From Candidatus Marinacidobacterium sp. (lineage in GTDB: Bacteria > Acidobacteriota > Vicinamibacteria > Marinacidobacterales > Marinacidobacteraceae), in the NCBI GenBank assembly GCA_965204755.1, contig OZ242011.1:3289656-3353655 (forward strand): a stretch of 64,000 nt of DNA, read 5' to 3'. Within the stretch, counting starts at the first letter, position 1. Each line of letters opens with the position of its first letter. Positions 1 through 64,000 of this stretch are shown here, piece after piece. The translations under genes were made by a program, and so were the position numbers. Under the pieces are notes generated by a model. The model did no database searches. It was not told the origin of the DNA and saw nothing but the letters and a program-made list of their open reading frames with translations.

Positions 1-1940
1 TGGGTGTGCCACCACCGGAACTTCCGGTAGTGGAGCCGGGCGGTGAGCGTCACCGGGCCGCGGACGCCTTCGGGTACCCGCACCCGGTAACGCACGGTGT
101 GGGCGGCGCCGGGGGGGATCTGCGAGACATAGAGGGCGGTGCGGGCGGCCCAGGCGTTCCGCTTGTCGATCGGGTTGCCGCGGGCGTCCAGCATCAGCGA
201 GCGGAAGAAGTGCGCGGAGGGTTCGACCGGCCCGTCTCCCGGGTCATCGGGCGGCGGCCCGGAGGCGCCCGCGGCGGGCTCGGTGAAGCCGCTCCGGAAG
301 AACGGCCGGCCGTCCCGGTCGTCGGCGCGGAACTCCAGCCAGACATCGTGGGCGTCCACCGTGCCGCTCGGGAAGAAGTGGCCCACATTCCGGGTGCGGA
401 CGACCACATCCACCCGCACGGTCTCGCCGGGGCGCAGCGCGGCGCCGGCCTCGTCGAGCGGGGCGGTCAGCGTCCCGGGCGCTCCCGCCGGTCGGTAGCG
501 CGCCGGGGCGGCGGAAGCCTCCTCCCCCACCGCGAAAGTCGAGGCCAGCGCCAGCGGGTCCGCGCTCGGCTCGACGGCCGCTTCGATCGGGCCCTCGTCG
601 TTCCTGGTGAGCGCGAAGATGTCCACCGTCACCTGGCCGGCGCGGAGGAAGTCCCGAACCGCTTCGAGTTGCCGGTCGAGGCCGAAGTGGGTCGGCAGCG
701 CGGTGTTCGCGGCGGCGAACCGGTGGGAGCGGACGAGTCCGTCCGGCGCCGCCGGGTCCTCGCCGGCGACGGCGGGCATGTGGCAGTCGGCGCAGGTGCG
801 GGGCTCTTCCGGGTAGTAGAAGGAGCGCGCGCCCTCGCCGGAGACGCCGCTCGCCTGCCAGTTGTCGTAACTGTTGAAGCCGCGCAGCCACCGGTAGGAG
901 TTCACCGGCTCGTCGAGATGCACCTTGTGGCAGGTGGAGCAGAACGCGGAACTGTCGCCGGTGTGGAGCGGCTTCAGAAAAGCGCGGCGGTGCGGTTCCG
1001 GGTCGAGGTGGAGGACGAGGTCGTGGAGCGTCCGGAGCAACGGGTCGGCGGAGGCCGCGAGGTCGTGCATCTCCGGGTACTCGATGACGAATCCGGCGTT
1101 CCCGGAGGTGTCCTTCACGCGGGTGACCGCGTGGCAGGAGACGCAGGCCAGACCGGCGCTCGCCGCCGGGAGGTCGACGATTTCGGCGAGCGGGCGATCC
1201 ATCAACCCGGAGAAGAGGACGGCGTGGTCGTGGCAGCCGGCGCACCACTTGGACGGCGTCACGCCGACCACGCTCTGCATGTATTCGATGGATCGCCGGT
1301 ACCAAGGGTTGTTGAACGAGGCGAACCGGTGGGCGGACTCGGCCCACTGTTCGGTGATGTCGGCGTGGCAGCGGCCGCAGGTCTCGCTCTCCAGGAAGAA
1401 GTCCTCGGGGATCAGTCCGCCGTGGGCGGTCTCGGCGGCGCTCGGGAAGAACGGGCCGTCCGCTCCGCCCATCGCTTCCCCGGACATCGCCGCCGGCGGG
1501 AGACCGGCGTTCAGCACCGGCCCCGGGGAGGGCAGGTAGTCCCGGAGGAGGCCGCCGACGGGGATCGAGACCGCGACCAGCAGCGGGGCGAGCAGGATGC
1601 GCCGACGGGCGAGGAGCGCGGCGAGTCCGGCGGCGGCGGCGAGGTGCGCCCACAGGAGCGGGCGGGTCGTCGGAGTGGCGCCGAGGACGAGAAGACTCAG
1701 GCCGGTGGCGAGGAGAACGCCGCCGGACAGGAAGAAGAGCGGGCGGAGCGGGTCGGCGCGGAGCGCCGGGCCCACCGTCCGCCGGGCCCAGATCGCGAGT
1801 TTCAGCGCGCCGATCCCCAGCAGCGGGTGCAGCAGGATCTGCGCGGCGTGGAAGAGGCTCGCCTCTTCCGCCGCCAGCAGGTAGCCGGAGTTCAGCGCGG
1901 CGAGCCCCCCGGCGACGAACAGGGCTCGGCTGCGAGTCAT
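1..1940 (-). CDS. membrane-anchored multiheme cytochrome c (5' portion; gene runs off window start)
   Basis: Minus-strand frame read from the reverse complement gives an N-terminal TM region followed by five CXXCH motifs (CGRCH, CAGCH, CVSCH, CSTCH, CADCH). The ATG overlaps the DedA stop (ATGA). Not in the ORF track because it has no in-window stop. Confidence 0.6.
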   Translation of the reverse strand, partial: MTRSRALFVAGGLAALNSGYLLAAEEASLFHAAQILLHPLLGIGALKLAIWARRTVGPALRADPLRPLFFLSGGVLLATGLSLLVLGATPTTRPLLWAHLAAAAGLAALLARRRILLAPLLVAVSIPVGGLLRDYLPSPGPVLNAGLPPAAMSGEAMGGADGPFFPSAAETAHGGLIPEDFFLESETCGRCHADITEQWAESAHRFASFNNPWYRRSIEYMQSVVGVTPSKWCAGCHDHAVLFSGLMDRPLAEIVDLPAASAGLACVSCHAVTRVKDTSGNAGFVIEYPEMHDLAASADPLLRTLHDLVLHLDPEPHRRAFLKPLHTGDSSAFCSTCHKVHLDEPVNSYRWLRGFNSYDNWQASGVSGEGARSFYYPEEPRTCADCHMPAVAGEDPAAPDGLVRSHRFAAANTALPTHFGLDRQLEAVRDFLRAGQVTVDIFALTRNDEGPIEAAVEPSADPLALASTFAVGEEASAAPARYRPAGAPGTLTAPLDEAGAALRPGETVRVDVVVRTRNVGHFFPSGTVDAHDVWLEFRADDRDGRPFFRSGFTEPAAGASGPPPDDPGDGPVEPSAHFFRSLMLDARGNPIDKRNAWAARTALYVSQIPPGAAHTVRYRVRVPEGVRGPVTLTARLHYRKFRWWHT

Positions 1941-2758
1941 CGGTCGGCTGCGGGGCCTCTTCCGCGGTCGTCCGGGCCGCCGCCGCGCCGGGCGGGGCCG
2001 GCCTCGCCGCGCGGATCGCCCTCGCCGAGGCGAGGCGGCTGGCCGTCGGCGTCGGCGTCCGAGGCGAAGTCGAGGTTCGCGCCGGCGGTTTCGACGCCCG
2101 CTTCGCGGAGCGCTCGTCGGGCGGTCCGGGTGATGAGCACCGTGGCCGCCACGAACGCGGCGAGTCCGGCGAGGCGGAGCGCCAGTTCCGCGGTCTCGGT
2201 TTCGCCGGACACCGCGGCGCTCGCGCTCGCGCCGATCGTGATGTAGAGCAGCGTTCCCGGCAGGATCCCGACCGCTGACGCGAGGAGGTAGCCGGGGAAG
2301 GGCGCGCCGGTGATGCCGTAGGCGTAGTTCAGCACCGTGAACGGGAAGACCGGGGTGAGCCGCGTGAGGAACACGATCTTCCAGCCCTCCTTGGCCACGG
2401 CGCGGTCCACCGCGGCGAACGAGGGCTTCGTGGCGAGCCACTTCGAGACCGCGTCCCGCGCGAAGCGGCGGGCGACGAGGAACGAGAGCGCGAGACCGGC
2501 GGTGGCGCCGATCCAGACGGAGAGCAATCCGGCGGCGACCCCGAACGCCCCGCCCGCGAGCAGGGTGAGCGCGGAACCGGGGACGGCGAAGACGGTGGCG
2601 ACGGCGTAGATGCCGGCGAAGACCGCGATGCCGAGCGGGCCGAGGCTCCGCGTCCACTCCGCCGCGGCGGTGACGCCGGCGCCGATCTCGTCGCCGAAGA
2701 ACACCAGCGCGGCGACGACCGGCGCGAGGATCGCGCCGATGCGGAGCGCGCGGCTCAT
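1937..2758 (-). CDS. DedA / TVP38-TMEM64 family membrane protein
   Basis: C-terminal part of track ORF 1937..3670 starting MSRALRIGAIL. Contains the DedA-type motif FLTRLTPVFPFTVLNYAYGITG. Start overlaps the stop of the upstream oxidoreductase. Confidence 0.75.
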   Translation of the reverse strand: MSRALRIGAILAPVVAALVFFGDEIGAGVTAAAEWTRSLGPLGIAVFAGIYAVATVFAVPGSALTLLAGGAFGVAAGLLSVWIGATAGLALSFLVARRFARDAVSKWLATKPSFAAVDRAVAKEGWKIVFLTRLTPVFPFTVLNYAYGITGAPFPGYLLASAVGILPGTLLYITIGASASAAVSGETETAELALRLAGLAAFVAATVLITRTARRALREAGVETAGANLDFASDADADGQPPRLGEGDPRGEAGPARRGGGPDDRGRGPAADR

Positions 2759-4257
2759 CGCCGCCTCCGGTACAGCCAGGAGAAGACCGCCTTCGCCTTC
2801 GGGGTGAGCCGCGTCCGTTGGTAGGCGTCCGCCGCGCGCTGGACGGCCTGCGCCCAGGTGGGGTAGCCGTGGATGGTGGAGGACAGGGAGGAGAGCCCGA
2901 CGCCGTGCCGCGCGGCCACCAGGATTTCGTGGAGGATCTCCCCGGCGCGGGGCGCGGCCACGGTGGCGCCGAGGATTCGGTCCTTGCCGCGCCGGGTCAC
3001 GACCTTCACGAAGCCGCGGGTGGCGTTCTCGGTGATCGCCCGGTCCAGGTCGGCGTTCTCGTGGCGGTGGACTTCCACCGGGATGCCCCGCGCCTCGGCG
3101 TCGGCTTCGGAGAGGCCGAAGTGGGCGATCTCCGGATCCACATAGGTCACCCAGGGGACCTGCCGGTAGTCGGCGCGGGCGCGGGGGACGGGCCGGGGGA
3201 GCAGGACATTCCGGACGACCAGCCGCGCCTGGTAGTCGGCGGTGTGGGTGAAGCGGTAGGGCCCGGTCACATCGCCGGCGGCGTAGATGTGGCGGACATT
3301 CGTGCGGAGCGCCGCGTCCACCGGGATTCCCCGGCGGGCGTCGTACTCGACGCCGGCGGCGTCGAGGCCGAGGTCGCCCACATTCGGCGTCCGCCCGGCG
3401 GCGAGCAGGAGCCGCTCCGCAGTGAAACGGCGTTCTTCGCCGCCGCTGCCGCCGCCGTCTTTCGTTCGGACGGAGGCCTCGACGGCGCCGTCTTCCAACT
3501 TCCGGAAACGCTCGACCCGGCAGTGGCGGACGACCTCGATGCCTTCGGCGGCGAAGGCCTCCTCCACCACGGAGGAGGCCTCCGGGTCGTCTCTGGGCAG
3601 CAGCCGCCCCACATCGGTGAGGATGGTCACGCGGACCCCGAGCCGGCGCATCACCTGTCCGAGTTCGCACCCGATGGGGCCGCCGCCGAGGATGAGCAGT
3701 GACTTCGGCGCCGTGTCCTGGCGGTCGAAGAAGGTCTCGTTCGTGAGGTAGGGGATGTCCGCGAGGCCGGGGATGTCGGGCGCGTACGGCCGCGTGCCGG
3801 TGGCGATCACGAAGTTCGCCGAGGCGAGCCTCCGGCCGTCGTCGAGTTCCACTTCGCCGGGGCTGACGAACCGGGCGCGGGCCTCGAAGACCTCCACGCC
3901 GAGCCCGCGGAACCGCTCCGGGGAGTCGTTGGGGGCGATCGCGGCGCGGCGCTCGCGCATGTGCTCGAAGACCCGTTCGAACCGGAACCGGGGCTCCGTC
4001 TCGTCGAGCCCGTGGTGTTCGGCGCTCCGGATCTGCTGGATGAGTTTCGAGGTGGAGACCAGCGCCTTCGAGGGCACGCAGCCGTAGTTCAGGCAGTCGC
4101 CCCCCATCTTCGCCGCTTCGACCAGCGCCACCCGCCCCCCGAGACCGGCGGTCCCCGCCGCGGAGACCAGCCCGGCGGTGCCGCCGCCGATGGCGACCAG
4201 GTTGTAGCGGGCGGGACGCGCCGATCCGGCGGGCGGCGGCGTGACGGATTCGCTCAT
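2755..4257 (-). CDS. class I pyridine nucleotide-disulfide oxidoreductase (mercuric reductase / dihydrolipoamide dehydrogenase-like)
   Basis: AIGGGTAG FAD-binding motif and redox-active disulfide CLNYGCVPSK; 500 aa. Confidence 0.8.
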   Translation of the reverse strand: MSESVTPPPAGSARPARYNLVAIGGGTAGLVSAAGTAGLGGRVALVEAAKMGGDCLNYGCVPSKALVSTSKLIQQIRSAEHHGLDETEPRFRFERVFEHMRERRAAIAPNDSPERFRGLGVEVFEARARFVSPGEVELDDGRRLASANFVIATGTRPYAPDIPGLADIPYLTNETFFDRQDTAPKSLLILGGGPIGCELGQVMRRLGVRVTILTDVGRLLPRDDPEASSVVEEAFAAEGIEVVRHCRVERFRKLEDGAVEASVRTKDGGGSGGEERRFTAERLLLAAGRTPNVGDLGLDAAGVEYDARRGIPVDAALRTNVRHIYAAGDVTGPYRFTHTADYQARLVVRNVLLPRPVPRARADYRQVPWVTYVDPEIAHFGLSEADAEARGIPVEVHRHENADLDRAITENATRGFVKVVTRRGKDRILGATVAAPRAGEILHEILVAARHGVGLSSLSSTIHGYPTWAQAVQRAADAYQRTRLTPKAKAVFSWLYRRRR

Positions 4258-4351
4258 GGGGGCCGGGGAAACTCTACCGGCGCGGGCCCCCCCGCCGACC
4301 GCTGCGGAGGCGCCGCGGGGGCGGTCGGGGCCGTTGGTAGATTCCGCGGCG

Positions 4352-5086
4352 ATGGAGCCGCGCGGCGCAACGGGTCGGCCCGGAGCGGCGCCGGGCCGCC
4401 GCAGCCGCCGCCTGATCCTCGGGCTGGACGAAGCGGGGCGGGGGCCGGCGCTCGGCCCGCTGGTGGTGGCGGGCGTGGCGCTCGATGTGCCGGCGGCCGC
4501 CGCCCTCCGGCGGCGGGGCGTGAAGGACTCGAAGGACTTCGGCCCCGGCGAGGAGGGGCGCGAGCGGCGGCGCGAACTGGCGGCGGAAGTGCGGAAGCGG
4601 GCGGCCGGCGTCTTCGTGCGGGTTCTCTCCGCCGCCGAAGTGGACCGCTATGTCGAAGTGCGCGGCCTCAACGCGCTGGAGCGCCGCGCCGCCGACGAGA
4701 TCGTCACCGAAGCCGGCCCGGCGCGCCGCATCGTGGCCGACGGCGCGAGGCTCTTCGGCCCCCTGGCCGGGCGGTATCCGCACCTCGAGGCGCTCGACCG
4801 GGGCGAGTCGCAGCACGCGGCGGTGGCCGCCGCCAGCGTGGTCGCCAAGGATCGGCGCGACGAGTTGTTCGCCGAAATCGCCGAGCGGTACCGCGCCGAC
4901 TTCGGCGAAGTGCGCGGCGGCGGCTATGTGAACCGCGACACCGAGGCCTTCCTCCGCCGCTTCCACGCCGCCCGCGGCCGCCTCCCGGAGGAGACCCGCC
5001 TCAGTTGGCGCTGGTCGGTCATCCGCGAGTTGAACGGCCAACCCCGATTGTTCGGCGGCGCCGGCGCCCCGGGCGGTGGCGCCTGA
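4352..5086 (+). CDS. rnhB: ribonuclease HII
   Basis: ILGLDEAGRGPALGPLVVAGV active-site motif, DSK, AASVVAK. Start taken at internal ATG (MEPRG) of ORF 4241..5086. Confidence 0.8.
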   Translation: MEPRGATGRPGAAPGRRSRRLILGLDEAGRGPALGPLVVAGVALDVPAAAALRRRGVKDSKDFGPGEEGRERRRELAAEVRKRAAGVFVRVLSAAEVDRYVEVRGLNALERRAADEIVTEAGPARRIVADGARLFGPLAGRYPHLEALDRGESQHAAVAAASVVAKDRRDELFAEIAERYRADFGEVRGGGYVNRDTEAFLRRFHAARGRLPEETRLSWRWSVIRELNGQPRLFGGAGAPGGGA

Positions 5087-5162
5087 CGGTTGCGGCAGCG
5101 GCCTCCCGAGGTTAGTGTTCCGGGTTGTGCGGGGGGCCCTGAGGGCGGCCTGCCCTCCCGCC

Positions 5163-6119
5163 ATGCGACGCACGGCCGCCGTTTTGAGCGAGGGCGGAGT
5201 CGTGACCGCGCTGGAGCGAGCCTACTACCGACAGGAGTTCCGGATCGCCCTCCTTGAAAAGGAGGGTCAGGAGTTCCAAGACTGGTTCTGTGAACTCGCT
5301 CGTCGGGCCATTGGGCCCGACTTCGAGCCCATCGGCCATGAAGGCGCACAGGGAGACCAGGCAGCTGACGGGCGTAGGCGGAGCGACGGCACCATCTTTC
5401 AGTGCTACGCTCCGCACACCGTCCGCGCAGATCGTGTCCGGCGAAAGATACGGGCCGACTTCGCGAGTGCCTTGCGACACTGGCCGAGGTTCCTGAAACA
5501 CTGGGTCTTCGTGCACAACATCAGGCGTGGCTTGGGCCCCACTGCGAACAAGGAGTTGGATGCACTTGGAAGAGAGTATCCTGCGGTGAAGATCGCGACT
5601 TGGTCGAAGCCGGAGTTGACGGAGCTCTTCGATCAGTTGGAACTCGCCGACTGCGAGTGGTTGTTCGGTCCTGCTCCATCGGCGGAAGACTTGGAGGGCG
5701 TCACGCCGGCGCATGTCGCGGAAGTGATTGGCCACTTGGAGCAGACCAAGCCCGAGCCGGGCAGGGAGCCGCTCGCGCCGCCGTCGGTGGACAAGATCGA
5801 GAAGAACGATCTCTCGCCCGATGTACTCGACCTGCTCCGCGCGGGTAAGCGCAAGGATTACTTGACGGAGCGGTACTTCGAGAAGGAACCGGGTCCGGAG
5901 GCCGGAGAGCGAGTCGCGGAAGCGTTTCGGCAGCGTTACGCATCACTCAAGGAGAGTGCCGAGTCACCTGACGACATCTTCGCCGGACTCCAGAGATTCG
6001 CCGGACACGGGGGCAGCCCCAAGCACCAGGTGGCGGTACTGGCCGTTCTGTCCTACTTGTTCGACCGCTGTGACATCTTCGAGGATCCGCGCGGCGTGGT
6101 TCCGGGTCGTCCGGTGTGA
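5163..6119 (+). CDS. Lamassu/ABC-3C-type effector component (LmuA-like), domain unassigned
   Basis: First gene of a three-gene lower-GC cassette ending in an SMC-like ATPase. Possible degenerate PD-(D/E)xK-like segment (GDQAADG...IFQCY). Confidence 0.5.
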   Translation: MRRTAAVLSEGGVVTALERAYYRQEFRIALLEKEGQEFQDWFCELARRAIGPDFEPIGHEGAQGDQAADGRRRSDGTIFQCYAPHTVRADRVRRKIRADFASALRHWPRFLKHWVFVHNIRRGLGPTANKELDALGREYPAVKIATWSKPELTELFDQLELADCEWLFGPAPSAEDLEGVTPAHVAEVIGHLEQTKPEPGREPLAPPSVDKIEKNDLSPDVLDLLRAGKRKDYLTERYFEKEPGPEAGERVAEAFRQRYASLKESAESPDDIFAGLQRFAGHGGSPKHQVAVLAVLSYLFDRCDIFEDPRGVVPGRPV

Positions 6120-6343
6120 TCCTTCCGACGAAGCACATGCGCCCGTACCGCAGCCTCTTGGGGCTCGGCGCGACGATTCTGGACACGATCACGCGGCCGA
6201 TGACCGTTTCCGCGCTCTGGGATCGGTTGCGAAGGGCGTCACATCCCGGACTGAGTTACGGATGGTTCATCCTCGCGCTGGATCTGCTCTACATGATCGG
6301 CGCCATCGACTTTCGTCGCGGTCTCCTCGTTCGCGCGAAGTAG
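6116..6343 (+). CDS. small middle component of Lamassu/ABC-3C-like cassette (LmuC-like)
   Basis: 75-aa ORF whose GTG start overlaps the upstream stop (GTGA) and which sits 10 nt upstream of the ATPase gene. Gene order matches effector-small-ATPase systems. Confidence 0.45.
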   Translation: MILPTKHMRPYRSLLGLGATILDTITRPMTVSALWDRLRRASHPGLSYGWFILALDLLYMIGAIDFRRGLLVRAK

Positions 6344-6353
6344 TGCTTGAAGA

Positions 6354-8117
6354 ATGATCCGCAAGGTCACCGCCGACCGGTCGTCGTTCAAGACGCTCGA
6401 ATTCCAGTCAGGGCTGAACATCCTTCTCGCGGACCGAAGCGAGAGCGCCACCGACAAGGATTCCCGGAACGGCGCCGGAAAAACCAGCCTTGTGGAGTTG
6501 ATCCACTTCGTGTTCGGGGCCAGCGCTTCGGGGACCATTTTTCGGTCGAGAGATATCGGAGACTGGCGGTTCGGCGTGGAGATGGAGGTCGACAACGAGC
6601 CGGGATCCGTCATGCGCTCGGGTCGGCGTGCGGAAGTAGTCGAAGTCTCCGGTTCCCTCGTTCCTGGCGACCACGATGAGCAGCCGAGACTCATGGGGCC
6701 GGCCCCTCAGGTGGCCGTGCCCATCGGACAGTGGAAGGCTGGTCTCGGGGAAAGGTGGTTCGGCTTGGTACAAGAGGGCGAAGCAGTTGATCCGTTCGCT
6801 CCCCGTTTTCGACCGCTGTTTTCGTACTTCGCTCGCCGGCAGGCAAAGGGCGCCTTCAACAGCCCGATGCAGTACTGGTCGAGACAGCCGGTCTGGGAAG
6901 AACGCGTTTCCATCTCGTGGCTCTTGGGACTCGACTGGACAGTCGCTCAGCGTCTTCAGCGACTTCGTGAGCGCGAGAAAGGTGTAGACGATGCGATGAA
7001 AGCGATCGAGTCCGGTGAACTGCCTGTGCTCTCGCGCACTGCGTCGGAATTGCGGACTGCTCTCACGGTGGCGCGGGGAGAAGCGCACACGAGAAAACAG
7101 CGACTCCATGCCTTTCGCGTGTTGCCGGACTATGAAGACTTGGAGAAGGAGGCGGACTCGATTACCGTCCAAATCAACGACATCGCCGGGGACAACATCG
7201 CGGATCGCGCGTTGCTTCGAGACCTCGAGACTTCATTGGGTGGCGAAACAGACGACATGCATCCGGAGATTCAGCGACTCTACAAGGAGGCGGGAATCGT
7301 GTTGCCGGGTGCGACCCTGCGTCGGCTCGCCGAGGTGGACACCTTTCATCGCGCGGTCGTTCGGAACCGCAAGAGCCAACTGAAGGACGCTATCGAGAGC
7401 GCGAGAGAGCGGATCGTCGGGCGAGAGCGACGGAAGGAGTCGCTCGATCGGCGAAGGAGGAAGATCATGAAGGTCTTGGAGTCGGGGGGCGCATTGGCGG
7501 AGTACAGTGCGCTCCGAGAGGAGGTCGCTCGACGCGAGGGGGAGGTGGAGGTCCTTGAACAGCATCTGCGGAACGCGGAAGAGATCGAGGGCCGTCGGGC
7601 TGCGCTGAAGGTCGAGCGAGCCAGTTTGCTCAAGGCCGTGCAAGACGACATAACCGAACGAGGAGAGCATCTTCAGGAGGTGATTCTTCGCTTCGAGCGA
7701 CTGTCGCAATCGCTCTACGAGAGGGCCGGGCGCCTGCACATAGCGCCCAGCAACTCCGGACCGAAGTTCGAGGTGCAGATTCACTCCGGGCGGAGTCTCG
7801 GCATCACGAACATGCAGATCTTCTGTTTCGACTTGATGCTGATGGACTTGATGGTCGAGCGGGGGCAATCGCCGGGGTTCCTCATCCACGACAGCCACCT
7901 GTTCGACGGCGTCGATGAACGGCAGGTGGCGCGGGCGCTGCAGGTGGGCGCGCGCCGGGCGGAGGCCGGCGGGTTCCAGTACATCGTGACGCTGAACACG
8001 GACAAGATACCCAAGGACGGGTTCGATCCGGGGTTTCGGCTCGACGACTACTTCTTGGATGTGCGCCTTACCGACGCTCTTCCCGACGGGGGGCTGTTCG
8101 GGATTCGTTTCGATTAG
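6354..8117 (+). CDS. SMC-like ABC ATPase (LmuB / DUF3732-like)
   Basis: N-terminal GLNILLADRSE...NGAGKTSLVELIHFVFG Walker A, long central coiled-coil, C-terminal FLIHDSHLFDGVDERQ Walker B/D-loop; 587 aa. Confidence 0.65.
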   Translation: MIRKVTADRSSFKTLEFQSGLNILLADRSESATDKDSRNGAGKTSLVELIHFVFGASASGTIFRSRDIGDWRFGVEMEVDNEPGSVMRSGRRAEVVEVSGSLVPGDHDEQPRLMGPAPQVAVPIGQWKAGLGERWFGLVQEGEAVDPFAPRFRPLFSYFARRQAKGAFNSPMQYWSRQPVWEERVSISWLLGLDWTVAQRLQRLREREKGVDDAMKAIESGELPVLSRTASELRTALTVARGEAHTRKQRLHAFRVLPDYEDLEKEADSITVQINDIAGDNIADRALLRDLETSLGGETDDMHPEIQRLYKEAGIVLPGATLRRLAEVDTFHRAVVRNRKSQLKDAIESARERIVGRERRKESLDRRRRKIMKVLESGGALAEYSALREEVARREGEVEVLEQHLRNAEEIEGRRAALKVERASLLKAVQDDITERGEHLQEVILRFERLSQSLYERAGRLHIAPSNSGPKFEVQIHSGRSLGITNMQIFCFDLMLMDLMVERGQSPGFLIHDSHLFDGVDERQVARALQVGARRAEAGGFQYIVTLNTDKIPKDGFDPGFRLDDYFLDVRLTDALPDGGLFGIRFD

Positions 8118-8743
8118 CCGGGCGCCGCCGGGAGGGCGGCGCGGGCGGCGACGGTGTCGATGTGCCGCTGGGCGGCGGGTTCGAGGGAGCGGTTGTAGAG
8201 GAGGGCGGCGGGGTGGTAAAGGGTGATGAAGTCGTGGCGGGGCCAATCGGGGAGGCGGAAGAACTCGCCTACGGTTTCGGATAGCGGGCGGCGGGCGCGG
8301 TTCGGGGAGAAGCGGCGGAGAGCCGTGGCGCCGAGTAGGGCGACGATGCGCGCGGGGGACAGGGCCAACTGGCGGTCGAGGAGGGGGCGGCAGGCGGCGG
8401 CTTCCTGTTTGGTCGGGGCGCGGTTCTTGGGCGGGCGGCATTTCACGACATTCACGATGAGGACATCGCGTTCGGTGGAAAGGCCGGCGGAGTGGAAGAG
8501 GGCGTCGAGAGTCTTTCCGGCGCGGCCTACGAACGCTCGGCCGGAGGCGTCCTCGAAGGCGCCGGGCGCTTCGCCCACGGCGAGGATCGGCGCTTGGGGG
8601 TTGCCGCGATCCACCACGATGTGCGTGCGCCCGTCCGCCAGGGGGCAGCGGCGGCAGGCGCTCGCGGCCAGCAGGTCGTGGAACGCGGAGTAGTCGGTGG
8701 CCGTAAGCGCCCGCCCGACGGCGTCCGGCGGGCGCCTCGTCAT
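8114..8743 (-). CDS. uracil-DNA glycosylase, family 4
   Basis: GEAPGAFEDASGRAFVGRAGKTL motif and conserved C-terminal HP. Convergent with the LmuB-like gene. Confidence 0.8.
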   Translation of the reverse strand: MTRRPPDAVGRALTATDYSAFHDLLAASACRRCPLADGRTHIVVDRGNPQAPILAVGEAPGAFEDASGRAFVGRAGKTLDALFHSAGLSTERDVLIVNVVKCRPPKNRAPTKQEAAACRPLLDRQLALSPARIVALLGATALRRFSPNRARRPLSETVGEFFRLPDWPRHDFITLYHPAALLYNRSLEPAAQRHIDTVAARAALPAAPG

Positions 8744-10318
8744 TCAGCCGCCCCGGTGTTCGCCGAAGACGGAGCGGAGGGCGTCGCTGATTTCGCCGAC
8801 GGTGGCCATCGCTTCCACCGCCGACAGGATCGCGGGCATCAGGTTGCCGCCGGCGCCGGCCACTCGCCCTACTTCCTCGAGCGCGGCGCGGCAGACCTCG
8901 CCATCGCGGCGGGCGCGCGCGCGGCGAACGCGTTCCGCCTGCGCGGCTTCCACCTCCGGGTGGAGCGTGAACGGTTCGACGGAACTCGTTTCGCCGTCCT
9001 TGCGGAACCGGTTGACGCCGACCACCGTCTCCTTGCCGGCTTCGAGGTCTTGCTGGTAGGCGTAGGCGGCTTCGCGGATGCGGGCCTGGACGAAACCGGC
9101 TTCGAGCGCGGCCGCCGGCCCTCCCAAGCGATCCACTTCCGCGATCCACGAACGCGCTTCTTCCTCGATCCGGTCGGTGAGGGATTCGACCGCCCACGAA
9201 CCGCCCAAGGGATCCACGGTGGCCGCCACGCCGCTCTCGAAGGCGATCACCTGTTGCGTGCGGAGCGCGAGTTCCGCGGTTTCTTCGGTGGGAAGACCGA
9301 GCGCTTCGTCGAGAGCGTTCGTATGGAGGGATTGCGCGCCGCCGAGCACTGCGGAAAGCGCTTCCAAGGTCGTGCGCGCCACATTCACCTGCGGCGAGAG
9401 GGCGGTCAGCGTGGAGCCGGCGGTCTGCGCGTGGAACCGGAGCATCTGCGCGCGCGGGCTCTTCGATCCCAGTCGTTCGCGCAGCAGGTCGGCCCACAGG
9501 CGGCGCGCGGCGCGGAACTTGGCGACTTCTTCCAGGAAGTCGCGGTGCGCGTTGAAGAAGAACGAAACCCGCGGCGCCACTTCGTCCACGCCGAGGCCGC
9601 GCGCCATCGTGGCCTCGACATAGGCGAGGCCGTTCGCCAGCGTGAAGCCGACTTCCTGCGCGGCGGTGCAGCCGGCTTCCCGGATGTGGTAGCCGCTCAC
9701 GCTCACCGGCTGGAACCGGGGCAACTCGCGGCGGCACCATTCGATCAGGTCCGTAGCCAGCCGCATCGAAGGTTCCGGCGGGTAGATCCAGGTTCCGCGC
9801 GCGGCGTACTCCTTGAGGATGTCGTTCTGGACGGTGCCGGAGATCCGGTCGAGCGGAATGCCCTGCCGCCGCGCCGCCGCCGCGTAGAGCGCGGCGAGGA
9901 TCGGCGCCGTGGCGTTGATCGTCATCGAGGTCGAGACCTCGCCCAGCGGGATCTCGGAGAACAGCGTTTCCATGTCTTCGAGCGAGTCCATGGCGACTCC
10001 CACGCGCCCGACTTCGCCGGCGGCGAGCGGGTGGTCGGAGTCGTAACCGATCTGGGTGGGCAGGTCGAAGGCGGTGGAAAGACCGGTCTGGCCGCTTCGC
10101 AGGAGGTAACGGAACCGGCGGTTCGTCTCCTCGGCGGTGGCATAGCCGGCGTATTGGCGCATCGTCCACAGGCGTTCCCGATACCCCGAGGCGCGAATGC
10201 CCCGGGTGAACGGCGGCTCGCCGGGAAGGCCGATCCGCTCTTCGCCGCCCGGGGCGTCTTCCGGGCGGTAGAGCGGCTTCAGTTCGCGGCGCGGCCGGGC
10301 CGGCGGGGGCGCCGGCAA
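8744..10318 (-). CDS. methylmalonyl-CoA mutase family, catalytic (TIM-barrel) subunit without B12-binding domain
   Basis: N-terminus PGEPPFTRG, then [31 protein letters not shown]. The 524 aa end before a B12-binding domain. Confidence 0.8.
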
Positions 10319-10319
10319 C

Positions 10320-10823
10320 TCAGCGCTCCTCGCCCGGAGCGGTTTCCGGGGCGCACGCGTACTCGCACACCACCACCTGGTCGCTCCACAGTTCCGACCG
10401 GGAGGGATCCACCGGACACAGGCGCACCAGGTCCTCTTCCAGGAACAGCGGGCAGCCCTCGATCGGCGCGGCGGAGCGGTCGTCGGGACGGGCGATGGGA
10501 AGTTCCAGCCGGCGGCGGTCGGGAGTCCAGCCGTCGCGCTCGGCCAGGTCGGCGAGCGCCCGCCGCAGGCGCTCCACCCGGCCGCGCGCTTCGCCGAGGT
10601 CGATCCGCCGCTCCCGGAGCGCTTCGAGGATGTCCAGTCCGTCGGCGCGGAGCGAAGCGATGGAGGCTTCCTGCGACGAGGGGGCGCGACCGGCCGCGTC
10701 GAGCGCGAAACGGGCGGCGTCGAGCGTGAAACCGGCTGCGCCGGGCCCGCCCTCGAGGAGCGGGGCGAAGAGGGCGAGGACGAACGCCGGCGCCGCGGGA
10801 CGCGGGCGCGCGGGAAACCGCAC
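10320..10823 (-). CDS. hypothetical secreted protein
   Basis: Signal-peptide-like N-terminus. Stop 2 nt from the mutase start, suggesting an operon. Confidence 0.4.
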
Positions 10824-10832
10824 CCGGAGGAG

Positions 10833-11798
10833 TTACTCCGAGGGCCCGATGCTCGGCTGCGGCTGCGAGGACGGCGGCCGCCAGAGCGGATCCCCGGACT
10901 GCCGCTCGCGGATCCACCGCCTCAACGGGACATCCTCCGGCTGCGGTTGGTACCACCCGACTTCCGTGCGGCCGTCGCCGAGCAGTTGCCGCAGCACCGG
11001 GTCGCACCGGTCGAGCAGTTCCGCCGGCATCGCCCGGTAGTCCAGCGGCCGCAGCCAGCGGTAGGAATACCCGAAGAAGAGCGCCTTCCGCACGACCTCC
11101 GACTCGTTCGTCCCGTGCCGGTGCCAGAGCCGGCGGTCGAAGATCACCGCGTCGCCGGGGCGCGCCCGGAGCGACTTCTTCCCGTCCCACTCCGGGTCGT
11201 CGCACTCGGGCGGCGGGGCGTCCAGGCGGTGGCTGCCGGGGACGAGTTCCATAGCGCCCCGCGCCGGGCCGCGGGTGTCGGTGAGCCAGTAGGCGACCTT
11301 CACCGAGAGGCGCGGCGCCGGGCGCTCCAACTCGAGCACCGGGCGGCCGCTGTCCTGATGCCACACCGGTTCGCGGCACTGCTCGCCGCCCCACGGCTCC
11401 GGGGGATAGACCACCAGGTGCGAGATGTACAACTGGATGTTCCAGCCGAGGACGCTCCAGACCTTGGGAAGCGTCCGCGCGTGAGTCACGAGTTCCAGGA
11501 ACGCGGGGTCGAAGCGGATCGTCGCGAAGCGGGACATCATGTCCCCGCGGGCGAGGTCGAGTCGCCGCCGCTCGGCGGCGTCGAGGCGGTCCGCCGCTTC
11601 GAGCAGGCGCCCGGTGTGTTCGGCGGTGAGCGCGCCCGGGATCTCCAGGTAGCCGTCGCGGTCGAAACGCGCGATCTCGTCGGCCGTCGCCGCGTGTTCG
11701 AGGTGTTCGTCCGTCAGTCCGGGGAACCGCCGCCCGTCGAGCGGGAAGAGCACCCGGTCGTCCACCGGCTCCACCGGCGGGGCCACGAGCCGGCTCAT
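10833..11798 (-). CDS. phytanoyl-CoA dioxygenase (PhyH) family Fe(II)/2OG oxygenase
   Basis: VWHQDSG ... HRHGTNES motifs. Start placed at internal ATG (MSRLV). Confidence 0.7.
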
Positions 11799-11865
11799 GC
11801 GGTTCGACGAGGTTTCGGCTGGCTGGCGGGCGGGAGGGCGGGCGGAGGCGGCTAGTATTGCGGAA

Positions 11866-12540
11866 GTGAGTCGGCGGCGTCTTGCGCTGCTGCTGGCGTG
11901 GGGGCTGCTCCTCGCGCTGGGCGGCAGCATCTACTTGGGCCCGTATTTCGCCGCTTGGAGCATCCGCCGGGCGGTGGCCGCCGGGGACGCGGAAGCGCTC
12001 CACGACTTCGTGGACTTCGAGGCGGTGCGGGAGAACCTGAAGGGCGAACTGCGGCGCACCGTCGGCGCCCGGCAACGGCAGGCGGCGGCCGCGCCCGAGC
12101 CGCCCGCGGACGACGGGAGTCCCGAACCGGCCCCGGAACCGGCGCCGGCCGAGGCCCCGCTGACCGACCTGGGCGCTCGCCTCGCGGTGACGGTCGGGGA
12201 GACGATGATCGACCGCTTCGCCACGCCGGAGGGCGTGGACCGGGCGCTTCGCTCCGGGGCGGCCCAAGGAGGCGGCGACGGCTGGTCGTCGTTCTTGGAC
12301 CTCGGCGGCGACCGCGGGAGCGAGGGCGGCGGCGACAGCGGCAGCGGCAGGGGCGGGATCGAGGTGCGCGCCGGCTACGACGGCTGGAACGACTTCGCGG
12401 TGCGGCTGGGCGTCGAGGCGGACGCCGCCGACGAAGCGCCGATCTGGGCGGACATCCTGTTCGAGCGGCGCGGGATCTGGGCGTGGCGGGTGACCGGCGC
12501 CCGGGTCAGCCCGGACGCGATCTCCCTGCTCGTTCGCTGA
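11866..12540 (+). CDS. DUF2939-family protein
   Basis: YLGPYFAAWSIRRAVAAGDAEAL...VDFEAVRENLK pattern. GTG start chosen to avoid overlapping the divergent PhyH gene. Confidence 0.5.
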   Translation: MSRRRLALLLAWGLLLALGGSIYLGPYFAAWSIRRAVAAGDAEALHDFVDFEAVRENLKGELRRTVGARQRQAAAAPEPPADDGSPEPAPEPAPAEAPLTDLGARLAVTVGETMIDRFATPEGVDRALRSGAAQGGGDGWSSFLDLGGDRGSEGGGDSGSGRGGIEVRAGYDGWNDFAVRLGVEADAADEAPIWADILFERRGIWAWRVTGARVSPDAISLLVR

Positions 12541-12543
12541 CCC

Positions 12544-13473
12544 TCACTCGGCGGCCAGCCGGGCGGCGGCTTCCGCCCGCGTCGGGATCCCGGCCGTTCC
12601 CGGCGACTCCACGGTCAGGGCGGCGGCCGCCGCGGCGAGCCGGGCGGACTCCTCCGGAGGAGAGTCCCGGCGCCACAGGCCGAACGCCAGCGCCGCGGCG
12701 AACACATCCCCGGCGCCCGTCGGGTCCGCGACCGCAGCCTCGACCGCCGGAACCGGCAGGGCCGGCGCCTCCCGGCGGAGGATCACCGCGCCGGCGGCGC
12801 CGCGCGTGACGGCGAGGGCCGGACGCCCGGTCCGAGCCGCCTCGAGCCAGGACCGGGCGCCGGCGGCGCGGGACTCCTCGTCGCTGAGGCAGACCAGGTC
12901 CATTTCGGCGAGTCGCTCCGCGAATCCGCCGGACGCGGCGAGGGTGACCGATCGGCTGCGTCGGGCCGTCCGGCGGAGCAGGCCCTGCGGGATCGCCGCG
13001 GCGAAAGCCCCGCGTCCGGGAGGCCGGGGAAACCGGCGGACGCGGGAGAGTTCCGAGGTCACCGGCGCGAAGACGGCGAGCGAGCCGGGGGGCAGCGCGA
13101 GCGCCGCCTCCCGGAGCGCGCCCGCCGGAATCGGGTCGGCGCGGCCCAGCAGCCGCTGGCGCCGCGTCCCGTCGGGGAGGTAGCGATTCTCGAACCTGGT
13201 GCGTTCGCGGGACTGCATCCAGTCCACCGGGATGCCGGGGAGGTCGTCGAGGTAGGGGAATCCGGGGTCGATCGCGGTGAAGATCCGCACCCGGACGCCC
13301 CACCGGGAGAGCAGCAGGGCGGCGTAGGCGGCGGCGCCGCCGAGCCTCGGGCCGTCCGGGGTCAGGTCCTCGGTGAGGTGTCCGACGACCAGGGCGCGGG
13401 GTTCGCGCGCCGGCGGCTTCCCGTACCCTCCGCCCGCCCGCGGTTCCCCGGTGCTCGTCTGGACTTCGCTCAT
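12544..13473 (-). CDS. PfkB-family carbohydrate kinase (ribokinase-like)
   Basis: C-terminal DPTGAGDVFAAALA motif. Confidence 0.75.
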   Translation of the reverse strand: MSEVQTSTGEPRAGGGYGKPPAREPRALVVGHLTEDLTPDGPRLGGAAAYAALLLSRWGVRVRIFTAIDPGFPYLDDLPGIPVDWMQSRERTRFENRYLPDGTRRQRLLGRADPIPAGALREAALALPPGSLAVFAPVTSELSRVRRFPRPPGRGAFAAAIPQGLLRRTARRSRSVTLAASGGFAERLAEMDLVCLSDEESRAAGARSWLEAARTGRPALAVTRGAAGAVILRREAPALPVPAVEAAVADPTGAGDVFAAALAFGLWRRDSPPEESARLAAAAAALTVESPGTAGIPTRAEAAARLAAE

Positions 13474-14056
13474 CGCCCGCGAGAAGCGGCGCTCCCTGCT
13501 ATCCGCCGGCGGCGCGGTGATCGGCGGCCTGTTGTTCTGGCACCTGGGCGGGTTCTACGGGTGGTCGCTGCCGTGGACGATCGGGGCGGTGGCAGTGGGC
13601 GCGCTCGTCCTCCGGTCGGTCGGGTCGGCGCTGTTCTTCCTCTCGCGGCATCCGTTCGCGGTCTGCGACTTCGGCCTGAGCGAGGCGGCCGTTCCCGGCG
13701 GGGCGGTGCGCTGCGCCGCGCGCATCGTCGCGCGCCGCCCGGTCGCCGCCGCCGCCGTCCGATTCTCGCTCACGGCGGAGAGCCGGGGCGCGTCGCGGGA
13801 GACGCGGCGGCTGTTCTCGGCGGAGCGGGAGGCGGCGCGGGCGGTCGCCCTCGAAGTCGGGAGGGAGTTCGAGGAGGAGGCCGACCTGCCGGTGCCCGAG
13901 GACGCGCCGTTCTCCTACCGGTCGTTCGAGGGGCGCCTGCGCTGGCTGGCGCGGGCGGAAGTCGCGGTGGAGGGTTACGGGACCTTCGCCGAGGAGATCG
14001 AGGTGCTCATGGCGCCGCCGCCTCCGGAGGACCCGGAGGGCGAAGTCGGGGAGTAG
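13449..14056 (+). CDS. hypothetical membrane protein
   Basis: Hydrophobic N-terminal segments in ORF 13373..14056. Start uncertain. Confidence 0.3.
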
Positions 14057-14934
14057 CGGTAGCCGACCGGCGCCAGGAGCCGCAGGGTGTCCGGGGAGCG
14101 GGTGATTTCAACCGGGGCGGGGGCGAAGGCGTCGCCGTCGCACTGGCAGAGCGGCGCCTCCGCCGAGTTTTCGGCCGGGACGATCCGCGCGGCCGCGGCT
14201 CGCGCCACCCGGACGCCGGGGAGGCGGGGCAGGTGGCCGAGGGCGGCTGCGGCGGCGACCGGCGGGATGGCGAAACGGTGGCGCGGGCCTACCAGCGTCG
14301 CCACGAAATCCGGGTGTTCGATCCGCGCGCCCGGAAAGAGCGGAAGCCACCGGGTGTAGCGCGACTGCGTCCCGACGCCGGCCCACGCGGCGGGAACCGG
14401 GTCGCTCCAGTCCCCGGCGCCCGCCGCCGGAGCGATCCGGACGCGAAGTTCGGGGACCGGCGACCCGAGGAAGACGCGCGCTCCCTCGACCGCCCACCGG
14501 GCGAGGCCGCCGCGCCGCTTCGTCCGCGCCCCGACCCGCCGCGCGGTCGCGGCGTCGAGCCCCACGCTGCAGATCGAGAGGAACAGGCGCTCCTCCGGCG
14601 CCGGCGCGGGGGCGCCCGTCTCCATCGGGGCCCCGGACGGAGCGGCGGGGCCGGCTCGGCGGGCGAGCCCCGGGCGGACGGCGAGGACCCGGCCGGCGAC
14701 CAGCGCCGCCACCGCGCGGGATTCCTCGGCGGGGACGCCGAGTTCGCGCGCCAGCACATTCACGGTGCCGCCGGGGAGCGGGGCGAGCGCGGTATCGCGG
14801 TTCAGGAGGCCGCGGGCGGCCTCGGCGAGGGTGCCGTCCCCGCCCCAGCAGAAAACCGCCGCCGCCCCGGCGTCCGCGTGCCGCCGGGCCAGCGCCTCCG
14901 CATGGCCGGGCGCGGTCGTGGGCGTTTCCTCCAA
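13975..14934 (-). CDS. diacylglycerol/lipid kinase catalytic-domain protein (YegS-like)
   Basis: GGDGT motif. DAGK-like homology (ARAALVWNPAAGRRKSERRLRRIREAFRRAG) continues upstream of the TTG start with no canonical start codon (see findings). Confidence 0.65.
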   Translation of the reverse strand: MEETPTTAPGHAEALARRHADAGAAAVFCWGGDGTLAEAARGLLNRDTALAPLPGGTVNVLARELGVPAEESRAVAALVAGRVLAVRPGLARRAGPAAPSGAPMETGAPAPAPEERLFLSICSVGLDAATARRVGARTKRRGGLARWAVEGARVFLGSPVPELRVRIAPAAGAGDWSDPVPAAWAGVGTQSRYTRWLPLFPGARIEHPDFVATLVGPRHRFAIPPVAAAAALGHLPRLPGVRVARAAAARIVPAENSAEAPLCQCDGDAFAPAPVEITRSPDTLRLLAPVGYRYSPTSPSGSSGGGGAMSTSISSAKVP

Positions 14935-15113
14935 GGGGATTCCGGCCCGGCGGAACGCCTCCCGGATGCGGCGGAGGCGGCGCTCGCTCTTCCGGCGCCC
15001 GGCGGCCGGGTTCCAGACGAGGGCGGCGCGGGCGCCCGCCGGGAACGCCGGCGACTCCGCCGGCGGGGGGAGGGGCGGCCCGGCGCCGGCGGGCTCGGGG
15101 GGTCGGGACGCGG

Positions 15114-15815
15114 TCAGCGCAGTTGGACGACCAGCGCGTCGTAGCCGAGCGCCCGGAGTTGGCGCCGGATCCGGTTCGCCTCCGCGCGCTCGGCGTAGCG
15201 GCCGACCCGCACCCGGTGGACGCCGCCGTCGGTCTCGCTGACCGAAGCCGGGTAGCCGGCGGCCCGGATCGCCTCCGCCAGCCGCGCCGCTCCGCTCGCC
15301 GCCCGGAATGCGCCGGTCTGGACGGTGAAGACCGAGGCCGGCGCGCGCTCGACGATGGTCACCGACACCGGCGCGACGCCCCGCGCCACGATGCCCAGCC
15401 GGCGGGCCGCTTCGTGGGAGAGGTCGATGATCCGGCCGGGGCTGAAGGGGCCGCGGTCGTTGATCCGCACGCGGACGCTGTTCCCGGTGTCGCGGTCGGT
15501 GACTTCCACCACGGTGCCGAAGGGCAGCGTCTTGTGGGCGGCGGTCATGGCGCCGGGATCCATGGGTTCCCCGTTCGCGGTCGGTCGTCCGCGCTCCTCG
15601 ATGCCGTACCAGGAGGCTTCGCCGAACTCCGTCGCTCCCGGCGTGCCGACGGTCGCCGGGGCTCGCCGGGTCCCGGCGCAGCCGGCGGTCAGGGCGAGCG
15701 CCGTCGCGGCCGCCGCGAGACGGGCGGCGAGCGCGCGGCGGCGGCCCCGGCGATGCCGGACGCGCGGCGAACCGGCGGGCGCTCCCCCGCTCCGTTTCGT
15801 CATTCCGGTCGTCAT
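15114..15815 (-). CDS. rlpA: septal ring lytic transglycosylase RlpA-like (DPBB + SPOR domains), lipoprotein
   Basis: GEASWYG...GRPTANGE...[10 protein letters not shown]...[12 protein letters not shown] motifs, then a C-terminal SPOR-like region. Lipobox LTAGC. Start at internal ATG. Confidence 0.75.
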
Positions 15816-15826
15816 TCCGGGCGGCG

Positions 15827-16450
15827 TCACTTCCGATACGGCGGCGCGGCGCCCGGCGGCGAACCCCGGGGAATGGAGAGCGAGGTCCACTGCGCCGCTT
15901 CGGCGCGCGCGAGAAGCACGACTTGGCCGGCGTGGTACGCGAGGTGGGTGAGTTGCCGGAGGATCGCCTGCCTCACGGTGAACGGCTCTCCCCGGATGGT
16001 CACGCTCCGTTCCAGGTCCTCCGGCCGGAGGGCGGCGAGTTCGCGTTCCATGACTTCGAACGCCGCGTCCCACTCGGCGAGGAGGGCGGCGCGGTCGAGA
16101 TCGGGGCGGGGGTCGAACTCGCCCTCCCGGTTGCGGTCCGGCTTCTCGCCGTCGGTGGTCAGGAAGTCGGTCCAACGCGACCGCAGGTTTCCCGCCAGGT
16201 GCCGCAGCAGGATGGCGAGGGAGTTGCCGTCTTCGGGCCGGCGGCGGTGGAGCGCTTCGTCGCTTCCGACCTGCCGGACCGCCGCCTCCGCCAGCCGCCG
16301 CAGCCGGCGGAACTCGAAGCCGGAGTCGGCGAGGAACGCCGCCCCTCCGGAGGGCGCCCCGGAAGCGGGCGCCGAGGGGGCCGCGGAGGAGGAGTCGTCG
16401 GGCAGAACGCGGGGAATTCTAGGGCGTTCCGGCGGCCTCTCCGGTAGCAT
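15827..16450 (-). CDS. DinB_2 / DUF1572-family protein
   Basis: C-terminal 150 aa of ORF 15827..17707: [12 protein letters not shown]...[25 protein letters not shown]. The low-complexity N-terminus makes the start uncertain. Confidence 0.5.
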
Positions 16451-16459
16451 TTCTCCCCC

Positions 16460-17731
16460 GTGAAGCCCGCTCCCCCGCCGCCTGCCCGAGCCTCCCGCGA
16501 AGGCGCGGGCCGGGTCTCCAGACGATCCTTCCTCGGCGCGGTTCCCCCCGCGGTCTCCGCGGCCGCGGCGCTCGCCGCGCGGCCGGGCGCCGGGTCGCCG
16601 CTTCGGCCCGAGGCCCGGGGAACGGCGCAGACCGGGGGCGCGGTCGAGGGGAAGATCGGGCTGCGGGTGCTGAGCGAGCGTCCGGTGAACGCGGAGACGC
16701 CGATCGGGGATCTCGATCCCCCGGACACCCCGAACGACAAGCACTTCGTCCGCAACAACGGGACGCTGCCGGAGCGGGCGCTCTCCGGCAGCCTCGAGGG
16801 GTGGAGCCTCCTGGTGGACGGCGAAGTCGAGAACCCGCTCGAGTTGGGTTTCGACGACCTGACCTCCGGTTTTCCCGAAGTCACGCAGGCGCTCGTCCTC
16901 GAGTGCGCGGGGAACGGCCGCGCCGGTTTTCGCCCGGGCGCCTCCGGGAACCAGTGGCAGTTGGGCGCCGTCGGCTGCGCCCGGTACCGCGGCGTCCGGC
17001 TTCGGGATGTGCTCGAGGCGGCGGGTCTCCGGGACAGCGCGGTGTATGTCGCGTACTACGGCGAGGACCCGGCGCTCAGCGGAAACCCGGACGAGGTCCC
17101 CATCTCGCGGGGCATACCGGTATCGAAGGCGCTCGACGAGTCCACCCTGCTCGCGTGGGAGATGAACGGGGAACCGCTTCCGCCGCACCACGGGTTTCCC
17201 CTGCGCCTCGTCGCTCCGGGGTTTCCCGCTTCGGCGAGCGGCAAGTGGCTGCGCCGCCTCTGGGTGCGCGACCGGGTGCACGACGGACCGAAGATGACCG
17301 GCTATTCCTACCGGGTGCCGCGTTACCCGGTGGCCCCGGGCGCGGAAGTGCCGGTCGAGGACATGGAGATCATCCGGGAAATGCCGGTGAAGTCCCTCTT
17401 CACCCGGCCGGCGACCGGCGTCCGCCATTCGGTGGCCGGGCCGCTCGAAGCGCGCGGCTGGGCCTGGGCCGGCGACGGCGCGGTGGCGGCGATGCATGTG
17501 AGTTCCGACTTCGGCGCGACCTGGCGCGAATGCCGCTTGGAAGAGCCGGAGAACCCCTTCGCCTGGCAGCGTTTCGAGGCGTCGGTGTCGTTCGACATCA
17601 CCGGGCACTACGAACTCTGGGCGCGGGCGACTTCCGAGAGCGGTCAGCAGCAGCCCATGGTGGTTCCGGGCTGGAACCCGCGCGGCTACCTCAACAACGC
17701 GATGCACCGCATCGCCGTAACCGTGATCTGA
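16460..17731 (+). CDS. sulfite oxidase-family molybdopterin oxidoreductase (SorA-like sulfite dehydrogenase), TAT-secreted
   Basis: RRSFLG twin-arginine motif, HFVRNNG, LECAGNGR, WEMNGEPLPPHHGFPLRLVAPG. Confidence 0.8.
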   Translation: MKPAPPPPARASREGAGRVSRRSFLGAVPPAVSAAAALAARPGAGSPLRPEARGTAQTGGAVEGKIGLRVLSERPVNAETPIGDLDPPDTPNDKHFVRNNGTLPERALSGSLEGWSLLVDGEVENPLELGFDDLTSGFPEVTQALVLECAGNGRAGFRPGASGNQWQLGAVGCARYRGVRLRDVLEAAGLRDSAVYVAYYGEDPALSGNPDEVPISRGIPVSKALDESTLLAWEMNGEPLPPHHGFPLRLVAPGFPASASGKWLRRLWVRDRVHDGPKMTGYSYRVPRYPVAPGAEVPVEDMEIIREMPVKSLFTRPATGVRHSVAGPLEARGWAWAGDGAVAAMHVSSDFGATWRECRLEEPENPFAWQRFEASVSFDITGHYELWARATSESGQQQPMVVPGWNPRGYLNNAMHRIAVTVI

Positions 17732-17736
17732 CGACG

Positions 17737-18165
17737 ATGACGCGTTTCTTCTCGGTTTCCTTCGCGCCGCTGTTTTCCCTCGCCGTTTCGGCGGCGGCGT
17801 CCGCCGGCGAGCGCCAGTTCGGCCCGACGGACAACCTGGTCGATGCCGAGGGCGTGGAACTCGTGCGCGAGTACTGCCTCGCCTGCCACGACGACAGTTA
17901 CATCGTCTCGATGAATGTCTCCCGCGAGGCTTGGGACGACACGCTGGTCCTCATGCTGGGAATGGGAATGCCCCCGCTCGACCCCGAGGTGCACGAGAAG
18001 GTGCTCGACTACCTGGAAGAAACCCAGGGCGCCGCGACTTCGGAAGAAGGGACGGACTCCGGGGCGCCCGGCGGCGCGCCCGACGCCGCCGACTTCGCCT
18101 CCCCGTGGGCGACCCCGGCGTACCACCCGAACCCCCTCGACTGGAACCGCCCCCGCGGGCGGTAG
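17737..18165 (+). CDS. monoheme cytochrome c (SorB-like partner)
   Basis: Signal peptide and single CLACH heme motif. Starts 6 nt after the Mo-enzyme stop. Confidence 0.7.
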   Translation: MTRFFSVSFAPLFSLAVSAAASAGERQFGPTDNLVDAEGVELVREYCLACHDDSYIVSMNVSREAWDDTLVLMLGMGMPPLDPEVHEKVLDYLEETQGAATSEEGTDSGAPGGAPDAADFASPWATPAYHPNPLDWNRPRGR

Positions 18166-18443
18166 CCGCCGGCGAAACTGTCCAAATGGCGCCCGGGGCG
18201 CCAGCCGGGAAACTCGCCCCCGCCGGCGCGCCGCCGGACGGGCGCGCCGCGCCCCGGCCAACAGGCGCCGCCCGGAGATGTCGGCGCGCCGGAAACCGCT
18301 GTCGTCCCCGGGTTCCGCAGGAACGCGGTCTCGTCTTCAGCGGCCCGGGCCTGTCTGCTGAACGGCCTTGAACCGGATCTCCGCGACATTCCGATTTCCC
18401 GACCGCTATCGACCGACGACTCGATACCCGAGTGAGACGACTG

Positions 18444-19577
18444 ATGAAGATCACCAGCCTCCGCGCTCGAAACTACCGGAGCATTCGCGAGCAGACCTTC
18501 GATTTCGACGCGCTCAACATGTTCATCGGCGCGAACGCGTCCGGCAAGGGTACGATCCTCGACGCCCTGCGATTCTTGCGCGACGGACTGAAACGCGGCT
18601 TCGAGTCCGCCGTCGCGGTGCGCGGGGGGATGGCGCACCTGGCGTGGAAGGGCCGGCCGCTCCAGACCATCGAACTCGCCGTGTCGCTGACGGACGGGTC
18701 GAAGGAATACGAATGGAAGGTTCGTCTCGAACGCCGAGGCTACGACTTTCTCGTGGAGGAGCGAGTGGATGCCATACTGACTGACGGGGCGCCGCCGACC
18801 AATTACCTGGAGTCGAAATCCGGTCTCGGTTGGTGGTGGTCAGGAGAGGAGAATCGCCGGGTCGAGATCGAACAGTCGGCGATGGCCTGCGCTCTGACGG
18901 CCGCTTCGGCGGATGCTTCCTTCCAAGGGCGGGAGATCGCCGATTTCGTTCGCCGCTGGGGCTTCTTCGACCCCAGCCCCTACCTCCTGCGTCATGACTC
19001 CGCGGGTTCGGGCCCCAACGGATTCGACCCCAACCGAGGCAATTTGGCGAAGACGCTCTACACCTTGCGAGAGTCGGCGCCGGAGGTGTTCGACCGGATC
19101 CTCCGCGCCACTCGTTCCGTTCCGGGTGTTCCGGGAGAGATCGAACCACGCGAGAACGACGGCCGGTTCTACTTCGTCCAGAACGAACCCGGCCTCCGGT
19201 TCCCGGTCCATCAGATGGGAGCATCCAGTGGAACCCTGCGCCTCTTGGCGCTGATGGTGGCCCTCCATGCGTCGTCGGAGGCTCGCCTGATCGGCATGGA
19301 AGAACCGGAGAACTATCTCCATCCCGCGGCTCTCGAAGCGCTCGCGCAGCAGATTCTCGAGGCCGAGGATCGAGTTCAGTTCGTCGTAACGACACATTCG
19401 CCGCTCGTTCTGGACTGTCTCGACCGACCGGAAGATGTCAGCGTGGTCCATCGTAGCGAGACCGACGGTACCGTGGCCGTGCGCGAGACCGATGCGGATG
19501 GTGTCAGGAGAGCCCTCCGGGAGTCCGGCTTCGGACTGGGCGAGTACTACGAGACCAAGGGGTTTGGTGGCGCCTGA
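18444..19577 (+). CDS. AAA_15/AAA_21-type ABC ATPase (OLD/Septu PtuA-like N-terminal ATPase), orphan
   Basis: MKITSLRARNYRSIREQTFDFDALNMFIGANASGKGT Walker A; LIGMEEPENYLHP...VVTTHSP Walker B/H-loop. Sits in a lower-GC islet. Confidence 0.75.
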   Translation: MKITSLRARNYRSIREQTFDFDALNMFIGANASGKGTILDALRFLRDGLKRGFESAVAVRGGMAHLAWKGRPLQTIELAVSLTDGSKEYEWKVRLERRGYDFLVEERVDAILTDGAPPTNYLESKSGLGWWWSGEENRRVEIEQSAMACALTAASADASFQGREIADFVRRWGFFDPSPYLLRHDSAGSGPNGFDPNRGNLAKTLYTLRESAPEVFDRILRATRSVPGVPGEIEPRENDGRFYFVQNEPGLRFPVHQMGASSGTLRLLALMVALHASSEARLIGMEEPENYLHPAALEALAQQILEAEDRVQFVVTTHSPLVLDCLDRPEDVSVVHRSETDGTVAVRETDADGVRRALRESGFGLGEYYETKGFGGA

Positions 19578-19597
19578 CGGCGAGGAAACCCTCAAGG

Positions 19598-19738
19598 GTG
19601 TCGGCGGAGATCGCGAAGGGGCTCGATCCGGAGGTCATCGAACGGAAGAGTCCGAGTTTTCGCGGGTTTCTCGCCGCGGTGCGGAATGGAGGGTCTGTCT
19701 CCGGCGGCGGCGATCCGCGAGACTCGGACTCCGGGTAG
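19598..19738 (+). pseudogene. 47-codon remnant ORF (VSAEIAKGLDPEVIERKSPSFRGFLAAV...) 20 nt downstream of the orphan ATPase; possible C-terminal fragment of a lost partner gene
   Basis: Frame +3 ORF read directly from the sequence. The peptide resembles the C-terminal end of DUF4276-type partners of AAA_21 ATPases; this resemblance is from memory, not a search. Confidence 0.2.
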
Positions 19739-19755
19739 GCCGCGAACGGCGCGGG

Positions 19756-21411
19756 TCAGGCGGGGCCCTTGGGGCGGGAGAGGCGGCCGCCGGGGCCGAA
19801 GGCGGCTATGGATTCCTTGAGGGCGGCGGGGTCGGAGGGTTCGGGGTCGGGGCGGGGGCGGTCCGGCGTGCTTTCGAGTTGGAGGGTTCGGGCGGGGACG
19901 GCGAACTCGACGCCGAGTTCCTTGGCGAGGCGGAGGACTTCGAGCAGGAAGTTGTGGCGTTCGGTGAGTTCGCTGTTCCAGTCGGGCACCCGGAAGAAGC
20001 AGTACACCATCACATCCACCGAGGACTCGGAGAAGCGGTTCAGGTGGATTTCGTACACATCCTGGCGCATCGCCTCGTTCGCTTTGATGATCGCGCGGAT
20101 GCCGTCCACGAAGGCGTGTACGCGGTCCGGGTCGGTGTCGTAGCGGAGCGGGAGCATCTGCCGCATCCGGCGGTAGGTGCGCTGTCCCATGTTGTCCACG
20201 ATGGAGTTCACGATGCGGCTGTTCGGGACGCTGACCAGCGAGTCGTAGAAGGTGCGCACCCGGGTGGAGCGGAGCCCCACGCGCTCGACCGTGCCTTCGT
20301 GTTCGCCGACGAGGATCCAGTCGCCGACCTGGAACGGGCGGTCGGCGACGATCGCCAGCGACCCGATCACATTGGCGACCGTGTCCTGCGCGGCGAGTGC
20401 CACCGCGAGACCGCCGAGCCCGAGTCCGGCGATGAGCGTGGTGATCGAATACCCGTGGTTCTGCGCCACCATCAGCAGCGCGGTGAGCAACGCGGTGACC
20501 CGCAGCACGGTGCGGGCCAGCGGGATCAGGTGGTCGTCTATCTGGGTCTGGGTATTCGCGGTGATCGACGACAACTTCTCGCAGAGCGCATCGATCAGCC
20601 GGTACGCCAGCCAGACCAGGATTCCCGCGAGCGCCAGGTCCACGACCACGGCGACCCACTGGGCGACGCGCACCGGCAGCCGGAGGTCGGCGAAGAAGTA
20701 GTGGAAGACCCAGACGGTGGCGAACCACGACGCCGGCGGCGCCATTCCGGCCAGCGTCTTCGCGGTGAAGTCCGCCCGTCGGTTTCCCACCTGCCGCAGG
20801 AACCGGGCGAACAGCGCGCGGAGCAACAGTTGCGCCGCCCAGGCCACCAGCCCGAGCACCAGCAGGCCGACGACCTGCCACAGCGTGAAACCCAGGAAGG
20901 ACCGATCGAAGACCGGCGGGAGGATTTCGAAGAGGCTGCGGGCGTACCAGGAGAAGGTTTCTTCGTAGAGGGTGTCGATGCTCTGGATCGTGTGTTCGGA
21001 GATCCGCCAGCCGAGGTCGTCGCCCCGCGTCAGGACGAAATCGGGCATCCGTATCGGCAGCGGAGCGACGCGGTGTTGGCGGGTGATTTCGTCGCGGTGG
21101 TCGGGGTCGCTCGGGACGAGGTTCATCTCCACCCAGAGGCCTTGGGCGTTGATGACCGATCTCAGGCGCAATGCCAGGGCGCGCCGCTCGGCGTCGGGGA
21201 CCTCGTCGTCGAAGTCGAGGGTGGCGGTGAGCCGCTCCCAGTCCGGCTCGGACTGGTTCAGTTCGTAGAAGTAGGCGTCGAGCGCCGTCCGGGCGCTGAG
21301 CAGGTGGGACGGCGGCGCCGGCGCGGCTTCTTCGGGTTGGGCCGGCGGTTGGCCGGCCGCGGCGAAGGCGGCGCCGGCGAGACCGAAGACCGCGGCGCCC
21401 CGGGCGAACAT
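19756..21411 (-). CDS. MscS-family mechanosensitive channel with N-terminal periplasmic extension
   Basis: GLGGLAVALAAQDTVANVIGSLAIVADRPFQVGDWI...GTVERVGLRSTRVRTFY MscS core. Start at the signal-peptide-like MFARGAAVFG. Confidence 0.75.
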   Translation of the reverse strand: MFARGAAVFGLAGAAFAAAGQPPAQPEEAAPAPPSHLLSARTALDAYFYELNQSEPDWERLTATLDFDDEVPDAERRALALRLRSVINAQGLWVEMNLVPSDPDHRDEITRQHRVAPLPIRMPDFVLTRGDDLGWRISEHTIQSIDTLYEETFSWYARSLFEILPPVFDRSFLGFTLWQVVGLLVLGLVAWAAQLLLRALFARFLRQVGNRRADFTAKTLAGMAPPASWFATVWVFHYFFADLRLPVRVAQWVAVVVDLALAGILVWLAYRLIDALCEKLSSITANTQTQIDDHLIPLARTVLRVTALLTALLMVAQNHGYSITTLIAGLGLGGLAVALAAQDTVANVIGSLAIVADRPFQVGDWILVGEHEGTVERVGLRSTRVRTFYDSLVSVPNSRIVNSIVDNMGQRTYRRMRQMLPLRYDTDPDRVHAFVDGIRAIIKANEAMRQDVYEIHLNRFSESSVDVMVYCFFRVPDWNSELTERHNFLLEVLRLAKELGVEFAVPARTLQLESTPDRPRPDPEPSDPAALKESIAAFGPGGRLSRPKGPA

Positions 21412-21578
21412 CCCGGCGAGTCGGGCGCCGGCAGCCGACCGCACGCCGGGGAGAAAGGACCTCGGGCGGCGGGTCTCGGCGGGTCGGAAAGTGGTCGGCA
21501 TCACGAAACCTCCGGCGGAAGGCGCGGGCGGGCGGCGCAGCGGCGTGGGAGGGGCCGCGAGGAAGCGGCGCGTCGGCG

Positions 21579-21652
21579 TACGCCTGGCAGGACTCGAACC
21601 TGCGACCTACGGATTAGGAATCCGTCGCTCTATCCGCCTGAGCTACAGGCGC
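21579..21652 (-). tRNA. tRNA-Arg (anticodon CCT)
   Basis: Reverse complement folds as a cloverleaf: acceptor GCGCCUG/CAGGCGU, D-arm GCUC/GAGC, anticodon stem ACGGA/UCCGU with loop UUCCUAA, T-arm GCAGG-UUCGAGU-CCUGC; 74 nt, no encoded CCA. Confidence 0.85.
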
Positions 21653-21733
21653 CCCCGGAATGCCCCGCCGTCCGGCGGGCGTCCCCGTCGGCCGCCGGGC
21701 CGGGCCGAACCGGGGATGGTACCGCGTACCGAC

Positions 21734-22288
21734 CTACGGAAACCGCAGGACGGAGTGGATCGCCGGCGCCGCGCCGGCCTCCAGCCGTCCGCGCCCGCCG
21801 AGGCCCTCGAGTTCGATCAGGAACGAATACCCGGCGACCACGCCTCCCCGGCGGGAGACCAGCGCGGTCGCGGCGGCGGCGCTGCCGCCGGTGGCCAGCA
21901 CATCGTCCACCACGAGGACGCGGGCGCCCGGCTCCACCGCGTCCACATGCATCTCCAAGCGGCCGGCGCCGTATTCCAGCCGGTAGTCCTCCGCCACGGT
22001 GGCCGCCGGCAACTTGTCCGGCTTCCTCAGCAGGGCGAGGCCGGCGCCGAGCCGGAGCGCGAGCGGAGCGGCGAACAGGAAACCCCGGCTCTCGATGCTG
22101 GCCACCAGCGCGAGGTCGTCGTCGTCGAACGGCGCGGCCATCGCCTCGACCGCCGCGGCGAAAGCGCCGGCGTCCCGCAGGAGCGGCGTGATGTCCCGGA
22201 ACAGCACGCCCGGTTGCGGGTAGTCCGGAACCGACCGGATCCGCTCGCGGAGGCTCGCCGTCCCGGTCTCCCCGGCCGGAAGAACCAC
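21734..22288 (-). CDS. apt: adenine phosphoribosyltransferase
   Basis: VPDYPQPGVLFRDITPLL and LVVDDVLATGGS PRPP motif. GTG start chosen to avoid overlapping acyP. Confidence 0.8.
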   Translation of the reverse strand: MVLPAGETGTASLRERIRSVPDYPQPGVLFRDITPLLRDAGAFAAAVEAMAAPFDDDDLALVASIESRGFLFAAPLALRLGAGLALLRKPDKLPAATVAEDYRLEYGAGRLEMHVDAVEPGARVLVVDDVLATGGSAAAATALVSRRGGVVAGYSFLIELEGLGGRGRLEAGAAPAIHSVLRFP

Positions 22289-22313
22289 CGCCGCCTCCCC
22301 CGAGGCCGCGGAC

Positions 22314-22580
22314 TCAGACGACGATGCGGAACCCATCGCCGGCCGGCGCGGTCGAAAGCGCGTGGCGAGTCAGGCCGTCCACCCGGCCCGGCGTCCGCTC
22401 GGAGAGCGCCGCGCGGAATCGTTCGAGCGCTTCCCGGTCGGCCCGGGCCTCGATCTCCACCGCCCCGTCCTCCCGGTTCCGCACCGTCCCCGCGACGCCC
22501 AGGTCCCGGGCGAGGCTCATCGCCGACCAGCGGAAACCCACGCCCTGCACCCGCCCGGTCACGACGATCCGCTCCGCCAT
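22314..22580 (-). CDS. acyP: acylphosphatase
   Basis: VTGRVQGVGFRWSAMSLARDLGVAGTVRNREDGAVEIEA. Start at MAERI. Confidence 0.75.
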   Translation of the reverse strand: MAERIVVTGRVQGVGFRWSAMSLARDLGVAGTVRNREDGAVEIEARADREALERFRAALSERTPGRVDGLTRHALSTAPAGDGFRIVV

Positions 22581-22686
22581 CCGGGTTTCCCCGGTTTTCC
22601 CCGTTTCCCCGGTCAAGCGCCGCCGGCCTCCGTCGGCTTCCGGGACGGACACGAACGCGCGCGCCGAACCGACTGACCGACCCGGG

Positions 22687-23892
22687 TCAGTCGAGGGCGG
22701 CGAACCCCCGCTCCAGGTCCCGGAGCAGGTCCGCTTCGTCTTCCACGCCCACGGAGAGCCGGACGAGCCCTCCGGTGATGCCCAGTTCCCGGCGCATCCC
22801 CTCCGGCATCGCGGCGTGGGTCATGGTCGCCGGATGGTTCGCCAAACTCTCGACGCCGCCCAGACTCTCCGCGATGTGGAAGACCTCGAGGGCCTCCATG
22901 AACCGGCGCGCGCGCTCCGCTCCGCCGCTGCCGCCGCCGTGGAACTCGAACGACACCATGCCCCCGAATCCGGACATCTGCCGGCGCGCGGTTTCGTGGC
23001 CGGGACGGTCGGGCAGCCCCGGATAGCGGACCGTCGCGACTTCCGGGCGCTCCTCGAGGAAACGCGCTGTCGCGAAGGCGTTCGACTGGTGGCTCTCCAT
23101 CCGGAGCGCCAGCGTCTTGACGCTCCGCAGCAGCAACCACGACTCGAACGGCGAGAGCACCGCGCCGGCGGCGTTTTGCAGGAAGCGGAACCGGGCCAGC
23201 CGTTCCGGGTCGCGGTCCACCAGGATGCCGCCCACCCCGTCGCTGTGGCCGTTCAGGTACTTCGTCGAAGAGTGCACCACGATGTCCGCGCCGTGTTCGA
23301 GCGGCCGCTGGAAGTACGGCGACGCGAAGGTGTTGTCCACCACCACGGCCGCGCCCACGCCGTGCGCCGCTTCCGAGAGCGCGGCGAGGTCGGCGATCCG
23401 CAGCATCGGGTTCGTCGGGGTCTCGACGAAGAGCAGCGCCGCGCCCCGGTCGAGTTCGCGCACGGTCGCGGCGGTGTCGGAAGTGTCCACCCAGGCGAAG
23501 TCCAGCCCCCGGCGGCGCAGCACCCGTTCGCCGAGCCGGTAGGTGCCCCCGTAACTGTCGCGGGTGGCCACCACCCGCTCTCCGCTGTCCACGATGTCGA
23601 GCGCCATCGCCGTCGCCGCCATCCCCGAGGCGCAGGCCACCGCCCCGGCGCCCCCTTCGAGGTCCGCCAGGTTCTTCTCGGCGGCGTTCCGGGTGGGGTT
23701 CCCGGTGCGGGAGTACTCGTACTCGCCGGGACGGCCCGGGGAGGGCTGGACGAAGGTGGCGGCGTTCACCAGCGGCGGCACGATGGCGCCGGTGCCCGGG
23801 TCCGGGTGCTGCCCCACATGGATCGCCCGGGTGGCGAACCCGCGTGGCGGAGGCGGCGCCGCCGGTTCCGTCTCGGCGGGCTTTTCGGGCAT
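22687..23892 (-). CDS. Cys/Met-metabolism PLP-dependent enzyme (cystathionine gamma-synthase / beta-lyase / methionine gamma-lyase family)
   Basis: HSSTKYLNGHSD PLP-lysine motif; 401 aa. Confidence 0.8.
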   Translation of the reverse strand: MPEKPAETEPAAPPPPRGFATRAIHVGQHPDPGTGAIVPPLVNAATFVQPSPGRPGEYEYSRTGNPTRNAAEKNLADLEGGAGAVACASGMAATAMALDIVDSGERVVATRDSYGGTYRLGERVLRRRGLDFAWVDTSDTAATVRELDRGAALLFVETPTNPMLRIADLAALSEAAHGVGAAVVVDNTFASPYFQRPLEHGADIVVHSSTKYLNGHSDGVGGILVDRDPERLARFRFLQNAAGAVLSPFESWLLLRSVKTLALRMESHQSNAFATARFLEERPEVATVRYPGLPDRPGHETARRQMSGFGGMVSFEFHGGGSGGAERARRFMEALEVFHIAESLGGVESLANHPATMTHAAMPEGMRRELGITGGLVRLSVGVEDEADLLRDLERGFAALD

Positions 23893-24085
23893 CGGGAGTC
23901 GGGGATTCGGGGGCGGGAGAGCGACCGCAGCGGCGGCGGCGCAACCGATTCTACCGACGGTTCCCGTCCGCGAAACGCCCTCGCGTTCGGCCGAGGGCGG
24001 CCGGAACGGGAGGGGAAGCGCCGGCGGGGAAACCGCGATCGCCGGGCGCGGGCGGCGGTAAGATGACGGCCGAAAGCGAACGAGT

Positions 24086-24451
24086 GTGAGCCGATCGGGC
24101 GCCGGGCGGATCTACCGGGTCACCTTCCTGAACCAGGGGGAGGTGTACGAACTCTACGCGCGCTCGGTGGGGCAGGGCGCGATCTTCGGCTTCGTGGAGA
24201 TCGCCGACCTGATCTTCACCCACACCGAGCAGAAGGTCATCGACCCCTCGCGCGAGCGGCTGGCCAAGGAGTTCGACGGGGTGCCGCGCACCTACATCCC
24301 GATGCACTCGGTGCTGCGGATCGACGAAGTGGAACGGGAGTCCGAAGCGCGGATCCTCCGGCGCAGCGACTCCGGCGGACGCAGCGAAGGCCGCACTCCC
24401 GATGTGCGCATCTTCCCGGCGCCGATCCCGATCCCGCCGATCCGCGACTGA
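24086..24451 (+). CDS. DUF1820-family protein
   Basis: IYRVTFLNQGEVYELYARSVGQ...DPSRERLAKEFDGVPRTYIPMHSVLRIDEV. Confidence 0.6.
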   Translation: MSRSGAGRIYRVTFLNQGEVYELYARSVGQGAIFGFVEIADLIFTHTEQKVIDPSRERLAKEFDGVPRTYIPMHSVLRIDEVERESEARILRRSDSGGRSEGRTPDVRIFPAPIPIPPIRD

Positions 24452-24793
24452 CCCCCCCGACGCGCGGGCCGCGCGGGCCGCGCGCGTCGCCCACGCCCCG
24501 CCGGGGGTCGGCCATGAGCCGCCCGCGAGCCGGACCGTCCGGCGCCGGCTTCGTTCCCGTCTTCGGGTTCCTCGCGTCCGGGGCCTCGTCAGCGGCGGGC
24601 GTCCTGCCCGGCGCCGGGCCGCAGGCAGGCGCGGAGGACGCCGAGGCGATGGGCGACGCGTTCGCGGGGTTCAACCGGCCGGACCGCCCGGGTTGCGCCG
24701 CGGGAGCGCTCCGGGGCGGCGAGTTCGTCTTCCGGGGCGCCTACGCGAAGGCGACCTCGACCGCGGGATCCCGCTCGACGCCGATTCGGGCCG

Positions 24794-25528
24794 TTACCCG
24801 GGCTTGACCGCGGAGAACGCGGCGAGCGGCGGGTCGTTTCGGAGCAGGTCGTCCCAGAACGGGTCGTCCTTCGATTCCTCGGGCGCCGTGAGGCCGCTCC
24901 AGCGGAAGTCCCGGAAACCGGCTTCGCGGAAGGCGTCCGCGTAGGTCTCCGGCTTCAGGTAGAAGTTGCGGAACTCGAACGGTTCCCCGCCCGGCCCGAG
25001 GAACCGATAGACGATGGGCTCCCCTTCTTCGGGGTCGGGACGGCAGGTCTTCCAGAACCCGTACTTCTCGTAGGAGACTTCCCCCCGCGGCGGGTTCGCG
25101 ATGTTGTCGTTCACGCCCAGGAAACGCCCGCCGGGACGGCAGGCGGCGTAGCAGACGCGAACGAACCGCCGGAGTTGCTCCGCGTCCTGCGCGTAGTTCA
25201 GCAGGAACATCGCGACGACGGTGTCCGCGACCTCGCTCCCTTCGTAGTCGGCGGCGTCGCGGCAGAGATAGCGGCAGCCGAGCGGCTCGCTCCGCTCCGA
25301 TTCCTCGGCGAGCCGGATCATCTCGGAGGAGAGGTCCACCCCGGTCACCGAAGCGGCGCCGGCGCGCTTCATGAGCCGGCTGTAGTGGCCCTCGCCGCAG
25401 GCGAGGTCGAGGATGTCCCGCCCGCGGATGTCCCCCAGGATCGCGAAGAGCGTGTGCCCTTCCACCCGCCGGAACGGGAGGTCCTTCGACTCCCGGTAGG
25501 CGTCGGCGATGGCGTCGTATTCGGCCAT
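24794..25528 (-). CDS. class I SAM-dependent methyltransferase
   Basis: ILDLACGEGHYSRL motif I. Start MAEYDAIADAY placed by frame inside ORF 24794..26722. Confidence 0.7.
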   Translation of the reverse strand: MAEYDAIADAYRESKDLPFRRVEGHTLFAILGDIRGRDILDLACGEGHYSRLMKRAGAASVTGVDLSSEMIRLAEESERSEPLGCRYLCRDAADYEGSEVADTVVAMFLLNYAQDAEQLRRFVRVCYAACRPGGRFLGVNDNIANPPRGEVSYEKYGFWKTCRPDPEEGEPIVYRFLGPGGEPFEFRNFYLKPETYADAFREAGFRDFRWSGLTAPEESKDDPFWDDLLRNDPPLAAFSAVKPG

Positions 25529-25581
25529 GAGTCGGTTCCTTTCGTCGGTGTTCGGGTCGGTGTTTCGCCGCGCGGCGGAGG

Positions 25582-26658
25582 TTACGGGTTCGCCGGCGAG
25601 CGGAAGATCCCCTTCGGCAGGTGCATGCTCACCAGCATGTGGGGAACATCCACCGTCTCCGAGATCTTGAGGTCGCCGGCCAGCGAAGCGAGGACATACG
25701 CCTCTTCGCGGGTCAGCCCGCGCTCCTCGACCAGGTAAGCGATCATGAAACGCGTCGCCTTCTTCGCCGCTTCGTCGATCGTGGTCGCGAACCCGGTGAC
25801 CCCGTAGTACTCGTCGGTTTCGTACTGCGGTTCGGTGATGCCGCGCGGGTTCGGCATCGTCTCGAACTCGAGCACCAGCCGCATCGGCGCCTCGATCGCC
25901 GTGCCCGAAACCTCGCCGTCCCCCTGAACCGCGTGGGCGTCCCCGACGGAGAAGAGCGCGCCCTCCACCTGCACCGGGAAGTACACCGTTGTCCCCGGGC
26001 GGAGGTAACGGTTGTCCATGTTGCCGCCGTTCTCGCGGGGAGGAATGGTCACCAGCATCTCGTCGGTGTCCGGCGCGACGCCCATGACCCCGGCGAACGG
26101 CGCGAGGGGCAGGGTGACCCGGTCGTTGAAGGCGACTTCGGTCGCGCCGGGCGCCATCTCGAAACCCCGGATCCACGGCTCGGTGAACTCGTCCGCGAGG
26201 AAACCGAACCCGGGAAGGATGGTGGCCCAGCCCCAGCCCTCGACTTCCGCTTCGTGGATCGTCACCGCCAGCAGGTCGCCGGGCATCGAGCCTTCGACGA
26301 AGATCGGCCCGGTGAGCGCGTGGATCAACCCGAAGTCCAGGTCGGCCAGGTCTTCCGCGGTGGTCTCCGGCGTGATCTGGTTGTCGGAGGCCTCCTTGGT
26401 GCGGACTTCGACGACCGCTCCGGAGGGGACGGTCAGCACCGGCGGAATCGCCGCGCTCCACCGGTTGTGGGTGTTCTCGCGGCCCAGGCGGAAGTCCGGC
26501 GTCGGAACGGCCGGCGCAGCGCTCTCCGCCGGGGTGGGGGCCTCCGGTTCCGCGCCCGCGCCGCAGCCGAGCGCGACGGCCGCCGCCGAACCGAGGGCGG
26601 CGGCGAAGGCGGCCGCCGGCCGGCGGCGGGAAGGGGCGGATTCGGCGTGGTCGGTCAC
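25582..26658 (-). CDS. acetamidase/formamidase (FmdA_AmdA) family lipoprotein
   Basis: DNRYLRPGTTVYFPVQVEGALFSVGDAHAVQGDGEVSGTAIE; lipobox ALGCGAG. Confidence 0.8.
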   Translation of the reverse strand: MTDHAESAPSRRRPAAAFAAALGSAAAVALGCGAGAEPEAPTPAESAAPAVPTPDFRLGRENTHNRWSAAIPPVLTVPSGAVVEVRTKEASDNQITPETTAEDLADLDFGLIHALTGPIFVEGSMPGDLLAVTIHEAEVEGWGWATILPGFGFLADEFTEPWIRGFEMAPGATEVAFNDRVTLPLAPFAGVMGVAPDTDEMLVTIPPRENGGNMDNRYLRPGTTVYFPVQVEGALFSVGDAHAVQGDGEVSGTAIEAPMRLVLEFETMPNPRGITEPQYETDEYYGVTGFATTIDEAAKKATRFMIAYLVEERGLTREEAYVLASLAGDLKISETVDVPHMLVSMHLPKGIFRSPANP

Positions 26659-26813
26659 GGGGGCAGGGGCTCCTTTCGGGTCTCGGCTGCCGCTCCCCCT
26701 CCCGGGTCCGGCGTCCCTCCACGCCAGCGGATGGAACGCCTTCCCCGGGGCGCGAACGGGCGGGCCCGGCGCGCCTAGACTAACGGCGAGTCGCCCCCGG
26801 CGCCCGTGAGTCG

Positions 26814-27839
26814 ATGCGCGTTTCCCTCCTGCGTGTTCCCGCCTTCCCGCTGTTCGGCGTCCTTGTCGGCGTTCTGGTCGGCGCCCTCGCCGTCCTCGCA
26901 GCGGCCGCCGCCGCCCCGAGCCAGCCGCCCGCCTCCGCCGCCCCGCCGCCGCCCGCCGCGGGCGACCTCGAGCAGGAGCAACGGAAGACCACCGTCGGCG
27001 ACCGGTTCAGTTTCGTGATCCGGGTGCCGAGCGTCACCCTCGATGTCGTCGTCTCCGACGAGCGCGGCCGGTTCGTGACCGGCCTCGGCCCCGCGGACTT
27101 CGTGGTGCTCGAAGACGGCCGACCCCAGGAGATCGAGTTCTTCACCGCCGAACTCACCCCCGTGAGCAGCCTGCTGCTGCTCGACACCTCCGCCTCGGTC
27201 CGCTCCAGCCTCTCCGCCATCCAGACCGCCGCCTACCTGTTCCTCCGCACGATGGCCGACCGGGACCGGGCGCGGGTGGCCACCTTCAGCGAAGGCGTCC
27301 GCTTCGGCCCGCCCTTCCAGACCCGGATCTGGGACCAGGTGGCGATGATCCGCGCCATGCGCCCGTTCGGGAAGACCGCCCTCTACGACGCCATCCTCAC
27401 CGGCCTGCAGGAACTCTCGATCGTCGAGGAGCGGAAGGCGATGGTGCTGCTCTCCGACGGCGAGGACTCCGGCCGGGCGGCGAAGGGCAGCGTCAGCACC
27501 CGGGAACAGGCGCTCGAAGGCGCGCGCCTCTCCGAGGGCGCCATCTACACCGTCGGCTACACCGGCTGGAGCCCGGACGGCGGCGGCCGGCTGAACCGGG
27601 ATTTCCTGGACGCGGTGGCGGAGCAGAGCGGCGGGCGCTCCTTCTACCCGGAGGAGGTGGAGGAACTGCCCCGATACTTCCGGGAGATCCAGCACGAACT
27701 CCACCGGCAGTACCAAATCGCCTACCTCCCCTCCCGCGACCGCAAGGAAGGCGGCTGGCGCACCATCGAAGTCCGGGTCCGCGACCGCCCGGAACTCACC
27801 GCCCGCACCCGCAAGGGCTACTACGCCGCGCCGGGGTAG
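26814..27839 (+). CDS. von Willebrand factor A (VWA) domain protein, secreted
   Basis: LLLDTSASV ... VLLSDGEDSG MIDAS-type motifs with a signal peptide. Confidence 0.75.
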   Translation: MRVSLLRVPAFPLFGVLVGVLVGALAVLAAAAAAPSQPPASAAPPPPAAGDLEQEQRKTTVGDRFSFVIRVPSVTLDVVVSDERGRFVTGLGPADFVVLEDGRPQEIEFFTAELTPVSSLLLLDTSASVRSSLSAIQTAAYLFLRTMADRDRARVATFSEGVRFGPPFQTRIWDQVAMIRAMRPFGKTALYDAILTGLQELSIVEERKAMVLLSDGEDSGRAAKGSVSTREQALEGARLSEGAIYTVGYTGWSPDGGGRLNRDFLDAVAEQSGGRSFYPEEVEELPRYFREIQHELHRQYQIAYLPSRDRKEGGWRTIEVRVRDRPELTARTRKGYYAAPG

Positions 27840-27939
27840 GGACGCCCGCGCGGCGCGGCGGATGGATGTCCGCGCCGCCGCCGCGCCCGGTCTCGACCGC
27901 CCTCTTGCGGCCGGGCGAGGCGCGGGCTAATCTTCCTAC

Positions 27940-28013
27940 CGCACTTCCCCCCCTCGGGATCGTGTCCGGATCGGCAACCGGTTGCCTTTCTGGATACCCC
28001 GGGGGCGATTGCC
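27940..28013 (+). repeat. copy 1 of a diverged ~150-nt tandem element (candidate sRNA); conserved core
   Basis: CGCACTT-C7-TCGGGATCGTGTCCGGATC-GGCAACCGGTTGCC-TTTCTGGATACCCCGGGGGCGATT, preceded by TTGCGG-N17-CTAATC. Confidence 0.5.
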
Positions 28014-28439
28014 TTGAGATGGCGGTTGCGCAATGCGGGTTCCGCGTCATCGGGGGGTGCTTCGCGGTCTCAGCCGGTCGAGGTTGAGCCTCGCTTCGGG
28101 TTTGGCGGCGGGACGAGGGGTTGCGCGTTCGACCCCGGCTCACCCCTTCGGGTCGAGCCTCCCAACCCGAGATGGCCGCTGCGGCGGCCGACCGGCCTCC
28201 GCCCGGTTCTCCGCGCTGGCCCGGCGGAGCCGCCCGAACACGCGGTGCGCGCCGGCGGCCGCCGGCGAGCCCCCGCGGGCTTGATGTCCGGGGAGGCTCT
28301 GGATAGCATCCTCGCTCGCACTAACCCCCCCGGGGATTTCGTCTTGGGCGGCATTCGTCGTTCGTGGCGCCCCCGGGGCATTCGCGTTAAACGGGGCGCC
28401 TGCGCGTCCCGCTTCCCTGAACCCCCGCTAGTATTCCGA

Positions 28440-28510
28440 CCGCACTTAAGCCTCCCGGGATCGTGTCCAGATCCGGCAACCGGTGGCCGCTCCGGGCGCC
28501 CCGGGAGTGA
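28440..28510 (+). repeat. copy 2 of the tandem element (more diverged)
   Basis: CGCACTTAAGCCTCCCGGGATCGTGTCCAGATCCGGCAACCGGTGGCC... preceded by TAGTAT. Confidence 0.45.
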
Positions 28511-28728
28511 TCCTTCTCGTCGGGAGGTGGCCGCCGAGCGATGAGGCTCGGCGAGTCGAGCGGGTTCTGAGCGGAGTCAGGCGTTCCGGCGTTCGGCGTC
28601 GCCTCGCTCCGGCCGTCTCCGACCGTCGCTGCTCCGAGCGGTCGTACCGGTGCCCCCGCCTGCGGGGCGCGTCCGGCCCTCGGGTTCTTCCCGGTGTCGG
28701 GGCGCCAACTGGACTGGGCCCACCACCG

Positions 28729-28760
28729 TCTTGACATCGCGGAGGGTGCCGTCTACTATT
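28729..28760 (+). promoter_or_regulatory. sigma70-like promoter TTGACA-N17-TACTAT driving repeat copy 3
   Basis: Consensus -35 and near-consensus -10 with a 17-nt spacer, read directly from the sequence. Predicted TSS lands at the start of the conserved core. Confidence 0.45.
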
Positions 28761-28764
28761 CCGG

Positions 28765-28838
28765 TTGCACTTACCCCCCCCGGGATCGTGTCCTGATCGG
28801 CAACCGGTTGCCTTTCTGGATACCCCGGGGGCGATTCT
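28765..28838 (+). repeat. copy 3 of the tandem element, with a near-consensus promoter immediately upstream
   Basis: CACTTAC8GGGATCGTGTCCTGATCGGCAACCGGTTGCCTTTCTGGATACCCCGGGGGCGATT. The downstream ~80 nt are also conserved with copy 1. Confidence 0.5.
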
Positions 28839-29076
28839 CTTAACGGGGAGAGGGCGGCTGTCGGGCAAGCGGGTTCGGCGTCGTCGGGGGTGTTCTGAGC
28901 AGGCTCAGCCGGTCGGCGGCTGGGCGGCGCTGCGGATGTGGCGGTTGGGCGAGCACTTGCGAGTTCGTCCTTGGCTCGACCGGTCGGCCGGGCCGCGGAT
29001 GTGACCTCGCGGGCCGCGTCGCGCGTTCGTCTCCTCCGCTGTCTCTCATCCTGTCGCGGATTCGCGCGGAGGGCTC

Positions 29077-29829
29077 GTGTACGAGACGGACCGGCATGGG
29101 GCGCGAGATGCCGCCCCGGATGACGAAGTGGATGATCGGTCCACTCGCCGCAACCGGGTCGGCGGTGTCGCCAGCGAAGTGTCGAACGCGTCCCTTCCGC
29201 CGCTGCCGCTTCAGCGAGCGGCCGTGTTCATCGATGGAAGCAACTGGTACTACGGACTCAGAGGAATCGGGGTTCGCAGCGGCCATCTCCATTATTCGGA
29301 AGTGGCTCGCAAACTCGCCTGCGGCCGGAATGTGTGCGCTGTCCGATACTATGTCGGGAAAGTCACTACGCCTATCGCGACGGCCAAGGCGCAAGACGAC
29401 TTCTTGGCGGCGCTGCGCGAGCAGGGAGTGCGTGTCTCTTTGGGCCGGATGCAGCGCAATCCCATGAGCCGGCGGGCCGCGGATGACCGGAGTCGGCTGG
29501 CTCGCGCCTTCGCGGATCGCGACCATGAGGTTCCGCCCGACCTGATGCGAACGATCGACGCGTTCTGTCGCTCGCGGCCGCCCGAATACCGGGAGAAGCA
29601 GGTGGATACACGGATCGCGGTGGATCTCGTGGACCTGGCGCACCGAGACCGGTACGATGTGGCTTATCTACTCTCCGCAGACGCCGACTTCCTTCCGGCA
29701 GTCCAGGTAGCGCGTCGTCTCGGTAAGGGAGTGTTCGCTGTCGCTCCATCCGGAGGGGACGAACTCAAGGAGGCAGCGACCGGTTTCATAAAGGTCTCGG
29801 CAGACTGGTTCGAGGGCCTGTACGCCTGA
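29077..29829 (+). CDS. NYN-domain (LabA-like/DUF88) PIN-fold ribonuclease
   Basis: AAVFIDGSNWYY ... VDTRIAVDLVDLA ... LLSADADFLPAV motifs. Lower GC. Three possible GTG starts (29077, 29128, 29179). Confidence 0.7.
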   Translation: MYETDRHGARDAAPDDEVDDRSTRRNRVGGVASEVSNASLPPLPLQRAAVFIDGSNWYYGLRGIGVRSGHLHYSEVARKLACGRNVCAVRYYVGKVTTPIATAKAQDDFLAALREQGVRVSLGRMQRNPMSRRAADDRSRLARAFADRDHEVPPDLMRTIDAFCRSRPPEYREKQVDTRIAVDLVDLAHRDRYDVAYLLSADADFLPAVQVARRLGKGVFAVAPSGGDELKEAATGFIKVSADWFEGLYA

Positions 29830-30081
29830 GTAGATCGCGGTTCTCGATGACTCATCGAGACGGCGCCGAGGTCGCGGTCGTCGGCAGGCGACGGATCGCA
29901 GACATAGGCCCGCGCTTAGCTCCGGGTGGCTCCCGTTCTCGCTGCGGCCGCGGAGGCGGGTGGATGCGTACGGGTCTCGGTATCGGAGGCGGATGAGCGC
30001 GTCCGGGCGGGGTGGTCGGATCTGTAGGCGGCAGGGCATACGATCTACCGGCGGCGGCGCATGCGGGGGGAGTTCGGGGTG

Positions 30082-31032
30082 ATGGATGCCCGGCGGGTGG
30101 TTCGGCGGTTGGTTCTCACCGGGGCGGCCGAGGAGGTCGTGGACCCGGGAGGCGGGTTCGCGGTGGCGGGGCGGGCCGGGGACACCGAGATCGCGGTGGC
30201 CGGGGGGCTGCCGCGGACGGCGGCGGCGCGGGCGCGGGGGCTCCGGGCCGCGTGGAGGCGGCGGGTGGGGAACACGCCGCGGACGCTCGTCCTGCTCGCG
30301 GATGATCTCGGTGGGGCTGCGTCCGTCCCGCGGGTGCTCGTCGCCGGGCCGGCGGAGGCCGACGCGGGGCCGTACTCGGTTCCGGCGGAAGCGCTGCTCG
30401 CCGCGGTGGAGGAGTACGCCGAGCGGCCCGACGGGGTGGGGCGGATCCATGCGCTCTCGCGGCAGTTGGAGCGGCTCGCCGGCATCTGCGGCGCGCGGGC
30501 GCGGGCGCCCGAATCCGAAGACTCGTTGGAGCGGCTGCGCGGGACGGAGTGGTGGGAGGGCGCGAGGGAGCGGACGGCCGCGATCCGGCCGGGCGACGGC
30601 TGGCGGGAGATCCTCGGCGCGCTCGGTTACCGGATCGAGCGGCGTCCGGTCGGGTACGCGCTGCGGAGCGGCGGCGGCGCGGTGGCCGCGGTCGTGATTC
30701 CCCGCCGCGACTCGGCCGAGTTCGACGCTTGGGACGACGGCCGTCCTCCCGAAGCGCGGCTCGCGGAACTGGCTCGCGCCGAGGGGGCGGGTCGCGGGAT
30801 GTTCGCCGCCGACGACCGGCTGCGCCGGTTCCGGTTCGACGCGCCGGGCAGCGACGGCGATTGCGGGTGGATCGAACTCGACGCGACCGCGCTCGGCGAG
30901 GAGAATCGACCGTTCCTCGCCCTGCTCGCCGCGGACCCGCTCGAGGTCGCGACCGCTGACGGGCGTTCGGTCGAGCCCGGCGCGCTCGGCCTCGCGACGC
31001 GGGAAGTCGCGGCGTCGCCGGTTTCGGCGTGA
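30082..31032 (+). CDS. standalone paralog of the N-terminal domain of the downstream methyltransferase (function unknown)
   Basis: 316 aa, roughly 45% identical over its full length to residues 1-300 of the 31066..34989 product. Shared blocks: MDA.RVV, RVGN.P..L.LLAD, GPYSVPA, DWWEGA, RPPE.RLA.L, RLR.FRFDA, DWIELDA..L.EE.RPFLAL. Confidence 0.7.
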   Translation: MDARRVVRRLVLTGAAEEVVDPGGGFAVAGRAGDTEIAVAGGLPRTAAARARGLRAAWRRRVGNTPRTLVLLADDLGGAASVPRVLVAGPAEADAGPYSVPAEALLAAVEEYAERPDGVGRIHALSRQLERLAGICGARARAPESEDSLERLRGTEWWEGARERTAAIRPGDGWREILGALGYRIERRPVGYALRSGGGAVAAVVIPRRDSAEFDAWDDGRPPEARLAELARAEGAGRGMFAADDRLRRFRFDAPGSDGDCGWIELDATALGEENRPFLALLAADPLEVATADGRSVEPGALGLATREVAASPVSA

Positions 31033-31065
31033 CGCGCCAGGCCGGAGGACACGGAGTTTCCGACG

Positions 31066-34000
31066 ATGGATGCTGAGCGGGTCGTCAGTACGCTGATCGG
31101 GGACGGGATCGCCGAGGAGGCGAAGCCGCAGGGGGAGTTCGTGCTGTCCGCGCGGATCGGCCGGACGGAGGTCAGCGTTGCCGGATCGCTCTCCGCGGCG
31201 TCGGCGGGCGCGAAGTTGCGGAGCCGGTGGAAGCAGCGGGTCGGGAACAGGCCGCTGAAACTGCTCCTGCTCGCGGATGTGTCGGGCGGCGACGACCGCG
31301 TCGTGGTCGTCGGCCCGTCGAAGGCCGACCAGGGGCCGTATTCCGTCCCGGCCACGGGGCTCTTGGAGAAACTCCGGGCGTTCGCCGATCGACCGGACAA
31401 GGGGGCGCGGCTGCGCTGGCTCACCCGCGAGTTGCAGCGGCTGGGTCTTTCCGGCATTCCCGGAGTTCTGGTGCGGGGTCTGCTGACCGAGCACACGCTG
31501 GAACGCTGGCGGGAGCGCGACTGGTGGGAGGGCGCGAAGCGGACGACCGCCGCCGTCGGGTCGGGAGACACTTGGCGGGACCTCTTCGGCAAACTCGGCT
31601 ACGAGTTGGAACAACAGCCGGAGGGCTACTTTCTGCGGGCCGGGGCGGCGCCGGTCGCGGCGGCGATCGCGTTCAGCGAGTCGGACCAGTTCGACCGCTT
31701 CGACGAAAACAACCGCCCGCCCGAGGGACGGCTCGCCGACCTGTGCGCGTCCGCGAACCTGCGCTACGGGATACTCGCGGCCCGCGGGAGGTTGCGCCTC
31801 TTCCGGTTCGATGCGCTGGACGGGAGCGGCGCCTCCGACTGGATCGAACTCGACGCCGCCGAACTCCGGGAAGAGGATCGGCCGTTCCTCGCCCTCTTCG
31901 CCTCCGAGTCGCTGGTTCCTGACGGTCGCTTCGATGCGGTGCTGAGCGACTCGCGCCGATACGGGGTGGAACTCTGGAAGCGGCTGGACAACCGCATCCG
32001 GGACCGCGCGCTCCCGGTGCTTGCCGAGGAGATGGAGGTCTGGGCGAAGGCAACCGGACTCGATCTGTCGGACCCGGCAGTCCGCAAGGACCTGGAACAG
32101 GCCTCCCTGACGCTGGCGTTCCGGCTGTTGTTCGTTCTCTACGCCGAGAGCGCCGGGTATCTGCCGATGAGCAACGCCGAGTACGAGGGTGCCAGTCTCA
32201 CGAGACTCGTACGGGAAGCGAGGCGGACGAGGGATCGGCTCGACGACAAGTCCACGGCGCTGTGGCTCCGGTTCGTGGTGCTGGTGCAGGCCATGCGCGG
32301 CGGCAACTCTGCCTGGAAGGTGCCGGCCTACAACGGAGCCCTGTTCTCCTCGGACGCTTTCCTCGGGGCGGAGACCCTGGAGCGCCTGTCGCTTCGGGAT
32401 CCCGGGTTCGGCAGCGTCCTGACACTGCTCGGTTGGGACGAGAAGCACGATTGCGGCGTGGACTACTCCACCATCGAGATCGGCCATTTGGGACACATCT
32501 ACGAGTCCCTGCTCACTCGGCAACTGACGCTGGCGCAGCGGGACCTGGTGTACGACGCGAAGAAGGACCGGTACCGCCCGCCGAAATTCAGCGAAGCCAG
32601 GGAGCCCGTCGTTTCCGCCGGGTCGCTGCTCTGGCAAACCCATCTCGGCGGAAGGAAGGCCGGGGGCGTGTACTACACCCCGTCCCCGCTGGTGCGGCAC
32701 CTCGTTGAGCGGGCGGTCGCGCCGGCGTTCGAGCGGCACCTCGACCAAGTGCGGAAGACGGCGGAGACCGACCCGGAGAGCGCCGCCGACCAGTTGCTCG
32801 ATTTCGCCGTGCTCGACCCGGCGTGCGGGAGCGCCCACTTCCTCGTGGAAGTCTTGGATCGTCTCGCCGACTTGACGGCTCGCTTCCTCGGAAACCAGCC
32901 GCTCCCGGCGATCGCGGCGCGCATGGAGACTCTGCGCGCCGCCGCCGGAAGCGACAGCGGAATCCGGGACATGACGCTACTGCGCCGTCTTCTGCTGAAG
33001 CACTGCATCTACGGCGTGGATGTGAGTCCGATGGGCGTCGAGATCGCCACCCTGTCGCTTTGGTTGGCCGCGTTCGTGCCCGGTCTCTCGCTGTCCTACC
33101 TCGGGCGGAATGTCATTCGCGGAAACTCGCTGCTCGGAGTCGCCGATCGGGAAACCGTGGTGAAGCCGCACGCGTTCGAGAGCGATGAACTCCGGGAAAG
33201 TCTGAAGAATGCAGCGGAGGCGGCCGCCGAGTTGGCTGACAATCCGGACCGGACTCCCGAGGAGTATGACCAGAGTTCGGCGGCGGACCATGCCGCCCAA
33301 ACGTTCGCGGCGGGTGCGAAGCGACTCTTCGATCTGTGGACTGCCGAGGCGGAGGTTTCGGACTGCCGGAGGTATCTTGGGGGTCGGGGCAAAGCGATTC
33401 TCGACGACGATCTCGACGATCGTGGTCGGGAGCTTGTACCAGCGGCCGCCGACTACGCCCGGCGATGGGATGTCCTTCACTGGCCGGTCGCCTTCCCCCA
33501 TGTCTTCGCGCGGGAGCGGCCGGGATTCGACGCTGTTGTCGGCAATCCTCCGTGGGAAGAGGTCACTGTCGAGGAACTCGACATCTATGTGATGGTGAGT
33601 CCCGGACTGAACACGCTTCCGGAGGATCAGCGGCTCCTGGCGGTCGCCGAACTCGACGAACAGGATCCGGCGCTGCGGTCGCGCGTTCTTCGGGAGAAGG
33701 GCCGGGCGAGGACTCAGAGGCGGGGACTCGGTGTCGGAGAATACGAAGGCTCCCCCGGCGATCCAGACCTCTACAAGTACTTCTGCCAGCGCTACCGGAA
33801 ACTGCTGCGGGCCGACGGGGCGTTCGGTGTCGTCCTGCCGAGGACGGCTTTCAGCGCCAAGGGGTCGGCGAAGTTCCGCGAGTGGCTCTACGGTCAGATC
33901 ACGGTAGATCGGGTCGATTTCTTGGTGAACACGAAGCAGTGGGCCTTCGACAGCACGCCGAAGTACACGATCGCCCTGTTGGCGGCACGGAACCGGAGGT

Positions 34001-34989
34001 CGCCACCGAGTCACCGGGCGGAGTTCGCGGGCACGGCTGATTCGCCCGAGGCCTGGAGGAGGCAAGTGTCGCAAGATGGCGTCGGTCTTGCGGCAGGGTG
34101 CTTCGGCCCCGAATGGGAGACGCCCCTCGTTCGTTCGCAGGACGAAGCGGATCTGCTTGAACGAGTTCGTCGCGGTTCGCGATTCCCGCTGGGGTCGGGA
34201 AGTCGGTGGTGGTGCTTTCCCGTGGCCGAACTTCATGAAACGAACGACAGACCCCTTTGGCTGGCGCAGACCTCCGGTCTTCCGCTCTGGAAGGGTGCGA
34301 GTTTCGGACCGTACGAGCCAAGAGGGACGGACGGCCGTCATTTCCCGCAGGAGGAGGAGTTGCTCCGCCGCAAACTCCACAAGCGCTCGCCGGGCAGCGG
34401 CTCACTGCTTGGACGAAAGTCCAAAACAGCACGCCAAGCCGCGGTGCGGAAGGAGGTGAGACGCGCCCGCGTCGCCTTTCACGATGTAGCCCGTGCGACG
34501 GACCCGCGCACCGTAGTCGCCTGCCTGATCCCCCCTACAGTTCTCCTGACCAACACGGCGCCCTATCTCGCGTTCCTTCACGGTGCGGAGAGGGAGCAGG
34601 CAGCCTGCCTGGGTGTCCTGAACAGTCTTCCGTTCGATTGGCAGGCCCGGCGGTTCGTCGAACTCCATGTGAACTTTTTCATCCTTGAGGGATTGATCGT
34701 TCCGGACATGGAGGAGAGCGACTTCGAGGTCGTTGCCGGGGCGTCGGCGCGGCTTTCCGCCGTGGACGACCGTTTCGCGGACTTTGCGAAGGCTACCGGG
34801 GTCAAGTGCGGTCCCGTCGAGGAGGATGAACGGAGCGAATTGCGAGCGGAGATCGATGCCCGCGTCGCCCGCGCCTGGAAACTCGACGAGAACGACCTCG
34901 ACCTGATGTTCGCCGATTTCAGCGAGTCGGCGGTGTCGGCGGACTACCGGGAAGCCGTGCGAATCCGTCTGCGGGCGTTGAACGCCTGA
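31066..34989 (+). CDS. PglX/Eco57I-like N6-adenine DNA methyltransferase (1307 aa) with extra N-terminal domain
   Basis: Helical region typical of PglX and type IIG enzymes (LLFVLYAESAGYLP...YNGALF...IGHLGHIYESLL). Motif I LDPACGSAHFL and motif IV VVGNPPW, followed by a long C-terminal target-recognition-like region. Confidence 0.8.
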   Translation: MDAERVVSTLIGDGIAEEAKPQGEFVLSARIGRTEVSVAGSLSAASAGAKLRSRWKQRVGNRPLKLLLLADVSGGDDRVVVVGPSKADQGPYSVPATGLLEKLRAFADRPDKGARLRWLTRELQRLGLSGIPGVLVRGLLTEHTLERWRERDWWEGAKRTTAAVGSGDTWRDLFGKLGYELEQQPEGYFLRAGAAPVAAAIAFSESDQFDRFDENNRPPEGRLADLCASANLRYGILAARGRLRLFRFDALDGSGASDWIELDAAELREEDRPFLALFASESLVPDGRFDAVLSDSRRYGVELWKRLDNRIRDRALPVLAEEMEVWAKATGLDLSDPAVRKDLEQASLTLAFRLLFVLYAESAGYLPMSNAEYEGASLTRLVREARRTRDRLDDKSTALWLRFVVLVQAMRGGNSAWKVPAYNGALFSSDAFLGAETLERLSLRDPGFGSVLTLLGWDEKHDCGVDYSTIEIGHLGHIYESLLTRQLTLAQRDLVYDAKKDRYRPPKFSEAREPVVSAGSLLWQTHLGGRKAGGVYYTPSPLVRHLVERAVAPAFERHLDQVRKTAETDPESAADQLLDFAVLDPACGSAHFLVEVLDRLADLTARFLGNQPLPAIAARMETLRAAAGSDSGIRDMTLLRRLLLKHCIYGVDVSPMGVEIATLSLWLAAFVPGLSLSYLGRNVIRGNSLLGVADRETVVKPHAFESDELRESLKNAAEAAAELADNPDRTPEEYDQSSAADHAAQTFAAGAKRLFDLWTAEAEVSDCRRYLGGRGKAILDDDLDDRGRELVPAAADYARRWDVLHWPVAFPHVFARERPGFDAVVGNPPWEEVTVEELDIYVMVSPGLNTLPEDQRLLAVAELDEQDPALRSRVLREKGRARTQRRGLGVGEYEGSPGDPDLYKYFCQRYRKLLRADGAFGVVLPRTAFSAKGSAKFREWLYGQITVDRVDFLVNTKQWAFDSTPKYTIALLAARNRRSPPSHRAEFAGTADSPEAWRRQVSQDGVGLAAGCFGPEWETPLVRSQDEADLLERVRRGSRFPLGSGSRWWCFPVAELHETNDRPLWLAQTSGLPLWKGASFGPYEPRGTDGRHFPQEEELLRRKLHKRSPGSGSLLGRKSKTARQAAVRKEVRRARVAFHDVARATDPRTVVACLIPPTVLLTNTAPYLAFLHGAEREQAACLGVLNSLPFDWQARRFVELHVNFFILEGLIVPDMEESDFEVVAGASARLSAVDDRFADFAKATGVKCGPVEEDERSELRAEIDARVARAWKLDENDLDLMFADFSESAVSADYREAVRIRLRALNA

Positions 34990-35002
34990 TCGTCGTCGCG
35001 CG

Positions 35003-38000
35003 GTGAGTCGGCGTCCGCTTCCGCCGCCCCCCGCGGCCGTGTCGGTGCGTCCGACCCTGCTCGACAACCTCGAATTCGGGACCCACCGAGTCGGACTCGG
35101 CGCTCTCGCCTCCGACGATCCGAAGGACGCTCCGGTGTCCGTCGCCACCGGGTATGTGAATCTCGGGGGGCTCGCGGCGCTCGCGCAGGTCACGGAGACG
35201 CCGGCACGGCCGGTGCGGCTCCTGATCGGGGTCGCGCCTCCGCCCGGCGGCGGAGGAGCGCGGGCTTTGGTCAGGAAGTTCTTCGACGAGGCGCTTCAGG
35301 AGGTCCGCCGCGACCGGAACTTCGGGCGCTTTCCGCCGAGCCGGGCGAGGAGGAGTATCGGCCCGGTGGCCGAGTGGCTGAAGCGGCCCGAGGTCGAAGT
35401 CCGGCGGTACCAGGGAGCGTTCCTCCACGGGAAGGCGTACTTGTTCGGCGACGCCGGCAACCCGCGGGCGGCGCTCGTGTCCTCGGCGAACCTGACCGCC
35501 GCCGGGATGGAGAAGAACCTGGAACTCGGCTTGGTCGAGTACGGCCCGGACACCGTGGCCAAGGCCATCCGCTGGTTCGACCGCCTGTGGAAGTCCGACC
35601 AGGCCCGGGACTTCAAGGAGACGCTGGAGAAGTTGCTGGGCGCGGACCCGCTCCTCGACGCGCTGGAAGATCCGCGGGCGATCTACCTCCGGATCCTGCT
35701 CGAGTACTTCGGGGACGAGTTGGAGAAGGATCCGCCGCGGCCGCAGGCGGTCACCCTGGCCGACTTCCAGTGGGACGGGTTCCGGCGGGCGCTCCGGATC
35801 CTGGACAAGTGCGGCGGCGTGATCTACGCGGACGGCGTCGGCACCGGCAAGACGGAGATCGGGCTGGCGCTGCTGGAGCGGTACGCGGTCGGGGAAGGCA
35901 AACACGCGCTGGTGGTGGCGCCGGCGCAACTGGTGAAGACCTGGCAGGACCGGATCGACGAGGGAAACCTGCCGGGCCGGGTCGTTTCCTTCCACCAGTT
36001 GGCCGACGACCGGCGACTGAACCCGGAGGGGCGCGGCCGACACCTCCCCGCCGACAAGGACACCTACCGGCTGATCGTCGTGGACGAAGCGCACGCCTTC
36101 CGCAATCCGGACACCGGTTGGCACCGGGCGCTCTCCCGGCTGCTCGGCGGGAAACCCAAGCACGCGGTCTTCCTCACGGCCACGCCGATCAACAACGGCC
36201 TGCCGGACCTCTTCCACCTGGTGATGGCCTTCGCCCGCCACGACGCGGCGTTCGCCGAGCACGGGATCCGCTCGCTGCGGGCGCTGTTCCGGTCGGCGGG
36301 GGCGTTCAGCCGGGACGGGGAGAACCTGGACGCGGACCGCCTGTTCCCGCTCGCCGACCTGGTGAGCGTCCGGCGCGACCGGGCGTTCATCGAGAAGCAC
36401 TACCCGGACGCCAAGTTCCCGGACGGGAGGCCGCTGCGCTTCCCGAAGCCTCGACTCGAGACGGCGCGCTACGCGATAGACGAGGTATGGCCCGGGCTGG
36501 TCGCCGAGATCACTGACGCCGTGAACGAACTGACCCTCGCCCGCTACCGCCCCGAGCACTACGCGGTCGGTGAGGCGAGGGAAGAGGACCGCAACGATAC
36601 GGGGATCACCGGCCTGCTGCGCTCGGCGATCCTCAAGCGGTTCGAGTCCTGCCACGAGTCCTGCCGCCTGACCGTGGAGCGCATGGAGAAGGCGCACGAG
36701 GCGTTCCTCGCGGCCTGGGATGCCGGGTTCGTTCCCGGCTCCGAGGCGCTGCGGGAAATCGTGGAGGCGGACCTCGACGAGACGGCGGCGGCCGCGTGGC
36801 TCGGCGACGAGATCGAAGACGGACGGAGCCGACCGGTCGCGGACTTCGACGCCCTGCTTCGGCAACAGGTGGCGGACGACCTGGAGCGCCTGCGGAGGTT
36901 CCACCGGCGCCTGGAAGAGACCCGGCAGGGCGACGATCCGAAACTCCGGCTGCTGGTCCGGCTGATCGAGGAGTCGCCGTCGGAAAAGGTCGTCGTCTTC
37001 TCCGCGTTCGCCGATACGGTGCGCTATCTCGACGAAAAACTCCCGGAGGTCGTGGACGGACGGCGCCGCGCAGTCGTGATCGGCGAGGAGACCGCGCCCG
37101 ACGAGCGGATGCGCCGCCTCGAGAGTTTCGCCCCGAAGAGCGTCGTCGGCGAGGATCACGAACTCCCGGACGAAGTGCAGGAAGTGGATCTCCTGCTCAG
37201 CAACGATGTCCTCTCGGAAGGGCAGAACCTGCAGCAGGCGGGAGCGGTCGTCAGTTACGACTTCCCGTGGAACCCGCAGCGGGTCGTCCAGCGCTACGGG
37301 CGGGTCATCCGGCTCAAGAGTCCGCACGACGAGGTGTATCTCACGACCATGCTGCCGGCGCCGGGAGACCTCGAACTCCTGCTGAAACTCGAGGCGGCCA
37401 TCCGGCGCAAACTGACCGCGGCGCGGCTCTACGGCATGGATGTGGAGGTGGTCGAAGGCGGGGCGCCGGAAGCGGAGTTGATGTCCTTCGCGGAGCGGCT
37501 CGCCGCCCACGACCCGACCCTGCTCCGCGAATCCGTCGGATCCGGCATCGGGGCGGCGTTCAGCGGGGAATCGCTGCGCGCGGACTTCCATCGCGCCCTC
37601 ATGGAAGGCGAACTGCGGAAACTGCGCAACCTGCCTTGGGGCGTGGGCGCCGCGTTCCGCCTGCCGGCGCCGGGCCGGTCCGGAGCGGCGACGGCAGCCC
37701 CCGGCGAATCGTGGGCCCGGACGCCGGGAGTCTTCTTCGCCTGCCGGACGAAGCGGGACGACCGCTATTGGCGTTTCGTACCGCTCGAGGGTTCGGGGAC
37801 CGGGCCGGAACCGGAGGCGCTCCACCTGCGGCGGATCGCGCCGCCGCGAGGAGTGTCCGGTCTGACCTCCCTGCCGGAGGAGGCGGACCTGGAACGGGCT
37901 TGGGAAACCGCCGCGGAGTCCATCGTGAAGGAGCACAACGAACTCGCCGAGGCGAGTTTGGAGGAGGCGTCGGTGGGGCCGCGGCAGGCGTGGGCGCTCG

Positions 38001-38284
38001 GCGTGCTCGACGACCCCGACCACGGCCTCTCCGACGAGGAAGCCGACCATGCTTCGGAGGCGCTCCGCGTGGGCCGCAGCCAGTCCATCCGCCGCGAGTT
38101 GGGCCGGATCGAGAAGGAACTCGAGGACAAGGCCATCTCCCTCTCCGAGGCCGCCGGCCGCATCGTGGCCCTCGTGAAGTCGGAGGGCCTCCGCCCGGTG
38201 GAGCCCCCCAAACCCCTCGAACCCATCGAAGGCGAACAAGACTTGGGCGTCGTCTGCTGGATGGCCCTCCTTCCTTCGGCGTAG
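35003..38284 (+). CDS. PLD-family nuclease fused to SNF2-family helicase (1093 aa)
   Basis: N-terminal HKD motif FLHGKAYLF...SSANLTAAGMEKNLELG. Helicase motifs DGVGTGKT, VVDEAHAFRN, LLSNDVLSEGQNLQ, VVQRYGRVIR. GTG start 14 nt after the methyltransferase stop. Confidence 0.8.
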   Translation: MSRRPLPPPPAAVSVRPTLLDNLEFGTHRVGLGALASDDPKDAPVSVATGYVNLGGLAALAQVTETPARPVRLLIGVAPPPGGGGARALVRKFFDEALQEVRRDRNFGRFPPSRARRSIGPVAEWLKRPEVEVRRYQGAFLHGKAYLFGDAGNPRAALVSSANLTAAGMEKNLELGLVEYGPDTVAKAIRWFDRLWKSDQARDFKETLEKLLGADPLLDALEDPRAIYLRILLEYFGDELEKDPPRPQAVTLADFQWDGFRRALRILDKCGGVIYADGVGTGKTEIGLALLERYAVGEGKHALVVAPAQLVKTWQDRIDEGNLPGRVVSFHQLADDRRLNPEGRGRHLPADKDTYRLIVVDEAHAFRNPDTGWHRALSRLLGGKPKHAVFLTATPINNGLPDLFHLVMAFARHDAAFAEHGIRSLRALFRSAGAFSRDGENLDADRLFPLADLVSVRRDRAFIEKHYPDAKFPDGRPLRFPKPRLETARYAIDEVWPGLVAEITDAVNELTLARYRPEHYAVGEAREEDRNDTGITGLLRSAILKRFESCHESCRLTVERMEKAHEAFLAAWDAGFVPGSEALREIVEADLDETAAAAWLGDEIEDGRSRPVADFDALLRQQVADDLERLRRFHRRLEETRQGDDPKLRLLVRLIEESPSEKVVVFSAFADTVRYLDEKLPEVVDGRRRAVVIGEETAPDERMRRLESFAPKSVVGEDHELPDEVQEVDLLLSNDVLSEGQNLQQAGAVVSYDFPWNPQRVVQRYGRVIRLKSPHDEVYLTTMLPAPGDLELLLKLEAAIRRKLTAARLYGMDVEVVEGGAPEAELMSFAERLAAHDPTLLRESVGSGIGAAFSGESLRADFHRALMEGELRKLRNLPWGVGAAFRLPAPGRSGAATAAPGESWARTPGVFFACRTKRDDRYWRFVPLEGSGTGPEPEALHLRRIAPPRGVSGLTSLPEEADLERAWETAAESIVKEHNELAEASLEEASVGPRQAWALGVLDDPDHGLSDEEADHASEALRVGRSQSIRRELGRIEKELEDKAISLSEAAGRIVALVKSEGLRPVEPPKPLEPIEGEQDLGVVCWMALLPSA

Positions 38285-38407
38285 CAGGGGCGGTTCGCTC
38301 CCTTCCGGGCAGAACGGAGGAACGCGCGGCGGGCCCGGCTGACGGTCGCGACTGCCGGGAAGCCGCGGGGCCTGCTCGGTATGGAGAGGCCGGCTAGACT
38401 GGTTCCC

Positions 38408-38830
38408 ATGCGCCCGGAAATCGGTTCGGGGCCGTTCCGACCCGGAACCGGCCGCCCCCCGCCGTATCTCGCCGGGCGGGAGGAAGAGCAGGACCTCTTC
38501 CTGATGCTGCTCGCCGACTTGAAGCCGTTTTCGACCGGCAGCGGGACGACTACTACGCCGACCGCCACGACGAACTGGAAACTGCGGCTGCTGCGCCCGG
38601 CGCGAGAGGTCGCGGAGGCATTCGAGTCGCAACCACTCCTCTCCGGCGAGGCACTGGAGGCCGCCATCCGGCGAGGTTTCGGCGAGGACGCCGGCGACGA
38701 CCAAGTGGACGCGACGGCGCAGCAGTTCCGCCATCTCGGCTACATCTGGCGGGCCGGAACCCGTCGGCCGTGGGAACCGGGCATTCCCAGCCTGATGGAC
38801 TACATCCTCCGGGAAGTCCCCGCGCCGTAA
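38408..38830 (+). pseudogene. internally deleted, frameshifted duplicate of the downstream AAA ATPase gene
   Basis: The first ~40 codons match the ATPase N-terminus (MRPEIGSGPFRPGTGRPPPYLAGREEEQDLF vs VRSEIGGGPFQPGSGVLPPHLAGREREQDLF). The last ~80 codons match its C-terminus almost exactly (LRLLRPAREVAEAFESQ...PGIPSLMDYILREVP). The intervening ~850 nt are missing. A linker runs in a shifted frame and a 2-nt deletion restores it. Confidence 0.55.
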
Positions 38831-38943
38831 GCCGGCGAGCCGCCTCCGGAATCTCTGCGGTGCGGGAAGCGCTCCACGACCCCCGAGAACCACGAGGGAT
38901 TCGCCGCCGCTCGGCGCCGGGACTTCCGGCTAAACTGGTTCTC

Positions 38944-40065
38944 GTGCGCTCTGAAATCGGTGGGGGGCCGTTCCAGCCCGGTTCCGGCGTACTCCCGCCG
39001 CACCTCGCCGGGCGGGAGCGGGAGCAGGACCTCTTCCGGACGCTGCTCGCCCGACTCGACCGCGGCGAGGCGCCGCCCGGAGAAGTCATCCTCTACGGGC
39101 CGCGCGGCAACGGCAAGACGGCGCTCCTCGCGTGGGTCAGCGAGTTTGCGAGCGAGTCCACCGGCGTGGATGTCGAGGAACGCACGCCGTCGGAGTTCGA
39201 TTCCCCGGCCGGACTGGCCGAGTTGTTGTTGCCGAAGTCCTGGTGGAAGACCGTCGGCCCCGAGGAGGTCGGCGTTCGGGGGATCACTTGGCGCCCGGGC
39301 CGGCGATCGGCAGCCCCGACCCCCGCCGAAGTCCTCGCTCTTCGGGCCGGGAGGAAACCGTTGGTCGTGCTTCTCGACGAAGCGCACACTCTCGACCCCG
39401 AAGTCGGCCGCGCTCTCTTGAACGCGGCGCAGAAGGTCCGGCGCTCGGCGCCGTTTCTCCTGGTGTTGGCGGGAACTCCGAACCTTCGCGACCACTTGGC
39501 GTCCATGGGCGCCTCTTTCTGGAACCGCGGCCGGAAGTTGCGGATCGGACGCCTGGACGAGAGCGCCGCGGCGGAGGCGATACGGGAGCCGCTGGCGGCC
39601 GAAGACATCACCATCGCGGACGATGCGTTGGAGCACTTGGTTCGCGACAGCCACGGGTATCCGTTCTTCGTCCAACTCTGGGGCGAAGCGGTGTGGGCTC
39701 GCGCCGTCGAGACCTCACGGCAACAGGTCGTCTCCGAGGATGTGCGCGCCTGCCAAACCGTTTTCGACGAGCAGCGGGACGACTACTACGCCGACCGTCA
39801 CGACGAATTGGAAGAACTGCGGCTGCTGCGCCCGGCGCGGGCGGTCGCGGAGACCTTCGAGTCGCGTCCCGCCCTCTCCGGCGGCGAACTGGAGGCCGCC
39901 ATCCGGCGAGGTTTCGGCGAGGACGCCGGCGATGACGAAGTGAACGCGGCGGCGCAGCAGTTCCGCCATCTCGGCTACATCTGGCGGGCCGGAACCCGTC
40001 GGCTGTGGGAACCGGGCATTCCCAGCCTGATGGACTACATCCTCCGGGAGGTCCCCCCGCCATAG
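38944..40065 (+). CDS. AAA+ ATPase (AAA_16/ORC-Cdc6-like P-loop NTPase)
   Basis: ILYGPRGNGKTALL Walker A, VVLLDEAHTL Walker B. GTG start preceded by a duplicated upstream region. Confidence 0.7.
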   Translation: MRSEIGGGPFQPGSGVLPPHLAGREREQDLFRTLLARLDRGEAPPGEVILYGPRGNGKTALLAWVSEFASESTGVDVEERTPSEFDSPAGLAELLLPKSWWKTVGPEEVGVRGITWRPGRRSAAPTPAEVLALRAGRKPLVVLLDEAHTLDPEVGRALLNAAQKVRRSAPFLLVLAGTPNLRDHLASMGASFWNRGRKLRIGRLDESAAAEAIREPLAAEDITIADDALEHLVRDSHGYPFFVQLWGEAVWARAVETSRQQVVSEDVRACQTVFDEQRDDYYADRHDELEELRLLRPARAVAETFESRPALSGGELEAAIRRGFGEDAGDDEVNAAAQQFRHLGYIWRAGTRRLWEPGIPSLMDYILREVPPP

Positions 40066-40085
40066 AATTCCGGCGGGAGGCGGCG

Positions 40086-41501
40086 ATGTTGACGGGGATG
40101 CGCCTGCGGGGCTTCAAGTCGTGGAGGGATACGGGCGACATCGAGTTACGGCCGATCACCGCGTTCTTCGGCCTGAACGGTTCCGGGAAGACGAGTCTCC
40201 TGCAGGCGCTGCTGCTGCTGAAACAGACGGCGGAATCGCCGGGCCGCGGGCAGGTCTTCCACTTCGGGGACGGTCGGTCGGCGGTGGACCTCGGCGACTT
40301 CACCGATGCGGTGCATCGGCGCGATGCCGATGCCGCGCTGGGCGTTTCCCTCGATTGGACCGCGGACTCCGAGGTACGCGTTCGCGACGGCGACTTGCGC
40401 GAAGTCGCCGTCTCGGATTCCCTCGGGTTCTCGGTGGTCGCGGCGCGGGAAGGCGAGAGATCGCCGGAGACGACCGTGCGCGAGATTACTCATCGCGTCG
40501 GGAACTCCTGCTTCGGGATGCGGCGCGGGAAACGGGGTTACCGGTTGTTCGCCGATGCCGGGGAGTTTCGCTTCCGCAGGCGGCGGCGCCATGCGGAGAC
40601 TCTTCCCCCGCCGGTGTCCTGCTACAGGTTTCCGGCCGCTTCTCGCCAGGTGTTCGAGAACGCCGACTGCCTCTCCGCTCTCGAGCGTCCCCTGGAGCGG
40701 CAGTTGGACCGCCTCTACTACCTGGGGCTCTCGAGGGCGCGTCCGGAGCGACGGTATGTTTGGGTCGGCGCCCGCCCGCCGGATGCGGGGCGGTCGGGGG
40801 AGTTGGCCGTGGCGGTCCTCCTGGCGGCGCGCGCGGACGCAGACGGGATCGCGACGGAGCAGGGCGGGGACGGGCGCAGCCCGGAGGAGCAGGTGGAGCA
40901 CTGGCTGCGGGAAATGGGCCTCGTCCATACCTTCCGCGTCGCGCCGCTGGTCCCGGGACTGTTCGAAGTGCTCGTTCGCCAGACGCCGCACTCGGCGGAA
41001 GTCCCGATCACCGGTGCGGGTTTCGGGGTCGCGCAGGCGCTTCCGGTGTTGGCGCTCTGCTTCCACGCCCCCGAGGGTTCCACCATCCTCCTCGAACAGC
41101 CGGAAACCCGACTGCATCCGTCGGCCCAGTCCGCGCTCGCCGACGCGCTCCTCGACGCGCGGCGGCGCCGGGGGATCCAGTTCCTGATCGAGAGCCACAG
41201 CGAGCACTTGCTGCGGCGGCTCCAGCGGCGCGTCTCCGATGAGACTCTCTCCCACGAGGAAGTCGGGCTGTGGTATTGCGAGAACGAAGAAGGGGAGTCG
41301 TGCCTCACCGACTTGTCGCTGGATCGTTTCGGCGCCACCGGGTATTGGCCGGAGGGGCTCTTCGGAGACCAGTTCCGCGAAGTGGTCGAGATCGCCGAGA
41401 ATCGCCTGCGCCGGAGCATGGCCGAGGAAGAGAAGGAACCGGGCGCGCCCGCCTCGCCCTCGCGCCCGGAAGCGGGCGGGAGCGTGCCGGAAGCCGATTG
41501 A
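40086..41501 (+). CDS. ABC-type ATPase (AAA_21) with C-terminal DUF3696-like domain
   Basis: FFGLNGSGKTSLLQALLLL Walker A; LLEQPETRLHP D-loop; ESHSEHLL H-loop; C-terminal LWYCENEEGESCLTDLSLDRFGATGYWPEGLFGDQF. Confidence 0.7.
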   Translation: MLTGMRLRGFKSWRDTGDIELRPITAFFGLNGSGKTSLLQALLLLKQTAESPGRGQVFHFGDGRSAVDLGDFTDAVHRRDADAALGVSLDWTADSEVRVRDGDLREVAVSDSLGFSVVAAREGERSPETTVREITHRVGNSCFGMRRGKRGYRLFADAGEFRFRRRRRHAETLPPPVSCYRFPAASRQVFENADCLSALERPLERQLDRLYYLGLSRARPERRYVWVGARPPDAGRSGELAVAVLLAARADADGIATEQGGDGRSPEEQVEHWLREMGLVHTFRVAPLVPGLFEVLVRQTPHSAEVPITGAGFGVAQALPVLALCFHAPEGSTILLEQPETRLHPSAQSALADALLDARRRRGIQFLIESHSEHLLRRLQRRVSDETLSHEEVGLWYCENEEGESCLTDLSLDRFGATGYWPEGLFGDQFREVVEIAENRLRRSMAEEEKEPGAPASPSRPEAGGSVPEAD

Positions 41502-41513
41502 GCGGCCGCGGCT

Positions 41514-41870
41514 CTACGCGCCGCTGCCGGTCAGGTCGCCGGACAGGCGGGCGCTCACCAGGCGGTTCAGGCTGACGCCTTCCTCCGCCGCCCGCAGTGC
41601 GAGAGCGCGGTGGACTTCCGGCGGGAGGCGGACGAGGAACCGGCCGCTGTAGCGCCGGTCGGCGAGCGGGGTCGGGATGTGTTCACCGTGCGCCTCCAGG
41701 TCGCGCAGAACCTCGGCCACCAGCGAGCGGATACCGGAGAAGGCGCGGTTCGGGGTGGCGGCGAGCCGACTGAGCGACGGGAACTCCAAGCAGAGCCCCA
41801 CATGCTCCCCGTCCTCGGGAGACCAGGTGACGCGGTAGGTGTAGCGGTCGCGGATCGGCGGTCGGTTCAC
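41514..41870 (-). CDS. hicB: HicB-family antitoxin (RNase-H-like fold + RHH), orphan (no hicA)
   Basis: YRVTWSPEDGEHVGLCLEFPSL ... SGRFLVRLPPEVHRALALRAAEEGVSLNRLV, typical HicB architecture. Confidence 0.7.
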   Translation of the reverse strand: MNRPPIRDRYTYRVTWSPEDGEHVGLCLEFPSLSRLAATPNRAFSGIRSLVAEVLRDLEAHGEHIPTPLADRRYSGRFLVRLPPEVHRALALRAAEEGVSLNRLVSARLSGDLTGSGA

Positions 41871-41874
41871 GGGA

Positions 41875-41896
41875 CGATACCGGTAATGGTATCGAG
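41875..41896 (-). promoter_or_regulatory. perfect inverted repeat CGATACC-GGTAAT-GGTATCG directly upstream of the hicB start codon (candidate operator)
   Basis: 7-bp arms and a 6-bp spacer, read directly from the sequence. Begins about 5 nt upstream of the start codon. Confidence 0.4.
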
Positions 41897-42037
41897 ATTC
41901 CGACGGGGGCGGCGTCCGCGCCCGCCGGACACTCCCCGCCCCGGCGGTTGCGCCGGGCGGGGCGCGCCCGGTACGCTCGGGGCCCCCCGAGGGGGCGCCG
42001 GGGCCGCGGGGCGTCGGCGGGAACCGAGGAGTCGGGA

Positions 42038-42529
42038 ATGAACCACAGCGTCCGGATCACCGTGAACGGCGAGGCCTCCGAGCACGAGGTCGAGCCGCGC
42101 CTGCTGCTCTGCCACCTGCTGCGCGACCGGTTGCGGCTGACCGGCACGAACATCGGCTGCGACACCTCGCAGTGCGGGTCGTGCACCGTCCTGCTGGACG
42201 GGAAGGCCGTCAAGTCCTGCACCGTCCTCGCGCTCCAGGCCGACGGGGCGGAGGTCACCACCATCGAAGGGCTCGCCGGGGAGGACGGGCTCCACCCGAT
42301 CCAGCAGGCCTTCTGGGACCACCACGGCCTGCAGTGCGGGTTCTGCACGCCGGGGATGATCCTGACGGCGGTCGAGATCCTGGATCGGAACCCGGAGGCC
42401 GGCGACTCCGAGGTGCGCCACGGGCTCGAAGGCAACATCTGCCGGTGCACCGGCTACCAGAACATCGTGAAGGCCATCGTCGCCGCCGGGGCGCGCGAAG
42501 AAGCCGGCGCCGGCGAAAGCGCCGACTGA
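42038..42529 (+). CDS. coxS: [2Fe-2S]-binding small subunit of xanthine dehydrogenase/CO dehydrogenase family
   Basis: GCDTSQCGSCTV, CGFCTPG, NICRCTGY cysteine motifs. Start at internal ATG (MNHSVRITVNG). Confidence 0.8.
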   Translation: MNHSVRITVNGEASEHEVEPRLLLCHLLRDRLRLTGTNIGCDTSQCGSCTVLLDGKAVKSCTVLALQADGAEVTTIEGLAGEDGLHPIQQAFWDHHGLQCGFCTPGMILTAVEILDRNPEAGDSEVRHGLEGNICRCTGYQNIVKAIVAAGAREEAGAGESAD

Positions 42530-42623
42530 CGCGGCGGGCCGCTCACCGAGAACACCGCACCGCGACAGCGACAGCGAACGAGACACGCCGACCGGAACCG
42601 GAACACCGGAAGGGAGGAACGCC

Positions 42624-44984
42624 ATGGGCCGTTACATCGGCGCCGCGATGAAGCGGCGGGAGGATCCCCGTTTCCTGCAGGGGAAGGGGAGTTATGTGGC
42701 CAACCTCGACCTGCCCGGCATGGCGCATGTGGCGGTCGTCCGCAGCCCGCACGCCCACGCCCGCATCCTCTCGGTGGACGCTTCCGCCGCGCTGGCGATG
42801 CCCGGCGTCCTCCGGGTGTTCCTCGGGAAGGACTTCGCGGACGGCGGCTGCGGGGCGCTCCCCTGCGGCTGGCTGGTCCCGGACACCAAGGTGCCCGAGC
42901 GGCTGATCGTCTGCACCGACCGCGTCCGGCATGTGGGGGACTCGGTGGCGGTCGTCGTCGCGGAAGACCCCTACGCCGCCGCCGACGCCGCGGAAGCGGT
43001 GGTCGTCGAGTACGAGCCGCTGCCGGCGGTCACCGACGCCCGGAAGACCACCGAGCCGGACGCGCCGAAGGTCCACGACGGGATCGAGGACAACACCTCC
43101 TACCACTGGGAACTCGGCAACCGCGAGGTCGTGGAGAAAGCGCTCGCCGAGGCGGCGCACACCGTCGAAGTCGAAGTCGTGAACCAGCGGCTCATCCCCA
43201 CCGCGATGGAGCCCCGCGCGGCGGCCGCCCGCTGGGACGCCGCGACCGAGGAGATGACGGTCTGGACGACCAGCCAGAACCCGCACCCGATCCGGCTGCT
43301 CCTCTCCGCGTTCACCCTCGGCATCCCGGAGAGCCGGCTGCGGGTGATCTCGCCGGATGTGGGCGGCGGCTTCGGGAGCAAGATCTTCCACTACCCGGAA
43401 GAGGTGATCGTGCCGTGGGTGGCGCGCGAAATCGGCCGCCCGGCGAAGTGGGTGGCCACCCGCTCCGAGAGCCAGGTGACCGACTCCCACGGGCGCGACC
43501 ATGTGACCGCGGCCCGGCTGGCGCTCGACGCCGAGGGCAACTTCACCGGGCTCGAAGTCGAGACCTGGGCGAACCAGGGGGCCTACCTCTCCACCTTCGC
43601 CCCGCTGATCCCCACCGCGCTCTACATCACCCTCCTCTCCGGCAACTACCGGATTCCCGGGGTCGTCGGGAAGATGCACGGGACGCTCACCAACACCGTG
43701 CCGGTGGACGCCTACCGGGGCGCCGGGCGGCCGGAAGCGGCCTACCTGGTCGAGCGGCTGGTGGACCTGGCCGCCGCCGAGACCGGGATGGACCCGCTGC
43801 AGATCCGGATGCAGAACGCGATCCCGAAGGAGGACTTCCCCTACCAGACGCCGGTGGCCTTCTGCTACGACAGCGGCGACTACCACCGGCTGCTCGACGC
43901 CGCGAGCGACCTCGCCGACTACCCCGCTCTCAGGGCCGAGCAGGAGCACGCGCGGTCGGAGGGGCGGCTCCGCGGCGTGGGGATCGTCTGCTGCATCGAG
44001 GCCAGCGGGCCGGCGCCGTCGGCCGTCGCCGGATCGCTCGGCTCGGCGGTGGGGTTCTGGGAGAGCGGCGAAGTCCGCGTCCACCCCACCGGGCAGGTGA
44101 GCGTCTACACCGGCTCGCACTCGCACGGGCAGGGGCACGAGACCACCTTCGCCCAGGTGGTGGCCGACGAACTGGGCATCCCCATCGAGAATGTGGAGGT
44201 CGTCCACGGCGACACCGGGCGCGTCCACTTCGGCATGGGCACCTACGGCAGCCGCAGCGCCTGCGTGGGCGGCTCGGCGCTGGTCGAAAGCGCCCGCAAG
44301 GTGCGGGAGAAGGCGGTGAAGATCGCCGCGCACCTGCTCGAGGCCGCCGAAGAGGATGTGGTCTTCGACCGGGAGACCGGGCGGATCCAGGTCCAGGGGT
44401 CGCCCGACCGGGGGAAGGACTTCGGCGAAGTCGCCTTCGCCGCCTACACCGCGCATAACCTGCCGGAGGGGATGGAGCCGGGGCTGGGCTTCACCAGTTT
44501 CTACGACCCCTCGAACTTCACCTTCCCGGCCAGCGCCCACATCTGCGAGGTGGACATCTCGCCGGACACCTGGGAAGTGCGGGTCCTCCGCTACTGCGCG
44601 GTGGACGATGTGGGGAAGGTCATCAACCCGATGATCGTGGAGGGGCAGATCACCGGGGGCATCGTGCAGGGCGTCGGGCAGGCGCTCACCGAGTACGGGG
44701 CCTACGACGACGAGGGGCAGCCGCTCGCCGGGACGCTCCTCGACTACGCGGTGCCGCGGGCGGACCTCGTCCCGGAGATCGCGGTGGCCCGGATCGAGAC
44801 GCCCTCGCCGCACAACCCGCTCGGGGTGAAGGGGGCGGGGGAGATGGGGACCATCGCCGCGACCGCGGCGGTGGCGAACGCGGTGCACGACGCGCTCGCG
44901 CCGCTGGGCGTCCGGCAGGTGGACATGCCGCTCACCCCGGAGCGGATCCACGCCGCGGTCGCCGCCGCTTCCGCCGCTTCCTGA
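42624..44984 (+). CDS. coxL: molybdopterin-binding large subunit, form II CoxL-like (xanthine dehydrogenase family)
   Basis: 786 aa with [12 protein letters not shown] (the AYRGAGR form-II signature, not the form-I VAYRCSFR). GGGFGSK motif. SD-like GGGAGG upstream. Confidence 0.8.
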
Positions 44985-45009
44985 GCGGCCCACCGAGAGG
45001 GGAACCCGG

Positions 45010-45882
45010 ATGTATCCGACTTCTTTCGACTACCACCGGCCCGCCTCGCTCGCCGAGGCGGTCGGCCTGCTCCGCGACCTGAAGGGCGGCGGGAAGGAGG
45101 CGAAGTTGCTCGCCGGCGGGCACAGCCTGATCCCGGCGATGAAACTCCGCGTCGCCCGGCCGGCCGCGGTGGTGGACATCGGGCGGCTGCCCGGCCTGTC
45201 CGGCATCGCCGACGACGGCGACGGCCTCACCCTGGGCGCGCTCACCACGCACGCCGAGGTGGCGGACTCGGAGGCGGTTCGGCGGGACTGTCCGCTGCTC
45301 GCCGAGGCCGCCGCCGCCATCGGGGACATCCAGGTGCGGAACCGGGGCACCTTGGGCGGGAGCCTCGCCCACGCGGATCCCGGCGCCGACTACCCGGCGG
45401 CGATGCTGGCGCTGGACGCGGAGATCACCGCGGTCGGGCCGGACGGCGAGCGGCGGTTCGGGGCGGCGGAGTTCTTCCTGGACATCTTCTCGACCGCGCT
45501 CGGGGACACCGAGGTGATCACTTCCGTCCGCGTGCCGAAGGCGCCGGGCGGGGCCTACCTGAAGCACCGGCACCCGGCGTCGAGTTACGCGGTGGTGGGC
45601 GCGGCGGCGCGGGTGGAGTTGGACGGCGGCGGGGCGGTGTCCGCGTGCGCGCTGGGGATCGGCGGCGTCGTCGGGAAGGCGGTGCTGGCCCGGGGCGCGG
45701 CGGAGGCGCTGGCCGGCGGGCCGCCCACGAAGGAGCGGATCGCCGCGGCCGCGGCGAGGATCGCGGAGAGCCTCGAGAACCCGATGGGCGACCTCTACGC
45801 CTCCGGCGAGTTCCGGACGCACCTGGCCGGGGTGTACGGCGGCCGGGCCCTGGCTCTCGCCGCCGAGCGGGCCGGCCGGTAA
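45010..45882 (+). CDS. coxM: FAD-binding medium subunit (CoxM-like)
   Basis: LLAGGHSLIPAMKLR ... RNRGTLGGSLAHADP FAD-binding motifs. Confidence 0.8.
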   Translation: MYPTSFDYHRPASLAEAVGLLRDLKGGGKEAKLLAGGHSLIPAMKLRVARPAAVVDIGRLPGLSGIADDGDGLTLGALTTHAEVADSEAVRRDCPLLAEAAAAIGDIQVRNRGTLGGSLAHADPGADYPAAMLALDAEITAVGPDGERRFGAAEFFLDIFSTALGDTEVITSVRVPKAPGGAYLKHRHPASSYAVVGAAARVELDGGGAVSACALGIGGVVGKAVLARGAAEALAGGPPTKERIAAAAARIAESLENPMGDLYASGEFRTHLAGVYGGRALALAAERAGR

Positions 45883-45986
45883 ACGGTCGGTCCGCCGCCG
45901 TCTTCTTCGCGGGCGATGACGGCGAGCCATTGATGGCGAGCCCTCGACGGTGAGCCCTCGACGGTGAGCGCCTCGACGGTGAACGC

Positions 45987-46958
45987 TTGACGGCGGAAAC
46001 GACCGGCGGCGGGGCGGCGGCCGCGTCCGAGCGCCCGGCCGCCGCGAGCAGCGGGGCCGGGTCGGTCCCCGAACTGCGGGAGGCGCTGGCGGCGCGGGGA
46101 TACCTCGCCGACCCGGCGCTCGCGACCGCGCTCTACCTGGCGCTGCGGCTCGAACGGCCGCTGTTCCTCGAAGGGGAAGCCGGGGTCGGGAAGACGGAAC
46201 TGGCGAAGGTGACCGCCTCGCTCACCGGCGCGCCGCTGATCCGGCTGCAGTGCTACGAGGGGCTGGACATCGCCCAGGCGGCCTACGAGTGGAACTACAC
46301 CCGGCAGATGCTCGCCATCCGGCTGGCCGAGCGGTCGGGGGAGGCGATCGGGCAGGGGGACCTCTTCGGGCCGGAATACCTGCTGCGCCGGCCGCTGCTG
46401 ACCGCGCTCGAGTCCTCCACCGGGGAGTCCCGCCCGGTGCTGCTCATCGACGAAGTGGACCGGAGCGACGAGGAGTTCGAGGCCTACCTGCTCGAAGTCC
46501 TCTCCGACTTCCAGATCACCATCCCGGAGATCGGGGCGATCCGCGCCGCCGCGCCGCCGGTGGTCGTCCTGACCTCGAACCGGACGCGCGAAGTCCACGA
46601 CGCGCTGAAGCGGCGCTGCCTCTACCACTGGATCCCCTATCCGGACTACCGGCGGGAGTTGGAGATCGTCCGCGAGCGGGTGCCCCAGGCGGCGGCCCGG
46701 CTGGCGGCGGAGGCGACGCGGTTCGCGCAGGAACTCCGCGAGTTGGACCTGTTCAAGCGGCCCGGCGTCTCGGAGACCCTGGACTGGACGACCGCGCTGG
46801 CGGCCCTCGGCCAGACCGCGCTGGACGAAGCCGCGGTGGACCGGACGCTGGGGGCGCTCCTGAAGTACCGGGACGACCTGGACCTGGTGCGGGGGGAGCG
46901 CGCGGCGGCGATCCTGGCCCGCGTGGACGCCCCCGCCGGCGACTCGGCCGGGCCGTGA
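45987..46958 (+). CDS. coxD: MoxR-like AAA+ ATPase CoxD
   Basis: LFLEGEAGVGKTELAK Walker A, VLLIDEVDRS Walker B, VVVLTSNRT sensor. Confidence 0.75.
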   Translation: MTAETTGGGAAAASERPAAASSGAGSVPELREALAARGYLADPALATALYLALRLERPLFLEGEAGVGKTELAKVTASLTGAPLIRLQCYEGLDIAQAAYEWNYTRQMLAIRLAERSGEAIGQGDLFGPEYLLRRPLLTALESSTGESRPVLLIDEVDRSDEEFEAYLLEVLSDFQITIPEIGAIRAAAPPVVVLTSNRTREVHDALKRRCLYHWIPYPDYRRELEIVRERVPQAAARLAAEATRFAQELRELDLFKRPGVSETLDWTTALAALGQTALDEAAVDRTLGALLKYRDDLDLVRGERAAAILARVDAPAGDSAGP

Positions 46959-48226
46959 GCGGAGCGGGCCGCGACCCCGCCCGGCGCCCGCCCGAAGTCA
47001 CCGGCGCGGCCCGGGCTGCGCGGGATTCGTCGGCGCCGGACTCGCCGGCGCCCGGCGGTTCGGTCGGGCTTCCGCCGCTGCTCCAGAACCTCACCCTCTT
47101 CGGGCGGCTCCTTCGCGGACTGGGACTCCCGGTCTCCACCGCGCGGATGCTCGACCTGGCGGAGGCGCTGCCGCTGCTGGATGTCTTCCGGCGGGAGGAG
47201 TTCCACGCGGCGGCGGCGGCCCTGCTCATCCACCGGCGCGAGGACCGGGAACTCTTCGACGCGGCGTTCCGCCTGTTCTGGGAGACGCCGCCCGACCGCT
47301 GGAGCCGGGCGAAGTTGCCGGGGACGCCGCTCGCCCGGCCCCGGCGTCCGCCCCCGGCCACCTTCCGCATCGCGCAGGGGGCGGCCGCCGGAGCGGACGA
47401 CGACCGGCCGCCGCGCCCGGTGGCGCAGCGCACCTGGAGCGACCGGGAGGTCCTGGAGCGGCGCGACTTCTCCGACCTCGACGCCGACGAACTCCGCGAG
47501 GTGCAGCGGCTCATCCGCGAGGCCGGCTGGGAGGCGGCGCGCCGGCGGGTGGTGCGGTGCCGGCCCGGCGGCCGCCGGGCGCTCGACCTCCGGCGGACGC
47601 TGCGCCGGGGCCTGCGCTCCGGGGGCGAGTGGATGCGCCTCGAACGGCGGCGCCGCCGGGAGAAGCCGCGTCCGGTGATCGCGCTGGCCGATGTGAGCGG
47701 CTCGATGGAGCGGACCGCGCGGGTGCTCCTCCACTTCCTCTACGGGCTGGCGCAGGGCTCGCCGGGGCGGGTGGAGGCGTTCGTCTTCGCCACCCGGCTG
47801 ACCCGGCTCACCCGCAAGTTGTCCGACCGCCGGGTGGACCGGGCGCTGGCCCAGGCGTCGGAGGCGGTCCGCGACTGGTCGGGCGGCACCCGGATCGGCG
47901 AGGCGCTGCGCCGGTTCAACCACGACTGGGCGCGGCGGCTCCCCACTTCCTCGGCGGTGGTGGTGCTGGTGAGCGACGGCTGGGATCGGGGGGACCCGGC
48001 GCTCACCGCGGCGGAGATGGAGCGGCTGCGGGGGCTGGCCTGGCGGATCGTCTGGCTGAACCCGCTGCTCGCCGACCCCGGCTACGAACCGCTGACCCGC
48101 GGGATGCGGGCGGCGCTCCCCTTCGTCCACGACTTCCTCGCGGTGAACGACCTGCGGAGCGTCCGCGAACTCGCCGAACACCTGCGCCGGCTGGGGCGGC
48201 GGCCCGCGCCGGGTCGCGCCGCATAA
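46955..48226 (+). CDS. coxE: VWA-domain protein CoxE
   Basis: C-terminal VWA domain (ALADVSGSM ... VVLVSDGWD) inside ORF 46250..48226. GTG start overlaps the coxD stop (GTGA). Confidence 0.7.
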   Translation: MSGAGRDPARRPPEVTGAARAARDSSAPDSPAPGGSVGLPPLLQNLTLFGRLLRGLGLPVSTARMLDLAEALPLLDVFRREEFHAAAAALLIHRREDRELFDAAFRLFWETPPDRWSRAKLPGTPLARPRRPPPATFRIAQGAAAGADDDRPPRPVAQRTWSDREVLERRDFSDLDADELREVQRLIREAGWEAARRRVVRCRPGGRRALDLRRTLRRGLRSGGEWMRLERRRRREKPRPVIALADVSGSMERTARVLLHFLYGLAQGSPGRVEAFVFATRLTRLTRKLSDRRVDRALAQASEAVRDWSGGTRIGEALRRFNHDWARRLPTSSAVVVLVSDGWDRGDPALTAAEMERLRGLAWRIVWLNPLLADPGYEPLTRGMRAALPFVHDFLAVNDLRSVRELAEHLRRLGRRPAPGRAA

Positions 48227-48244
48227 TTCCGGCGGAGGGAACGA

Positions 48245-49315
48245 GTGCGCGACATCGCCCCGGTGCTGGACCCTTGGCTCCGGGAAGGGGGCCGGGGGGA
48301 CGGGCCGCCGCCGGCGCTCGCCACCGTGGTGGCCACCTGGGGTTCCGGGCCGCGCCGGCCGGGGGCGCGGATGACGGTGGACGCGGACTCGCGGATCACC
48401 GGCTCCGTCAGCGGCGGCTGCGTCGAGGCCAATGTGGTCGAGGCGGCGCGGCAGGTGGTGGAGACCGGCCGGCCCCGGTTGCTGAAGTTCGCCGTGTCCG
48501 ACGAGTTGGCCTGGGGGGCGGGGCTCGCCTGCGGCGGCTCGCTGAGCGTCTTCGTGGAGCCGGCGCACCGGGGCGCGCTCGCCGCCGCGCGCGAGGGGAT
48601 GGAGGCCCGGGTTCCGGTGGCCTACGCCGTGGTCACCGAGGGGGAACGCGCCGGGGAGTCCGTGGTGGCGCGGGGCGGCGGCGCTCCGTCCGTCCGCGGG
48701 TTCGCGCCCGGCTCCGACGAGCCGGGGCCGCCGGCGCCGGAGTTGGCCTCCTTCGTCGAAGCGGCGCTCGCCGCCGGGGCGCCCCGCTCCGGGGAATCCG
48801 CCGCCGGGCCGGTGTTCTGCGACCTGGTGCTGCCGCCGCCGGTGGTCGTGGTCGTCGGGGGCGTCCACATCGCCCAGGCGCTCGTCCGGCTGGCGGAGAC
48901 CGTCGGCTACCGCCCGGTGCTCTGCGACCCGCGTCCGGTGTTCGCGTCGCCGGAGCGGTTCCCCGGCGTGGAACTCGTCGCCGAGTGGCCGGAGGCGGCG
49001 TTCGCCCGCGTGGGGCTGGACGCCGGCTGCGCGGTCGCGGCGCTGACCCACGACCCGAAACTGGACGACCCGGCGCTCCGGGCGGCGCTCGAGAGCCCCG
49101 CGTTCTATGTGGGGGCGCTCGGCAGCCGGAAGACCCACGCCCGGCGGCTGGCCCGCCTCCGGGAGGCCGGGGTCGCCGAGGAGCGACTGGCGCGGCTCCG
49201 GGCGCCGATCGGGCTCCCCATCGGGGCGAGGTCGCCGCAGCAGATCGCCCTCTCGGTCATGGCGGAGATCGTGGCCGCCCGGAACGGCGCCCTCGACCGG
49301 CCCCCGTCGGCGTGA
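48245..49315 (+). CDS. XdhC/CoxF-family molybdenum cofactor insertion accessory protein
   Basis: N-terminal XdhC_CoxI motif (GSVSGGCVEANVVEAA) and C-terminal Rossmann-like VVVVGGVHIAQAL. Confidence 0.75.
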   Translation: MRDIAPVLDPWLREGGRGDGPPPALATVVATWGSGPRRPGARMTVDADSRITGSVSGGCVEANVVEAARQVVETGRPRLLKFAVSDELAWGAGLACGGSLSVFVEPAHRGALAAAREGMEARVPVAYAVVTEGERAGESVVARGGGAPSVRGFAPGSDEPGPPAPELASFVEAALAAGAPRSGESAAGPVFCDLVLPPPVVVVVGGVHIAQALVRLAETVGYRPVLCDPRPVFASPERFPGVELVAEWPEAAFARVGLDAGCAVAALTHDPKLDDPALRAALESPAFYVGALGSRKTHARRLARLREAGVAEERLARLRAPIGLPIGARSPQQIALSVMAEIVAARNGALDRPPSA

Positions 49316-49507
49316 CCGACCGGCGGCCCGCGGAGAGAGTTCGCGGAGCGCCGGCCGGCGCGAAGCGCTGCCCGGGGAGGGGCGCCGGGAGGGCGTGGCC
49401 CCCTCCCCGCGATGGACGGCGGGGGGAATCGCGCAGCGATTCGCGCCGCTGAGGTGGGCGTCGGCGAGCGCGGCGCCCGCGGCCCGGCGGGGGCGCCGGC
49501 GCTCGAA

Positions 49508-50218
49508 ATGCGGGGGGTCTCGAAGGTCCACCGGCAGGCCGACGGCTCGCCGCTGACCGTGGTGAGCGGAGTGGCCCTGGCGCTCGAGGCCGGCGAGACC
49601 GCGGCCGTCCTCGGGCGGTCCGGGAGCGGGAAGAGCACGCTGCTCCACCTCGCCGCCGGGATCGAGACCCCGACCGCCGGCGTCGTCCGGCTGGCCGGGC
49701 GCGACCTGGCCGCGCTGGGCGACCGGGAGCGCAGCCGGTTCCGGGGGCGGTCGGCGGGGCTGGTCTTCCAGTCCTTCCACCTCATCCCCTACCTGACGGC
49801 GCGGGAGAACCTGCTGCTCCCGGCGCGGATCGCCGGGACTTCGCGCCTCGCGGACGGGGAGACCGTGGAGGACGCCGCCGACCGGCTCCTCGACGCCGTC
49901 CAACTGCGTAATCGCGCCGGGGAGCCCGCCCGCCACCTCTCCGGCGGGGAGATGCAGCGCGCCGCGATCGCCCGGGCGCTGCTCCTCCGCCCGCCGCTGG
50001 TGCTGGCCGACGAGCCCACCGGCAACCTGGACGGGGCGGTCGCCGCGCCGGTGGTGGACCTCCTGTTCTCGATGGCCGAGGGGCAGGGGGCGGCGCTGCT
50101 GGTCGCCACCCACGACCCGGGCCTCGCCGGGAGTTGCCGCGTCCGCTACCGCCTCGACGACGCCTCCCTCGCCCGGCTGCCGGACGGGGAGGATCCGGCG
50201 CCGGGCGCGGCGCGGTGA
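49508..50218 (+). CDS. ABC transporter ATP-binding protein (MacB/LolD/FtsE-type)
   Basis: GRSGSGKSTLL Walker A, LSGGEMQRAAIARAL signature, LVLADEPTGNLD Walker B. Confidence 0.8.
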   Translation: MRGVSKVHRQADGSPLTVVSGVALALEAGETAAVLGRSGSGKSTLLHLAAGIETPTAGVVRLAGRDLAALGDRERSRFRGRSAGLVFQSFHLIPYLTARENLLLPARIAGTSRLADGETVEDAADRLLDAVQLRNRAGEPARHLSGGEMQRAAIARALLLRPPLVLADEPTGNLDGAVAAPVVDLLFSMAEGQGAALLVATHDPGLAGSCRVRYRLDDASLARLPDGEDPAPGAAR

Positions 50219-51522
50219 TCCGGCTCCTCCTCCGCGCCGCCCCGGCGCGGTTCCGGGCGGCGCCGGCGCTGTCGCTGCTGCCGGTGTTCGCCATCGCGCT
50301 GGGCGTGGCCGCGGTGCTGTCCATCCAACTGGTGAACCGGGCGGCGCTGGACACGCTCGACGCCGGCCTGGAAGCGGTCTCCGGGGCGAGCGACCTGCGG
50401 CTCGAAGGGGTGGTGCTGGAGCCGGGCGCGGTTCCCGACCGGGCGTGGCCGGAAACGCTCGCCGTTCCCGGCATCGGGAGCGCCTCGCCGGTCGCGCGCC
50501 TCCGGCGGGTCTCGCTCGCCGCCGGGGAGCGCCGGGCCACCGCGGAGGCCTACGGGGTGGACCTGCTCTCCACCGGGTTCGCCTTCGCCGAAGGCGGGTC
50601 GGGGGGCGGGGCGCCGACGGGCGCGGCGGCGCCGCTGTTCGACTCGGCGGCGTTCTTCGCCGGCGGGATCACCCTGCCGGCGTCCCTCGCGGCGCGCCTC
50701 GGCGTCTCGCTGGGACGGGAGGTCACCGTCTCCTCCGGGGACCGGGCCCGCGAAATGGTGGTCGCCGGGATCTACGGCGACCGGGGTTCGGGCGGCGGCG
50801 ACCGGGGTTCGAGCGGCGGCGCCGCGGGGGGAGGCCGGGGCGGGCCGGTCTTCCTCGACCTGGCCTACGCGCAGGCGCTCCGGGGCCGGGCCGGGTTGGA
50901 CCGGATCGAGATCCGCCTCGCCCCCGGCGCGGAGGCGGCGGCGGTGGCGGAGGCGCTCCGCGGGCGGTTCCCCGGCGTCCGGGTGGCCGAGCCCTCGACC
51001 CTGCGCCGGGAAGGCGCCGACCTCTTCGCCGCCTTCCGGCTGAACCTGACCGCGCTCTCCGCGGTCAGCCTGCTGGTCGGCGCGTTCCTGGTGTACGCCA
51101 GCGTCCGCGCCGGACTGGCCGCCCGGCGCCGCGAGATCGGGCTCTACCGGGCGCTCGGCGCCCCCGCCGGGAGCGTGGGCGCGGCGCTCGCCGGGGAAGT
51201 CGCGCTCGCCGCGCTGCTCGGCGGGGCGGTCGGGCTCCCGCTGGGGCTGGCCGCCGCCCGCGCCGGGCTCGACCGGGTGAGCGCCACGATGACCAACTTC
51301 TACCTCCTCGAGCGGATCGAGGAACTGGCGGTCACTCCCGGCGTCCTCACCGCTTCGCTCGCGGTCGGCCTCGCCGCCGCGCTGGCCGGCGCCTGGCCGG
51401 AGATCCGCTCGGAGATCCGCCGGCCCCCGGTCTCGCTGCTCGCCCCGGGGCGCGAGCCGCCCGGCGGCGGCCGCCGGCCCTACGCCGCCGCGGCGTTCGG
51501 CGTCTCGACTTCGACGGTTTAG
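50215..51522 (+). CDS. FtsX-family ABC permease, N-terminal fragment (gene split by IS insertion)
   Basis: TM1, a periplasmic domain and the first FtsX 3-TM bundle. The reading frame runs 18 nt into the IS left end and stops. GTG start overlaps the ATPase stop. Confidence 0.65.
   Translation: MIRLLLRAAPARFRAAPALSLLPVFAIALGVAAVLSIQLVNRAALDTLDAGLEAVSGASDLRLEGVVLEPGAVPDRAWPETLAVPGIGSASPVARLRRVSLAAGERRATAEAYGVDLLSTGFAFAEGGSGGGAPTGAAAPLFDSAAFFAGGITLPASLAARLGVSLGREVTVSSGDRAREMVVAGIYGDRGSGGGDRGSSGGAAGGGRGGPVFLDLAYAQALRGRAGLDRIEIRLAPGAEAAAVAEALRGRFPGVRVAEPSTLRREGADLFAAFRLNLTALSAVSLLVGAFLVYASVRAGLAARRREIGLYRALGAPAGSVGAALAGEVALAALLGGAVGLPLGLAAARAGLDRVSATMTNFYLLERIEELAVTPGVLTASLAVGLAAALAGAWPEIRSEIRRPPVSLLAPGREPPGGGRRPYAAAAFGVSTSTV
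50904..51504 (+). repeat. 601-bp direct repeat, copy A (target-site duplication of the IS)
   Basis: Identical to 53415..54015. Boundaries fixed by codon-by-codon comparison of the two permease fragments. Confidence 0.8.
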
Positions 51523-53414
51523 CCCGGTCTGAGACCGGGAAGTCCTTGGTGCCCTTGGGGCGGCAGCTTGGATCCGGTTTGTAGTGTGCCGTGGTATTTG
51601 GTGATGAGTAACTTACTGCTATCATTCCCGCGTGTTCGTCCGCAAGTTCCGCCGGAAGAACCGGCCCGGCGTCGGCGTCCAGATCGTCCGGTCCTTCCGC
51701 GACGCCCGCGGCCGGCCCCGGCAGGAACTGATGGTCTCCATCGGCTCCGCCCCGGAAGGCCCGGCCCTCGACGCCCTGGTCGAAGTGGCCGAGAGGAAGG
51801 TGGCCGAACTCCGGCTGGCCCGTCGGCCCACCCTGTTCCCCACCGACCTGCTGCTGCGCCAGGCGCTGGAGGCCCGCCAGGACCGGCGGACGCGCCGGGC
51901 GCGGTTGTCGGAGGTGAGCCAACTGCAGGAGGAGGCCCGCCTGACCCTGGGGGTGCACGAGGTGTTCGGCGCGCTCTGGAGCGAGGCCGGACTGGACGGG
52001 GTGTGGGGTGCGGGGCACCCGGTGTCCGGTCGGGTGTTCCGGCATGCGGTGATGCTGCGGCTGGCGGAGCCGGGCCGGAGCAAGCGGGGCCACGCGCAGG
52101 ACCCGCAGCGGAACTACGGGCTGGAGATCCCGGTGGAGAAGTTCTACCGGATGATGGACCGGCTGGACGGGGAGCGGATCGCGCGGCTCACCGCCCGGGT
52201 GGGGACGCAGGTTCGGCGGCTGCTGGGGGGCGAGGTGGAGGTGGTGTTCATGGATGTGACCACCCTTTCGTTCGCCTCGGAGCAGGAGGACGGGTTGCGG
52301 GCGAAGGGGTACAGCAAGGACCAGAAGCCGCACCGGGTGCAGGTGGTGCTGGCGCTGTTGCAGACGCGGGAGGGTTTGCCGCTGGGGTATCGGGTGTTCC
52401 CGGGGAACACGGCGGAGGTGAAGACGCTGCTTCCGTTGGTGGGGGAGTTGCGGGAGCGGTACCGGATCGGCCGGGTGGTGGTGGTGGCGGACGCGGCGAT
52501 GCTGGGGACGAAGAACCTGGAGGCGTTGACGGCGGCCGGTTTCGAGTGGGTGGTGGCGGCGAAGCTCCGCCAGTTGCGGGGGAAGGACCTGGCGGCGCTG
52601 GCGGAGCCGGAGTCTTGGGCGGCTTCGGGGGAGGCGGGGCAGCGGCTGCGGGAGCACCGGGCGGAGGAGGGGGCGCTGCGGGGGCTTCGGCTGGTGGTGC
52701 GTTACTGCCCGAAGAAGGCGGAGCGGGACGCGGGGCTCCGGGCGAAGGCGGTGAAGCAGGCGAAGAAGCGGGAGGCGTCGGGGGTGAAGGGGAAGGGGCG
52801 GGCCGCGCGCTACCTGCGGGTGCGGCGGGACGCGGTGCGGTTCGACCCGGATCTGGTGGAACGGGACGCGCGGTTCGACGGGCTCCACGGGGTGTTCACC
52901 AGCCTGGCGGACCCGCCGGCGGAGATCCGGGCGCACTACGGGGGGTTGTGGCGGATCGAGCAGGGGTTCCGGGTGCTGAAGGGCACGCTGGAAGTGCGCC
53001 CGGTGTTCCACTGGACGGAGCGGCGGGTGCGGGCGCACCTGGCGATCTGCTACGCCGCCTTCGCGCTGCTCCGGTTGCTGCGCTGGCGTTACGCCCGGGC
53101 CTACCCGGAGGCGCCGCTGAGCGAGGAGCGGCTACTGCGGGAACTGCTCCGGGTGGAGGTCTCCCACGGCTGCGACCGGGGCACGAACGAGTGGTTCTTC
53201 CTGCCCTCGAAGGCCACCCCGGAGGCGGAGCGGATCTACCGGCTGGTGGGCCTGCGACTGCCCCGGCGGGCCACGCCGGTTCCACCCCCGAGGCGACTCC
53301 GCGAAGTCGCCTGACCTCCGACACCCCACCGCCGGACTCCCCCCGGTTGTAGTGTGCCTACGAAACCAAATCCCCAACTGTCAACCACTTACAAAGCCAA
53401 ACCGTCGAAGTCAA
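51505..53414 (+). mobile_element. IS1634-family (IS4-like) insertion sequence, ~1.9 kb
   Basis: Imperfect terminal inverted repeats TCGACTTCGACGGTTTAGC (left) and GCTTTGGCTTTGTAAG...AAACCGTCGAAGTCAA (right). Single transposase ORF. Flanked by the 601-bp direct repeat. Confidence 0.8.
51632..53314 (+). CDS. IS1634-family DDE transposase
   Basis: N-terminus MFVRKFRRKNRPGVGVQIVRSFRDARG, as in IS1634 transposases. Also VFMDVTTLSF, GYSKDQKP, VVVADAAM; 560 aa. Confidence 0.8.
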   Translation: MFVRKFRRKNRPGVGVQIVRSFRDARGRPRQELMVSIGSAPEGPALDALVEVAERKVAELRLARRPTLFPTDLLLRQALEARQDRRTRRARLSEVSQLQEEARLTLGVHEVFGALWSEAGLDGVWGAGHPVSGRVFRHAVMLRLAEPGRSKRGHAQDPQRNYGLEIPVEKFYRMMDRLDGERIARLTARVGTQVRRLLGGEVEVVFMDVTTLSFASEQEDGLRAKGYSKDQKPHRVQVVLALLQTREGLPLGYRVFPGNTAEVKTLLPLVGELRERYRIGRVVVVADAAMLGTKNLEALTAAGFEWVVAAKLRQLRGKDLAALAEPESWAASGEAGQRLREHRAEEGALRGLRLVVRYCPKKAERDAGLRAKAVKQAKKREASGVKGKGRAARYLRVRRDAVRFDPDLVERDARFDGLHGVFTSLADPPAEIRAHYGGLWRIEQGFRVLKGTLEVRPVFHWTERRVRAHLAICYAAFALLRLLRWRYARAYPEAPLSEERLLRELLRVEVSHGCDRGTNEWFFLPSKATPEAERIYRLVGLRLPRRATPVPPPRRLREVA

Positions 53415-54015
53415 GATCGAGATCCGCCTCGCCCCCGGCGCGGAGGCGGCGGCGGTGGCGGAGGCGCTCCGCGGGCGGTTCCCCGGCGTCCGGGTGGCCG
53501 AGCCCTCGACCCTGCGCCGGGAAGGCGCCGACCTCTTCGCCGCCTTCCGGCTGAACCTGACCGCGCTCTCCGCGGTCAGCCTGCTGGTCGGCGCGTTCCT
53601 GGTGTACGCCAGCGTCCGCGCCGGACTGGCCGCCCGGCGCCGCGAGATCGGGCTCTACCGGGCGCTCGGCGCCCCCGCCGGGAGCGTGGGCGCGGCGCTC
53701 GCCGGGGAAGTCGCGCTCGCCGCGCTGCTCGGCGGGGCGGTCGGGCTCCCGCTGGGGCTGGCCGCCGCCCGCGCCGGGCTCGACCGGGTGAGCGCCACGA
53801 TGACCAACTTCTACCTCCTCGAGCGGATCGAGGAACTGGCGGTCACTCCCGGCGTCCTCACCGCTTCGCTCGCGGTCGGCCTCGCCGCCGCGCTGGCCGG
53901 CGCCTGGCCGGAGATCCGCTCGGAGATCCGCCGGCCCCCGGTCTCGCTGCTCGCCCCGGGGCGCGAGCCGCCCGGCGGCGGCCGCCGGCCCTACGCCGCC
54001 GCGGCGTTCGGCGTC
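53415..54015 (+). repeat. 601-bp direct repeat, copy B (target-site duplication)
   Basis: Identical to 50904..51504. Confidence 0.8.
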
Positions 54016-55362
54016 CTGCTCGTCGGCCTCTCGGCGCTGCCGCTGCTCTTTCCCGGCGAAGCGCGGTTCTCGCTCGGCGGGGGCTTCCCGGCGGCGGGGG
54101 CGCTGGTGGTCGGGGCGGCGCTCCTGCCCGCCGGGGCGCTCTCGCTGTTCGGGCCGCGCCTCCGCCGGTTCGGGCATCGCTCGGCCTTCGGCCGGGGCGC
54201 GGCGGCGGCGCTGCGGGAGCCCTCGGCGACCGCCCCGGCGGCGGCGGCGCTGGTGGTGGCGGTGACCATGCTGGTCGGGGTTACCGCGCTGGTCGCCAGT
54301 TTCCGGACGACCCTGGAGACCTGGCTCGAAGAGACGCTGGCGGCGGACATCTATGTGTCCCGGTTCGGGAACCTGGGCGGCGGCGTGGCCGAGCGGCTGC
54401 CGCTTCCGCCGGAGGCGCTCGCCGCCGTCGAGGGCGACCCGGCGGTGGAGCACCGGGACTTCCTGCGCGGCGTCCGGGTCCACCTCGCCGGCCGCCCGGT
54501 GGCGGTGAACGGGATCGAGATCCGGGTGCCGCGCTCCACCGAGCGGTTCTCGCTGGTGGGCGGCGGCGAAGCGCCGATGGAGGAGTTGGTCGAGGGGGCG
54601 GTCCTCGTCTCCGAAGTGCTGGCGCGGCGGCTGGGGCTCGCCGCCGGCGGGCGGCTGGAACTCCCGACCGCGGCGGGGCCGGTGTCCGCGCCGGTGGCCG
54701 GGGTGTACCGGGACTACGGGAACCAGACCGGGGCGCTGTTCCTCGACGGGAGGCGGCTCGACCGGCTCTACCCGCCGCCGCGCTCCCCGGACGATCCGGC
54801 GGCGCCCCCGCCGGTGCACGGGGCGGCGCTCTACCTGCGTCCCGGCGAGGAGGCGGCGGCGGTGGCGGCGCGGCTCCGCGCTGTCGTGCCGGACGGGGTC
54901 GGCGTGGTGGACCGGGGGGCGCTCCGGGGGGCCGCGGCGCGCGTCTTCGACCAGACGATGGCGGTGACGCGGCTTCTCCGCGCCTTCGCGCTCGGGATCG
55001 CGGCGCTCGGGGTGTCCGTGCTGTTGTTGACGATGGCGCGGGAGCGGGCGGCGGAGATCGCGCTGCTCCGGGCGCTCGGGGCCGACTCGGCGCAGGCGGG
55101 GGCCGGGTTCCTCGGGCGGGGGGCGCTCATCGGGCTGGCCGCGCTGGCGCTCGGCGGGAGCGCGGGCGCCCTGCTCGCGGTGCTGCTGGTCGAAGTCGTG
55201 AACCCGGCCTGGTTCGGGTGGTCGCTCCAACTGTCCTGGCCGCTGGGGCCGCTCTTCTGGCAAGGGGTGTTGGTCCTCGCGGCGGGGCTCGCCGCCGCCG
55301 CGCTGCCGGCGCGGCTGGCCGCCCGGAGCGGCGGCGCGGCGGCGCTCCGGGAGGAAGTGTGA
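53455..55362 (+). CDS. FtsX-family ABC permease, C-terminal fragment (re-starts inside duplicated segment)
   Basis: Contains the duplicated first FtsX bundle, a second periplasmic domain and a second FtsX bundle. The intact ancestral gene was about 50215..51504 joined to 54016..55362 (~870 aa, two FtsX modules). Confidence 0.65.
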   Translation: MAEALRGRFPGVRVAEPSTLRREGADLFAAFRLNLTALSAVSLLVGAFLVYASVRAGLAARRREIGLYRALGAPAGSVGAALAGEVALAALLGGAVGLPLGLAAARAGLDRVSATMTNFYLLERIEELAVTPGVLTASLAVGLAAALAGAWPEIRSEIRRPPVSLLAPGREPPGGGRRPYAAAAFGVLLVGLSALPLLFPGEARFSLGGGFPAAGALVVGAALLPAGALSLFGPRLRRFGHRSAFGRGAAAALREPSATAPAAAALVVAVTMLVGVTALVASFRTTLETWLEETLAADIYVSRFGNLGGGVAERLPLPPEALAAVEGDPAVEHRDFLRGVRVHLAGRPVAVNGIEIRVPRSTERFSLVGGGEAPMEELVEGAVLVSEVLARRLGLAAGGRLELPTAAGPVSAPVAGVYRDYGNQTGALFLDGRRLDRLYPPPRSPDDPAAPPPVHGAALYLRPGEEAAAVAARLRAVVPDGVGVVDRGALRGAAARVFDQTMAVTRLLRAFALGIAALGVSVLLLTMARERAAEIALLRALGADSAQAGAGFLGRGALIGLAALALGGSAGALLAVLLVEVVNPAWFGWSLQLSWPLGPLFWQGVLVLAAGLAAAALPARLAARSGGAAALREEV

Positions 55363-56610
55363 GGTCGGGCGGGCTCCGGCGGGCGCTGCTCGCGGGGGCG
55401 GCCGCCTGGGCGGCGGGCGCGGCGTGGGGGGCGGTTTCGCAACCCGCGGGCGGTTCGGAGTGGGCGCCGGCGGTTCGCGGCTACGACTGGGAGTTCCCCC
55501 GGGACCACTGGCGGCACGACGGGTACTCGACCGAGTGGTGGTACTTCGTGGGGTTCGCGGACGGGGCGGACGGGCGGCGGTTCTTCTACCAATTCACCCT
55601 GTTCCGGGGCGGCCTCACGCCCTCCGCGCCTGACCCCGCGCCGTCCCCGTGGGGCGCCCGCTACGCGGCGATGGGGCATGCCGCGGTCGCCGACGCCGGG
55701 ACCGGGGAGCGGGTGTTCGTCCAAGTCGCCCACCGGGAGGCGCCCGGTCTCGCGGAGTTCGGTGAGTTCGGCGGAGTCGGGGACGGGGACGGGGACGGGG
55801 AGATCGGCTCGCTGCCGGGGCCGACCGGGACCTCCGCCCGGTGGCGCCTGGAGTTCGCGGACGGGGCGTTCCGGTTCACCGCCGGGAGCGCCGCGCCGGG
55901 GTTCCTCCTCGATCTGGTGGCGGAGCCGACCAGGCCGCCGCTCTTCCACGGGGAGGGCGGCTACTCGGAGAAGTCCCCCGGCGGCGCGGCGAGCCTCTAC
56001 TACAGCCATCCCCGGCTCCGGGTGCGCGGCCGGATCGGCCTCGGGGGCTCGGCCACCGAAGTCGAGGGGGACGGCTGGCTCGACCGGGAGTTCGGGACCG
56101 CCTGGCTCACGCCGGAGCAGGCGGGGTGGGACTGGTTCGGGCTGACCCTCGACGACGGGCGCGACCTGATGCTCTACCTGCTGCGGACGGCGGACGGGCG
56201 GCTCTCCCACGCCGACGGGACCCTGCGGGACGCGGGCGGGGAGGTCCGTCGGATCGCCGCCGGCGGGATGTCCGTCGAAGCCCTCTCGTCCTTCACGCCG
56301 CCGGAACTCGGGCGGGAGGGCCGCCCCTACCCGGCGCGGTGGCGCGTCCGCATCCCGGCGGAGGGGCTCGACCTCCTGGTGGAACCCCTCCTCGCCGATC
56401 AGGAGAACCGCCGGGAGAACCGCCGGGGGCCGGCGATGCCCGGCCCGGACATCCCCTACTGGGAGGGCGCAGTGCGCGTCGGCAGGGCCGGGGAGGAGGC
56501 GGGTCGGGGCTTCGTGGAACTCACCGGCTACCGCCGCCCCTTCCGCGCACCCGGGCTCGCCCCGCCGTCGGCGGGCCGCCGAGACGACTCGCGGCCCGCC
56601 GGCCGGGTCT
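55359..56610 (+). CDS. AttH-like secreted lipocalin/hydrolase-like protein (CrtC/hydroxyneurosporene-synthase-like fold); 3' end undefined
   Basis: DWEFPRDHWRHDGYSTEWWYFVGF...FFYQFTLFR motif. GTG start overlaps the permease stop (GTGA). The frame has no stop until 57503, so the end is set where the convergent membrane-protein gene ends. Confidence 0.55.
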
Positions 56611-57389
56611 CACATCCCGGTCAGGCGCCCCGCGATCTTGTAGCACCGGAAGATGATGTGCCAGGACACCGCGACCACCACCAGCCAGAACACCCAGTAG
56701 TAGTCGCCGGGGATCAGGTAGTTGCCCCCGAAGAACGGGGTGGCGTGCTCGTTCGCCATCGCCCACAGGAGCGGCAGCGACATGTAGGTGTTGTGCTTCG
56801 ACCGCAGGCCGGCGAGGGCCGGGTCCGCCGGATCCGGGGCCTTGCCCGCCTTGACCGCCGCGATGATCCGCTGCTGCGCCGGCCAGATGCGGAACCAGAC
56901 ATTGAAGGCCATCATCGTCCCGAACATGGCGCCGGTGTGGATCAGCACCGCCCGGGGCTGGAACCCGCCCCAGTACACATAGAGCGCGACGGTGAGCGAG
57001 AGCATCGCGAAGGACACGACGGTCGCCGCCCGCACATTCGAGGCGAGCGCGCTCTTCCACAGGCCGTCGTAGGAGAACACCGCGGTGAAGGTCAGGACGA
57101 CCATGAAGATCGCCCCGAGGCCCCACTCTTCGCCCAGGTCGAGCGTCAGGCCGCCGTGGTAGAAGACGAGGAGGACCAGCAGGAACCCGGTGATCCAGGT
57201 CCAGGCCGCGCCCCAGCGGAACCAGTAGAGCGCCCGGGGCATGAGTTCGGGCACCACCTTCTGCTTGGTGGGCCCGTCCAACTTCGCGGCCATCTGGCCG
57301 TTGACGAAGTTGAAGAAGTAGAGGTGGCCGATCCACAGGATCCCCACGAAGATGTGGAGCCAGCGGATCACGAAGGTCAGGCCGTCCAT
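56610..57389 (-). CDS. integral membrane protein (DUF989 / urate hydroxylase PuuD N-terminal-like; family assignment tentative)
   Basis: 259 aa, strongly hydrophobic and W/F/Y-rich (RWLHIFVGILWIGHLYFFNFV), unlike the GC-artefact ORFs. Confidence 0.65.
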   Translation of the reverse strand: MDGLTFVIRWLHIFVGILWIGHLYFFNFVNGQMAAKLDGPTKQKVVPELMPRALYWFRWGAAWTWITGFLLVLLVFYHGGLTLDLGEEWGLGAIFMVVLTFTAVFSYDGLWKSALASNVRAATVVSFAMLSLTVALYVYWGGFQPRAVLIHTGAMFGTMMAFNVWFRIWPAQQRIIAAVKAGKAPDPADPALAGLRSKHNTYMSLPLLWAMANEHATPFFGGNYLIPGDYYWVFWLVVVAVSWHIIFRCYKIAGRLTGM

Positions 57390-57435
57390 GCTCTCGGTTC
57401 CTTCCCGGGCGCGCCGGGGCGCCCGATCTCCGATT

Positions 57436-58908
57436 CTACCGACGGGGGGCGGCGGGAGACGCCGCGCCGCCGCTCGACCGGAGGGAGCCGACGACGGCGA
57501 TGAGGGTGTTCAGCGCGGCGCCGAAGAGCCCGGCGTGGATCCCGAAGAGGCGCCCGTGGCCGGCGAGGATCAGCCCCGCCGCCAGCGCGGTTCCGGCGAG
57601 CAGGCCCCAAAACGCCGCGTCCGCCCGCAGCCTCGGCCAGGCCAGCCCCAGGAAGAAGACCGGCGCGGCCTGCACCAGCAGGTCCATCTTGAGTTCGAGG
57701 AGCCCCCAGAGGCTGATCCGGGGGGTGAGCGCGACCCCGGCGAGGACCGTCATCACCGCGATCGCGGTCCACTTCCCGATCCGGGTGATGCGCTCTTCGG
57801 CGGCTTCCCGCCCGCCGCGCCGCAGGAAGGGGGCGAGGAAGTCCTTCGCCAGCATCGAGGAGAGCGTGAGCAGCACCGAGTCGGCGGTGGACATGATCGC
57901 GGCGACCACGCCGACCACGGTGAGCACGCCGAGCCCGAACATCCAGCCGGACTCGTCCGCCCACCCGGCGAGGAGCGCCGGGAGCACCCGGTCCGCCGCC
58001 ACCCCTTCGAGCCCGCCCAGCCGGGGCAGGGCCAGGATCCCGACGAAGAACACCGGCAGGGTGGTGAAGAAGGGCAGGAACGCCATCGCCGCCACCGCCT
58101 TCCGCAGCGCCGGGGTTCCCGAGGCGGCGAAGATGCGCTGGATCGCCTGCGGATAGACCGCCCCGGAGAAGCCGATGAGCAGGACGGTGCTGGCCCAGCC
58201 GGAGAGGACCGGCCCCGAGGGGCGGAGCGCCTTCGCCGGCTCGTTGGCCAGGATCCACTCCGCGGCCTCCCCCAGGTCGTGGCCGGTGAAGAGCGCCGCG
58301 CCGAGCAGCCCGAAGAGGCCGACCGCGAGCAGGATCCCCTGCAGGCAGTCCGTCCAGGCGACGGCGCGGAGGCCGCCCAGCAGTTCGTAGCCGAGGATGG
58401 CGGCGGCGAGCACCGCCACGCCGGCGGCGTAGGGGACTTCGCCGCCGGAGAGCCCTTCCACCACATGCCCCATCGCCATGAGTTGGGCGAGCAGGTAGTT
58501 GACGATCGCCGCGGTCATGATCGCCGTCGCCGCCAGGGTGAGCCGGCGGGAGCGGAACCGCCAGTCGAGGTAGTCCGCCGGCGTGACGAAGCCGCGCCGC
58601 TCCGAGGCGGCCCGGAGGCGGGGGGCCATCACCAGATAGGCGGCGACGATGGCGAGCATGAACCCGACGCTCATCACCCAGGGGTAGCCGACGCGGTAGG
58701 CCTCGCCGGGGTAGCCGACCAGCGTGTTCCCGCTGTACTGGGTGGCGTAGAGCGTGAACAGCAGGACCACGCCGCCGAGGCTGCGGCCGGCGAGGTAGAA
58801 GTCGGCGAGCGACTCCGACTTCCGGGCGGCGCGCGCCCGGAGGCCGAGGAACGCCAGGACCGCGAGGTAGCCGGCGATCCCGGCCACCGCGGCCGCGGTG
58901 AAACTCAC
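57436..58908 (-). CDS. sodium:solute symporter family (SSF) transporter
   Basis: About 13 TM segments with SSF-like motifs (GRSLGGVVLLFTLYATQYSGNTLVGYPG). GTG start overlaps the DUF3311 stop. Confidence 0.75.
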   Translation of the reverse strand: MSFTAAAVAGIAGYLAVLAFLGLRARAARKSESLADFYLAGRSLGGVVLLFTLYATQYSGNTLVGYPGEAYRVGYPWVMSVGFMLAIVAAYLVMAPRLRAASERRGFVTPADYLDWRFRSRRLTLAATAIMTAAIVNYLLAQLMAMGHVVEGLSGGEVPYAAGVAVLAAAILGYELLGGLRAVAWTDCLQGILLAVGLFGLLGAALFTGHDLGEAAEWILANEPAKALRPSGPVLSGWASTVLLIGFSGAVYPQAIQRIFAASGTPALRKAVAAMAFLPFFTTLPVFFVGILALPRLGGLEGVAADRVLPALLAGWADESGWMFGLGVLTVVGVVAAIMSTADSVLLTLSSMLAKDFLAPFLRRGGREAAEERITRIGKWTAIAVMTVLAGVALTPRISLWGLLELKMDLLVQAAPVFFLGLAWPRLRADAAFWGLLAGTALAAGLILAGHGRLFGIHAGLFGAALNTLIAVVGSLRSSGGAASPAAPRR

Positions 58909-59216
58909 GCTCGGCCGGGCCGGTCGTCCGGCGCGGTCCCGGCGGCTCGTTCGGGCGGGTCCCCGCCGGGGGCGTCCGGGGCGTCCGCCGGGTCGTCGCT
59001 CCACCGGCGGAGCGCGAGGAACGCGGTCAGGACGCTGATCGCGAAGGTGAATCCCAGCGAGGCCAGCGCCCAGGCGGGCATCCCCAGCCGGATCGCGGGG
59101 GCGCCGCCGCCCGCCCACCACGGGATGGAGAGGGCGTAGAGGACGACGACCAGCGCGAGCAGCCGCGGCGAGTCCAAGGGCTCCCGCCGGGGGCGGTCGG
59201 GGACCGGTTCGGGCAC
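58905..59216 (-). CDS. DUF3311 small membrane protein (SSF partner)
   Basis: LLALVVVLYALSIPWW two-TM protein immediately upstream of the symporter with GTGA overlap, the known DUF3311-SSF pairing. Confidence 0.6.
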   Translation of the reverse strand: MPEPVPDRPRREPLDSPRLLALVVVLYALSIPWWAGGGAPAIRLGMPAWALASLGFTFAISVLTAFLALRRWSDDPADAPDAPGGDPPERAAGTAPDDRPGRA

Positions 59217-59480
59217 GGCGGCGACTCTACCCGCCGGCGGCGACTCCTACCCGCCGGCGGCGACTCCTGCCCGCCGGCGGCGAAGGTCGTGGGCCGTCGT
59301 TTCGGGGCTGCGAGAATCCGACGCCGACCGGGACCGACCGACGCCGACGGACGCCGACCGACGCCGGGCCGTCTCCGGTGACCGGCGCGCTGTCCGGCGC
59401 GCTGTCCGGCGCCCTGTCCGACTCGCTGTCCGGCGCGCGCTCCCATTCCTTCCCGACGCCCCCCTCGGAGAACCGAAACG

Positions 59481-60755
59481 ATGAACACTCACCCGCCGAC
59501 CCGCTCCTTCCCGCTGCTTCCCGCCGCGCTCGCCGCCGCCTTCGCCCTGTGCGCCGCTCCGGCCATCTCCGGCGGGAGCGCGCAGTCGGCCGGGCCCGAC
59601 CTCGCGGTCGTCGGCGGGCAGGTGCTCGATGTCCGGGCCGGGACCTTCTCCCGCGCCGAGGTCCTCATCGCCGACGGACGGATCACCGCGGTCGCGGAGG
59701 GCGCGGAAGTCCCGGAGGGGATCCCGGTCGTCGAGGCCGACGGGCGGTTCGTCCTGCCGGGGCTCATCGACGCCCACACGCACGCGGACCGGCTCTCGCA
59801 GGTGCGGCGCGCCCTGGAGTCGGGGGCGACCACGCTGCGGAGCGCGAGCGTCGGCTCCTACCGGGATGTGGCCATCGGCCGGCTGGTCAGCGAAGGGTTC
59901 CTCGCGGGGCCGGACTACCTCGGTGCCGGGGTGTTCGTCACGCCGAACCTCGGCGAAGCGCGGCTGGCGTCGGAGAGCCTCTTCGGGATGTCCGGCGCCG
60001 TCGAGAGCGAGGAGGACCTCCGGCTGCTCGTCCGGGTGAACGCCGAAAACGGCGTCCGCGCCGTCAAGACCCGCGCCACCGAACGCGCCGGGCTCCCCGA
60101 CACCGACCCGCGGAAGCAGGTGTTCACCGAGTCGCAGTTGCGGGCGATCGTCGAGGAGGCGGCGGCGCTGGGCATCCCGGTGCTCTGCCACGCCCACGGC
60201 GACGAGGGCGCCCGCGCCGCGGTGCTCGCCGGGGTCGCCAGCATCGAGCACGGCACCTTCCTGACCGAGGAGACGCTGCGGCTCATGGCGGAGCGCGGCA
60301 CGGCGCTCGTGCCGACCTACACCACGCTGGTGGACCTCGACGAACCGGGCGGCGACTACGACCACCCGGTGCTGACGCTCCGCGCCGACTTCATGGTGCC
60401 GCGGATGGTGGAGACCCTGCGGATGGCGCGCGAGATCGGCGTCCGGGTGGTCGCCGGCAGCGACACCTCCTACGACCCGGAGAGCGTGAGCCGCGTCGGC
60501 GTGGAAGTCGCCAACTTCGCGAAGTTGGGCTTCTCCCCCATCGAGGCGATCCGCAGCGCCACCCTCTACGCCGCCGAGTTGCTGCGGATCGAGGAAGACA
60601 CGGGAACCATCGAACCGGGCAAGGAAGCCGACCTCATCGTGCTCGCGGAAAACCCGCTCGACCACCCCGCGGCCATCCAGGATGTGATCGCCGTCATCTC
60701 GAACGGCCGCATCGCCCTGAACCGCCTCCCCTTCACCGCCGAACCCGAGGAGTGA
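59481..60755 (+). CDS. amidohydrolase-family metal-dependent hydrolase, secreted
   Basis: Signal peptide. LPGLIDAHTHAD metal-binding motif, HAHGDEG, SDTSYD. Confidence 0.75.
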   Translation: MNTHPPTRSFPLLPAALAAAFALCAAPAISGGSAQSAGPDLAVVGGQVLDVRAGTFSRAEVLIADGRITAVAEGAEVPEGIPVVEADGRFVLPGLIDAHTHADRLSQVRRALESGATTLRSASVGSYRDVAIGRLVSEGFLAGPDYLGAGVFVTPNLGEARLASESLFGMSGAVESEEDLRLLVRVNAENGVRAVKTRATERAGLPDTDPRKQVFTESQLRAIVEEAAALGIPVLCHAHGDEGARAAVLAGVASIEHGTFLTEETLRLMAERGTALVPTYTTLVDLDEPGGDYDHPVLTLRADFMVPRMVETLRMAREIGVRVVAGSDTSYDPESVSRVGVEVANFAKLGFSPIEAIRSATLYAAELLRIEEDTGTIEPGKEADLIVLAENPLDHPAAIQDVIAVISNGRIALNRLPFTAEPEE

Positions 60756-60859
60756 ATGCGGCCGGGCAGCCTGTCCCCGGCGCGCTACGCTCGGGTTTCG
60801 GAGGTGGTTCCGCGGACGGACCGGTTCGACGAAGCACCGCTCCGAAGGCGAGAAAACAC

Positions 60860-61417
60860 ATGGCTACGGATCCGCTTCCTCGGGAAGCCGTGCCGGACCG
60901 GTGGCACGAATTGCTGTTCGCGGTGCGGCGCTCCCGCCGCTACCACATGCGCCGGGAGCAGTTCTTCGCCCGGTTCCACCGCCTCTTCGCCTTCCTGATG
61001 GCGGTCGGCGCATCGGCCGCCTTCGCCGCGGTCTTGGCGGATCTGCCGGTTGCCGCGTGGCTCGCCGGACCGGTGGCGTTCCTCGGCGTCACCGCGCTCG
61101 CGTCCGCGCCTTCCTCCAAGGCGCTGGAGCACAACGAACTCACGCGAGCGTTCACGAGGCTCGAGCGGAAGATGCGCGTTCCCGAGCCGCAGATCACCGA
61201 GGCGGCTCTCGCGGCGCTGGAGAGGCGCCGGCTGGAACTCGAAGTCCGTGAACCGCCGACGCTGCAGGTGCTCAACCTGATCTGCCACAACGAGGAAGTG
61301 CTTGCCGGCGGCTACGGACGCGAGCACTTCTTCGAGTTGCGGTGGTACCAGCGGCTCCTCGCGTCCCTGTTCGACCTTCGGTCGAGCACCTTCCAGCGGC
61401 CATCCAACGGCGGCTGA
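60860..61417 (+). CDS. hypothetical membrane protein
   Basis: Internal ATG of ORF 59378..61417 ([11 protein letters not shown]). Two predicted TM helices. Confidence 0.45.
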
Positions 61418-61460
61418 ACCGGCGTCCGGCGGGGCGCGGCGGCCGTTTACACTCCGCCGC

Positions 61461-62636
61461 TTGCCCGAACACGACCTCCCGCTCAGGGACACCGAGACCC
61501 AGGCCGAGATCCGCCGGGCGGTCCGCGAATTCGCGGCCGCCGAGATCCTGCCGCACGCGGCGGAGTGGGACGAGCGGGAGCGGTTCCCCGGCGAAGTCGT
61601 CCGCAAGTTGGGCGCTCTCGGCTTCCTCGGCCCGATCTTCCCGGAGGAATACGGCGGCGCCGGGTTCGGCTACGGCGAATACGCGGTCCTCGTCGAGGAA
61701 CTCGCCCGCGCCGACGCCTCCGTCGCCATCACCGTGGCGGCGCATGTCTCGCTCGCCGCGAACCACATCTACGAGCAGGGCACGGAGGACCAGAAACGGC
61801 GTTTCCTCGTCCCGCTGGCCTCCGGCGAGGCGCTCGGCGCCTGGAGCCTCACCGAGCCCGGCGCCGGGAGCGACGCCGCCGGGACCCGCACCACCGCCGT
61901 CCGGAACGGGGACGGCTGGGTGCTCAACGGCAGCAAGACCTTCACCACGAACGGCTCCGTCGCCGACTACGCGGTCTGCATGGCCCTCACCGATCCCGCC
62001 CGGGGCGCCCGCGGCATCTCGGCGTTCCTCGTCGAGCGGGGGGCGCCGGGTTTCCGCGCCGGGCGGAAGGAGAAGAAGTTGGGGCACCGCGCCTCCGACA
62101 CCTCCGAGATGGTCTTCGAGGACTGCCGGGTGCCCGCCGACCGGATGCTCGGCGAACCCGGGTCGGGGTTCGCGGCGGCGATGAAGGTGCTGGACGGGGG
62201 CCGGATCAGCATCGCCGCGCTCTCGCTCGGCATCGCCCGGGCCGCCTACGAGCAGGCCGCCGCCTACGCCGGGGAGCGCCGGCAGTTCGACCGCCCCATC
62301 GGCGACTTCCAGGGGGTCCGCTTCCCGCTCGCCGACTGCGCGGTGGAGATCGAGGCGTCGCGGCTGCTCATCCAGCGCGCCGCCGCGCTCAAGGACAGCG
62401 GGGCGGCGACCACCACCGAGTCGGCGATGGCCAAACTCCACGCCAGCGAGACCGCCGTCCGGGTGACCAACCGGGCGGTGCAGATCCTGGGCGGCTACGG
62501 CTACACCCGCGAGTACCCGGTCGAGCGCTACCTCCGCGACGCCAAGTTGATGACCATCGGCGAAGGGACTTCGGAGATCCAGCGGCTGCTGATCGCCCGC
62601 AGCATCCTCGGCCGCGCCGGCGACGGCGCCGCGTAG
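61461..62636 (+). CDS. acyl-CoA dehydrogenase
   Basis: [22 protein letters not shown], and the C-terminal [35 protein letters not shown] motif. TTG start inferred. Confidence 0.8.
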
Positions 62637-62656
62637 CCTCCGGGGCGTCGGCGGCG

Positions 62657-63946
62657 GTGGCGGGGGACTCGCCGCGGACCGGGGATTTCGCCGCGCTGGT
62701 CGCGCGGCTTCGGGAAGGGGACCGGGCGGCGCTCGCCCGCGCCATCACCCGGCTGGAGTCCGGGGAGGAAGAGGCGGCGGTCGCGGCGGGGGGGCTCGCG
62801 TGGCCGTCCGACGCGCGGGTGGTCGCGCTCACCGGGCCGCCGGGGGTGGGGAAGAGCGCGCTCGCCGGCGCGCTGGCCGGAGTGTTCTCCGGGGCGTTCT
62901 CCGGGGCGTTCTCCGGGCAGGGCGCGGCGGGAGGGACGGGGGTGCTGGCGGTGGATCCGACCAGCCCCCGGAGCGGCGGGGCGCTGCTCGGCGACCGGGT
63001 GCGTCTCACGCCGCGCCCCGGGGTCTTCTTCCGCAGCATGGCGGCGCGGACCGGGGCCGGGGGGCTCGCGCCGGAGGTTCCGGGCGCGCTGCGGCTGATG
63101 GCGGCGGCGGGGATGACGCGGCTGCTGCTGGAGACCGCGGGCGTGGGGCAGGGGGACACGGCGGTGACGGGGTTGGCCGATCTCACGCTCGCGCTGACCG
63201 CGCCGGGGCTCGGCGACGAGGTGCAGGCGGCGAAGGCCGGACTCTTCGAGGTCGCGGACTTCGTGGTCGTGAACCAGTGCGACCGGGCGGGCGCGGAGGC
63301 GCTGGCCTCGCACTTCCGGGCGCTGCGGACGGCGTCGCCGGGGGGAACGGGGACGGGGGCGGGCGGGGCTGCGGCGGAGAGCGTGCGGCTGACTTCCGCG
63401 ACGGAAGGGGACGGGGTGGCGGAGTTGGCGGAGGCGGTCGAGGCCGCGCTCGCCGCGCGTCCGGCGCGGACACGGGCGCCGGCGGGTTCGGAGGCGGGGG
63501 CGGCGCCGTTTCCGGCGTTGCGGCTCCACCATGTGGGGCTCGCGGCGCGAGACGCCGACCGGGCGGCGGCGCTTTGGAGCGGGTTGCTGGGGCTGCGGGA
63601 GACCGGGCGCTACCGCGTGGACGAGTTCGGCGTCCTCGCGGCGTTCCTCGCCCCGGCGGGCGACGCCGGCGCGGAGGATCCCGGAGGGCTCGTGGAACTC
63701 GTCCAACCCGCCGGGGAGCGCGGCGCGGTGGCGAAGTTCCTCGAACGGCGCGGGCCGGGGCTCCACCATGTGTGTTTCGAGGTGGCGGACCTGGCGGCGG
63801 CGGTCCGGGCGCTGGCGGACCGCGGCGTCCGGCTGGTGGACGAGAAACCGCGGCGCGGGGCCGGGGGGCATCTCGTGGCCTTCGTCCACCCGGAGAGCGC
63901 CGGGGGCGTCCTGCTGGAGTTGAAGCAGGCGGAGCGTCGGGTCTGA
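62657..63946 (+). CDS. MeaB/ArgK-like GTPase fused to methylmalonyl-CoA epimerase (VOC/glyoxalase domain)
   Basis: GPPGVGKSAL P-loop, ETAGVGQ, VVNQCDR; then C-terminal LHHVGLAARD...LHHVCFEVADL VOC motifs. Confidence 0.7.
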   Translation: MAGDSPRTGDFAALVARLREGDRAALARAITRLESGEEEAAVAAGGLAWPSDARVVALTGPPGVGKSALAGALAGVFSGAFSGAFSGQGAAGGTGVLAVDPTSPRSGGALLGDRVRLTPRPGVFFRSMAARTGAGGLAPEVPGALRLMAAAGMTRLLLETAGVGQGDTAVTGLADLTLALTAPGLGDEVQAAKAGLFEVADFVVVNQCDRAGAEALASHFRALRTASPGGTGTGAGGAAAESVRLTSATEGDGVAELAEAVEAALAARPARTRAPAGSEAGAAPFPALRLHHVGLAARDADRAAALWSGLLGLRETGRYRVDEFGVLAAFLAPAGDAGAEDPGGLVELVQPAGERGAVAKFLERRGPGLHHVCFEVADLAAAVRALADRGVRLVDEKPRRGAGGHLVAFVHPESAGGVLLELKQAERRV

Positions 63947-64000
63947 CCCCGGGGCTGACCTGGGGGTGGCGCCCGGCCTTCGCGGCGGCCGTTTCGTAGG

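Follow-up and report, generated by a model that had tools for sequence, protein, structure and literature searches.

A horizontally acquired islet carrying a putative anti-phage ABC-3C cassette between two DNA-repair genes of Candidatus Marinacidobacterium

Results

The window analyzed here, 64,000 nucleotides from Candidatus Marinacidobacterium sp. (GCA_965204755.1 OZ242011.1:3289656-3353655), contains a horizontally acquired islet of foreign DNA that carries a putative anti-phage cassette between two DNA-repair genes. The cassette belongs to the CTD10/MC6/DUF2326 (YydD) subtype of ABC-3C systems, with three intact open reading frames on the plus strand that encode an effector, a 75-aa middle component and a 587-aa ATPase. 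It corresponds to the PADLOC candidate system PDC-M68. As such the cassette is ordinary, one more copy of a catalogued candidate subtype, and the sole part without annotation is the effector's putative killing domain. The initial annotation had proposed a three-gene Lamassu/ABC-3C-like cassette in this islet, and this is borne out by matches to CTD10, MC6 and DUF2326, each above its curated Pfam cut-off, and by the empty site in a relative.

An inserted islet between rnhB and a uracil-DNA glycosylase gene

The islet (5087..8129, about 3.0 kb, with no strand assigned) is present in the window and missing from a syntenic relative. Its GC content of 0.625 is the lowest of all 3-kb stretches in the 64 kb (mean 0.721, sd 0.035), in agreement with the earlier remark that the region is richer in AT than its surroundings. 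Along positions 5250-8000 the GC content is 0.59-0.65, compared to 0.70-0.79 in the flanks, and the cassette has a GC3 of about 0.75, versus 0.86-0.92 in neighboring genes.

Pfam labels also uphold the expected neighbors. On the left is the RNase HII gene rnhB (4352..5086, plus strand; PF01351 on orthologous genes), and on the right is a gene for a family-4-type uracil-DNA glycosylase, or UDG (8114..8743, minus strand; PF03167). The syntenic relative without the cassette (L115) was reached through MCM homologs; in a metagenome scan with the UDG as query, all relatives found had at most 45% identity. In blastn against L115, similarity ends at window position 5014 and restarts at 8130. Because rnhB and the UDG gene are separated by a gap of only 41 bp in this relative, the cassette is a true insertion.

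The insert also rewrote the C-terminus of a neighboring protein. The C-terminal tail of the UDG is encoded within the inserted DNA: in L115 the protein ends in AARAGLP, and the window version has an extra AAPG before the stop. In two related loci (L082 and L092), the UDG has about 27 extra residues, encoded antisense to the 3' end of the ATPase gene. The stop of the ATPase and that of the convergent UDG overlap in the window, in the sequence TTAG at 8114-8117. On the other side, the final ~10 residues of RNase HII are unlike those of the empty-site relative.

The cassette occupies one shared chromosomal site in five related genomes, and this site stays fixed, with no integrase, among genomes of the clade whose flanking proteins are down to 74-88% identity. 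Near the islet there is no integrase and no tRNA, direct or inverted repeats at its edges are not above chance, and a promoter and terminator consensus search at the cassette gave nothing of note. Between the window and L092, dS is 1.1-1.5 for the cassette and 0.46-0.63 for the flanks, which could reflect allele replacement at the site or merely weaker codon bias. The locus offers a clean natural case of a defense cassette without a mobility gene, inserted between two convergent core genes, with an empty site in a relative.

Gene content and distribution of the cassette

The three genes had been described as encoding 318, 75 and 587 aa with an overlapping middle frame, and the frames are as given, although the effector probably starts further downstream. 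The effector gene (5163-6119, plus strand) encodes 318 aa from an ATG; CTD10 is the only family found on it and on its 64 homologs. Alternative GTG starts lie at 5076 (347 aa) and at 5202 (305 aa), the latter with GAGGG 7 nt upstream. Homologs are about 300-305 aa long and their starts align to window residues 14-17, so GTG 5202 is the likelier start. The effector stop and the start of the middle gene share 4 nt (GTGTGA). The middle gene (6116..6343, plus strand) encodes 75 aa from a GTG, or possibly 68 aa from ATG 6137. Its product matches PF20293 (MC6) at residues 3-73 (3.9e-21, 75.3 bits; cut-off 27.2), and its PGAP name is 'ABC-three component system middle component 6'. The ATPase gene occupies 6354..8117 on the plus strand.

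RefSeq PGAP names for the orthologs are of the form 'ABC-three component system protein / middle component 6'. None of the three proteins falls into an NCBIfam family, and the only PHROGs match is that of the ATPase to a family of unknown function. ABC-3C systems, with Pfam families CTD1-12 and MC1-8, were reportedly described by Krishnan, Burroughs, Iyer and Aravind in NAR in 2020. The elements that define such a system (Pfam/Krishnan 2020) are all present here: an ATPase with a coiled-coil insert, an MC-family gene, an effector that ends in a CTD, and an operon conserved in unrelated genomes.

In particular, of 80 related loci, 77 keep the two effector domains, the middle component and the ATPase in the same collinear order; the loci represent Acidobacteriota, Alpha- and Gammaproteobacteria, Chloroflexota, Spirochaetia, Latescibacterota and Binatia. 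Of the other three, two run off a contig end and one (L034) has a truncated effector. An MC6 gene sits between effector and ATPase in all 80 (one partial, at a contig edge). The dN/dS values, 0.04-0.30 across the three genes (0.13-0.28 for the effector and 0.04-0.30 for the middle gene), indicate that all three are under purifying selection.

Elsewhere, the cassette is found in mobile and defense settings. On a conjugative element, an identical cassette adjoins a tyrosine integrase, and its left flank occurs in four different versions. Other copies adjoin HipA toxin-antitoxin genes and methyltransferase plus ResIII genes, or lie between IS elements, and the cassette is present on 31 plasmids. 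PDC-M68 in fact owes its nomination as a candidate to its position inside BREX, DISARM or type I restriction-modification systems. No genome in a phage genome collection encodes the ATPase.

The ATPase belongs to the DUF2326/YydD family

The ATPase is an ABC ATPase with a coiled-coil insert. Residues 1-586 align to positions 1-581 of the 581-position PADLOC model PDC-M68B (2.7e-158, 526 bits), PF10088 (DUF2326) matches at 1.6e-40, and 1434 homologs are found at E<=1e-10. The Walker A motif RNGAGKTS (residues 38-45; 6465..6488, plus strand) has R38, N39, G42 and K43 invariant across 41 homologs. In the AF2 model (pLDDT 84), the secondary structure places the coiled-coil insert at about residues 195-455 (6936..7718, plus strand), with a conserved apex near residues 297-319. 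The protein has a single cysteine, C491, and neither a CxxC zinc hook nor a hinge. Within the coiled coil, residues 288-405 give a CTD10-like Pfam match (4.4e-10). The effector tail and this coiled coil both match CTD10, but by hhalign the two families are not similar, so we do not treat them as homologous.

Invariant or nearly invariant columns mark a signature-like motif, S481-x-G483-I-x-N-M-Q-I-F-C-F-D493, and the Walker B/D-loop (together 7794..7925, plus strand). The latter, FLIHDSHLFDGVDERQ at residues 509-524, is near-invariant across the family and begins with F509-L-I-H-D513-S, an hhhhDS form in which the aspartate has no glutamate after it. A Walker B of the form hhhhD[Q/S/T/E] has been described for short LmuB (bioRxiv 10.1101/2025.04.02.646746).

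The predicted fold of the ATPase most resembles that of B. subtilis YydD, with solved LmuB structures next and Rad50 and SMC proteins after them. The best Foldseek match in the PDB is YydD (9a6c_A, 1e-22), followed by LmuB chains from five Lamassu entries (9uxh_F, 9hqx_B, 9hqu_A/B, 9nyg_B and 9ux7_A; 3e-12 to 9e-10); below these are Rad50 (9e-10), Smc5/6, SbcC, SMC, JetC and MukB. In sequence, the best PADLOC LmuB model reaches 1.4e-9 (35.8 bits), and PDB searches with phmmer and with a profile gave no LmuB match and nothing meaningful. Pfam SMC_N scores 0.022, and NCBIfam repair equivalogs fall far under their cut-offs. No DUF3732 match is listed by Pfam at E<=1, in a search where matches weaker than about 0.1 may be missing.

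The initial annotation had described a Walker A, a long coiled coil and a C-terminal Walker B in a DUF3732/LmuB-like layout. The three elements are present, but by sequence the protein is DUF2326/YydD rather than DUF3732/LmuB. Of the profiles that it had named for a check, DUF3732 and DUF4297 did not match, and the ABC-3C models did. It had also said beforehand that an ATPase grouping with SMC or RecN, in loci without synteny, would speak against the assignment; YydD and LmuB come first, and synteny holds in the 77 loci.

The effector couples a CTD10 domain to an N-terminal domain of predicted restriction-endonuclease-like fold

The effector model (AF2; pLDDT 85.7, pTM 0.83) has two domains. 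The C-terminal one is the all-helical coupling domain CTD10 (residues 185-307; 5715..6083, plus strand), which matches PF20275 at 2.9e-16 (60.7 bits; cut-off 28.1), as do all 63 homologs, and has five or six predicted helices in residues 219-302. PADLOC model PDC-M68A also matches (3.4e-19), but only over its positions 119-251 of 253, and the N-terminal part differs.

The N-terminal domain (residues 15-180; 5205..5702, plus strand) is alpha/beta, with the order helix-strand-strand-strand-helix-strand in the model. It carries the signature G64-D65-x-[K]-x-D69-G70 ... Q80-x-Y82-x-P84 ... K95-x3-D99 ... W114-x4-N119. The canonical D...(D/E/Q)xK catalytic motif is absent, and strand beta3 has Q80-x-Y82 in its place; 130 of 132 representatives share the Tyr. 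Lysine is instead conserved at K67, in the GDxK loop, and at K95, on helix alpha2, but not on beta3. K67 is 96% conserved (Lys in 126 of the 132), and the window effector has Ala at this position.

We predict a restriction-endonuclease-like fold for this domain, although the statistics are marginal. The PDB match of highest Foldseek probability is EcoO109I (0.91, E 0.1), with E>=0.1 throughout the PDB. In BFVD, four phage proteins named 'Restriction endonuclease' match with probability 1.00 (E 0.015-0.058, rmsd 3.5-4.9 Å), and E-values for the match set run from 2e-3 to 6e-2. No LmuA chain is among the best 50 PDB matches of the effector model, and a PDB sequence search with the effector profile gave nothing meaningful.

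Membership in Mrr_cat (PF04471) was tested and rejected. The hhalign score against an 11-sequence Mrr profile is 15.9 (E 0.08), a value reached or surpassed by 11 of 40 block-shuffled profiles, and the comparison with EcoKMrr (E 0.05) is no better than shuffled controls. With hmmscan, Mrr_cat has no match at E<=10 in the 63 homologs, where matches weaker than about 0.1 may be missing. By eye, the motifs of the N-domain and Mrr look collinear (GDxxxDG, FxGA, hhFhxx), which we keep as a lead only.

Protein clusters with this domain number 1023, and in some of them it forms the N-terminus of NACHT, NB-ARC-WD40, TPR or PIN proteins. Since it also heads NACHT, NB-ARC and TPR proteins, it is a shared, widespread effector module rather than a one-off. 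The earlier description of the effector, as not of a textbook type and with a weak PD-(D/E)xK-like trace, is partly right: the N-domain has no Pfam match in any of 63 homologs, there is no DUF4297/Cap4, and the predicted fold is restriction-endonuclease-like. The domain is not a rare new variant, however: it is the standard partner of its ATPase clade, occurs in those 1023 clusters and also sits on STAND NTPases.

A possible, if doubtful, reading is that this domain of ~165 residues represents a catalytic family, of restriction-endonuclease fold, that has yet to be described. The signature of the family would be GDx[K/G]xDG...QxYxP...Kx3D...W...N, with an invariant Tyr for the usual beta3 Lys, and it would serve as a portable 'death' module on ABC-3C and STAND proteins, giving the CTD10/MC6/DUF2326 branch an output chemistry of its own. 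With an unannotated domain in about 1000 clusters and on STAND NTPases, a single biochemical characterization would annotate many proteins.

Discussion

We propose that the cassette is a horizontally acquired ABC-3C anti-phage or anti-plasmid conflict system with a Lamassu-like release mechanism, and we give this reading a probability of about two in three. The mechanism is modeled on solved Lamassu complexes, and its inferred elements are the formation of a complex, its trigger, a nuclease activity and abortive infection. The Rad50-like ATPase would dimerize and, together with the 75-aa middle component, keep one effector inactive, with the effector's CTD10 sequestered at the ATPase coiled coil. 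The ATPase heads may detect abnormal DNA of an invading replicon, such as free ends or replication intermediates, and slow ATP turnover, with a Walker B of hhhhDS form, would let the effector go. Once released, the effector would oligomerize via its C-terminal domain, which would switch on the restriction-endonuclease-like N-domain and lead to DNA damage and aborted infection.

Several observations count against parts of this proposal. For a Lamassu-like system, they are LmuB HMM scores of only ~1e-9, the lack of any LmuA, LmuC, Cap4 or DUF3732 profile match, and an MC6 middle component of just 75 aa. For the nuclease, they are the marginal fold E-values, QxY for (D/E/Q)xK, Ala67, and an Mrr comparison at the level of shuffled controls. 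In addition, the cassette has no integrase in the window's clade, and its chromosomal site there is fixed despite diverged flanks.

The alternative that survives best, though we consider it unlikely, leaves the architecture and release logic unchanged but makes the N-domain something other than a DNA endonuclease. It would cut RNA, hydrolyze a nucleotide or cofactor, or act through a non-catalytic interaction, with an output unlike that of Cap4- or Mrr-type Lamassu. The absence of a sequence-profile tie to any nuclease family, QxY in place of QxK, the 11 of 40 shuffled profiles that match or beat the Mrr_cat score and the marginal Foldseek E-values all fit this view. However, PD-(D/E)xK-type nucleases (EcoO109I, EcoT38I, Hef, Can2, phage restriction endonucleases, endonuclease I and Vsr) make up almost all of the highest-probability fold matches from two independent libraries, and the invariant D65, D69, Y82, K95 and D99 lie on beta2, beta3 and alpha2, the elements that form restriction-endonuclease active sites. 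A non-catalytic adaptor is further disfavored in that the EAD families in Pfam give no match.

A domesticated or partly disabled relic, long fixed and with an effector weakened by K67A so that abortive infection is lost, is more improbable. Ala67 is confined to the window effector and its 95% relative, and K67A takes two nucleotide substitutions. The effector N-domain also evolves fastest (dN 0.12-0.13 versus 0.04 for the ATPase, window against L082 and L089), and there is no mobility gene at the site shared by the five genomes. Against this, every reading frame is intact, dN/dS between the two K67A carriers is 0.07-0.21, N-domain included, and the window keeps all signature residues other than K67. 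Moreover, Gly67 occurs in five other lineages that keep the remaining invariant residues, so at least some members can do without K67.

Finally, a housekeeping Rad50/SbcC/RecN-like module for DNA repair or chromosome maintenance, belonging with rnhB and the UDG gene, would fit the location amid two DNA-repair genes, the significant fold matches to Rad50, Smc5/6 and SbcC and the stable position within the clade, but is very improbable given that the cassette is wholly missing from the syntenic relative, is foreign in composition, has identical copies on conjugative elements and plasmids, and encodes an ATPase that matches YydD and LmuB ahead of Rad50 and SMC, with SMC_N at only 0.022, no hinge or zinc hook and no NCBIfam repair equivalog match.

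Comparison with known systems

The proposed ABC-3C conflict system is nearest to the CTD10/MC6 subtype itself (PDC-M68), with which the window cassette shares all family models, gene order and PGAP names, with no difference at the family level. In contrast to the ABC-3C and PDC-M68 models, the N-terminal 170 residues of the window effector lie outside every Pfam, NCBIfam, PHROG and PADLOC model. Our literature search found no experiment on the CTD10/MC6/DUF2326 subtype.

Within B. subtilis YydB-YydC-YydD, YydD is the best structural match of the window ATPase (E 1e-22, TM 0.57 over the full length). Both are Pfam DUF2326, and JGI calls homologs 'YydD (DUF2326 family)'. PDB entry 9a6c is an integrative YydD-YydB model from cross-linking MS, whose title documents a physical ATPase-effector pair. 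YydD and the window ATPase share only 19% identity, however, and YydB is presumably a metallophosphoesterase-type effector, unlike the window's N-domain.

The window N-domain is predicted to have the alpha-beta-beta-beta-alpha-beta order of Mrr-type (PF04471) and other PD-(D/E)xK effector domains of Lamassu-Mrr and Avs/STAND proteins, and it takes the same N-terminal position on ABC-3C and STAND proteins. Mrr-type domains have QxK, whereas the window domain has QxY, no Pfam match, and a conserved Lys on alpha2 (K95) in addition to the GDxK loop. Chromosomal SMC, RecN and Rad50-SbcC proteins differ from the window ATPase, which has no hinge and no CxxC and finds its best match elsewhere.

Lamassu type II/DdmABC (LmuA-LmuC-LmuB), known from cryo-EM of the V. 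cholerae and S. enterica systems, likewise has three genes, in which a Rad50-like ATPase is accompanied by a small protein and an effector-CTD protein. The window ATPase resembles short LmuB in its 587-aa length, its hhhhDS Walker B and the absence of CxxC, and in Lamassu type II the effector ends in a helical bundle, as predicted for the window effector. Where Lamassu type II has CTD7, MC3 and DUF3732, the window has CTD10, MC6 and DUF2326, with a middle component of 75 aa and an effector domain that is not Cap4; LmuA, LmuC and Cap4/DUF4297 profiles from Pfam and PADLOC match neither the effector nor the 75-aa protein. The literature places type II Lamassu and ABC-3C in one superfamily, and validated Lamassu systems belong to ABC-3C in their own right (CTD7/MC3, CTD12, PF20276/PF20289). 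Given its CTD10-MC6-DUF2326 (YydD) subtype, the window cassette would be a sequence-distant branch of the Lamassu superfamily. Sequestration, release and tetramer formation have been described for Lamassu (bioRxiv 10.1101/2025.03.14.643221 and 10.1101/2025.04.02.646746), and because the DUF2326/YydD branch is, by predicted structure, nearer to LmuB than to Rad50 or SMC, this sequestration-and-release model is directly testable there.

The islet carries a CTD10/MC6/DUF2326 cassette

Three co-directional ORFs occupy 5163-8117 (+) of the window, between rnhB and the uracil-DNA glycosylase (UDG) gene: an effector of 318 aa (5163-6119, +), a middle ORF of 75 aa (6116-6343, +) and an ATPase of 587 aa (6354-8117, +). 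The effector and middle ORFs share 4 nt (GTGTGA), and the stop codons of the ATPase and of the convergent UDG gene overlap as well (TTAG, 8114-8117). Because effector homologs are about 300-305 aa long, with starts aligning at window residues 14-17, and because GAGGG lies 7 nt upstream of the GTG at 5202, a product of 305 aa appears more likely than one of 318 aa. The lower GC content reported in the initial annotation is borne out: it is 0.59-0.65 in the islet versus 0.70-0.79 outside, and no 3-kb stretch of the window is lower in GC than 5087-8129 (0.625 versus a mean of 0.721, sd 0.035). At third codon positions, GC is about 0.75 in the cassette versus 0.86-0.92 outside.

The effector C-terminus matches Pfam CTD10 (2.9e-16), the 75-aa protein matches Middle Component 6 (MC6, 3.9e-21) and the ATPase C-terminus matches DUF2326 (1.6e-40), all over the curated thresholds. 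These matches uphold the initial proposal of an ABC-three-component (ABC-3C)/Lamassu-superfamily cassette. Public annotation names the orthologs ‘ABC-three component system protein’, ‘ABC-three component system middle component 6’ and ‘YydD (DUF2326 family)’. In PADLOC, model PDC-M68B covers the ATPase end to end (2.7e-158), and PDC-M68A matches the effector in its C-terminal half alone. The more specific idea of a DUF3732/LmuB-like ATPase gives way to DUF2326 and PDC-M68B: the Pfam search of the cassette proteins lists no DUF3732 match at E ≤ 1, and the PADLOC LmuB models reach only about 1e-9. The LmuA, LmuC and Cap4 models gave no matches among the cassette proteins in the PADLOC search.

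The islet is a horizontally inserted ABC-3C/Lamassu-superfamily cassette. Its domain matches place it in CTD10/MC6/DUF2326 (PADLOC PDC-M68), a known candidate subtype that has been catalogued computationally, and outside the DUF3732 LmuB systems. The set of 145 ‘phage defence candidates’ includes PDC-M68, which was nominated because BREX, DISARM or type I RM systems were seen to have the cassette embedded in them (bioRxiv 10.1101/2024.01.29.577857).

The CTD10 model matches not only the effector tail (5715-6083, residues 185-307, 3e-16) but also the ATPase coiled coil (7215-7568, residues 288-405, 4e-10), and does so in every homolog. Profile-profile comparison of the effector-tail and ATPase families shows no similarity, and the double match may stem from the model itself, for instance through coiled-coil bias, and not from common ancestry.

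The ATPase groups with YydD and LmuB

The ATPase features named initially are all present: the P-loop RNGAGKTS, the long helical insert and FLIHDSHLFDGVDERQ, each nearly invariant across the family. The apex of the coiled coil lies near residues 297-319. Neither phmmer nor a 21-sequence profile found a sequence-level match in the PDB. We also searched the PDB by Foldseek with an AlphaFold2 model of the ATPase (41 homologs, pLDDT 84). Bacillus subtilis YydD ranks first (9a6c_A, from the YydD-YydB integrative model, E 1e-22), followed by LmuB chains of Lamassu systems in five entries (9uxh, 9hqx, 9hqu, 9nyg and 9ux7; 3e-12 to 9e-10), with Rad50, Smc5/6, SbcC, SMC, cohesin, JetC and MukB below them. 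The alternative that the ATPase is a chromosomal SMC or RecN relative is disfavored because YydD and LmuB are placed ahead of Rad50 and SMC.

The cassette is an insertion and is mobile elsewhere

At the same RNase HII/UDG-MCM site, the cassette also occurs in four related metagenome lineages, whose ATPases are 56 to over 92% identical to that of the window. A further relative (L115; MCM 83% identical, 2.1-Mb contig) has an empty site, in which extended synteny is kept on both sides and the convergent UDG and RNase HII genes lie 41 bp apart. Nucleotide homology between the window and this empty site ends at 5014 and restarts at 8130, and therefore the window has about 3.0 kb of extra DNA, which corresponds exactly to the three genes and identifies the islet as an insertion. 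We found no repeats, integrase or tRNA at its borders.

The insert has also rewritten the ends of its neighbors. UDG ends in ...AARAGLP* in the empty site, and the tail is 4 residues longer in the window (UDG gene 8114-8743, -) and about 27 longer in two of the lineages with the cassette (L082 and L092). These extra residues are antisense to the ATPase 3′ end and are coded by inserted DNA (8114-8129 in the window).

Purifying selection acts on all three cassette genes (dN/dS 0.04-0.30). Between the window and L092, at the same site, dS is 1.1-1.5 for the cassette versus 0.46-0.63 for flanking core genes, a two- to threefold difference. Recombination may have replaced the allele, or the codon bias of the cassette may simply be weaker.

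In another relative (L116, MCM 81% identical), RNase HII is replaced downstream of UDG by two hypothetical genes and a 600-aa NsnB/AriA/OLD-like ABC ATPase (11257-15190), and a pair of type III MTase and ResIII genes lies upstream (465-6545). From this one case, the neighborhood of UDG in this lineage may be a variable defense locus.

Relatives of the ATPase number 333 in a one-genome-per-species collection and 1434 clusters (E ≤ 1e-10) in a large protein collection. The order of effector N-domain, effector C-domain, middle component and ATPase is kept in 77 of the 80 best loci, so the three genes are syntenic elsewhere, as the initial reading required; two exceptions lie at a contig end, and the third (L034) has a truncated effector. 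Hosts include Acidobacteriota, Alpha- and Gammaproteobacteria, Chloroflexota, Spirochaetia, Latescibacterota and Binatia. One identical ATPase protein occurs in 103 index blocks. In the 23 carrier contigs examined, tyrosine integrase and excisionase-like HTH genes precede the cassette on a conjugative element (TrbL, VirB8, CagX, TrbI, ArdC, ParB), with four different left flanks. Another copy adjoins a HipA toxin-antitoxin pair and an MTase plus ResIII pair. On a Bryobacterales chromosome (L098, 7148-9761), the cassette is flanked by IS110 and ISAZ013 transposase genes, and its effector is truncated to 204 aa and its MC6 shortened to 53 aa, an apparent case of decay. The cassette is present in 31 plasmid records, and a search of a phage collection found it in none. 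One ortholog from a cultured strain lies on Phaeobacter piscinae P36 pP36_b (NZ_CP010645.1, 6415-9322).

Two other stretches of the window carry defense-type genes. A 381-aa ABC ATPase (18432-19577, +; PADLOC HEC-01A 7e-56, Pfam AAA_21/AAA_15) lies within a patch of lower GC (18.0-20.5 kb, 0.647-0.665 versus 0.72); a tRNA-Arg(CCT) is at 21578-21652 (-). No partner gene for this ATPase was identified, and the patch may be a second defense-type islet. A third defense-type islet has a 1307-aa type IIG restriction-modification enzyme (31066-34989, +; PADLOC REase_MTase_IIG 1e-127, DrmMI 1e-65; Pfam Eco57I) followed by a 1093-aa SNF2-type helicase (35003-38284, +; HKD+Snf2 4e-38, DrmD 8e-27). It includes a lower-GC patch (32.0-35.3 kb) and is possibly DISARM-like.

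The effector N-domain is a widespread module

The effector N-domain (residues 15-180) is the sole part of the cassette without a description in the libraries queried. Across 63 homologs, no Pfam model matches it at E ≤ 10, in line with the initial view that this is not a textbook effector domain, and no NCBIfam, PHROGs or PADLOC model reaches it. In an AlphaFold2 model of the effector (63 homologs, pLDDT 85.7, pTM 0.83), the N-domain is alpha/beta, in the order helix-strand-strand-strand-helix-strand-helix-strand, and is followed by the CTD10 bundle of five or six helices.

A weak PD-(D/E)xK-like trace had been noted in this domain. The highest-probability Foldseek matches in both libraries are indeed nucleases of this type: EcoO109I (probability 0.91), EcoT38I, Hef, Can2 and Cap4 in the PDB, and in BFVD four phage ‘Restriction endonuclease’ proteins (probability 1.00, E 0.015-0.058, rmsd 3.5-4.9 Å over 128-150 columns), as well as endodeoxyribonuclease I, a PD-(D/E)XK protein and Vsr. 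However, no match reaches E ≤ 1e-3, and support for a PD-(D/E)xK-nuclease-like predicted fold is therefore marginal. On beta3, an invariant tyrosine takes the place of the usual catalytic lysine. LmuA is absent from the 50 best PDB matches of the model. We rejected filing the domain under Mrr_cat: the motifs look alike by eye, but hhalign scores against EcoKMrr and an 11-sequence Mrr profile were matched or beaten by 11 of 40 shuffled profiles.

Conservation across 131 cluster representatives yields the unusual signature G64-D65-x-K67-x-D69-G70, F-Q80-x-Y82-x-P84, K95-x3-D99, W114 and N119. Lys67 is present in 126 of 132 representatives, and only the window and its 95% relative have alanine (5361-5363), a change that requires two nucleotide substitutions. 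Inactivation of the window effector would be possible but is not indicated, because five other lineages have Gly67 and keep all remaining invariant residues, and because N-domain dN/dS between the two Ala67 genes is 0.21.

Among 1.84 billion cluster representatives searched with the window's N-domain, 1023 clusters matched (E ≤ 1e-3). Its carriers are ABC-3C effectors of about 300 aa and proteins of 470-1480 aa, which have it at their extreme N-terminus, followed in Pfam terms by NACHT + HEAT, NACHT/nSTAND, NB-ARC + WD40, TPR arrays or TPR + PIN, the last being the TPR-GreAB-C-PIN system. The extreme N-terminus is the place of death/effector domains in STAND-type immune proteins, and the N-domain taking this position supports an effector role independently of the ABC-3C context. 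These carriers show the domain to be common and shared with STAND NTPases, and not a rare variant.

Comparison with Lamassu systems

Reviews count ABC-3C within the Lamassu superfamily, and under the same nomenclature the validated Lamassu systems belong to ABC-3C: Vibrio cholerae LmuA carries CTD7, with MC3 as its LmuC, Bacillus LmuA carries CTD12, and a lactococcal system has PF20276/PF20289. In the solved systems, LmuA is kept monomeric, its C-terminal domain sequestered at the coiled coil by two copies of LmuB and one of LmuC; DNA ends are bound by the heads, and hydrolysis of ATP then releases LmuA, which tetramerizes via its C-terminal domain into the active nuclease (bioRxiv 10.1101/2025.03.14.643221, 10.1101/2025.04.02.646746). 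Given its architecture and ATPase fold, the window cassette probably follows the same sequestration-and-release logic, with the REase-like N-domain as the putative toxic output.

Lamassu LmuC is much larger than the 75-aa MC6 of the window. The features described for short LmuB (bioRxiv 10.1101/2025.04.02.646746) are seen in the window ATPase: at 587 aa, it has a Walker B of the form hhhhD-S, not hhhhD-E, and lacks a CxxC zinc hook, with one cysteine in the whole protein. Within the DUF2326 branch, the YydD-YydB PDB entry provides a documented pairing of ATPase and effector.

Follow-up and report, generated by a model that had tools for sequence, protein, structure and literature searches.

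A tandem array of structured elements upstream of a NYN-domain nuclease gene: a candidate RNA partner or controller of a predicted RNase

In the stretch of Candidatus Marinacidobacterium DNA analysed here (64 kb in all, hereafter the window), about 1.2 kb at an island border looks empty, and it is followed on the + strand by a predicted RNase gene of the NYN-domain type (29077..29829; LabA/MARF1-like and HEC-09-like according to Pfam and PADLOC). The question raised by this locus is what such a gap holds and whether it belongs to the nuclease. An earlier note on this DNA had read the gap as non-coding and as an array of three copies of one element, with a degenerate fourth. The first point was borne out; no ORF in the gap has the GC3 signature of the genome, and the nine longest gave no Pfam match at E ≤ 0.1. 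Small conserved ORFs within the units were considered and dropped, since indels between orthologues are not multiples of three and the gap ORFs lack Pfam matches. The tandem, promoter-bearing, structured and same-strand character of the units was confirmed by repeats, a pattern scan, promoters and covariation.

Anatomy of the four units

A repeat search of the window showed a 47-nt core present three times in register, at 27926, 28427 and 28752 (79–81% identity), a 120-nt repeat pair at 80% identity, a run of 38 nt shared without mismatch by 27972-28009 and 28798-28835 (100% identity), and, at 28313-28353, a more diverged copy, the degenerate fourth of the earlier note. A degenerate 22-base pattern gave four matches in the window, at 27941, 28318, 28442 and 28767, all on the + strand, and none in 100 shuffles. 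The sequence from 27,900 to 29,076 is composed of four paralogous tandem units, all on the + strand and far beyond chance, with RNA starts placed near these four positions. Identity among the units is 66–81%. It had been supposed that they were uniform and about 150 nt long, with conservation ending some 80 nt downstream; their start-to-start spacing is in fact 377, 124 and 325 nt, and similarity runs for about 200–260 nt (27941-28141 and 28767-28977 are 78.8% identical by BLAST). Unit lengths in the clade of the window are 125–500 nt.

Each unit specifies the same predicted RNA layout, namely a conserved tail at the 5' end (GCACUNA), followed by a C-run and by a long hairpin, P1, which is closed by a CCCCCGGG/CCCGGGGG clamp and has a 3-nt bulge and a variable apical stem. 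The 5' tail (..CUNAC-CCC) is single-stranded in this fold, and in the lineage of the window P1 is followed by a further structured extension of about 200 nt. Sigma-70-type promoters sit about 7 nt before GCACU. The -10 box that had been reported for each copy is present at all four units, and a recognisable -35 box at three; the third unit lacks one.

Unit A, an orphan beside a VWA gene (an exact look-up of the VWA protein gave no record), has the promoter-like site TTGCGG-N17-TAATCT at 27905..27933 (best match 6/12, with 17-nt spacing), an arrangement also found in the orthologous units of L011, L014 and L016. Its predicted RNA (27941..28200, from repeats, BLAST, fold and covariance model) starts with GCACUU, and its P1 at 27951-28005 folds at -39.1 kcal/mol (z -3.6). 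Unit B is preceded by TTGATG-N17-TAGCAT (28281..28309, 8/12) and represents a short diverged subtype (28318..28428, GCACUAAC7GGGGAUUUCGUC..., P1 28325-28378, found by a covariance-model match); orthologues are present in L007, L012 and L016, the units of L018, L020 and L022 are its nearest relatives, and unit B is disrupted in L011. For unit C (28442..28700, from repeats, fold and covariance model; P1 28451-28507) the promoter scan gave a -10-like box, TAGTAT, at 28429..28434 and no convincing -35 box, the best match being GTCCCG-N17-TAGTAT (6/12); in the L011 orthologue the -10 box is lost (GAGGAT). Its P1 carries a compensatory U-A pair (CCUCCCGGG/CCCGGGAG), pair 13-67 having changed from CG to UA.

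Unit D has the promoter TTGACA-N17-TACTAT at 28731..28759, as had been noted earlier (10/12, 0.0 expected in shuffles), and its TTGAC and TA..AT positions are invariant across 7 related loci. This copy had been taken for a free-standing sRNA element, a view that was not upheld, as it constitutes the promoter and the 5' UTR of NYN. The leader of about 310 nt (28767..29076) consists of P1 at 28777-28831 followed by P2 and P3, according to alignment and consensus fold, and ends with a conserved ribosome-binding site, GGAGGG (29068-29073), 3 nt before the GTG at 29077; mean identity from promoter to start codon is 82% over the 7 loci. A scan between P1 of unit D and NYN revealed no other promoter and no canonical terminator. 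In the clade of the window P1 is without a proper U-tract (CGAUUCUCUU, CGAUUGCCUU), hence termination there is doubtful; in the window itself CGAUUCUCUU and about 245 nt more of leader come after the hairpin, which was flagged by a loose terminator scan only. RNAalifold also proposed that GUGUUCUGAGC pairs at long range with the NYN ribosome-binding site; this helix, which rests on 7 sequences and contains many G-U pairs, was not adopted.

Linkage to NYN genes and covariation

The 22-base pattern proved too specific to the clade of the window (no match of the core in genome contigs), and relatives were reached instead through a protein search with NYN. Two matches of the core in metagenome contigs (L001, L002) lie inside a coding region and were set aside as chance. 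All NYN orthologues fetched from related metagenome contigs are preceded on their own strand by 2–5 units, also in contigs with different upstream genes (L007, L018, L020). Among full-length NYN loci from other phyla, 49/51 carry a version of about 55 nt directly before NYN, so the homologous repeats that the earlier note had suggested looking for beside NYN do exist. This short form comprises a TTGACA-N17-TAnnnT promoter, CUAAC8GGGA, a covarying hairpin, CCCCGGGGG and a U5-9 tract; it lies 46–110 nt before the conserved NYN core, and the start codon (ATG) follows the U-tract by 8–25 nt. Promoters matching at ≥9/12 were found at 23/49 units, compared with 2% of random positions. A second variant of the leader has an extra upstream hairpin with a G-rich arm. 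Among distant, partial NYN matches 26/29 loci are without the element, and the others (L086, L087, L089) carry a third variant of it.

Only foreign short copies, 20 in number, went into a covariance model, R1. Run without filters over the 64-kb window, it returned the four units as its top four matches (E 1e-5 to 0.05): unit B was the best (28317-28385, E 1.2e-5), followed by unit D (28766-28831, E 1.5e-3), unit C (28451-28515, E 0.016) and unit A (27951-28005, E 0.05), and the fifth-best match had E 1.8. Over 907 kb of flanks R1 gave 77 matches, 77/77 on the NYN strand, and no copy away from NYN-linked sites; the linkage to NYN is tight and exclusive across phyla. In the 77 matches 93% of cells are paired and 10/13 pairs show compensatory changes, values reached by 0/500 shuffles, and the hairpin is accordingly supported by the covariation check that had been proposed for it. 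In the clade of the window, 96% of P1 cells are paired against 31–60% in slid controls. Double changes in P1 are CG to UA and AU to GC, and single changes are U-A to U-G, G-U to G-C and C-G to U-G. As such changes would give A.C mismatches on the opposite strand, the wobble changes point to an RNA made from the + strand.

The Rfam check that had likewise been proposed matched no family. Rfam 15 searched over 27000-30000 at E ≤ 10 gave only a chance match to RsmW (16.8 bits against a gathering score of 52); at gathering thresholds the whole window gave only a tRNA, L020 gave nothing relevant and six short-form loci gave nothing at the element. The literature, including the description of HEC-09, holds nothing equivalent. 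The element appears to be a new and well-defined RNA motif, for which a covariance model is at hand. The earlier claim of a novel RNA family is therefore stronger than its author could know, given that there is no Rfam match and that the element is linked to NYN elsewhere. The family in the window is an enlarged, multi-copy form of a predicted hairpin-terminator RNA of about 55 nt that accompanies NYN across many phyla, rather than a local curiosity, and its upstream units are putative sRNAs.

The nuclease and its likeness to known systems

The NYN protein matches Pfam PF01936 (1.9e-22), and its acidic residues are kept in 17 homologues. It also matches the PADLOC model of HEC-09 (PDLC04163, 4.7e-23), and it has the restriction–modification-like neighbourhood of that candidate; the alignment covers profile positions 94-176 of 203 (protein residues 164-242), and since this is the C-terminal half only, the label HEC-09-like is used here. 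Its neighbours in the window are a type IIG-like methylase (REase_MTase_IIG/DrmMI-like), an HKD-SNF2 helicase (HKD+Snf2), HEC-03B and ATPases, a setting shared with HEC genes, HEC-09 being Hma-embedded. NYN/LabA-type PIN-like nucleases make up one of the largest nuclease families of bacteria, with function unassigned (PMC5499597), and a related CRISPR-associated NYN is a non-specific ssRNase. HEC-09 itself was described as a protein-only, single-gene candidate, in a paper with 0 occurrences of 'ncRNA' or 'non-coding', and in its only test, in which it was cloned together with its native upstream region, no protection from phage was seen (Payne et al., bioRxiv 10.1101/2024.01.29.577857). A tblastn search of plasmid and phage collections with NYN gave no match, and viral contigs scanned for TAAC8GGGA...CCCCGGGGG likewise gave 0 matches, which means no sign of phage-borne mimics.

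The closest parallels are the type III toxin-antitoxin systems (ToxIN, CptIN, TenpIN, AvcID), in which an endoribonuclease gene is preceded by a same-strand RNA gene under a shared promoter, as the predicted nuclease gene is by the putative RNA gene here. In ToxIN-type loci a strong promoter is directly followed by a strong terminator before the nuclease gene, and in most lineages here a predicted Rho-independent terminator stands between the RNA and the nuclease ORF, so that the RNA should outnumber the mRNA. Tandem direct repeats of the RNA and small, mobile two-part modules, often in defence islands, are further common traits. The RNA+NYN pair occurs alone among housekeeping genes in several genomes and therefore behaves as a self-contained two-part module. 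The differences are equally clear. The domain here is NYN/LabA-type and PIN-like, not a ToxN/CptN/TenpN fold nor an AvcD deaminase; Pfam, NCBIfam and PADLOC give only NYN/HEC-09, and a type III system, if it is one at all, would be a new family. Known type III repeats are units of 34–45 nt that the toxin cuts from one precursor and that bind and inhibit it (AvcID has a single sRNA), whereas the repeats here are whole putative transcription units (118–500 nt) with their own promoter and, in the short forms, their own terminator. The predicted RNA is a simple clamped hairpin with a C-rich tail and not a pseudoknot.

Partner, leader or neither

On present evidence the RNA is most likely a partner or controller of the NYN nuclease. 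The gap would hold four paralogous transcription units for one structured RNA belonging to the downstream gene, the fourth running into the NYN ORF as its promoter and leader. In most other lineages, the near-consensus promoter would yield mostly the short terminated hairpin RNA, and read-through alone would give NYN mRNA. The RNA would then be made in excess over the nuclease, in the manner of a type III antitoxin or an attenuator, limiting NYN synthesis in cis and probably being bound by, occupying or being cut by NYN in trans. Extra promoter-bearing copies would raise the ratio of RNA to protein, and if the unstable RNA were lost, for instance through phage shut-off of host transcription, the RNase would be set free. 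The acidobacterial lineage may have enlarged the RNA gene to units of 125–500 nt. The sequence itself shows the anatomy, strand, promoter positions, covariation and NYN linkage; in this scheme we infer transcription, termination, RNA–NYN contact, toxicity and the role in defence.

A type III toxin-antitoxin-like module, with hairpin RNA made in excess so as to restrain or limit the NYN RNase, is the tentative first choice, at slightly under an even chance. In its broader form, as an unrecognised and widespread toxin-antitoxin or defence module in which the NYN RNase is checked by a C-tailed hairpin RNA of about 55 nt, kept in excess by the terminator and amplified in arrays, the proposal is a possible one that falls rather below even. 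Three arrangements in other genomes may be taken as evidence for a role in trans or for an effect of dosage. The five 118-nt units of L048 are nearly identical, and all of them have both a TTGACA box and a U8 tract; in L025 there are three units that are old and diverged; and L049 and L053 share a module of the order unit, NYN, promoter and unit, with homology ending right after the second unit. That second unit has the best promoter of the module and, being downstream of NYN, cannot be its leader. Against the toxin-antitoxin reading count the doubtful termination in the clade of the window, the 125–500-nt units, unlike any known type III antitoxin repeat, the missing -35 box of unit C, decaying orphans such as unit B in L011 and the second unit of L067, the origin of arrays as duplication scars seen in L067, and the lack of phage protection by HEC-09. 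Unit A (95–97%) is conserved no better than neutral sites of the neighbouring core gene (92–94%); with strains this close, selection on unit A is not demonstrated.

The rival that survives best is a purely cis-acting leader, in which a hairpin serving as attenuator or terminator and as 5' stabiliser keeps a dangerous RNase low, the conserved 5' arm binds an antiterminator or NYN itself (autoregulation), and the upstream copies, left over from tandem duplication and from replacement of alleles at the border of the island, have no function or a merely additive one. It fits the observation that the proximal copy is always the NYN 5' UTR, with the short-form start codon close behind the U-tract. 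The orphans of L067 still contain parts of the NYN gene's first ~35 nt, including degenerate start codons, and P1 of the second L067 unit is broken; arrays can therefore arise as plain duplication scars, and with some extra copies clearly derived from segmental duplication, not every copy need be functional. Orphan composition also varies between strains whose core gene is 92–94% identical at third codon positions, the boundary between core and variable sequence crosses the array, and some orphans are broken. The layout resembles leader attenuators such as RAT/LicT-BglG, PyrR and the pyrG leader in having a promoter-proximal hairpin and U-tract before the start codon and a conserved 5' arm of the terminator; relatives show hairpin and U-tract, while the window keeps the hairpin and its U-tract has degenerated. 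In variant 2 the G-rich arm of the upstream hairpin could compete for the C-run, a classic attenuator layout. Variant 1, on the other hand, has no evident alternative antiterminator fold and no cognate regulator gene, and in a leader attenuator neither orphan copies without an ORF nor a copy downstream of the gene would be expected. The orphans of L025, though old and diverged, have all kept a consensus promoter, the 5' motif, a compensated hairpin and the U-tract, the downstream copy of L049/L053 is conserved at the edge of the module, and multi-copy arrays occur in at least five lineages. A weak promoter would also be a simpler route to low expression than a consensus promoter with a terminator. 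A leader acting in cis alone is regarded as rather unlikely, if a serious contender.

Arrays of sibling sRNAs offer another comparison. Listeria LhrC1-4 and Rhodobacter CcsR1-4/cuckoo RNAs are diverged head-to-tail copies with C-rich motifs, each LhrC copy having its own promoter, and such RNAs regulate many mRNAs through base-pairing and have no tie to a nuclease gene. By analogy with LhrC1-5, RoxS/RsaE and CcsR1-4, the C-rich 5' tail could pair with the G-rich ribosome-binding sites of other mRNAs, the NYN linkage being incidental or a matter of co-regulation. The tandem multi-copy genes with their own promoters, the conserved unpaired C-rich segment of about 11 nt before the hairpin and a terminator hairpin fit for Hfq/ProQ-type sRNAs would all suit this. 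It is nevertheless thought improbable, as the element is linked to NYN near-absolutely and in one orientation across phyla, also in modules that have moved horizontally and have unrelated neighbours; the last copy, moreover, is fused to the ORF as its leader, and the C-run lies mostly inside the stem. No conserved target could be found, and comparison by eye of the 5' tail with NYN start regions gave no consistent complementarity.

It is more improbable still that the element acts as DNA, either as an attC-like folded-strand recombination or cassette-boundary site or as an operator for a DNA-binding regulator. Like integron attC sites it is an imperfect inverted repeat in which the centre varies, the outer arms are conserved and some bases are bulged, and there are CCCGGG palindromes in both arms; two copies flank NYN in L049 and L053, and the island breakpoint falls within the array. 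Unlike attC, it has a sigma-70 promoter at a fixed upstream distance and a U-tract downstream, and it precedes its gene rather than following it. No IntI integrase or array of cassettes is seen with it; cassette arrays are absent from most loci, and a scan of the proteins beside NYN in the window and at eight other loci gave no integrase. A rigid operator is incompatible with the arm spacing, which ranges from 12 to 60 nt, and the evidence is for RNA from one strand, with all matches in NYN orientation and wobble pairs tolerated on the + strand only.

A generic REP/MITE-type repeat or chance similarity in GC-rich non-coding DNA is refuted for practical purposes: the element is 72% GC and hairpin-forming, and contigs L004 and L006 begin at window position 28807 (assembly breaks inside it), yet only four copies occur in 64 kb, at one locus and on one strand, with none elsewhere in the 907 kb of flanks, the pattern expectation is 0, and there is covariation and conservation across phyla. 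The element is neither chance nor the known MITE or REP that had been named as an alternative, nor is it a CRISPR array, given its units of 66–81% identity, spacing of 124–377 nt and a promoter for each, and no CRISPR repeat family of Rfam matched in the window.

If the toxin-antitoxin-like reading is true, the NYN loci would form a fourth or further family of type III-like systems in which both the toxin fold and the logic of the repeats are new, and it would be explained why HEC-09 looks inert as a protein-only candidate. Arrays of this kind would be a second, independent route to RNA repeats beside an RNase, besides ToxI-type repeats. The 49/51 linkage gives one NYN subfamily a concrete RNA partner, whether as antitoxin, autoregulatory substrate or attenuator, and the 'empty' border of the island may be read as functional sequence and as a site of island allele exchange.

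The repeated units between the VWA and NYN genes

The gap of 27,840-29,076 lies between a VWA gene on its left (26814-27839; TIGR03436 'acidobact_VWFA') and a NYN-domain gene on its right (29077-29829; PF01936, 1.9e-22). It contains no credible ORF, as the earlier note had stated; none of the gap ORFs has the GC3 signature of this genome or a Pfam match. A repeat search gave three in-register copies of a 47-nt core (27926, 28427 and 28752; 79-81% identity), a 38-nt block identical at 27972-28009 and 28798-28835, a pair of 120-nt repeats with 80% identity, and a diverged copy at 28313. A 22-base degenerate pattern, derived from the four copies themselves, has exactly four matches in the window, all on the + strand (27941, 28318, 28442 and 28767; units A to D), and none in 100 shuffled sequences, which confirms the three copies and the degenerate fourth of the note. 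The units are spaced by 377, 124 and 325 nt and their similarity reaches 200-260 nt downstream; the element length of ~150 nt and the ~80 nt of downstream similarity claimed earlier have to be revised.

The promoter noticed before the NYN-proximal unit D (28731-28759; TTGACA-N17-TACTAT) scored 10/12 in a promoter scan, with 0.0 expected. Promoter-like sites precede unit A (TTGCGG-N17-TAATCT) and unit B (TTGATG-N17-TAGCAT). It had been proposed that every copy bears a promoter; a -10 box is present in all four, ending about 7 nt before GCACU, but unit C has this box (TAGTAT) only and no -35 box.

RNA structure and the leader of NYN

Every unit starts with GCACU(U/A)A and 7-8 C. The main hairpin, P1, is composed of an outer stem (CCCCCGGG/CCCGGGGG), a 3-nt bulge (AUC), an inner stem (GUGUCC/GGAUAC, then GA/UC) and an apical stem (GGCAA-CCGG-UUGCC), and is followed by hairpins P2 and P3 and a ~200-nt extension. 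The fold energy lies between -34 and -39 kcal/mol; z reaches -3.8 for the + strand and is weaker for the - strand.

An exact-pattern scan for the element recovered no relatives; these were reached with the NYN protein as anchor, by tracing homologues 98% to 58% identical to their contigs. In every contig so traced, 2-5 units lie upstream of NYN on the same strand, even where the upstream genes differ (loci L007, L018 and L020); hence, the element travels with NYN and not with the VWA gene. That the elements are structured was borne out by compensatory changes in the apical stem (GGCAAC/GUUGCC vs GGUGG/CCGCC in L010 vs GGCGAC/GUCGCC in L012) and by a compensatory clamp pair in unit C (CCUCCCGGG/CCCGGGAG). 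Pairing was found in 96% of the cells of a 16-unit alignment, compared with 31-60% in slid controls. Many single-side changes in this alignment (U-A to U-G, G-U to G-C, C-G to U-G) would be neutral in a + strand RNA and A.C mismatches on the opposite strand, and therefore support an RNA read from the + strand.

From unit D to NYN there is no further promoter and no canonical terminator, and the unit runs uninterrupted into the NYN start (GGAGGG-N3-GTG); the stretch from promoter to start is 82% identical over seven related loci. Hence, unit D is the NYN promoter and a ~310-nt 5' UTR. Units A-C are paralogues of this leader minus the ORF.

The NYN-linked RNA in other phyla

Species-representative genomes were scanned with the NYN alignment and 80 loci were returned. 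A ~55-nt short form was found within 150 nt before the NYN core in 49 of 51 loci with a full-length orthologue, and no element in 26 of the 29 loci with only partial NYN similarity. In the short form, a near-consensus promoter precedes ..CUAA-C8-GGGA and a bulge of 3-4 nt; then come a short hairpin that covaries freely and often has a GNRA loop, CCCCGGGGG and U5-9, with the start codon 8-25 nt past the U-tract. By record title, the loci include Gammaproteobacteria, Binatia, Nitrospirales, Thermodesulfobacteriota, Myxococcota, Dehalococcoidia, Acidobacteriota, Gemmatimonas, Eisenbacteria and Fermentibacteria. A second variant with an additional upstream hairpin occurs in ten loci, and a third (UAACCCC-AGGGAGCCG-GAAA-CGGCUCCCU-U9) in three distant NYN genes. 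The latter precedes a more distant NYN family of Vicinamibacterales (L086, L087 and L089, about 4520-4645) in the layout TTGACT promoter, small hairpin, UAACCCC, 10-bp GAAA-loop hairpin, U9 and ATG 9 nt on; the 'UAACCCC + terminator' theme may thus extend past the NYN subfamily analysed here.

A covariance model (R1) was built from 20 foreign short copies only. Over 907 kb it gave 77 matches, all 77 on the NYN strand, and in the 64-kb window, with filters off, its best four matches were exactly the four units (E-values 1.2e-5, 1.5e-3, 0.016 and 0.052; next match 1.8). Thus, the window units belong to the NYN-linked RNA, of which they are an enlarged, GC-rich, multi-copy form. In the 77-match alignment, which is model-fitted and leans towards structure, pairing holds in 93% of cells and double changes occur at 10 of 13 pairs; these values were not reached in any of 500 shuffles, and slid controls gave 29-66%. 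Promoters of at least 9/12 precede 23 of 49 units, compared with 2% of random positions. The U-tract decays stepwise from U8 in short forms through CUUUUCUCUGU (L035) and UUUACUGCGUU (L018, L020) to CGAUUCUCUU in the window.

Rfam 15 contains no family for the long or the short form, and literature searches gave no NYN-associated RNA or antitoxin. This is a real, non-chance RNA element that matches no Rfam family and is not described in the literature searched. The 'candidate novel sRNA family' of the note is upheld and broadened to many phyla, except that its last copy is the NYN leader.

The C-run measures between 5 and about 21 nt in different copies (L022 4191-4203 and 4616-4637, L035 4392-4401, L054 1668-1678), the C13 and ~C21 runs belonging to the Ca. 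Marinacidobacterium chromosome; the cause could be true slippage or phase-type variation, or else homopolymer error of long-read assemblies. A perfect-palindrome-like element in L036 (10054-10156) is subthreshold to two miRNA families on both strands (mir-H1, 48 bits; gathering score 97); it is, almost certainly, a long inverted repeat with no relation to the NYN-linked RNA.

Island context and possible function

The region is a Hma-like island with embedded genes. PADLOC matched the C-terminal half only of NYN to the candidate defence family HEC-09 (4.7e-23), and further identified a type IIG/DrmMI-like methylase (31066-34989), a HKD+Snf2/DrmD/HmaA-like gene (35003-38284) and HEC-03B (40005-41501). 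Within 38770-41501, the downstream AAA_21/DUF3696 protein matches HEC-03B (1e-112) and NsnB, and 38770-40065 encodes an AAA_16/AAA_22 ATPase, a defence-type gene without a PADLOC match. Between NYN and the methylase, a 323-aa ORF (30061-31032) without Pfam, NCBIfam or PADLOC match occurs in the window's clade (300-341 aa) and absent from L018 and L020; L004 (ORF at 1273-2298) departs from the window at 30943, giving this ORF another C-terminus. The window's only Rfam or ARAGORN match is a tRNA-Arg (CCU) on the - strand (21578-21652), 6 kb left of the island border.

Between strains, third codon positions are 92-94% identical in the VWA gene and only 50-80% in NYN (61-89% amino-acid identity; window vs L010, L011, L014 and L016). 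Unit A resembles the core in this respect (95-97%), and identity in the D leader (84-91%) exceeds that at NYN synonymous sites. The boundary of the variable island therefore runs through the array, which the note had placed at the left border of the defence island next to NYN. The NYN/Hma island is either hypervariable or often replaced. The short-read contigs L004 and L006 begin inside P1, at window 28807, and L009 begins at GCACU of its proximal unit, and the L018 scaffold carries a run of N (4357-4457) within a unit; since assembly breaks at this repeat, MAG copy numbers are probably too low.

In the layout observed, a promoter is followed by a single-stranded 5' tail of conserved sequence, a clamped hairpin, in most lineages a predicted terminator, and a predicted RNase ORF. 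With a consensus promoter directly before a strong terminator, transcription should yield mainly the short RNA, and NYN mRNA would arise by read-through alone. Type III toxin-antitoxin loci of the ToxIN type are built on this logic of promoter, terminator and nuclease gene. Sequence is conserved across phyla in the outer arms and the 5' tail, whereas the pairs of the inner stem covary freely, implying that the RNA would be recognised sequence-specifically, most economically by NYN itself.

Several loci argue for a role of the RNA in its own right, beyond the leader. In L048, all five 118-nt units have a TTGACA box and a U8 tract, and the three old, diverged units of L025 all keep promoter, 5' motif, compensated hairpin and U-tract. 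L049 and L053, from two distant Acidobacteriota, share a 79% identical module of unit, NYN, promoter and second unit; this unit (5777-5875 and 5788-5886) lies downstream of NYN with the better promoter, and homology stops directly past it. Therefore, together with the sequence-kept arms and tail, an RNA antitoxin/attenuator is tentatively favoured, and we infer an independent function of the orphan copies.

The main rival, an attenuating leader that acts purely in cis and whose additional copies would be scars, is less probable but has real support. In L067 (4560-5010), UUUUUCC-AUG and a degenerate version of the NYN ORF's first ~35 nt come after both orphan units; this array arose when a segment reaching from upstream of the promoter into the gene was duplicated in tandem. 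Certain orphan copies are broken, array composition turns over between close strains, and the window's own units have no clean U-tract. Sibling base-pairing sRNAs are improbable in view of the near-absolute linkage to NYN, and a DNA-level recombination or operator site is slightly more so, given the strand evidence. A generic repeat is hardly credible; REP/MITE or CRISPR array identity was rejected.

For the RNA antitoxin/attenuator, type III toxin-antitoxin loci are nearest in working. The NYN locus is in no known type III family, the toxin fold of those families differs from NYN, and the NYN-linked repeats, unlike those of type III systems, are whole transcription units; binding and processing are putative here. 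The likeness to HEC-09 is on the protein side ('HEC-09-like'); the paper defining that family reported no phage protection and did not mention an RNA (bioRxiv 10.1101/2024.01.29.577857). In other phyla, the RNA+NYN pair often stands alone amid housekeeping genes (TonB-dependent receptor, ETF, Bax1-I), and in L048 it adjoins a PLD-SNF2 helicase and an AAA_21 ATPase. The RNA and NYN behave as a self-contained, mobile, two-part module.

What the first reader, a model, noticed from the sequence alone, without database searches (positions are those of the whole stretch)
29077..41896. Composite lower-GC defence island with an unusual methyltransferase-helicase-ATPase architecture
The VWA gene (core-like) and the coxS cluster flank a ~13-kb block. 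Gene order in the block: a NYN RNase; a standalone paralog of an unknown N-terminal domain; a 1307-aa PglX-like N6-adenine methyltransferase carrying that domain; a PLD-SNF2 nuclease-helicase; a decayed duplicate of an ATPase followed by the intact ATPase; an ABC/DUF3696 ATPase; and an orphan HicB. PglZ and BrxC (BREX), DrmA and DrmB (DISARM) and a type III Res subunit are all absent. The set does not fit a canonical BREX, DISARM or type I-III RM layout. It most resembles a helicase-methylase-ATPase triad with extra modules. This is the best candidate for an undescribed system in the window.
Basis: partly seen in the sequence, partly recalled or inferred. Interest (0 to 1): 0.8.

Follow-up and report, generated by a model that had tools for sequence, protein, structure and literature searches.

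The report
Methylase plus motor-nuclease defence island
The 13-kb block is a real, acquired defence island whose conserved core is only two genes: a PglX-like DNA adenine methylase and a PLD-nuclease/SNF2-motor protein. This pair is widespread, unnamed, and related to restriction-like systems such as MANTIS, DISARM and BREX, while the surrounding ATPases, RNase and HicB are separate, partly decayed add-ons.

Summary
The "helicase-methylase-ATPase triad" reading is not supported.

- **Conserved unit.** It is a two-gene operon: a 1307-aa gamma-class N6-adenine methyltransferase (PglX-like body, restriction-endonuclease-fold N-domain) followed by a 1093-aa PLD(HKD)-SNF2 protein. The pair is adjacent in 23 of 24 related loci that have downstream DNA. 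It spans several bacterial phyla and also sits on a Mycobacterium plasmid and a haloarchaeal megaplasmid, annotated "hypothetical protein" plus "helicase-related protein".
- **Allele pattern.** Alleles swap the methylase's C-terminal half (about 50% identity) while the nuclease-motor stays 93% identical. MANTIS shows a comparable pattern of variable TRD and conserved effector.
- **Missing components.** DUF499, DUF3780, PglZ, BrxC, DrmA and DrmB are all absent.
- **Add-ons.**
  - The AAA_16 ATPase belongs to a family that forms tandem arrays elsewhere.
  - The ABC ATPase is a HEC-03 ATPase that has lost its PIN partner.
  - The NYN gene is specific to the closest clade.
  - HicB has no HicA.

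**Verdict:** an unnamed two-gene variant of methylation-based, motor-nuclease restriction, sitting in a mosaic island. Moderately interesting, and untested experimentally.

The parts
27926..28837 (+). Three copies of an ~86-nt intergenic element (27926-28011, 28427-28513, 28752-28837) upstream of the island. Copy C follows the only strong sigma-70-like promoter in the region (TTGACA-17-TACTAT, 28731-28759). This is a possible island promoter and leader; whether it belongs to the system is uncertain.
   Evidence: The hairpin has z -2.97. There is no Rfam match. The same three copies occur only in the orthologous spacer of L001/L002.
29077..29829 (+). NYN-domain (PIN-like) predicted RNase. It is an accessory gene specific to the closest clade.
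   Evidence: Pfam NYN 1.9e-22. PADLOC HEC-09 4.7e-23, partial match. It lies next to the pair only in L001/2, L003/4, L005, L008 and L116. dS against L001 is 0.43, versus 0.10-0.18 for its neighbours, which indicates allele replacement.
30082..31032 (+). Standalone paralog of the methyltransferase N-terminal domain (316 aa). It is a duplicate specific to this lineage.
   Evidence: 48% identity to methylase aa 1-288. GC3 is 0.90. dN/dS against L001 is 0.40. It is present only in the same-site relatives L001/L002 and L116 and is rare as a standalone protein in 1.8 billion representatives. It lacks the family's near-invariant GLLTxHTLxR block.
31066..34989 (+). Core gene 1: a 1307-aa gamma-class N6-adenine DNA methyltransferase. 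Layout: restriction-endonuclease-fold N-domain (aa 1-~290), long helix, PglX-like methylase body, and a variable C-terminal half holding the presumed target-recognition domain (aa ~700-1150).
35003..38284 (+). Core gene 2: a 1093-aa protein with an N-terminal PLD/HKD nuclease domain, an SNF2-type SF2 ATPase motor, and a ~300-aa C-terminal region of unknown fold.
   Evidence: Pfam PLDc_2, SNF2-rel_dom and Helicase_C. PADLOC 'HKD+Snf2' 3.8e-38 and DrmD 8e-27. H142/K144/N163, GTGKT 280-284, DEAH 361-364 and QRYGRVIR 763 are at least 95% conserved in 20 family members. The gene starts 13 nt after the methylase stop.
38381..38830 (+). Decayed copy of the AAA_16 ATPase gene. Its N and C ends are retained and the ATPase core is deleted, with a frame change.
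   Evidence: There is no gene call at this position in L001. A different 77-aa remnant sits after the intact copy in L113.
38944..40065 (+). AAA_16/AAA_22 P-loop ATPase (373 aa from the GTG at 38944). It belongs to a family that forms tandem arrays and is not a conserved partner of the pair.
   Evidence: Pfam AAA_16 2.8e-09. No PADLOC hit. 2714 homologs, several per contig. Arrays of 4-5 copies in L088 and L089. Start codon.
40086..41501 (+). ABC-type ATPase with DUF3696. This is the ATPase component of the HEC-03 defence pair, here without its PIN partner.
   Evidence: PADLOC HEC-03B 1e-112, full length. A 156-191-aa partner (PADLOC HEC-03A, about 1e-35) lies immediately downstream in L113, L114 and L115, and its 89%-identical 191-aa homolog lies there in L116. 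There is no trace of that partner in the window.
41514..41870 (-). Orphan HicB-family antitoxin-like protein with a ribbon-helix-helix C-terminus.
   Evidence: Pfam HicB 5e-16. No HicA-sized ORF nearby. The segment 41536-42100 is 99.6% identical in DNA to L116, while the adjacent ATPase genes are only 75% identical.

Best explanation
The block is a mosaic defence island inserted between a VWA gene and the cox operon. Its functional core is a two-gene, restriction-modification-like system.

**Proposed mechanism**
- The 1307-aa PglX-like methyltransferase reads a short DNA motif through its variable C-terminal half. It marks host DNA by N6-adenine methylation (inferred).
- On unmarked incoming DNA, the site-bound methyltransferase licenses the PLD-SNF2 protein (inferred).
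- A single HKD motif per chain implies a dimer forming one nuclease site. The SNF2 motor supplies ATP-driven translocation (inferred by analogy with MtsD of MANTIS and with type III and type ISP enzymes).
- The N-terminal domain has a restriction-endonuclease fold but lacks a conserved D...(D/E)xK triad. It is probably a non-catalytic DNA-contact or partner-contact module (inferred).

**Everything else is an add-on**
- A NYN RNase specific to the closest clade.
- A maintained duplicate of the N-domain specific to this lineage.
- A two-copy array of an AAA_16 ATPase, with one copy decayed.
- A HEC-03 ATPase that lost its PIN effector.
- An orphan HicB.
For: **Shown**
- The pair is adjacent and co-oriented in 23 of 24 related loci with downstream DNA, in unrelated genomic contexts. 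Spacing is tight: a 13-nt gap here and a 4-nt overlap in L005.
- The pair also occurs at 28-34% identity on a Mycobacterium plasmid and a Halorubrum megaplasmid.
- Catalytic motifs are intact. Those of the PLD-SNF2 protein are at least 95% conserved across 20 members, and those of the methylase are invariant across its 21- and 40-sequence alignments.
- Window versus L001: methylase aa 200-650 is 98-100% identical and aa 700-1150 about 50%. The PLD-SNF2 protein is 93% identical. dS is 0.48 for the whole methylase against 0.10 for its N-domain. MANTIS likewise shows variable TRD with a conserved effector, and there the methylase directs the nuclease.
- Fold evidence: the body is PglX/BrxX-like and the N-domain is HsdR/BpuSI nuclease-like.
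- Other genomes carry ABC-ATPase genes (with a protease and a DUF3226 gene in L018) or a transposase embedded between the two genes. [quoted passage not shown]
- Add-on status: the ATPases and HicB accompany the pair only at this one chromosomal site. AAA_16 arrays occur elsewhere. HEC-03A is missing.
- An empty site exists in relatives.
Against: - There is no experimental evidence for methylation, restriction or phage protection by any member of this family.
- In MANTIS, the closest characterised relative by architecture, the methylase cannot act without a DUF499 ATPase and a small co-factor. A loader-free version is therefore an assumption.
- The N-domain retains two near-invariant acidic residues (E35, D71) and could be a non-canonical nuclease. 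That would make the methylase an autonomous type IIG enzyme.
- PLD-SF2 enzymes such as SauUSI attack modified DNA. The direction of discrimination is therefore inferred, not shown.
- One related locus (L026) holds only a truncated methylase with no partner within 10 kb.
Confidence: 0.62

Rival explanations
1. The methyltransferase is a self-sufficient type IIG/IIL restriction-modification enzyme, with nuclease, methylase and specificity in one chain. The PLD-SNF2 protein is then an independent or auxiliary second nuclease.
For: - The PADLOC type IIG model matches at 1.2e-127 over aa 216-1288.
- The N-domain has the fold of the HsdR and BpuSI nuclease domains.
- MmeI and DrdV appear among the structural matches.
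- Milman et al. list Cj0031-like type II RM genes next to PLD+SNF genes.
Against: - No D...(D/E)xK triad is conserved in 41 aligned N-domains. There is no conserved lysine in the first subdomain.
- The type IIG profile's first ~230 positions, where the nuclease would lie, are not matched.
- The near-obligate adjacency, tight spacing and conserved order of the two genes are not expected for independent enzymes.
- The best structural match is PglX, which has no nuclease.
Confidence: 0.15
2. In this lineage the N-domain paralog, methylase, PLD-SNF2 protein and AAA_16 ATPase form one multi-component MANTIS/Hma-like system. The ATPase would be the loader and the small paralog the co-factor.
For: - The four components parallel MtsB, MtsC, MtsD and MtsA.
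- The AAA_16 protein has faint ORC/Cdc6-type similarity, the clade to which MtsA's ATPase domain belongs.
- AAA_16 follows the PLD-SNF2 gene in all four alleles of this chromosomal site.
- The paralog is under purifying selection, with dN/dS 0.40.
Against: - The four alleles sit at one chromosomal site in close relatives, so shared inheritance could explain the linkage.
- The pair occurs without any ATPase or paralog in all other contexts.
- The AAA_16 family occurs in arrays of 4-5 copies away from any methylase.
- The AAA_16 protein has no DUF499 and no PADLOC hit.
- One copy here is a wreck.
Confidence: 0.1
3. The pair is a decayed remnant of a class 1 DISARM or ARMADA-type locus, or the block is a chance juxtaposition with no working system.
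For: - The nearest distant relatives of the methylase (24-30% identity) mostly have an SNF2-type helicase match about 2-3 kb upstream of the methylase. In the one locus examined, L073, a YprA/MZB helicase lies just upstream of that SNF2 gene.
- Several island genes are visibly decayed.
Against: - The two-gene architecture is stable across phyla and in archaea, with invariant catalytic residues.
- dN/dS is 0.21-0.32.
- Gene order differs from DISARM (helicase downstream and fused to PLD), and the methylase has its own N-domain, which the distant relatives lack.
Confidence: 0.04
4. The pair is not a defence system. It would be a chromosomal epigenetic or DNA-remodelling module, with methylation-dependent regulation and an SNF2 remodeller.
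For: - In L007 the pair sits among housekeeping genes with no other defence gene nearby.
- RapA-like SNF2 proteins act on RNA polymerase.
Against: - The HKD nuclease residues are invariant.
- Distribution across phyla and on plasmids is patchy.
- Specificity-region swapping occurs between alleles.
- Defence-type ABC ATPase genes are embedded in or flank the pair.
Confidence: 0.05

Closest known systems
MANTIS (Gao_RL; type-2 DUF499-centred BREX-related system): MtsA, MtsB, MtsC, MtsD
   Same: - An N6-adenine methylase is paired with a PLD(HKD)+SF2 motor nuclease.
- The PADLOC 'HKD+Snf2' model hits the window protein at 3.8e-38.
- Alleles differ in the methylase specificity region while the nuclease stays conserved.
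   Different: - There is no DUF499 AAA+ ATPase and no DUF3780 protein, here or in other family loci. In MANTIS both are required for methylation.
- The methylase here has an extra restriction-endonuclease-fold N-domain.
- The helicase is SNF2/RapA-like by sequence.
Class 1 DISARM (DrmD SNF2, DrmMI, DrmA, DrmB, DrmC PLD) and ARMADA
   Same: - The methylase core matches DrmMI models at 1.2e-65.
- The second protein combines DrmC-like PLD and DrmD-like SNF2 parts.
- Most distant methylase relatives have an SNF2-type helicase match about 2-3 kb upstream; L073, the one locus examined, also has a YprA/MZB helicase.
   Different: - DrmA and DrmB (DUF1998/MZB) are absent.
- PLD and SNF2 are fused in one protein and encoded downstream.
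- NCBIfam DrmD scores 112 bits against a cut-off of 610.
BREX methyltransferase PglX/BrxX
   Same: It is the best structural match of methylase aa 289-1307 (9ewz, 8c45; E about 1e-15). It has the same gamma-class NPPW chemistry.
   Different: - There is no PglZ, BrxC, BrxA, BrxB or BrxL in the block.
- NCBIfam BREX PglX models score 16-35 bits against cut-offs of 400-900.
Type IIG/IIL enzymes (BpuSI, MmeI, DrdV) and type III / type ISP RM
   Same: - Domain order: nuclease-fold N-domain, helical spacer, gamma methylase, specificity domain.
- Functional logic: a methylase recognises the site and a helicase-nuclease cuts.
   Different: - The catalytic triad is not conserved in the N-domain.
- The nuclease-motor is a separate PLD-SNF2 protein, not a PD-(D/E)xK Res subunit.
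HEC-03 and HEC-09 (Hma-embedded candidates, Payne et al. preprint)
   Same: - The ABC ATPase matches the HEC-03 ATPase model end to end at 1e-112.
- NYN matches HEC-09 at 4.7e-23.
   Different: - The HEC-03 PIN partner, which is required for defence, is absent from the window.
- HEC-09 gave no protection when tested, and only its C-terminal part is matched.

Membership tests
MANTIS / Gao_RL / type-2 BR system | DUF499 AAA+ ATPase (MtsA) | tested here: not met
   No DUF499 hit in any island protein (Pfam). The AAA_16 protein has no PADLOC hit. Family loci elsewhere have no ATPase.
MANTIS / Gao_RL / type-2 BR system | Standalone DUF3780 protein (MtsB) | tested here: not met
   No Pfam, PADLOC or NCBIfam hit for the 316-aa paralog or any other small ORF.
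MANTIS / Gao_RL / type-2 BR system | HKD nuclease fused N-terminally to an SF2/SNF2 ATPase (MtsD) | tested here: met
   PLDc_2, SNF2 and Helicase_C domains. PADLOC 'HKD+Snf2' 3.8e-38. Motifs are invariant. The model that hit is not proven to be the Gao_RL model.
MANTIS / Gao_RL / type-2 BR system | N6-adenine methyltransferase that sets specificity (MtsC) | tested here: inconclusive
   An N6A methylase is present and has a variable specificity half. Homology to MtsC itself could not be tested because no sequence was available.
Class 1 DISARM | DrmA helicase and DrmB (DUF1998/MZB) | tested here: not met
   Neither domain occurs in the block. An MZB-bearing YprA-type helicase is present in the distant-relative locus L073.
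Class 1 DISARM | DrmMI, DrmD and DrmC at family level | tested here: not met
   Only partial hits: DrmMI 1.2e-65 over aa 513-830; NCBIfam DrmD 112 bits against 610; DrmC 32 bits against 133.
BREX (types 1-6) | PglZ phosphatase and BrxC/PglY ATPase | tested here: not met
   No hit in any island protein.
BREX (types 1-6) | PglX methyltransferase | tested here: inconclusive
   The fold is PglX-like. Curated PglX models score far below their cut-offs.
Hma / type-1 BR system | SNF2 helicase with C-terminal PD-(D/E)xK nuclease (HmaA), a methylase (HmaB; called m5C in the founding paper and N6-MTase in the BREX-related reclassification) and a DUF499 ATPase (HmaC) | tested here: not met
   The HmaA model matches only the helicase C-lobe at 1.5e-21. 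The nuclease here is an N-terminal PLD and the methylase is N6A (NPPW). There is no DUF499.
Type IIG restriction-modification enzyme | Active nuclease domain in the same chain as the methylase and specificity domain | tested here: inconclusive
Type III restriction-modification | Res subunit: SF2 helicase with a C-terminal PD-(D/E)xK nuclease, paired with a beta-class Mod | tested here: not met
   The ResIII hit is the generic SF2 N-lobe only, at 6e-06. The nuclease is PLD. The methylase has gamma-class motif order.
HEC-03 | ABC ATPase plus adjacent PIN-domain protein, both required | tested here: not met
   The ATPase matches at 1e-112. The PIN partner is present in L113-L116 but absent from the window: tblastn E > 0.1, and a 1.09-kb stretch has no counterpart.
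HicAB toxin-antitoxin | HicA toxin gene adjacent to HicB | tested here: not met
   No candidate ORF of 30 aa or more with that role lies around 41480-42100.

The most novel reading that the evidence does not exclude
The methylase plus PLD-SNF2 pair is a self-contained, loader-free class of ATP-dependent restriction system. It spans several bacterial phyla, haloarchaea and plasmids. In it, a PglX-like methylase carrying an inactivated nuclease-fold domain directly licenses a dimeric PLD motor nuclease. That would be a minimal counterpart of MANTIS, BREX and DISARM, currently annotated as "hypothetical protein" plus "helicase-related protein". In this lineage the duplicated N-domain would act as a separate regulator of that hand-off.
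Probability: 0.45. Interest if true: 0.6.

Novelty: new variant of a known kind. Interest (0 to 1): 0.5.

Why it matters
Methylation-based defences with motor nucleases (BREX, DISARM, MANTIS) are hard to dissect because they have four to six parts, and the step that links site recognition to cleavage is unclear. A conserved two-gene version would be the simplest available model of that step. It has one PglX-like methylase and one PLD-SNF2 effector, with natural alleles that differ mainly in the specificity half.

It would also add an unannotated defence type to genome surveys of Actinomycetota, Acidobacteriota and haloarchaea. RefSeq calls the two plasmid examples "hypothetical protein" and "helicase-related protein".

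The island itself shows how such cores collect, exchange and lose add-on modules.

Tried and rejected
- **Hma membership rejected.** Hma needs a DUF499 ATPase and a helicase with a C-terminal PD-(D/E)xK nuclease.
- **Sequence search of solved structures.**
  - The family profile found nothing at E <= 1e-3.
  - The single methylase sequence found only E 0.27 hits.
  - The PLD-SNF2 protein hit only generic SNF2/RapA cores.
- **Standalone paralog as a widespread family: no.** There were 83 hits among 1.8 billion representatives. Those of about 1300 aa are methylases, and many of the shorter ones may be methylase fragments.
- **Viral carriage.** No family member occurs in IMG/VR. Only 22-36% identical distant relatives were found.
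- **Rfam.** The VWA-NYN spacer gave nothing.
- **HicA and HEC-03 PIN.** No HicA-sized ORF was found near HicB, and no trace of the HEC-03 PIN gene was found anywhere in the window.
- **Failed or unavailable calls.**
  - One look-up (P0101) was not on record.
- **Literature.** Searches found no named system with this gene pair. The only trace is a table note of type II RM genes next to PLD+SNF genes.
Full report
**Observation**

The window is about 72% G+C, so long spurious ORFs are common. I filtered ORFs by third-position GC.

| Gene | Coordinates | Note |
|---|---|---|
| NYN | 29077-29829 | |
| Paralog of the methylase N-terminus | 30082-31032 | ORF opens at 30061; 48% identity over 298 aa, E 7e-70 |
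| Methyltransferase, 1307 aa | 31066-34989 | |
| PLD-SNF2 protein, 1093 aa | 35003-38284 | |
| ATPase remnant | 38381-38830 | |
| AAA_16 ATPase | 38944-40065 | I move the start to the GTG at 38944 |
| ABC/DUF3696 ATPase | 40086-41501 | |
| HicB | 41514-41870, minus strand | |

Domain calls come from Pfam. The remnant keeps only the first ~45 and last ~105 codons of the neighbouring ATPase gene, with a frame change between them.

The block is 0.691 G+C against 0.722 for the window. GC3 is 0.71-0.83 in NYN, the methylase and the two ATPases, against 0.93-0.95 in the flanking VWA and cox genes.

Two metagenomic relatives with 80% identical VWA proteins have coxL/coxS, VWA and FmdA contiguous with no block, although VWA is inverted there. 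The block is therefore an insertion.

**What is conserved**

The methylase has more than 120 full-length relatives at 49% identity or higher. I examined neighbourhoods by exact-protein look-up and by a scan of one genome per species. I then scored every island protein against all fetched loci with tblastn.

- **The pair.** The PLD-SNF2 gene follows the methylase gene, on the same strand, in 23 of 24 family loci that have downstream DNA. The exception, L026, holds only the first 658 codons of the methylase.
- **Contexts are unrelated.**
  - L003: phage-type genes (Mu F, P2-like tail genes) flank the pair.
  - L007: between ftsX and an alanine dehydrogenase gene.
  - L006: next to purine-biosynthesis genes.
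- **Taxa.** Acidobacteriota, Actinomycetota (Acidimicrobiia, Solirubrobacterales, Streptosporangiaceae), Chloroflexota, Dormibacterota and Longimicrobiales.
- **Plasmids.** At 28-34% identity over the full length of both proteins, the pair also lies on Mycobacterium gallinarum plasmid pJCM6399 and on Halorubrum lacusprofundi pHLAC01. RefSeq calls these genes "hypothetical protein" and "helicase-related protein".
- **NYN.** It accompanies the pair only in the closest clade (L001/2, L003/4, L005, L008, L116).
- **Other genes.** The N-domain paralog, the AAA_16 ATPase, the ABC ATPase and HicB accompany the pair only in alleles of this same chromosomal site (L001, L113, L116).

**The two core proteins**

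*Methylase.*
- It carries motif I (DPACGS, aa 584) and motif IV (NPPW, aa 827) of gamma-class N6-adenine methyltransferases.
- PADLOC's best models are a type IIG enzyme (1.2e-127, aa 216-1288) and DrmMI (1.2e-65, core only). No NCBIfam model reaches its cut-off.
- An AlphaFold model of aa 289-1307 (pLDDT 83.5) is closest to BREX PglX/BrxX (E about 1e-15). CamA, M.BseCI, MmeI, DrdV and LlaGI follow.
- In 41 aligned N-domains I find no conserved D...(D/E)xK. Only E35 and D71 are near-invariant acidic residues in the first subdomain, and no lysine is conserved there. I read the domain as probably non-catalytic, but this is inference.

*PLD-SNF2 protein.*
- It has one HKD motif (H142, K144, then SSAN at 160-163). 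It also has Walker A GTGKT (280-284), DEAH (361-364), TATP (392-395) and QRYGRVIR (763-770).
- All of these are at least 95% conserved in 20 family members.
- By sequence its motor is SNF2/RapA-like.

**Evidence for a specificity-swapping restriction-like system**

Against the allele at the same site in L001:
- Methylase aa 200-650 is 98-100% identical and aa 700-1150 is about 50% identical.
- dS is 0.10 for the N-domain and 0.48 for the whole gene.
- The PLD-SNF2 gene has dS 0.18 and is 93% identical at protein level.

MANTIS shows a comparable pattern: alleles differ within the methylase's target-recognition domain while the nuclease is 99% identical. That observation led to the demonstration that the methylase directs restriction.

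Elsewhere, genes are embedded between the two core genes or inserted into them:
- L018: an SDH-type protease, an ABC ATPase and a DUF3226 protein.
- L020: an ABC ATPase.
- L021: a YhgA-like transposase.
- L017: an ISL3 transposase interrupts the methylase itself.

**The add-ons**

- **AAA_16 ATPase.** It has 2714 detectable relatives, often several per contig. In L088 and L089 they form tandem arrays of 4-5 paralogs about 60% identical, far from any methylase. The window's intact copy plus wreck is a decaying two-copy array. L113 has a different 77-aa wreck on the other side of its intact copy.
- **ABC ATPase.**
  - It matches the PADLOC HEC-03 ATPase model end to end at 1e-112.
  - In L113, L114 and L115 it is followed by an overlapping 156-181-aa gene that matches the HEC-03 PIN component at about 1e-35. 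L116 has an 89%-identical 191-aa homolog in the same position.
  - The window has no trace of that gene.
  - DNA comparison with L116 shows 99.6% identity across HicB and coxS and 75% across the two ATPase genes. About 1.09 kb (PIN plus a 158-aa gene) has no counterpart in the window.
  - Both HEC-03 genes are needed for defence, so this module is probably inactive.
- **HicB.** It has no HicA.
- **NYN.** It matches HEC-09, which gave no protection when tested.
- **N-domain paralog.** It is maintained (dN/dS 0.40, GC3 0.90). It has lost the family's most conserved block, GLLTxHTLxR.

**Comparison with known systems**

| System | Defining parts | Result here |
|---|---|---|
| Hma / type-1 BR | Helicase with C-terminal PD-(D/E)xK nuclease, methylase, DUF499 ATPase | Not met |
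| MANTIS / Gao_RL / type-2 BR | DUF499 ATPase, DUF3780 protein, N6A methylase, HKD-SF2 nuclease, all four required | The last two have counterparts here; the first two are absent here and throughout the family |
| Class 1 DISARM / ARMADA | Most distant methylase relatives (24-30%) have an SNF2-type helicase match upstream; the one locus examined (L073) also has a YprA/MZB helicase | DrmA and DrmB absent; gene order and fusion differ |
| BREX | Requires PglZ and BrxC | Absent |

The only prior trace of the pair that I found is a table note of Cj0031-like type II RM genes adjacent to PLD+SNF genes.

**Verdict**

The finding is real and the island is composite, but the unit of interest is a two-gene pair, not a triad. 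I rate it a new variant of a known kind: methylation-based restriction with a PLD motor nuclease. It is unnamed and unannotated but widespread. Interest is moderate, because the mechanism is inferred by analogy and nothing has been tested experimentally.

Noticed in passing
window 27926-28011, 28427-28513, 28752-28837 (+): There are three copies of an ~86-nt element in the 1.2-kb non-coding spacer between VWA and NYN. Each contains the perfect 14-bp palindrome GGCAACCGGTTGCC. Copy C follows a near-consensus promoter (TTGACA-17-TACTAT, 28731-28759), and its transcript would fold into a stable hairpin (z -2.97). The same three copies occur in the orthologous spacer of L001/L002 and nowhere else in the fetched DNA. 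There is no Rfam match. It may be a small RNA, a leader or an operator.
   Followed up: partly
L088 8736-13977; L089 3-6040; window 38381-40065: The ~375-aa AAA_16/AAA_22 ATPase family forms head-to-tail arrays of 4-5 paralogs, about 60% identical to the window copy, in related metagenome-assembled genomes. It shows recombination wrecks in the window and in L113. Its function is unknown and it matches no PADLOC model. A NYN gene and an IS21 IstB gene lie near the array in L089.
   Followed up: partly
window 5076-8117 (+): Two genes carry ABC-3C system domains (CTD10; AAA_23 + CTD10 + DUF2326). They lie in the lowest-GC stretch of the window (0.62-0.64). This is probably a second, separate defence locus.
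   Followed up: no
window 18432-19577 (+): A 381-aa AAA_21/AAA_15 ABC-type ATPase lies in another lower-GC stretch (0.66-0.68), between a molybdopterin oxidoreductase gene and a mechanosensitive channel gene. Its partner gene was not examined.
   Followed up: no
L132 4916-12273 (M. gallinarum pJCM6399); L133 4823-12381 (H. lacusprofundi pHLAC01): Distant copies of the methylase plus PLD-SNF2 pair sit on a mobilizable actinobacterial plasmid and on a haloarchaeal megaplasmid. They are annotated only as "hypothetical protein" and "helicase-related protein". The archaeal copy is flanked by ISH3 transposases.
   Followed up: partly
L090 3146-10648; L091 6858-12352 versus window 25582-44984: In the relatives that lack the island, the VWA gene is inverted relative to FmdA and coxS. 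Island gain and a local inversion therefore coincide at this site.
   Followed up: no
window 29077-29829 versus L001 7967-8719: Between two otherwise close island alleles, NYN has dS 0.43 and is 78% identical at protein level, while its neighbours are 90-94% identical. NYN has therefore been replaced by recombination, as has the methylase C-terminal half.
   Followed up: partly
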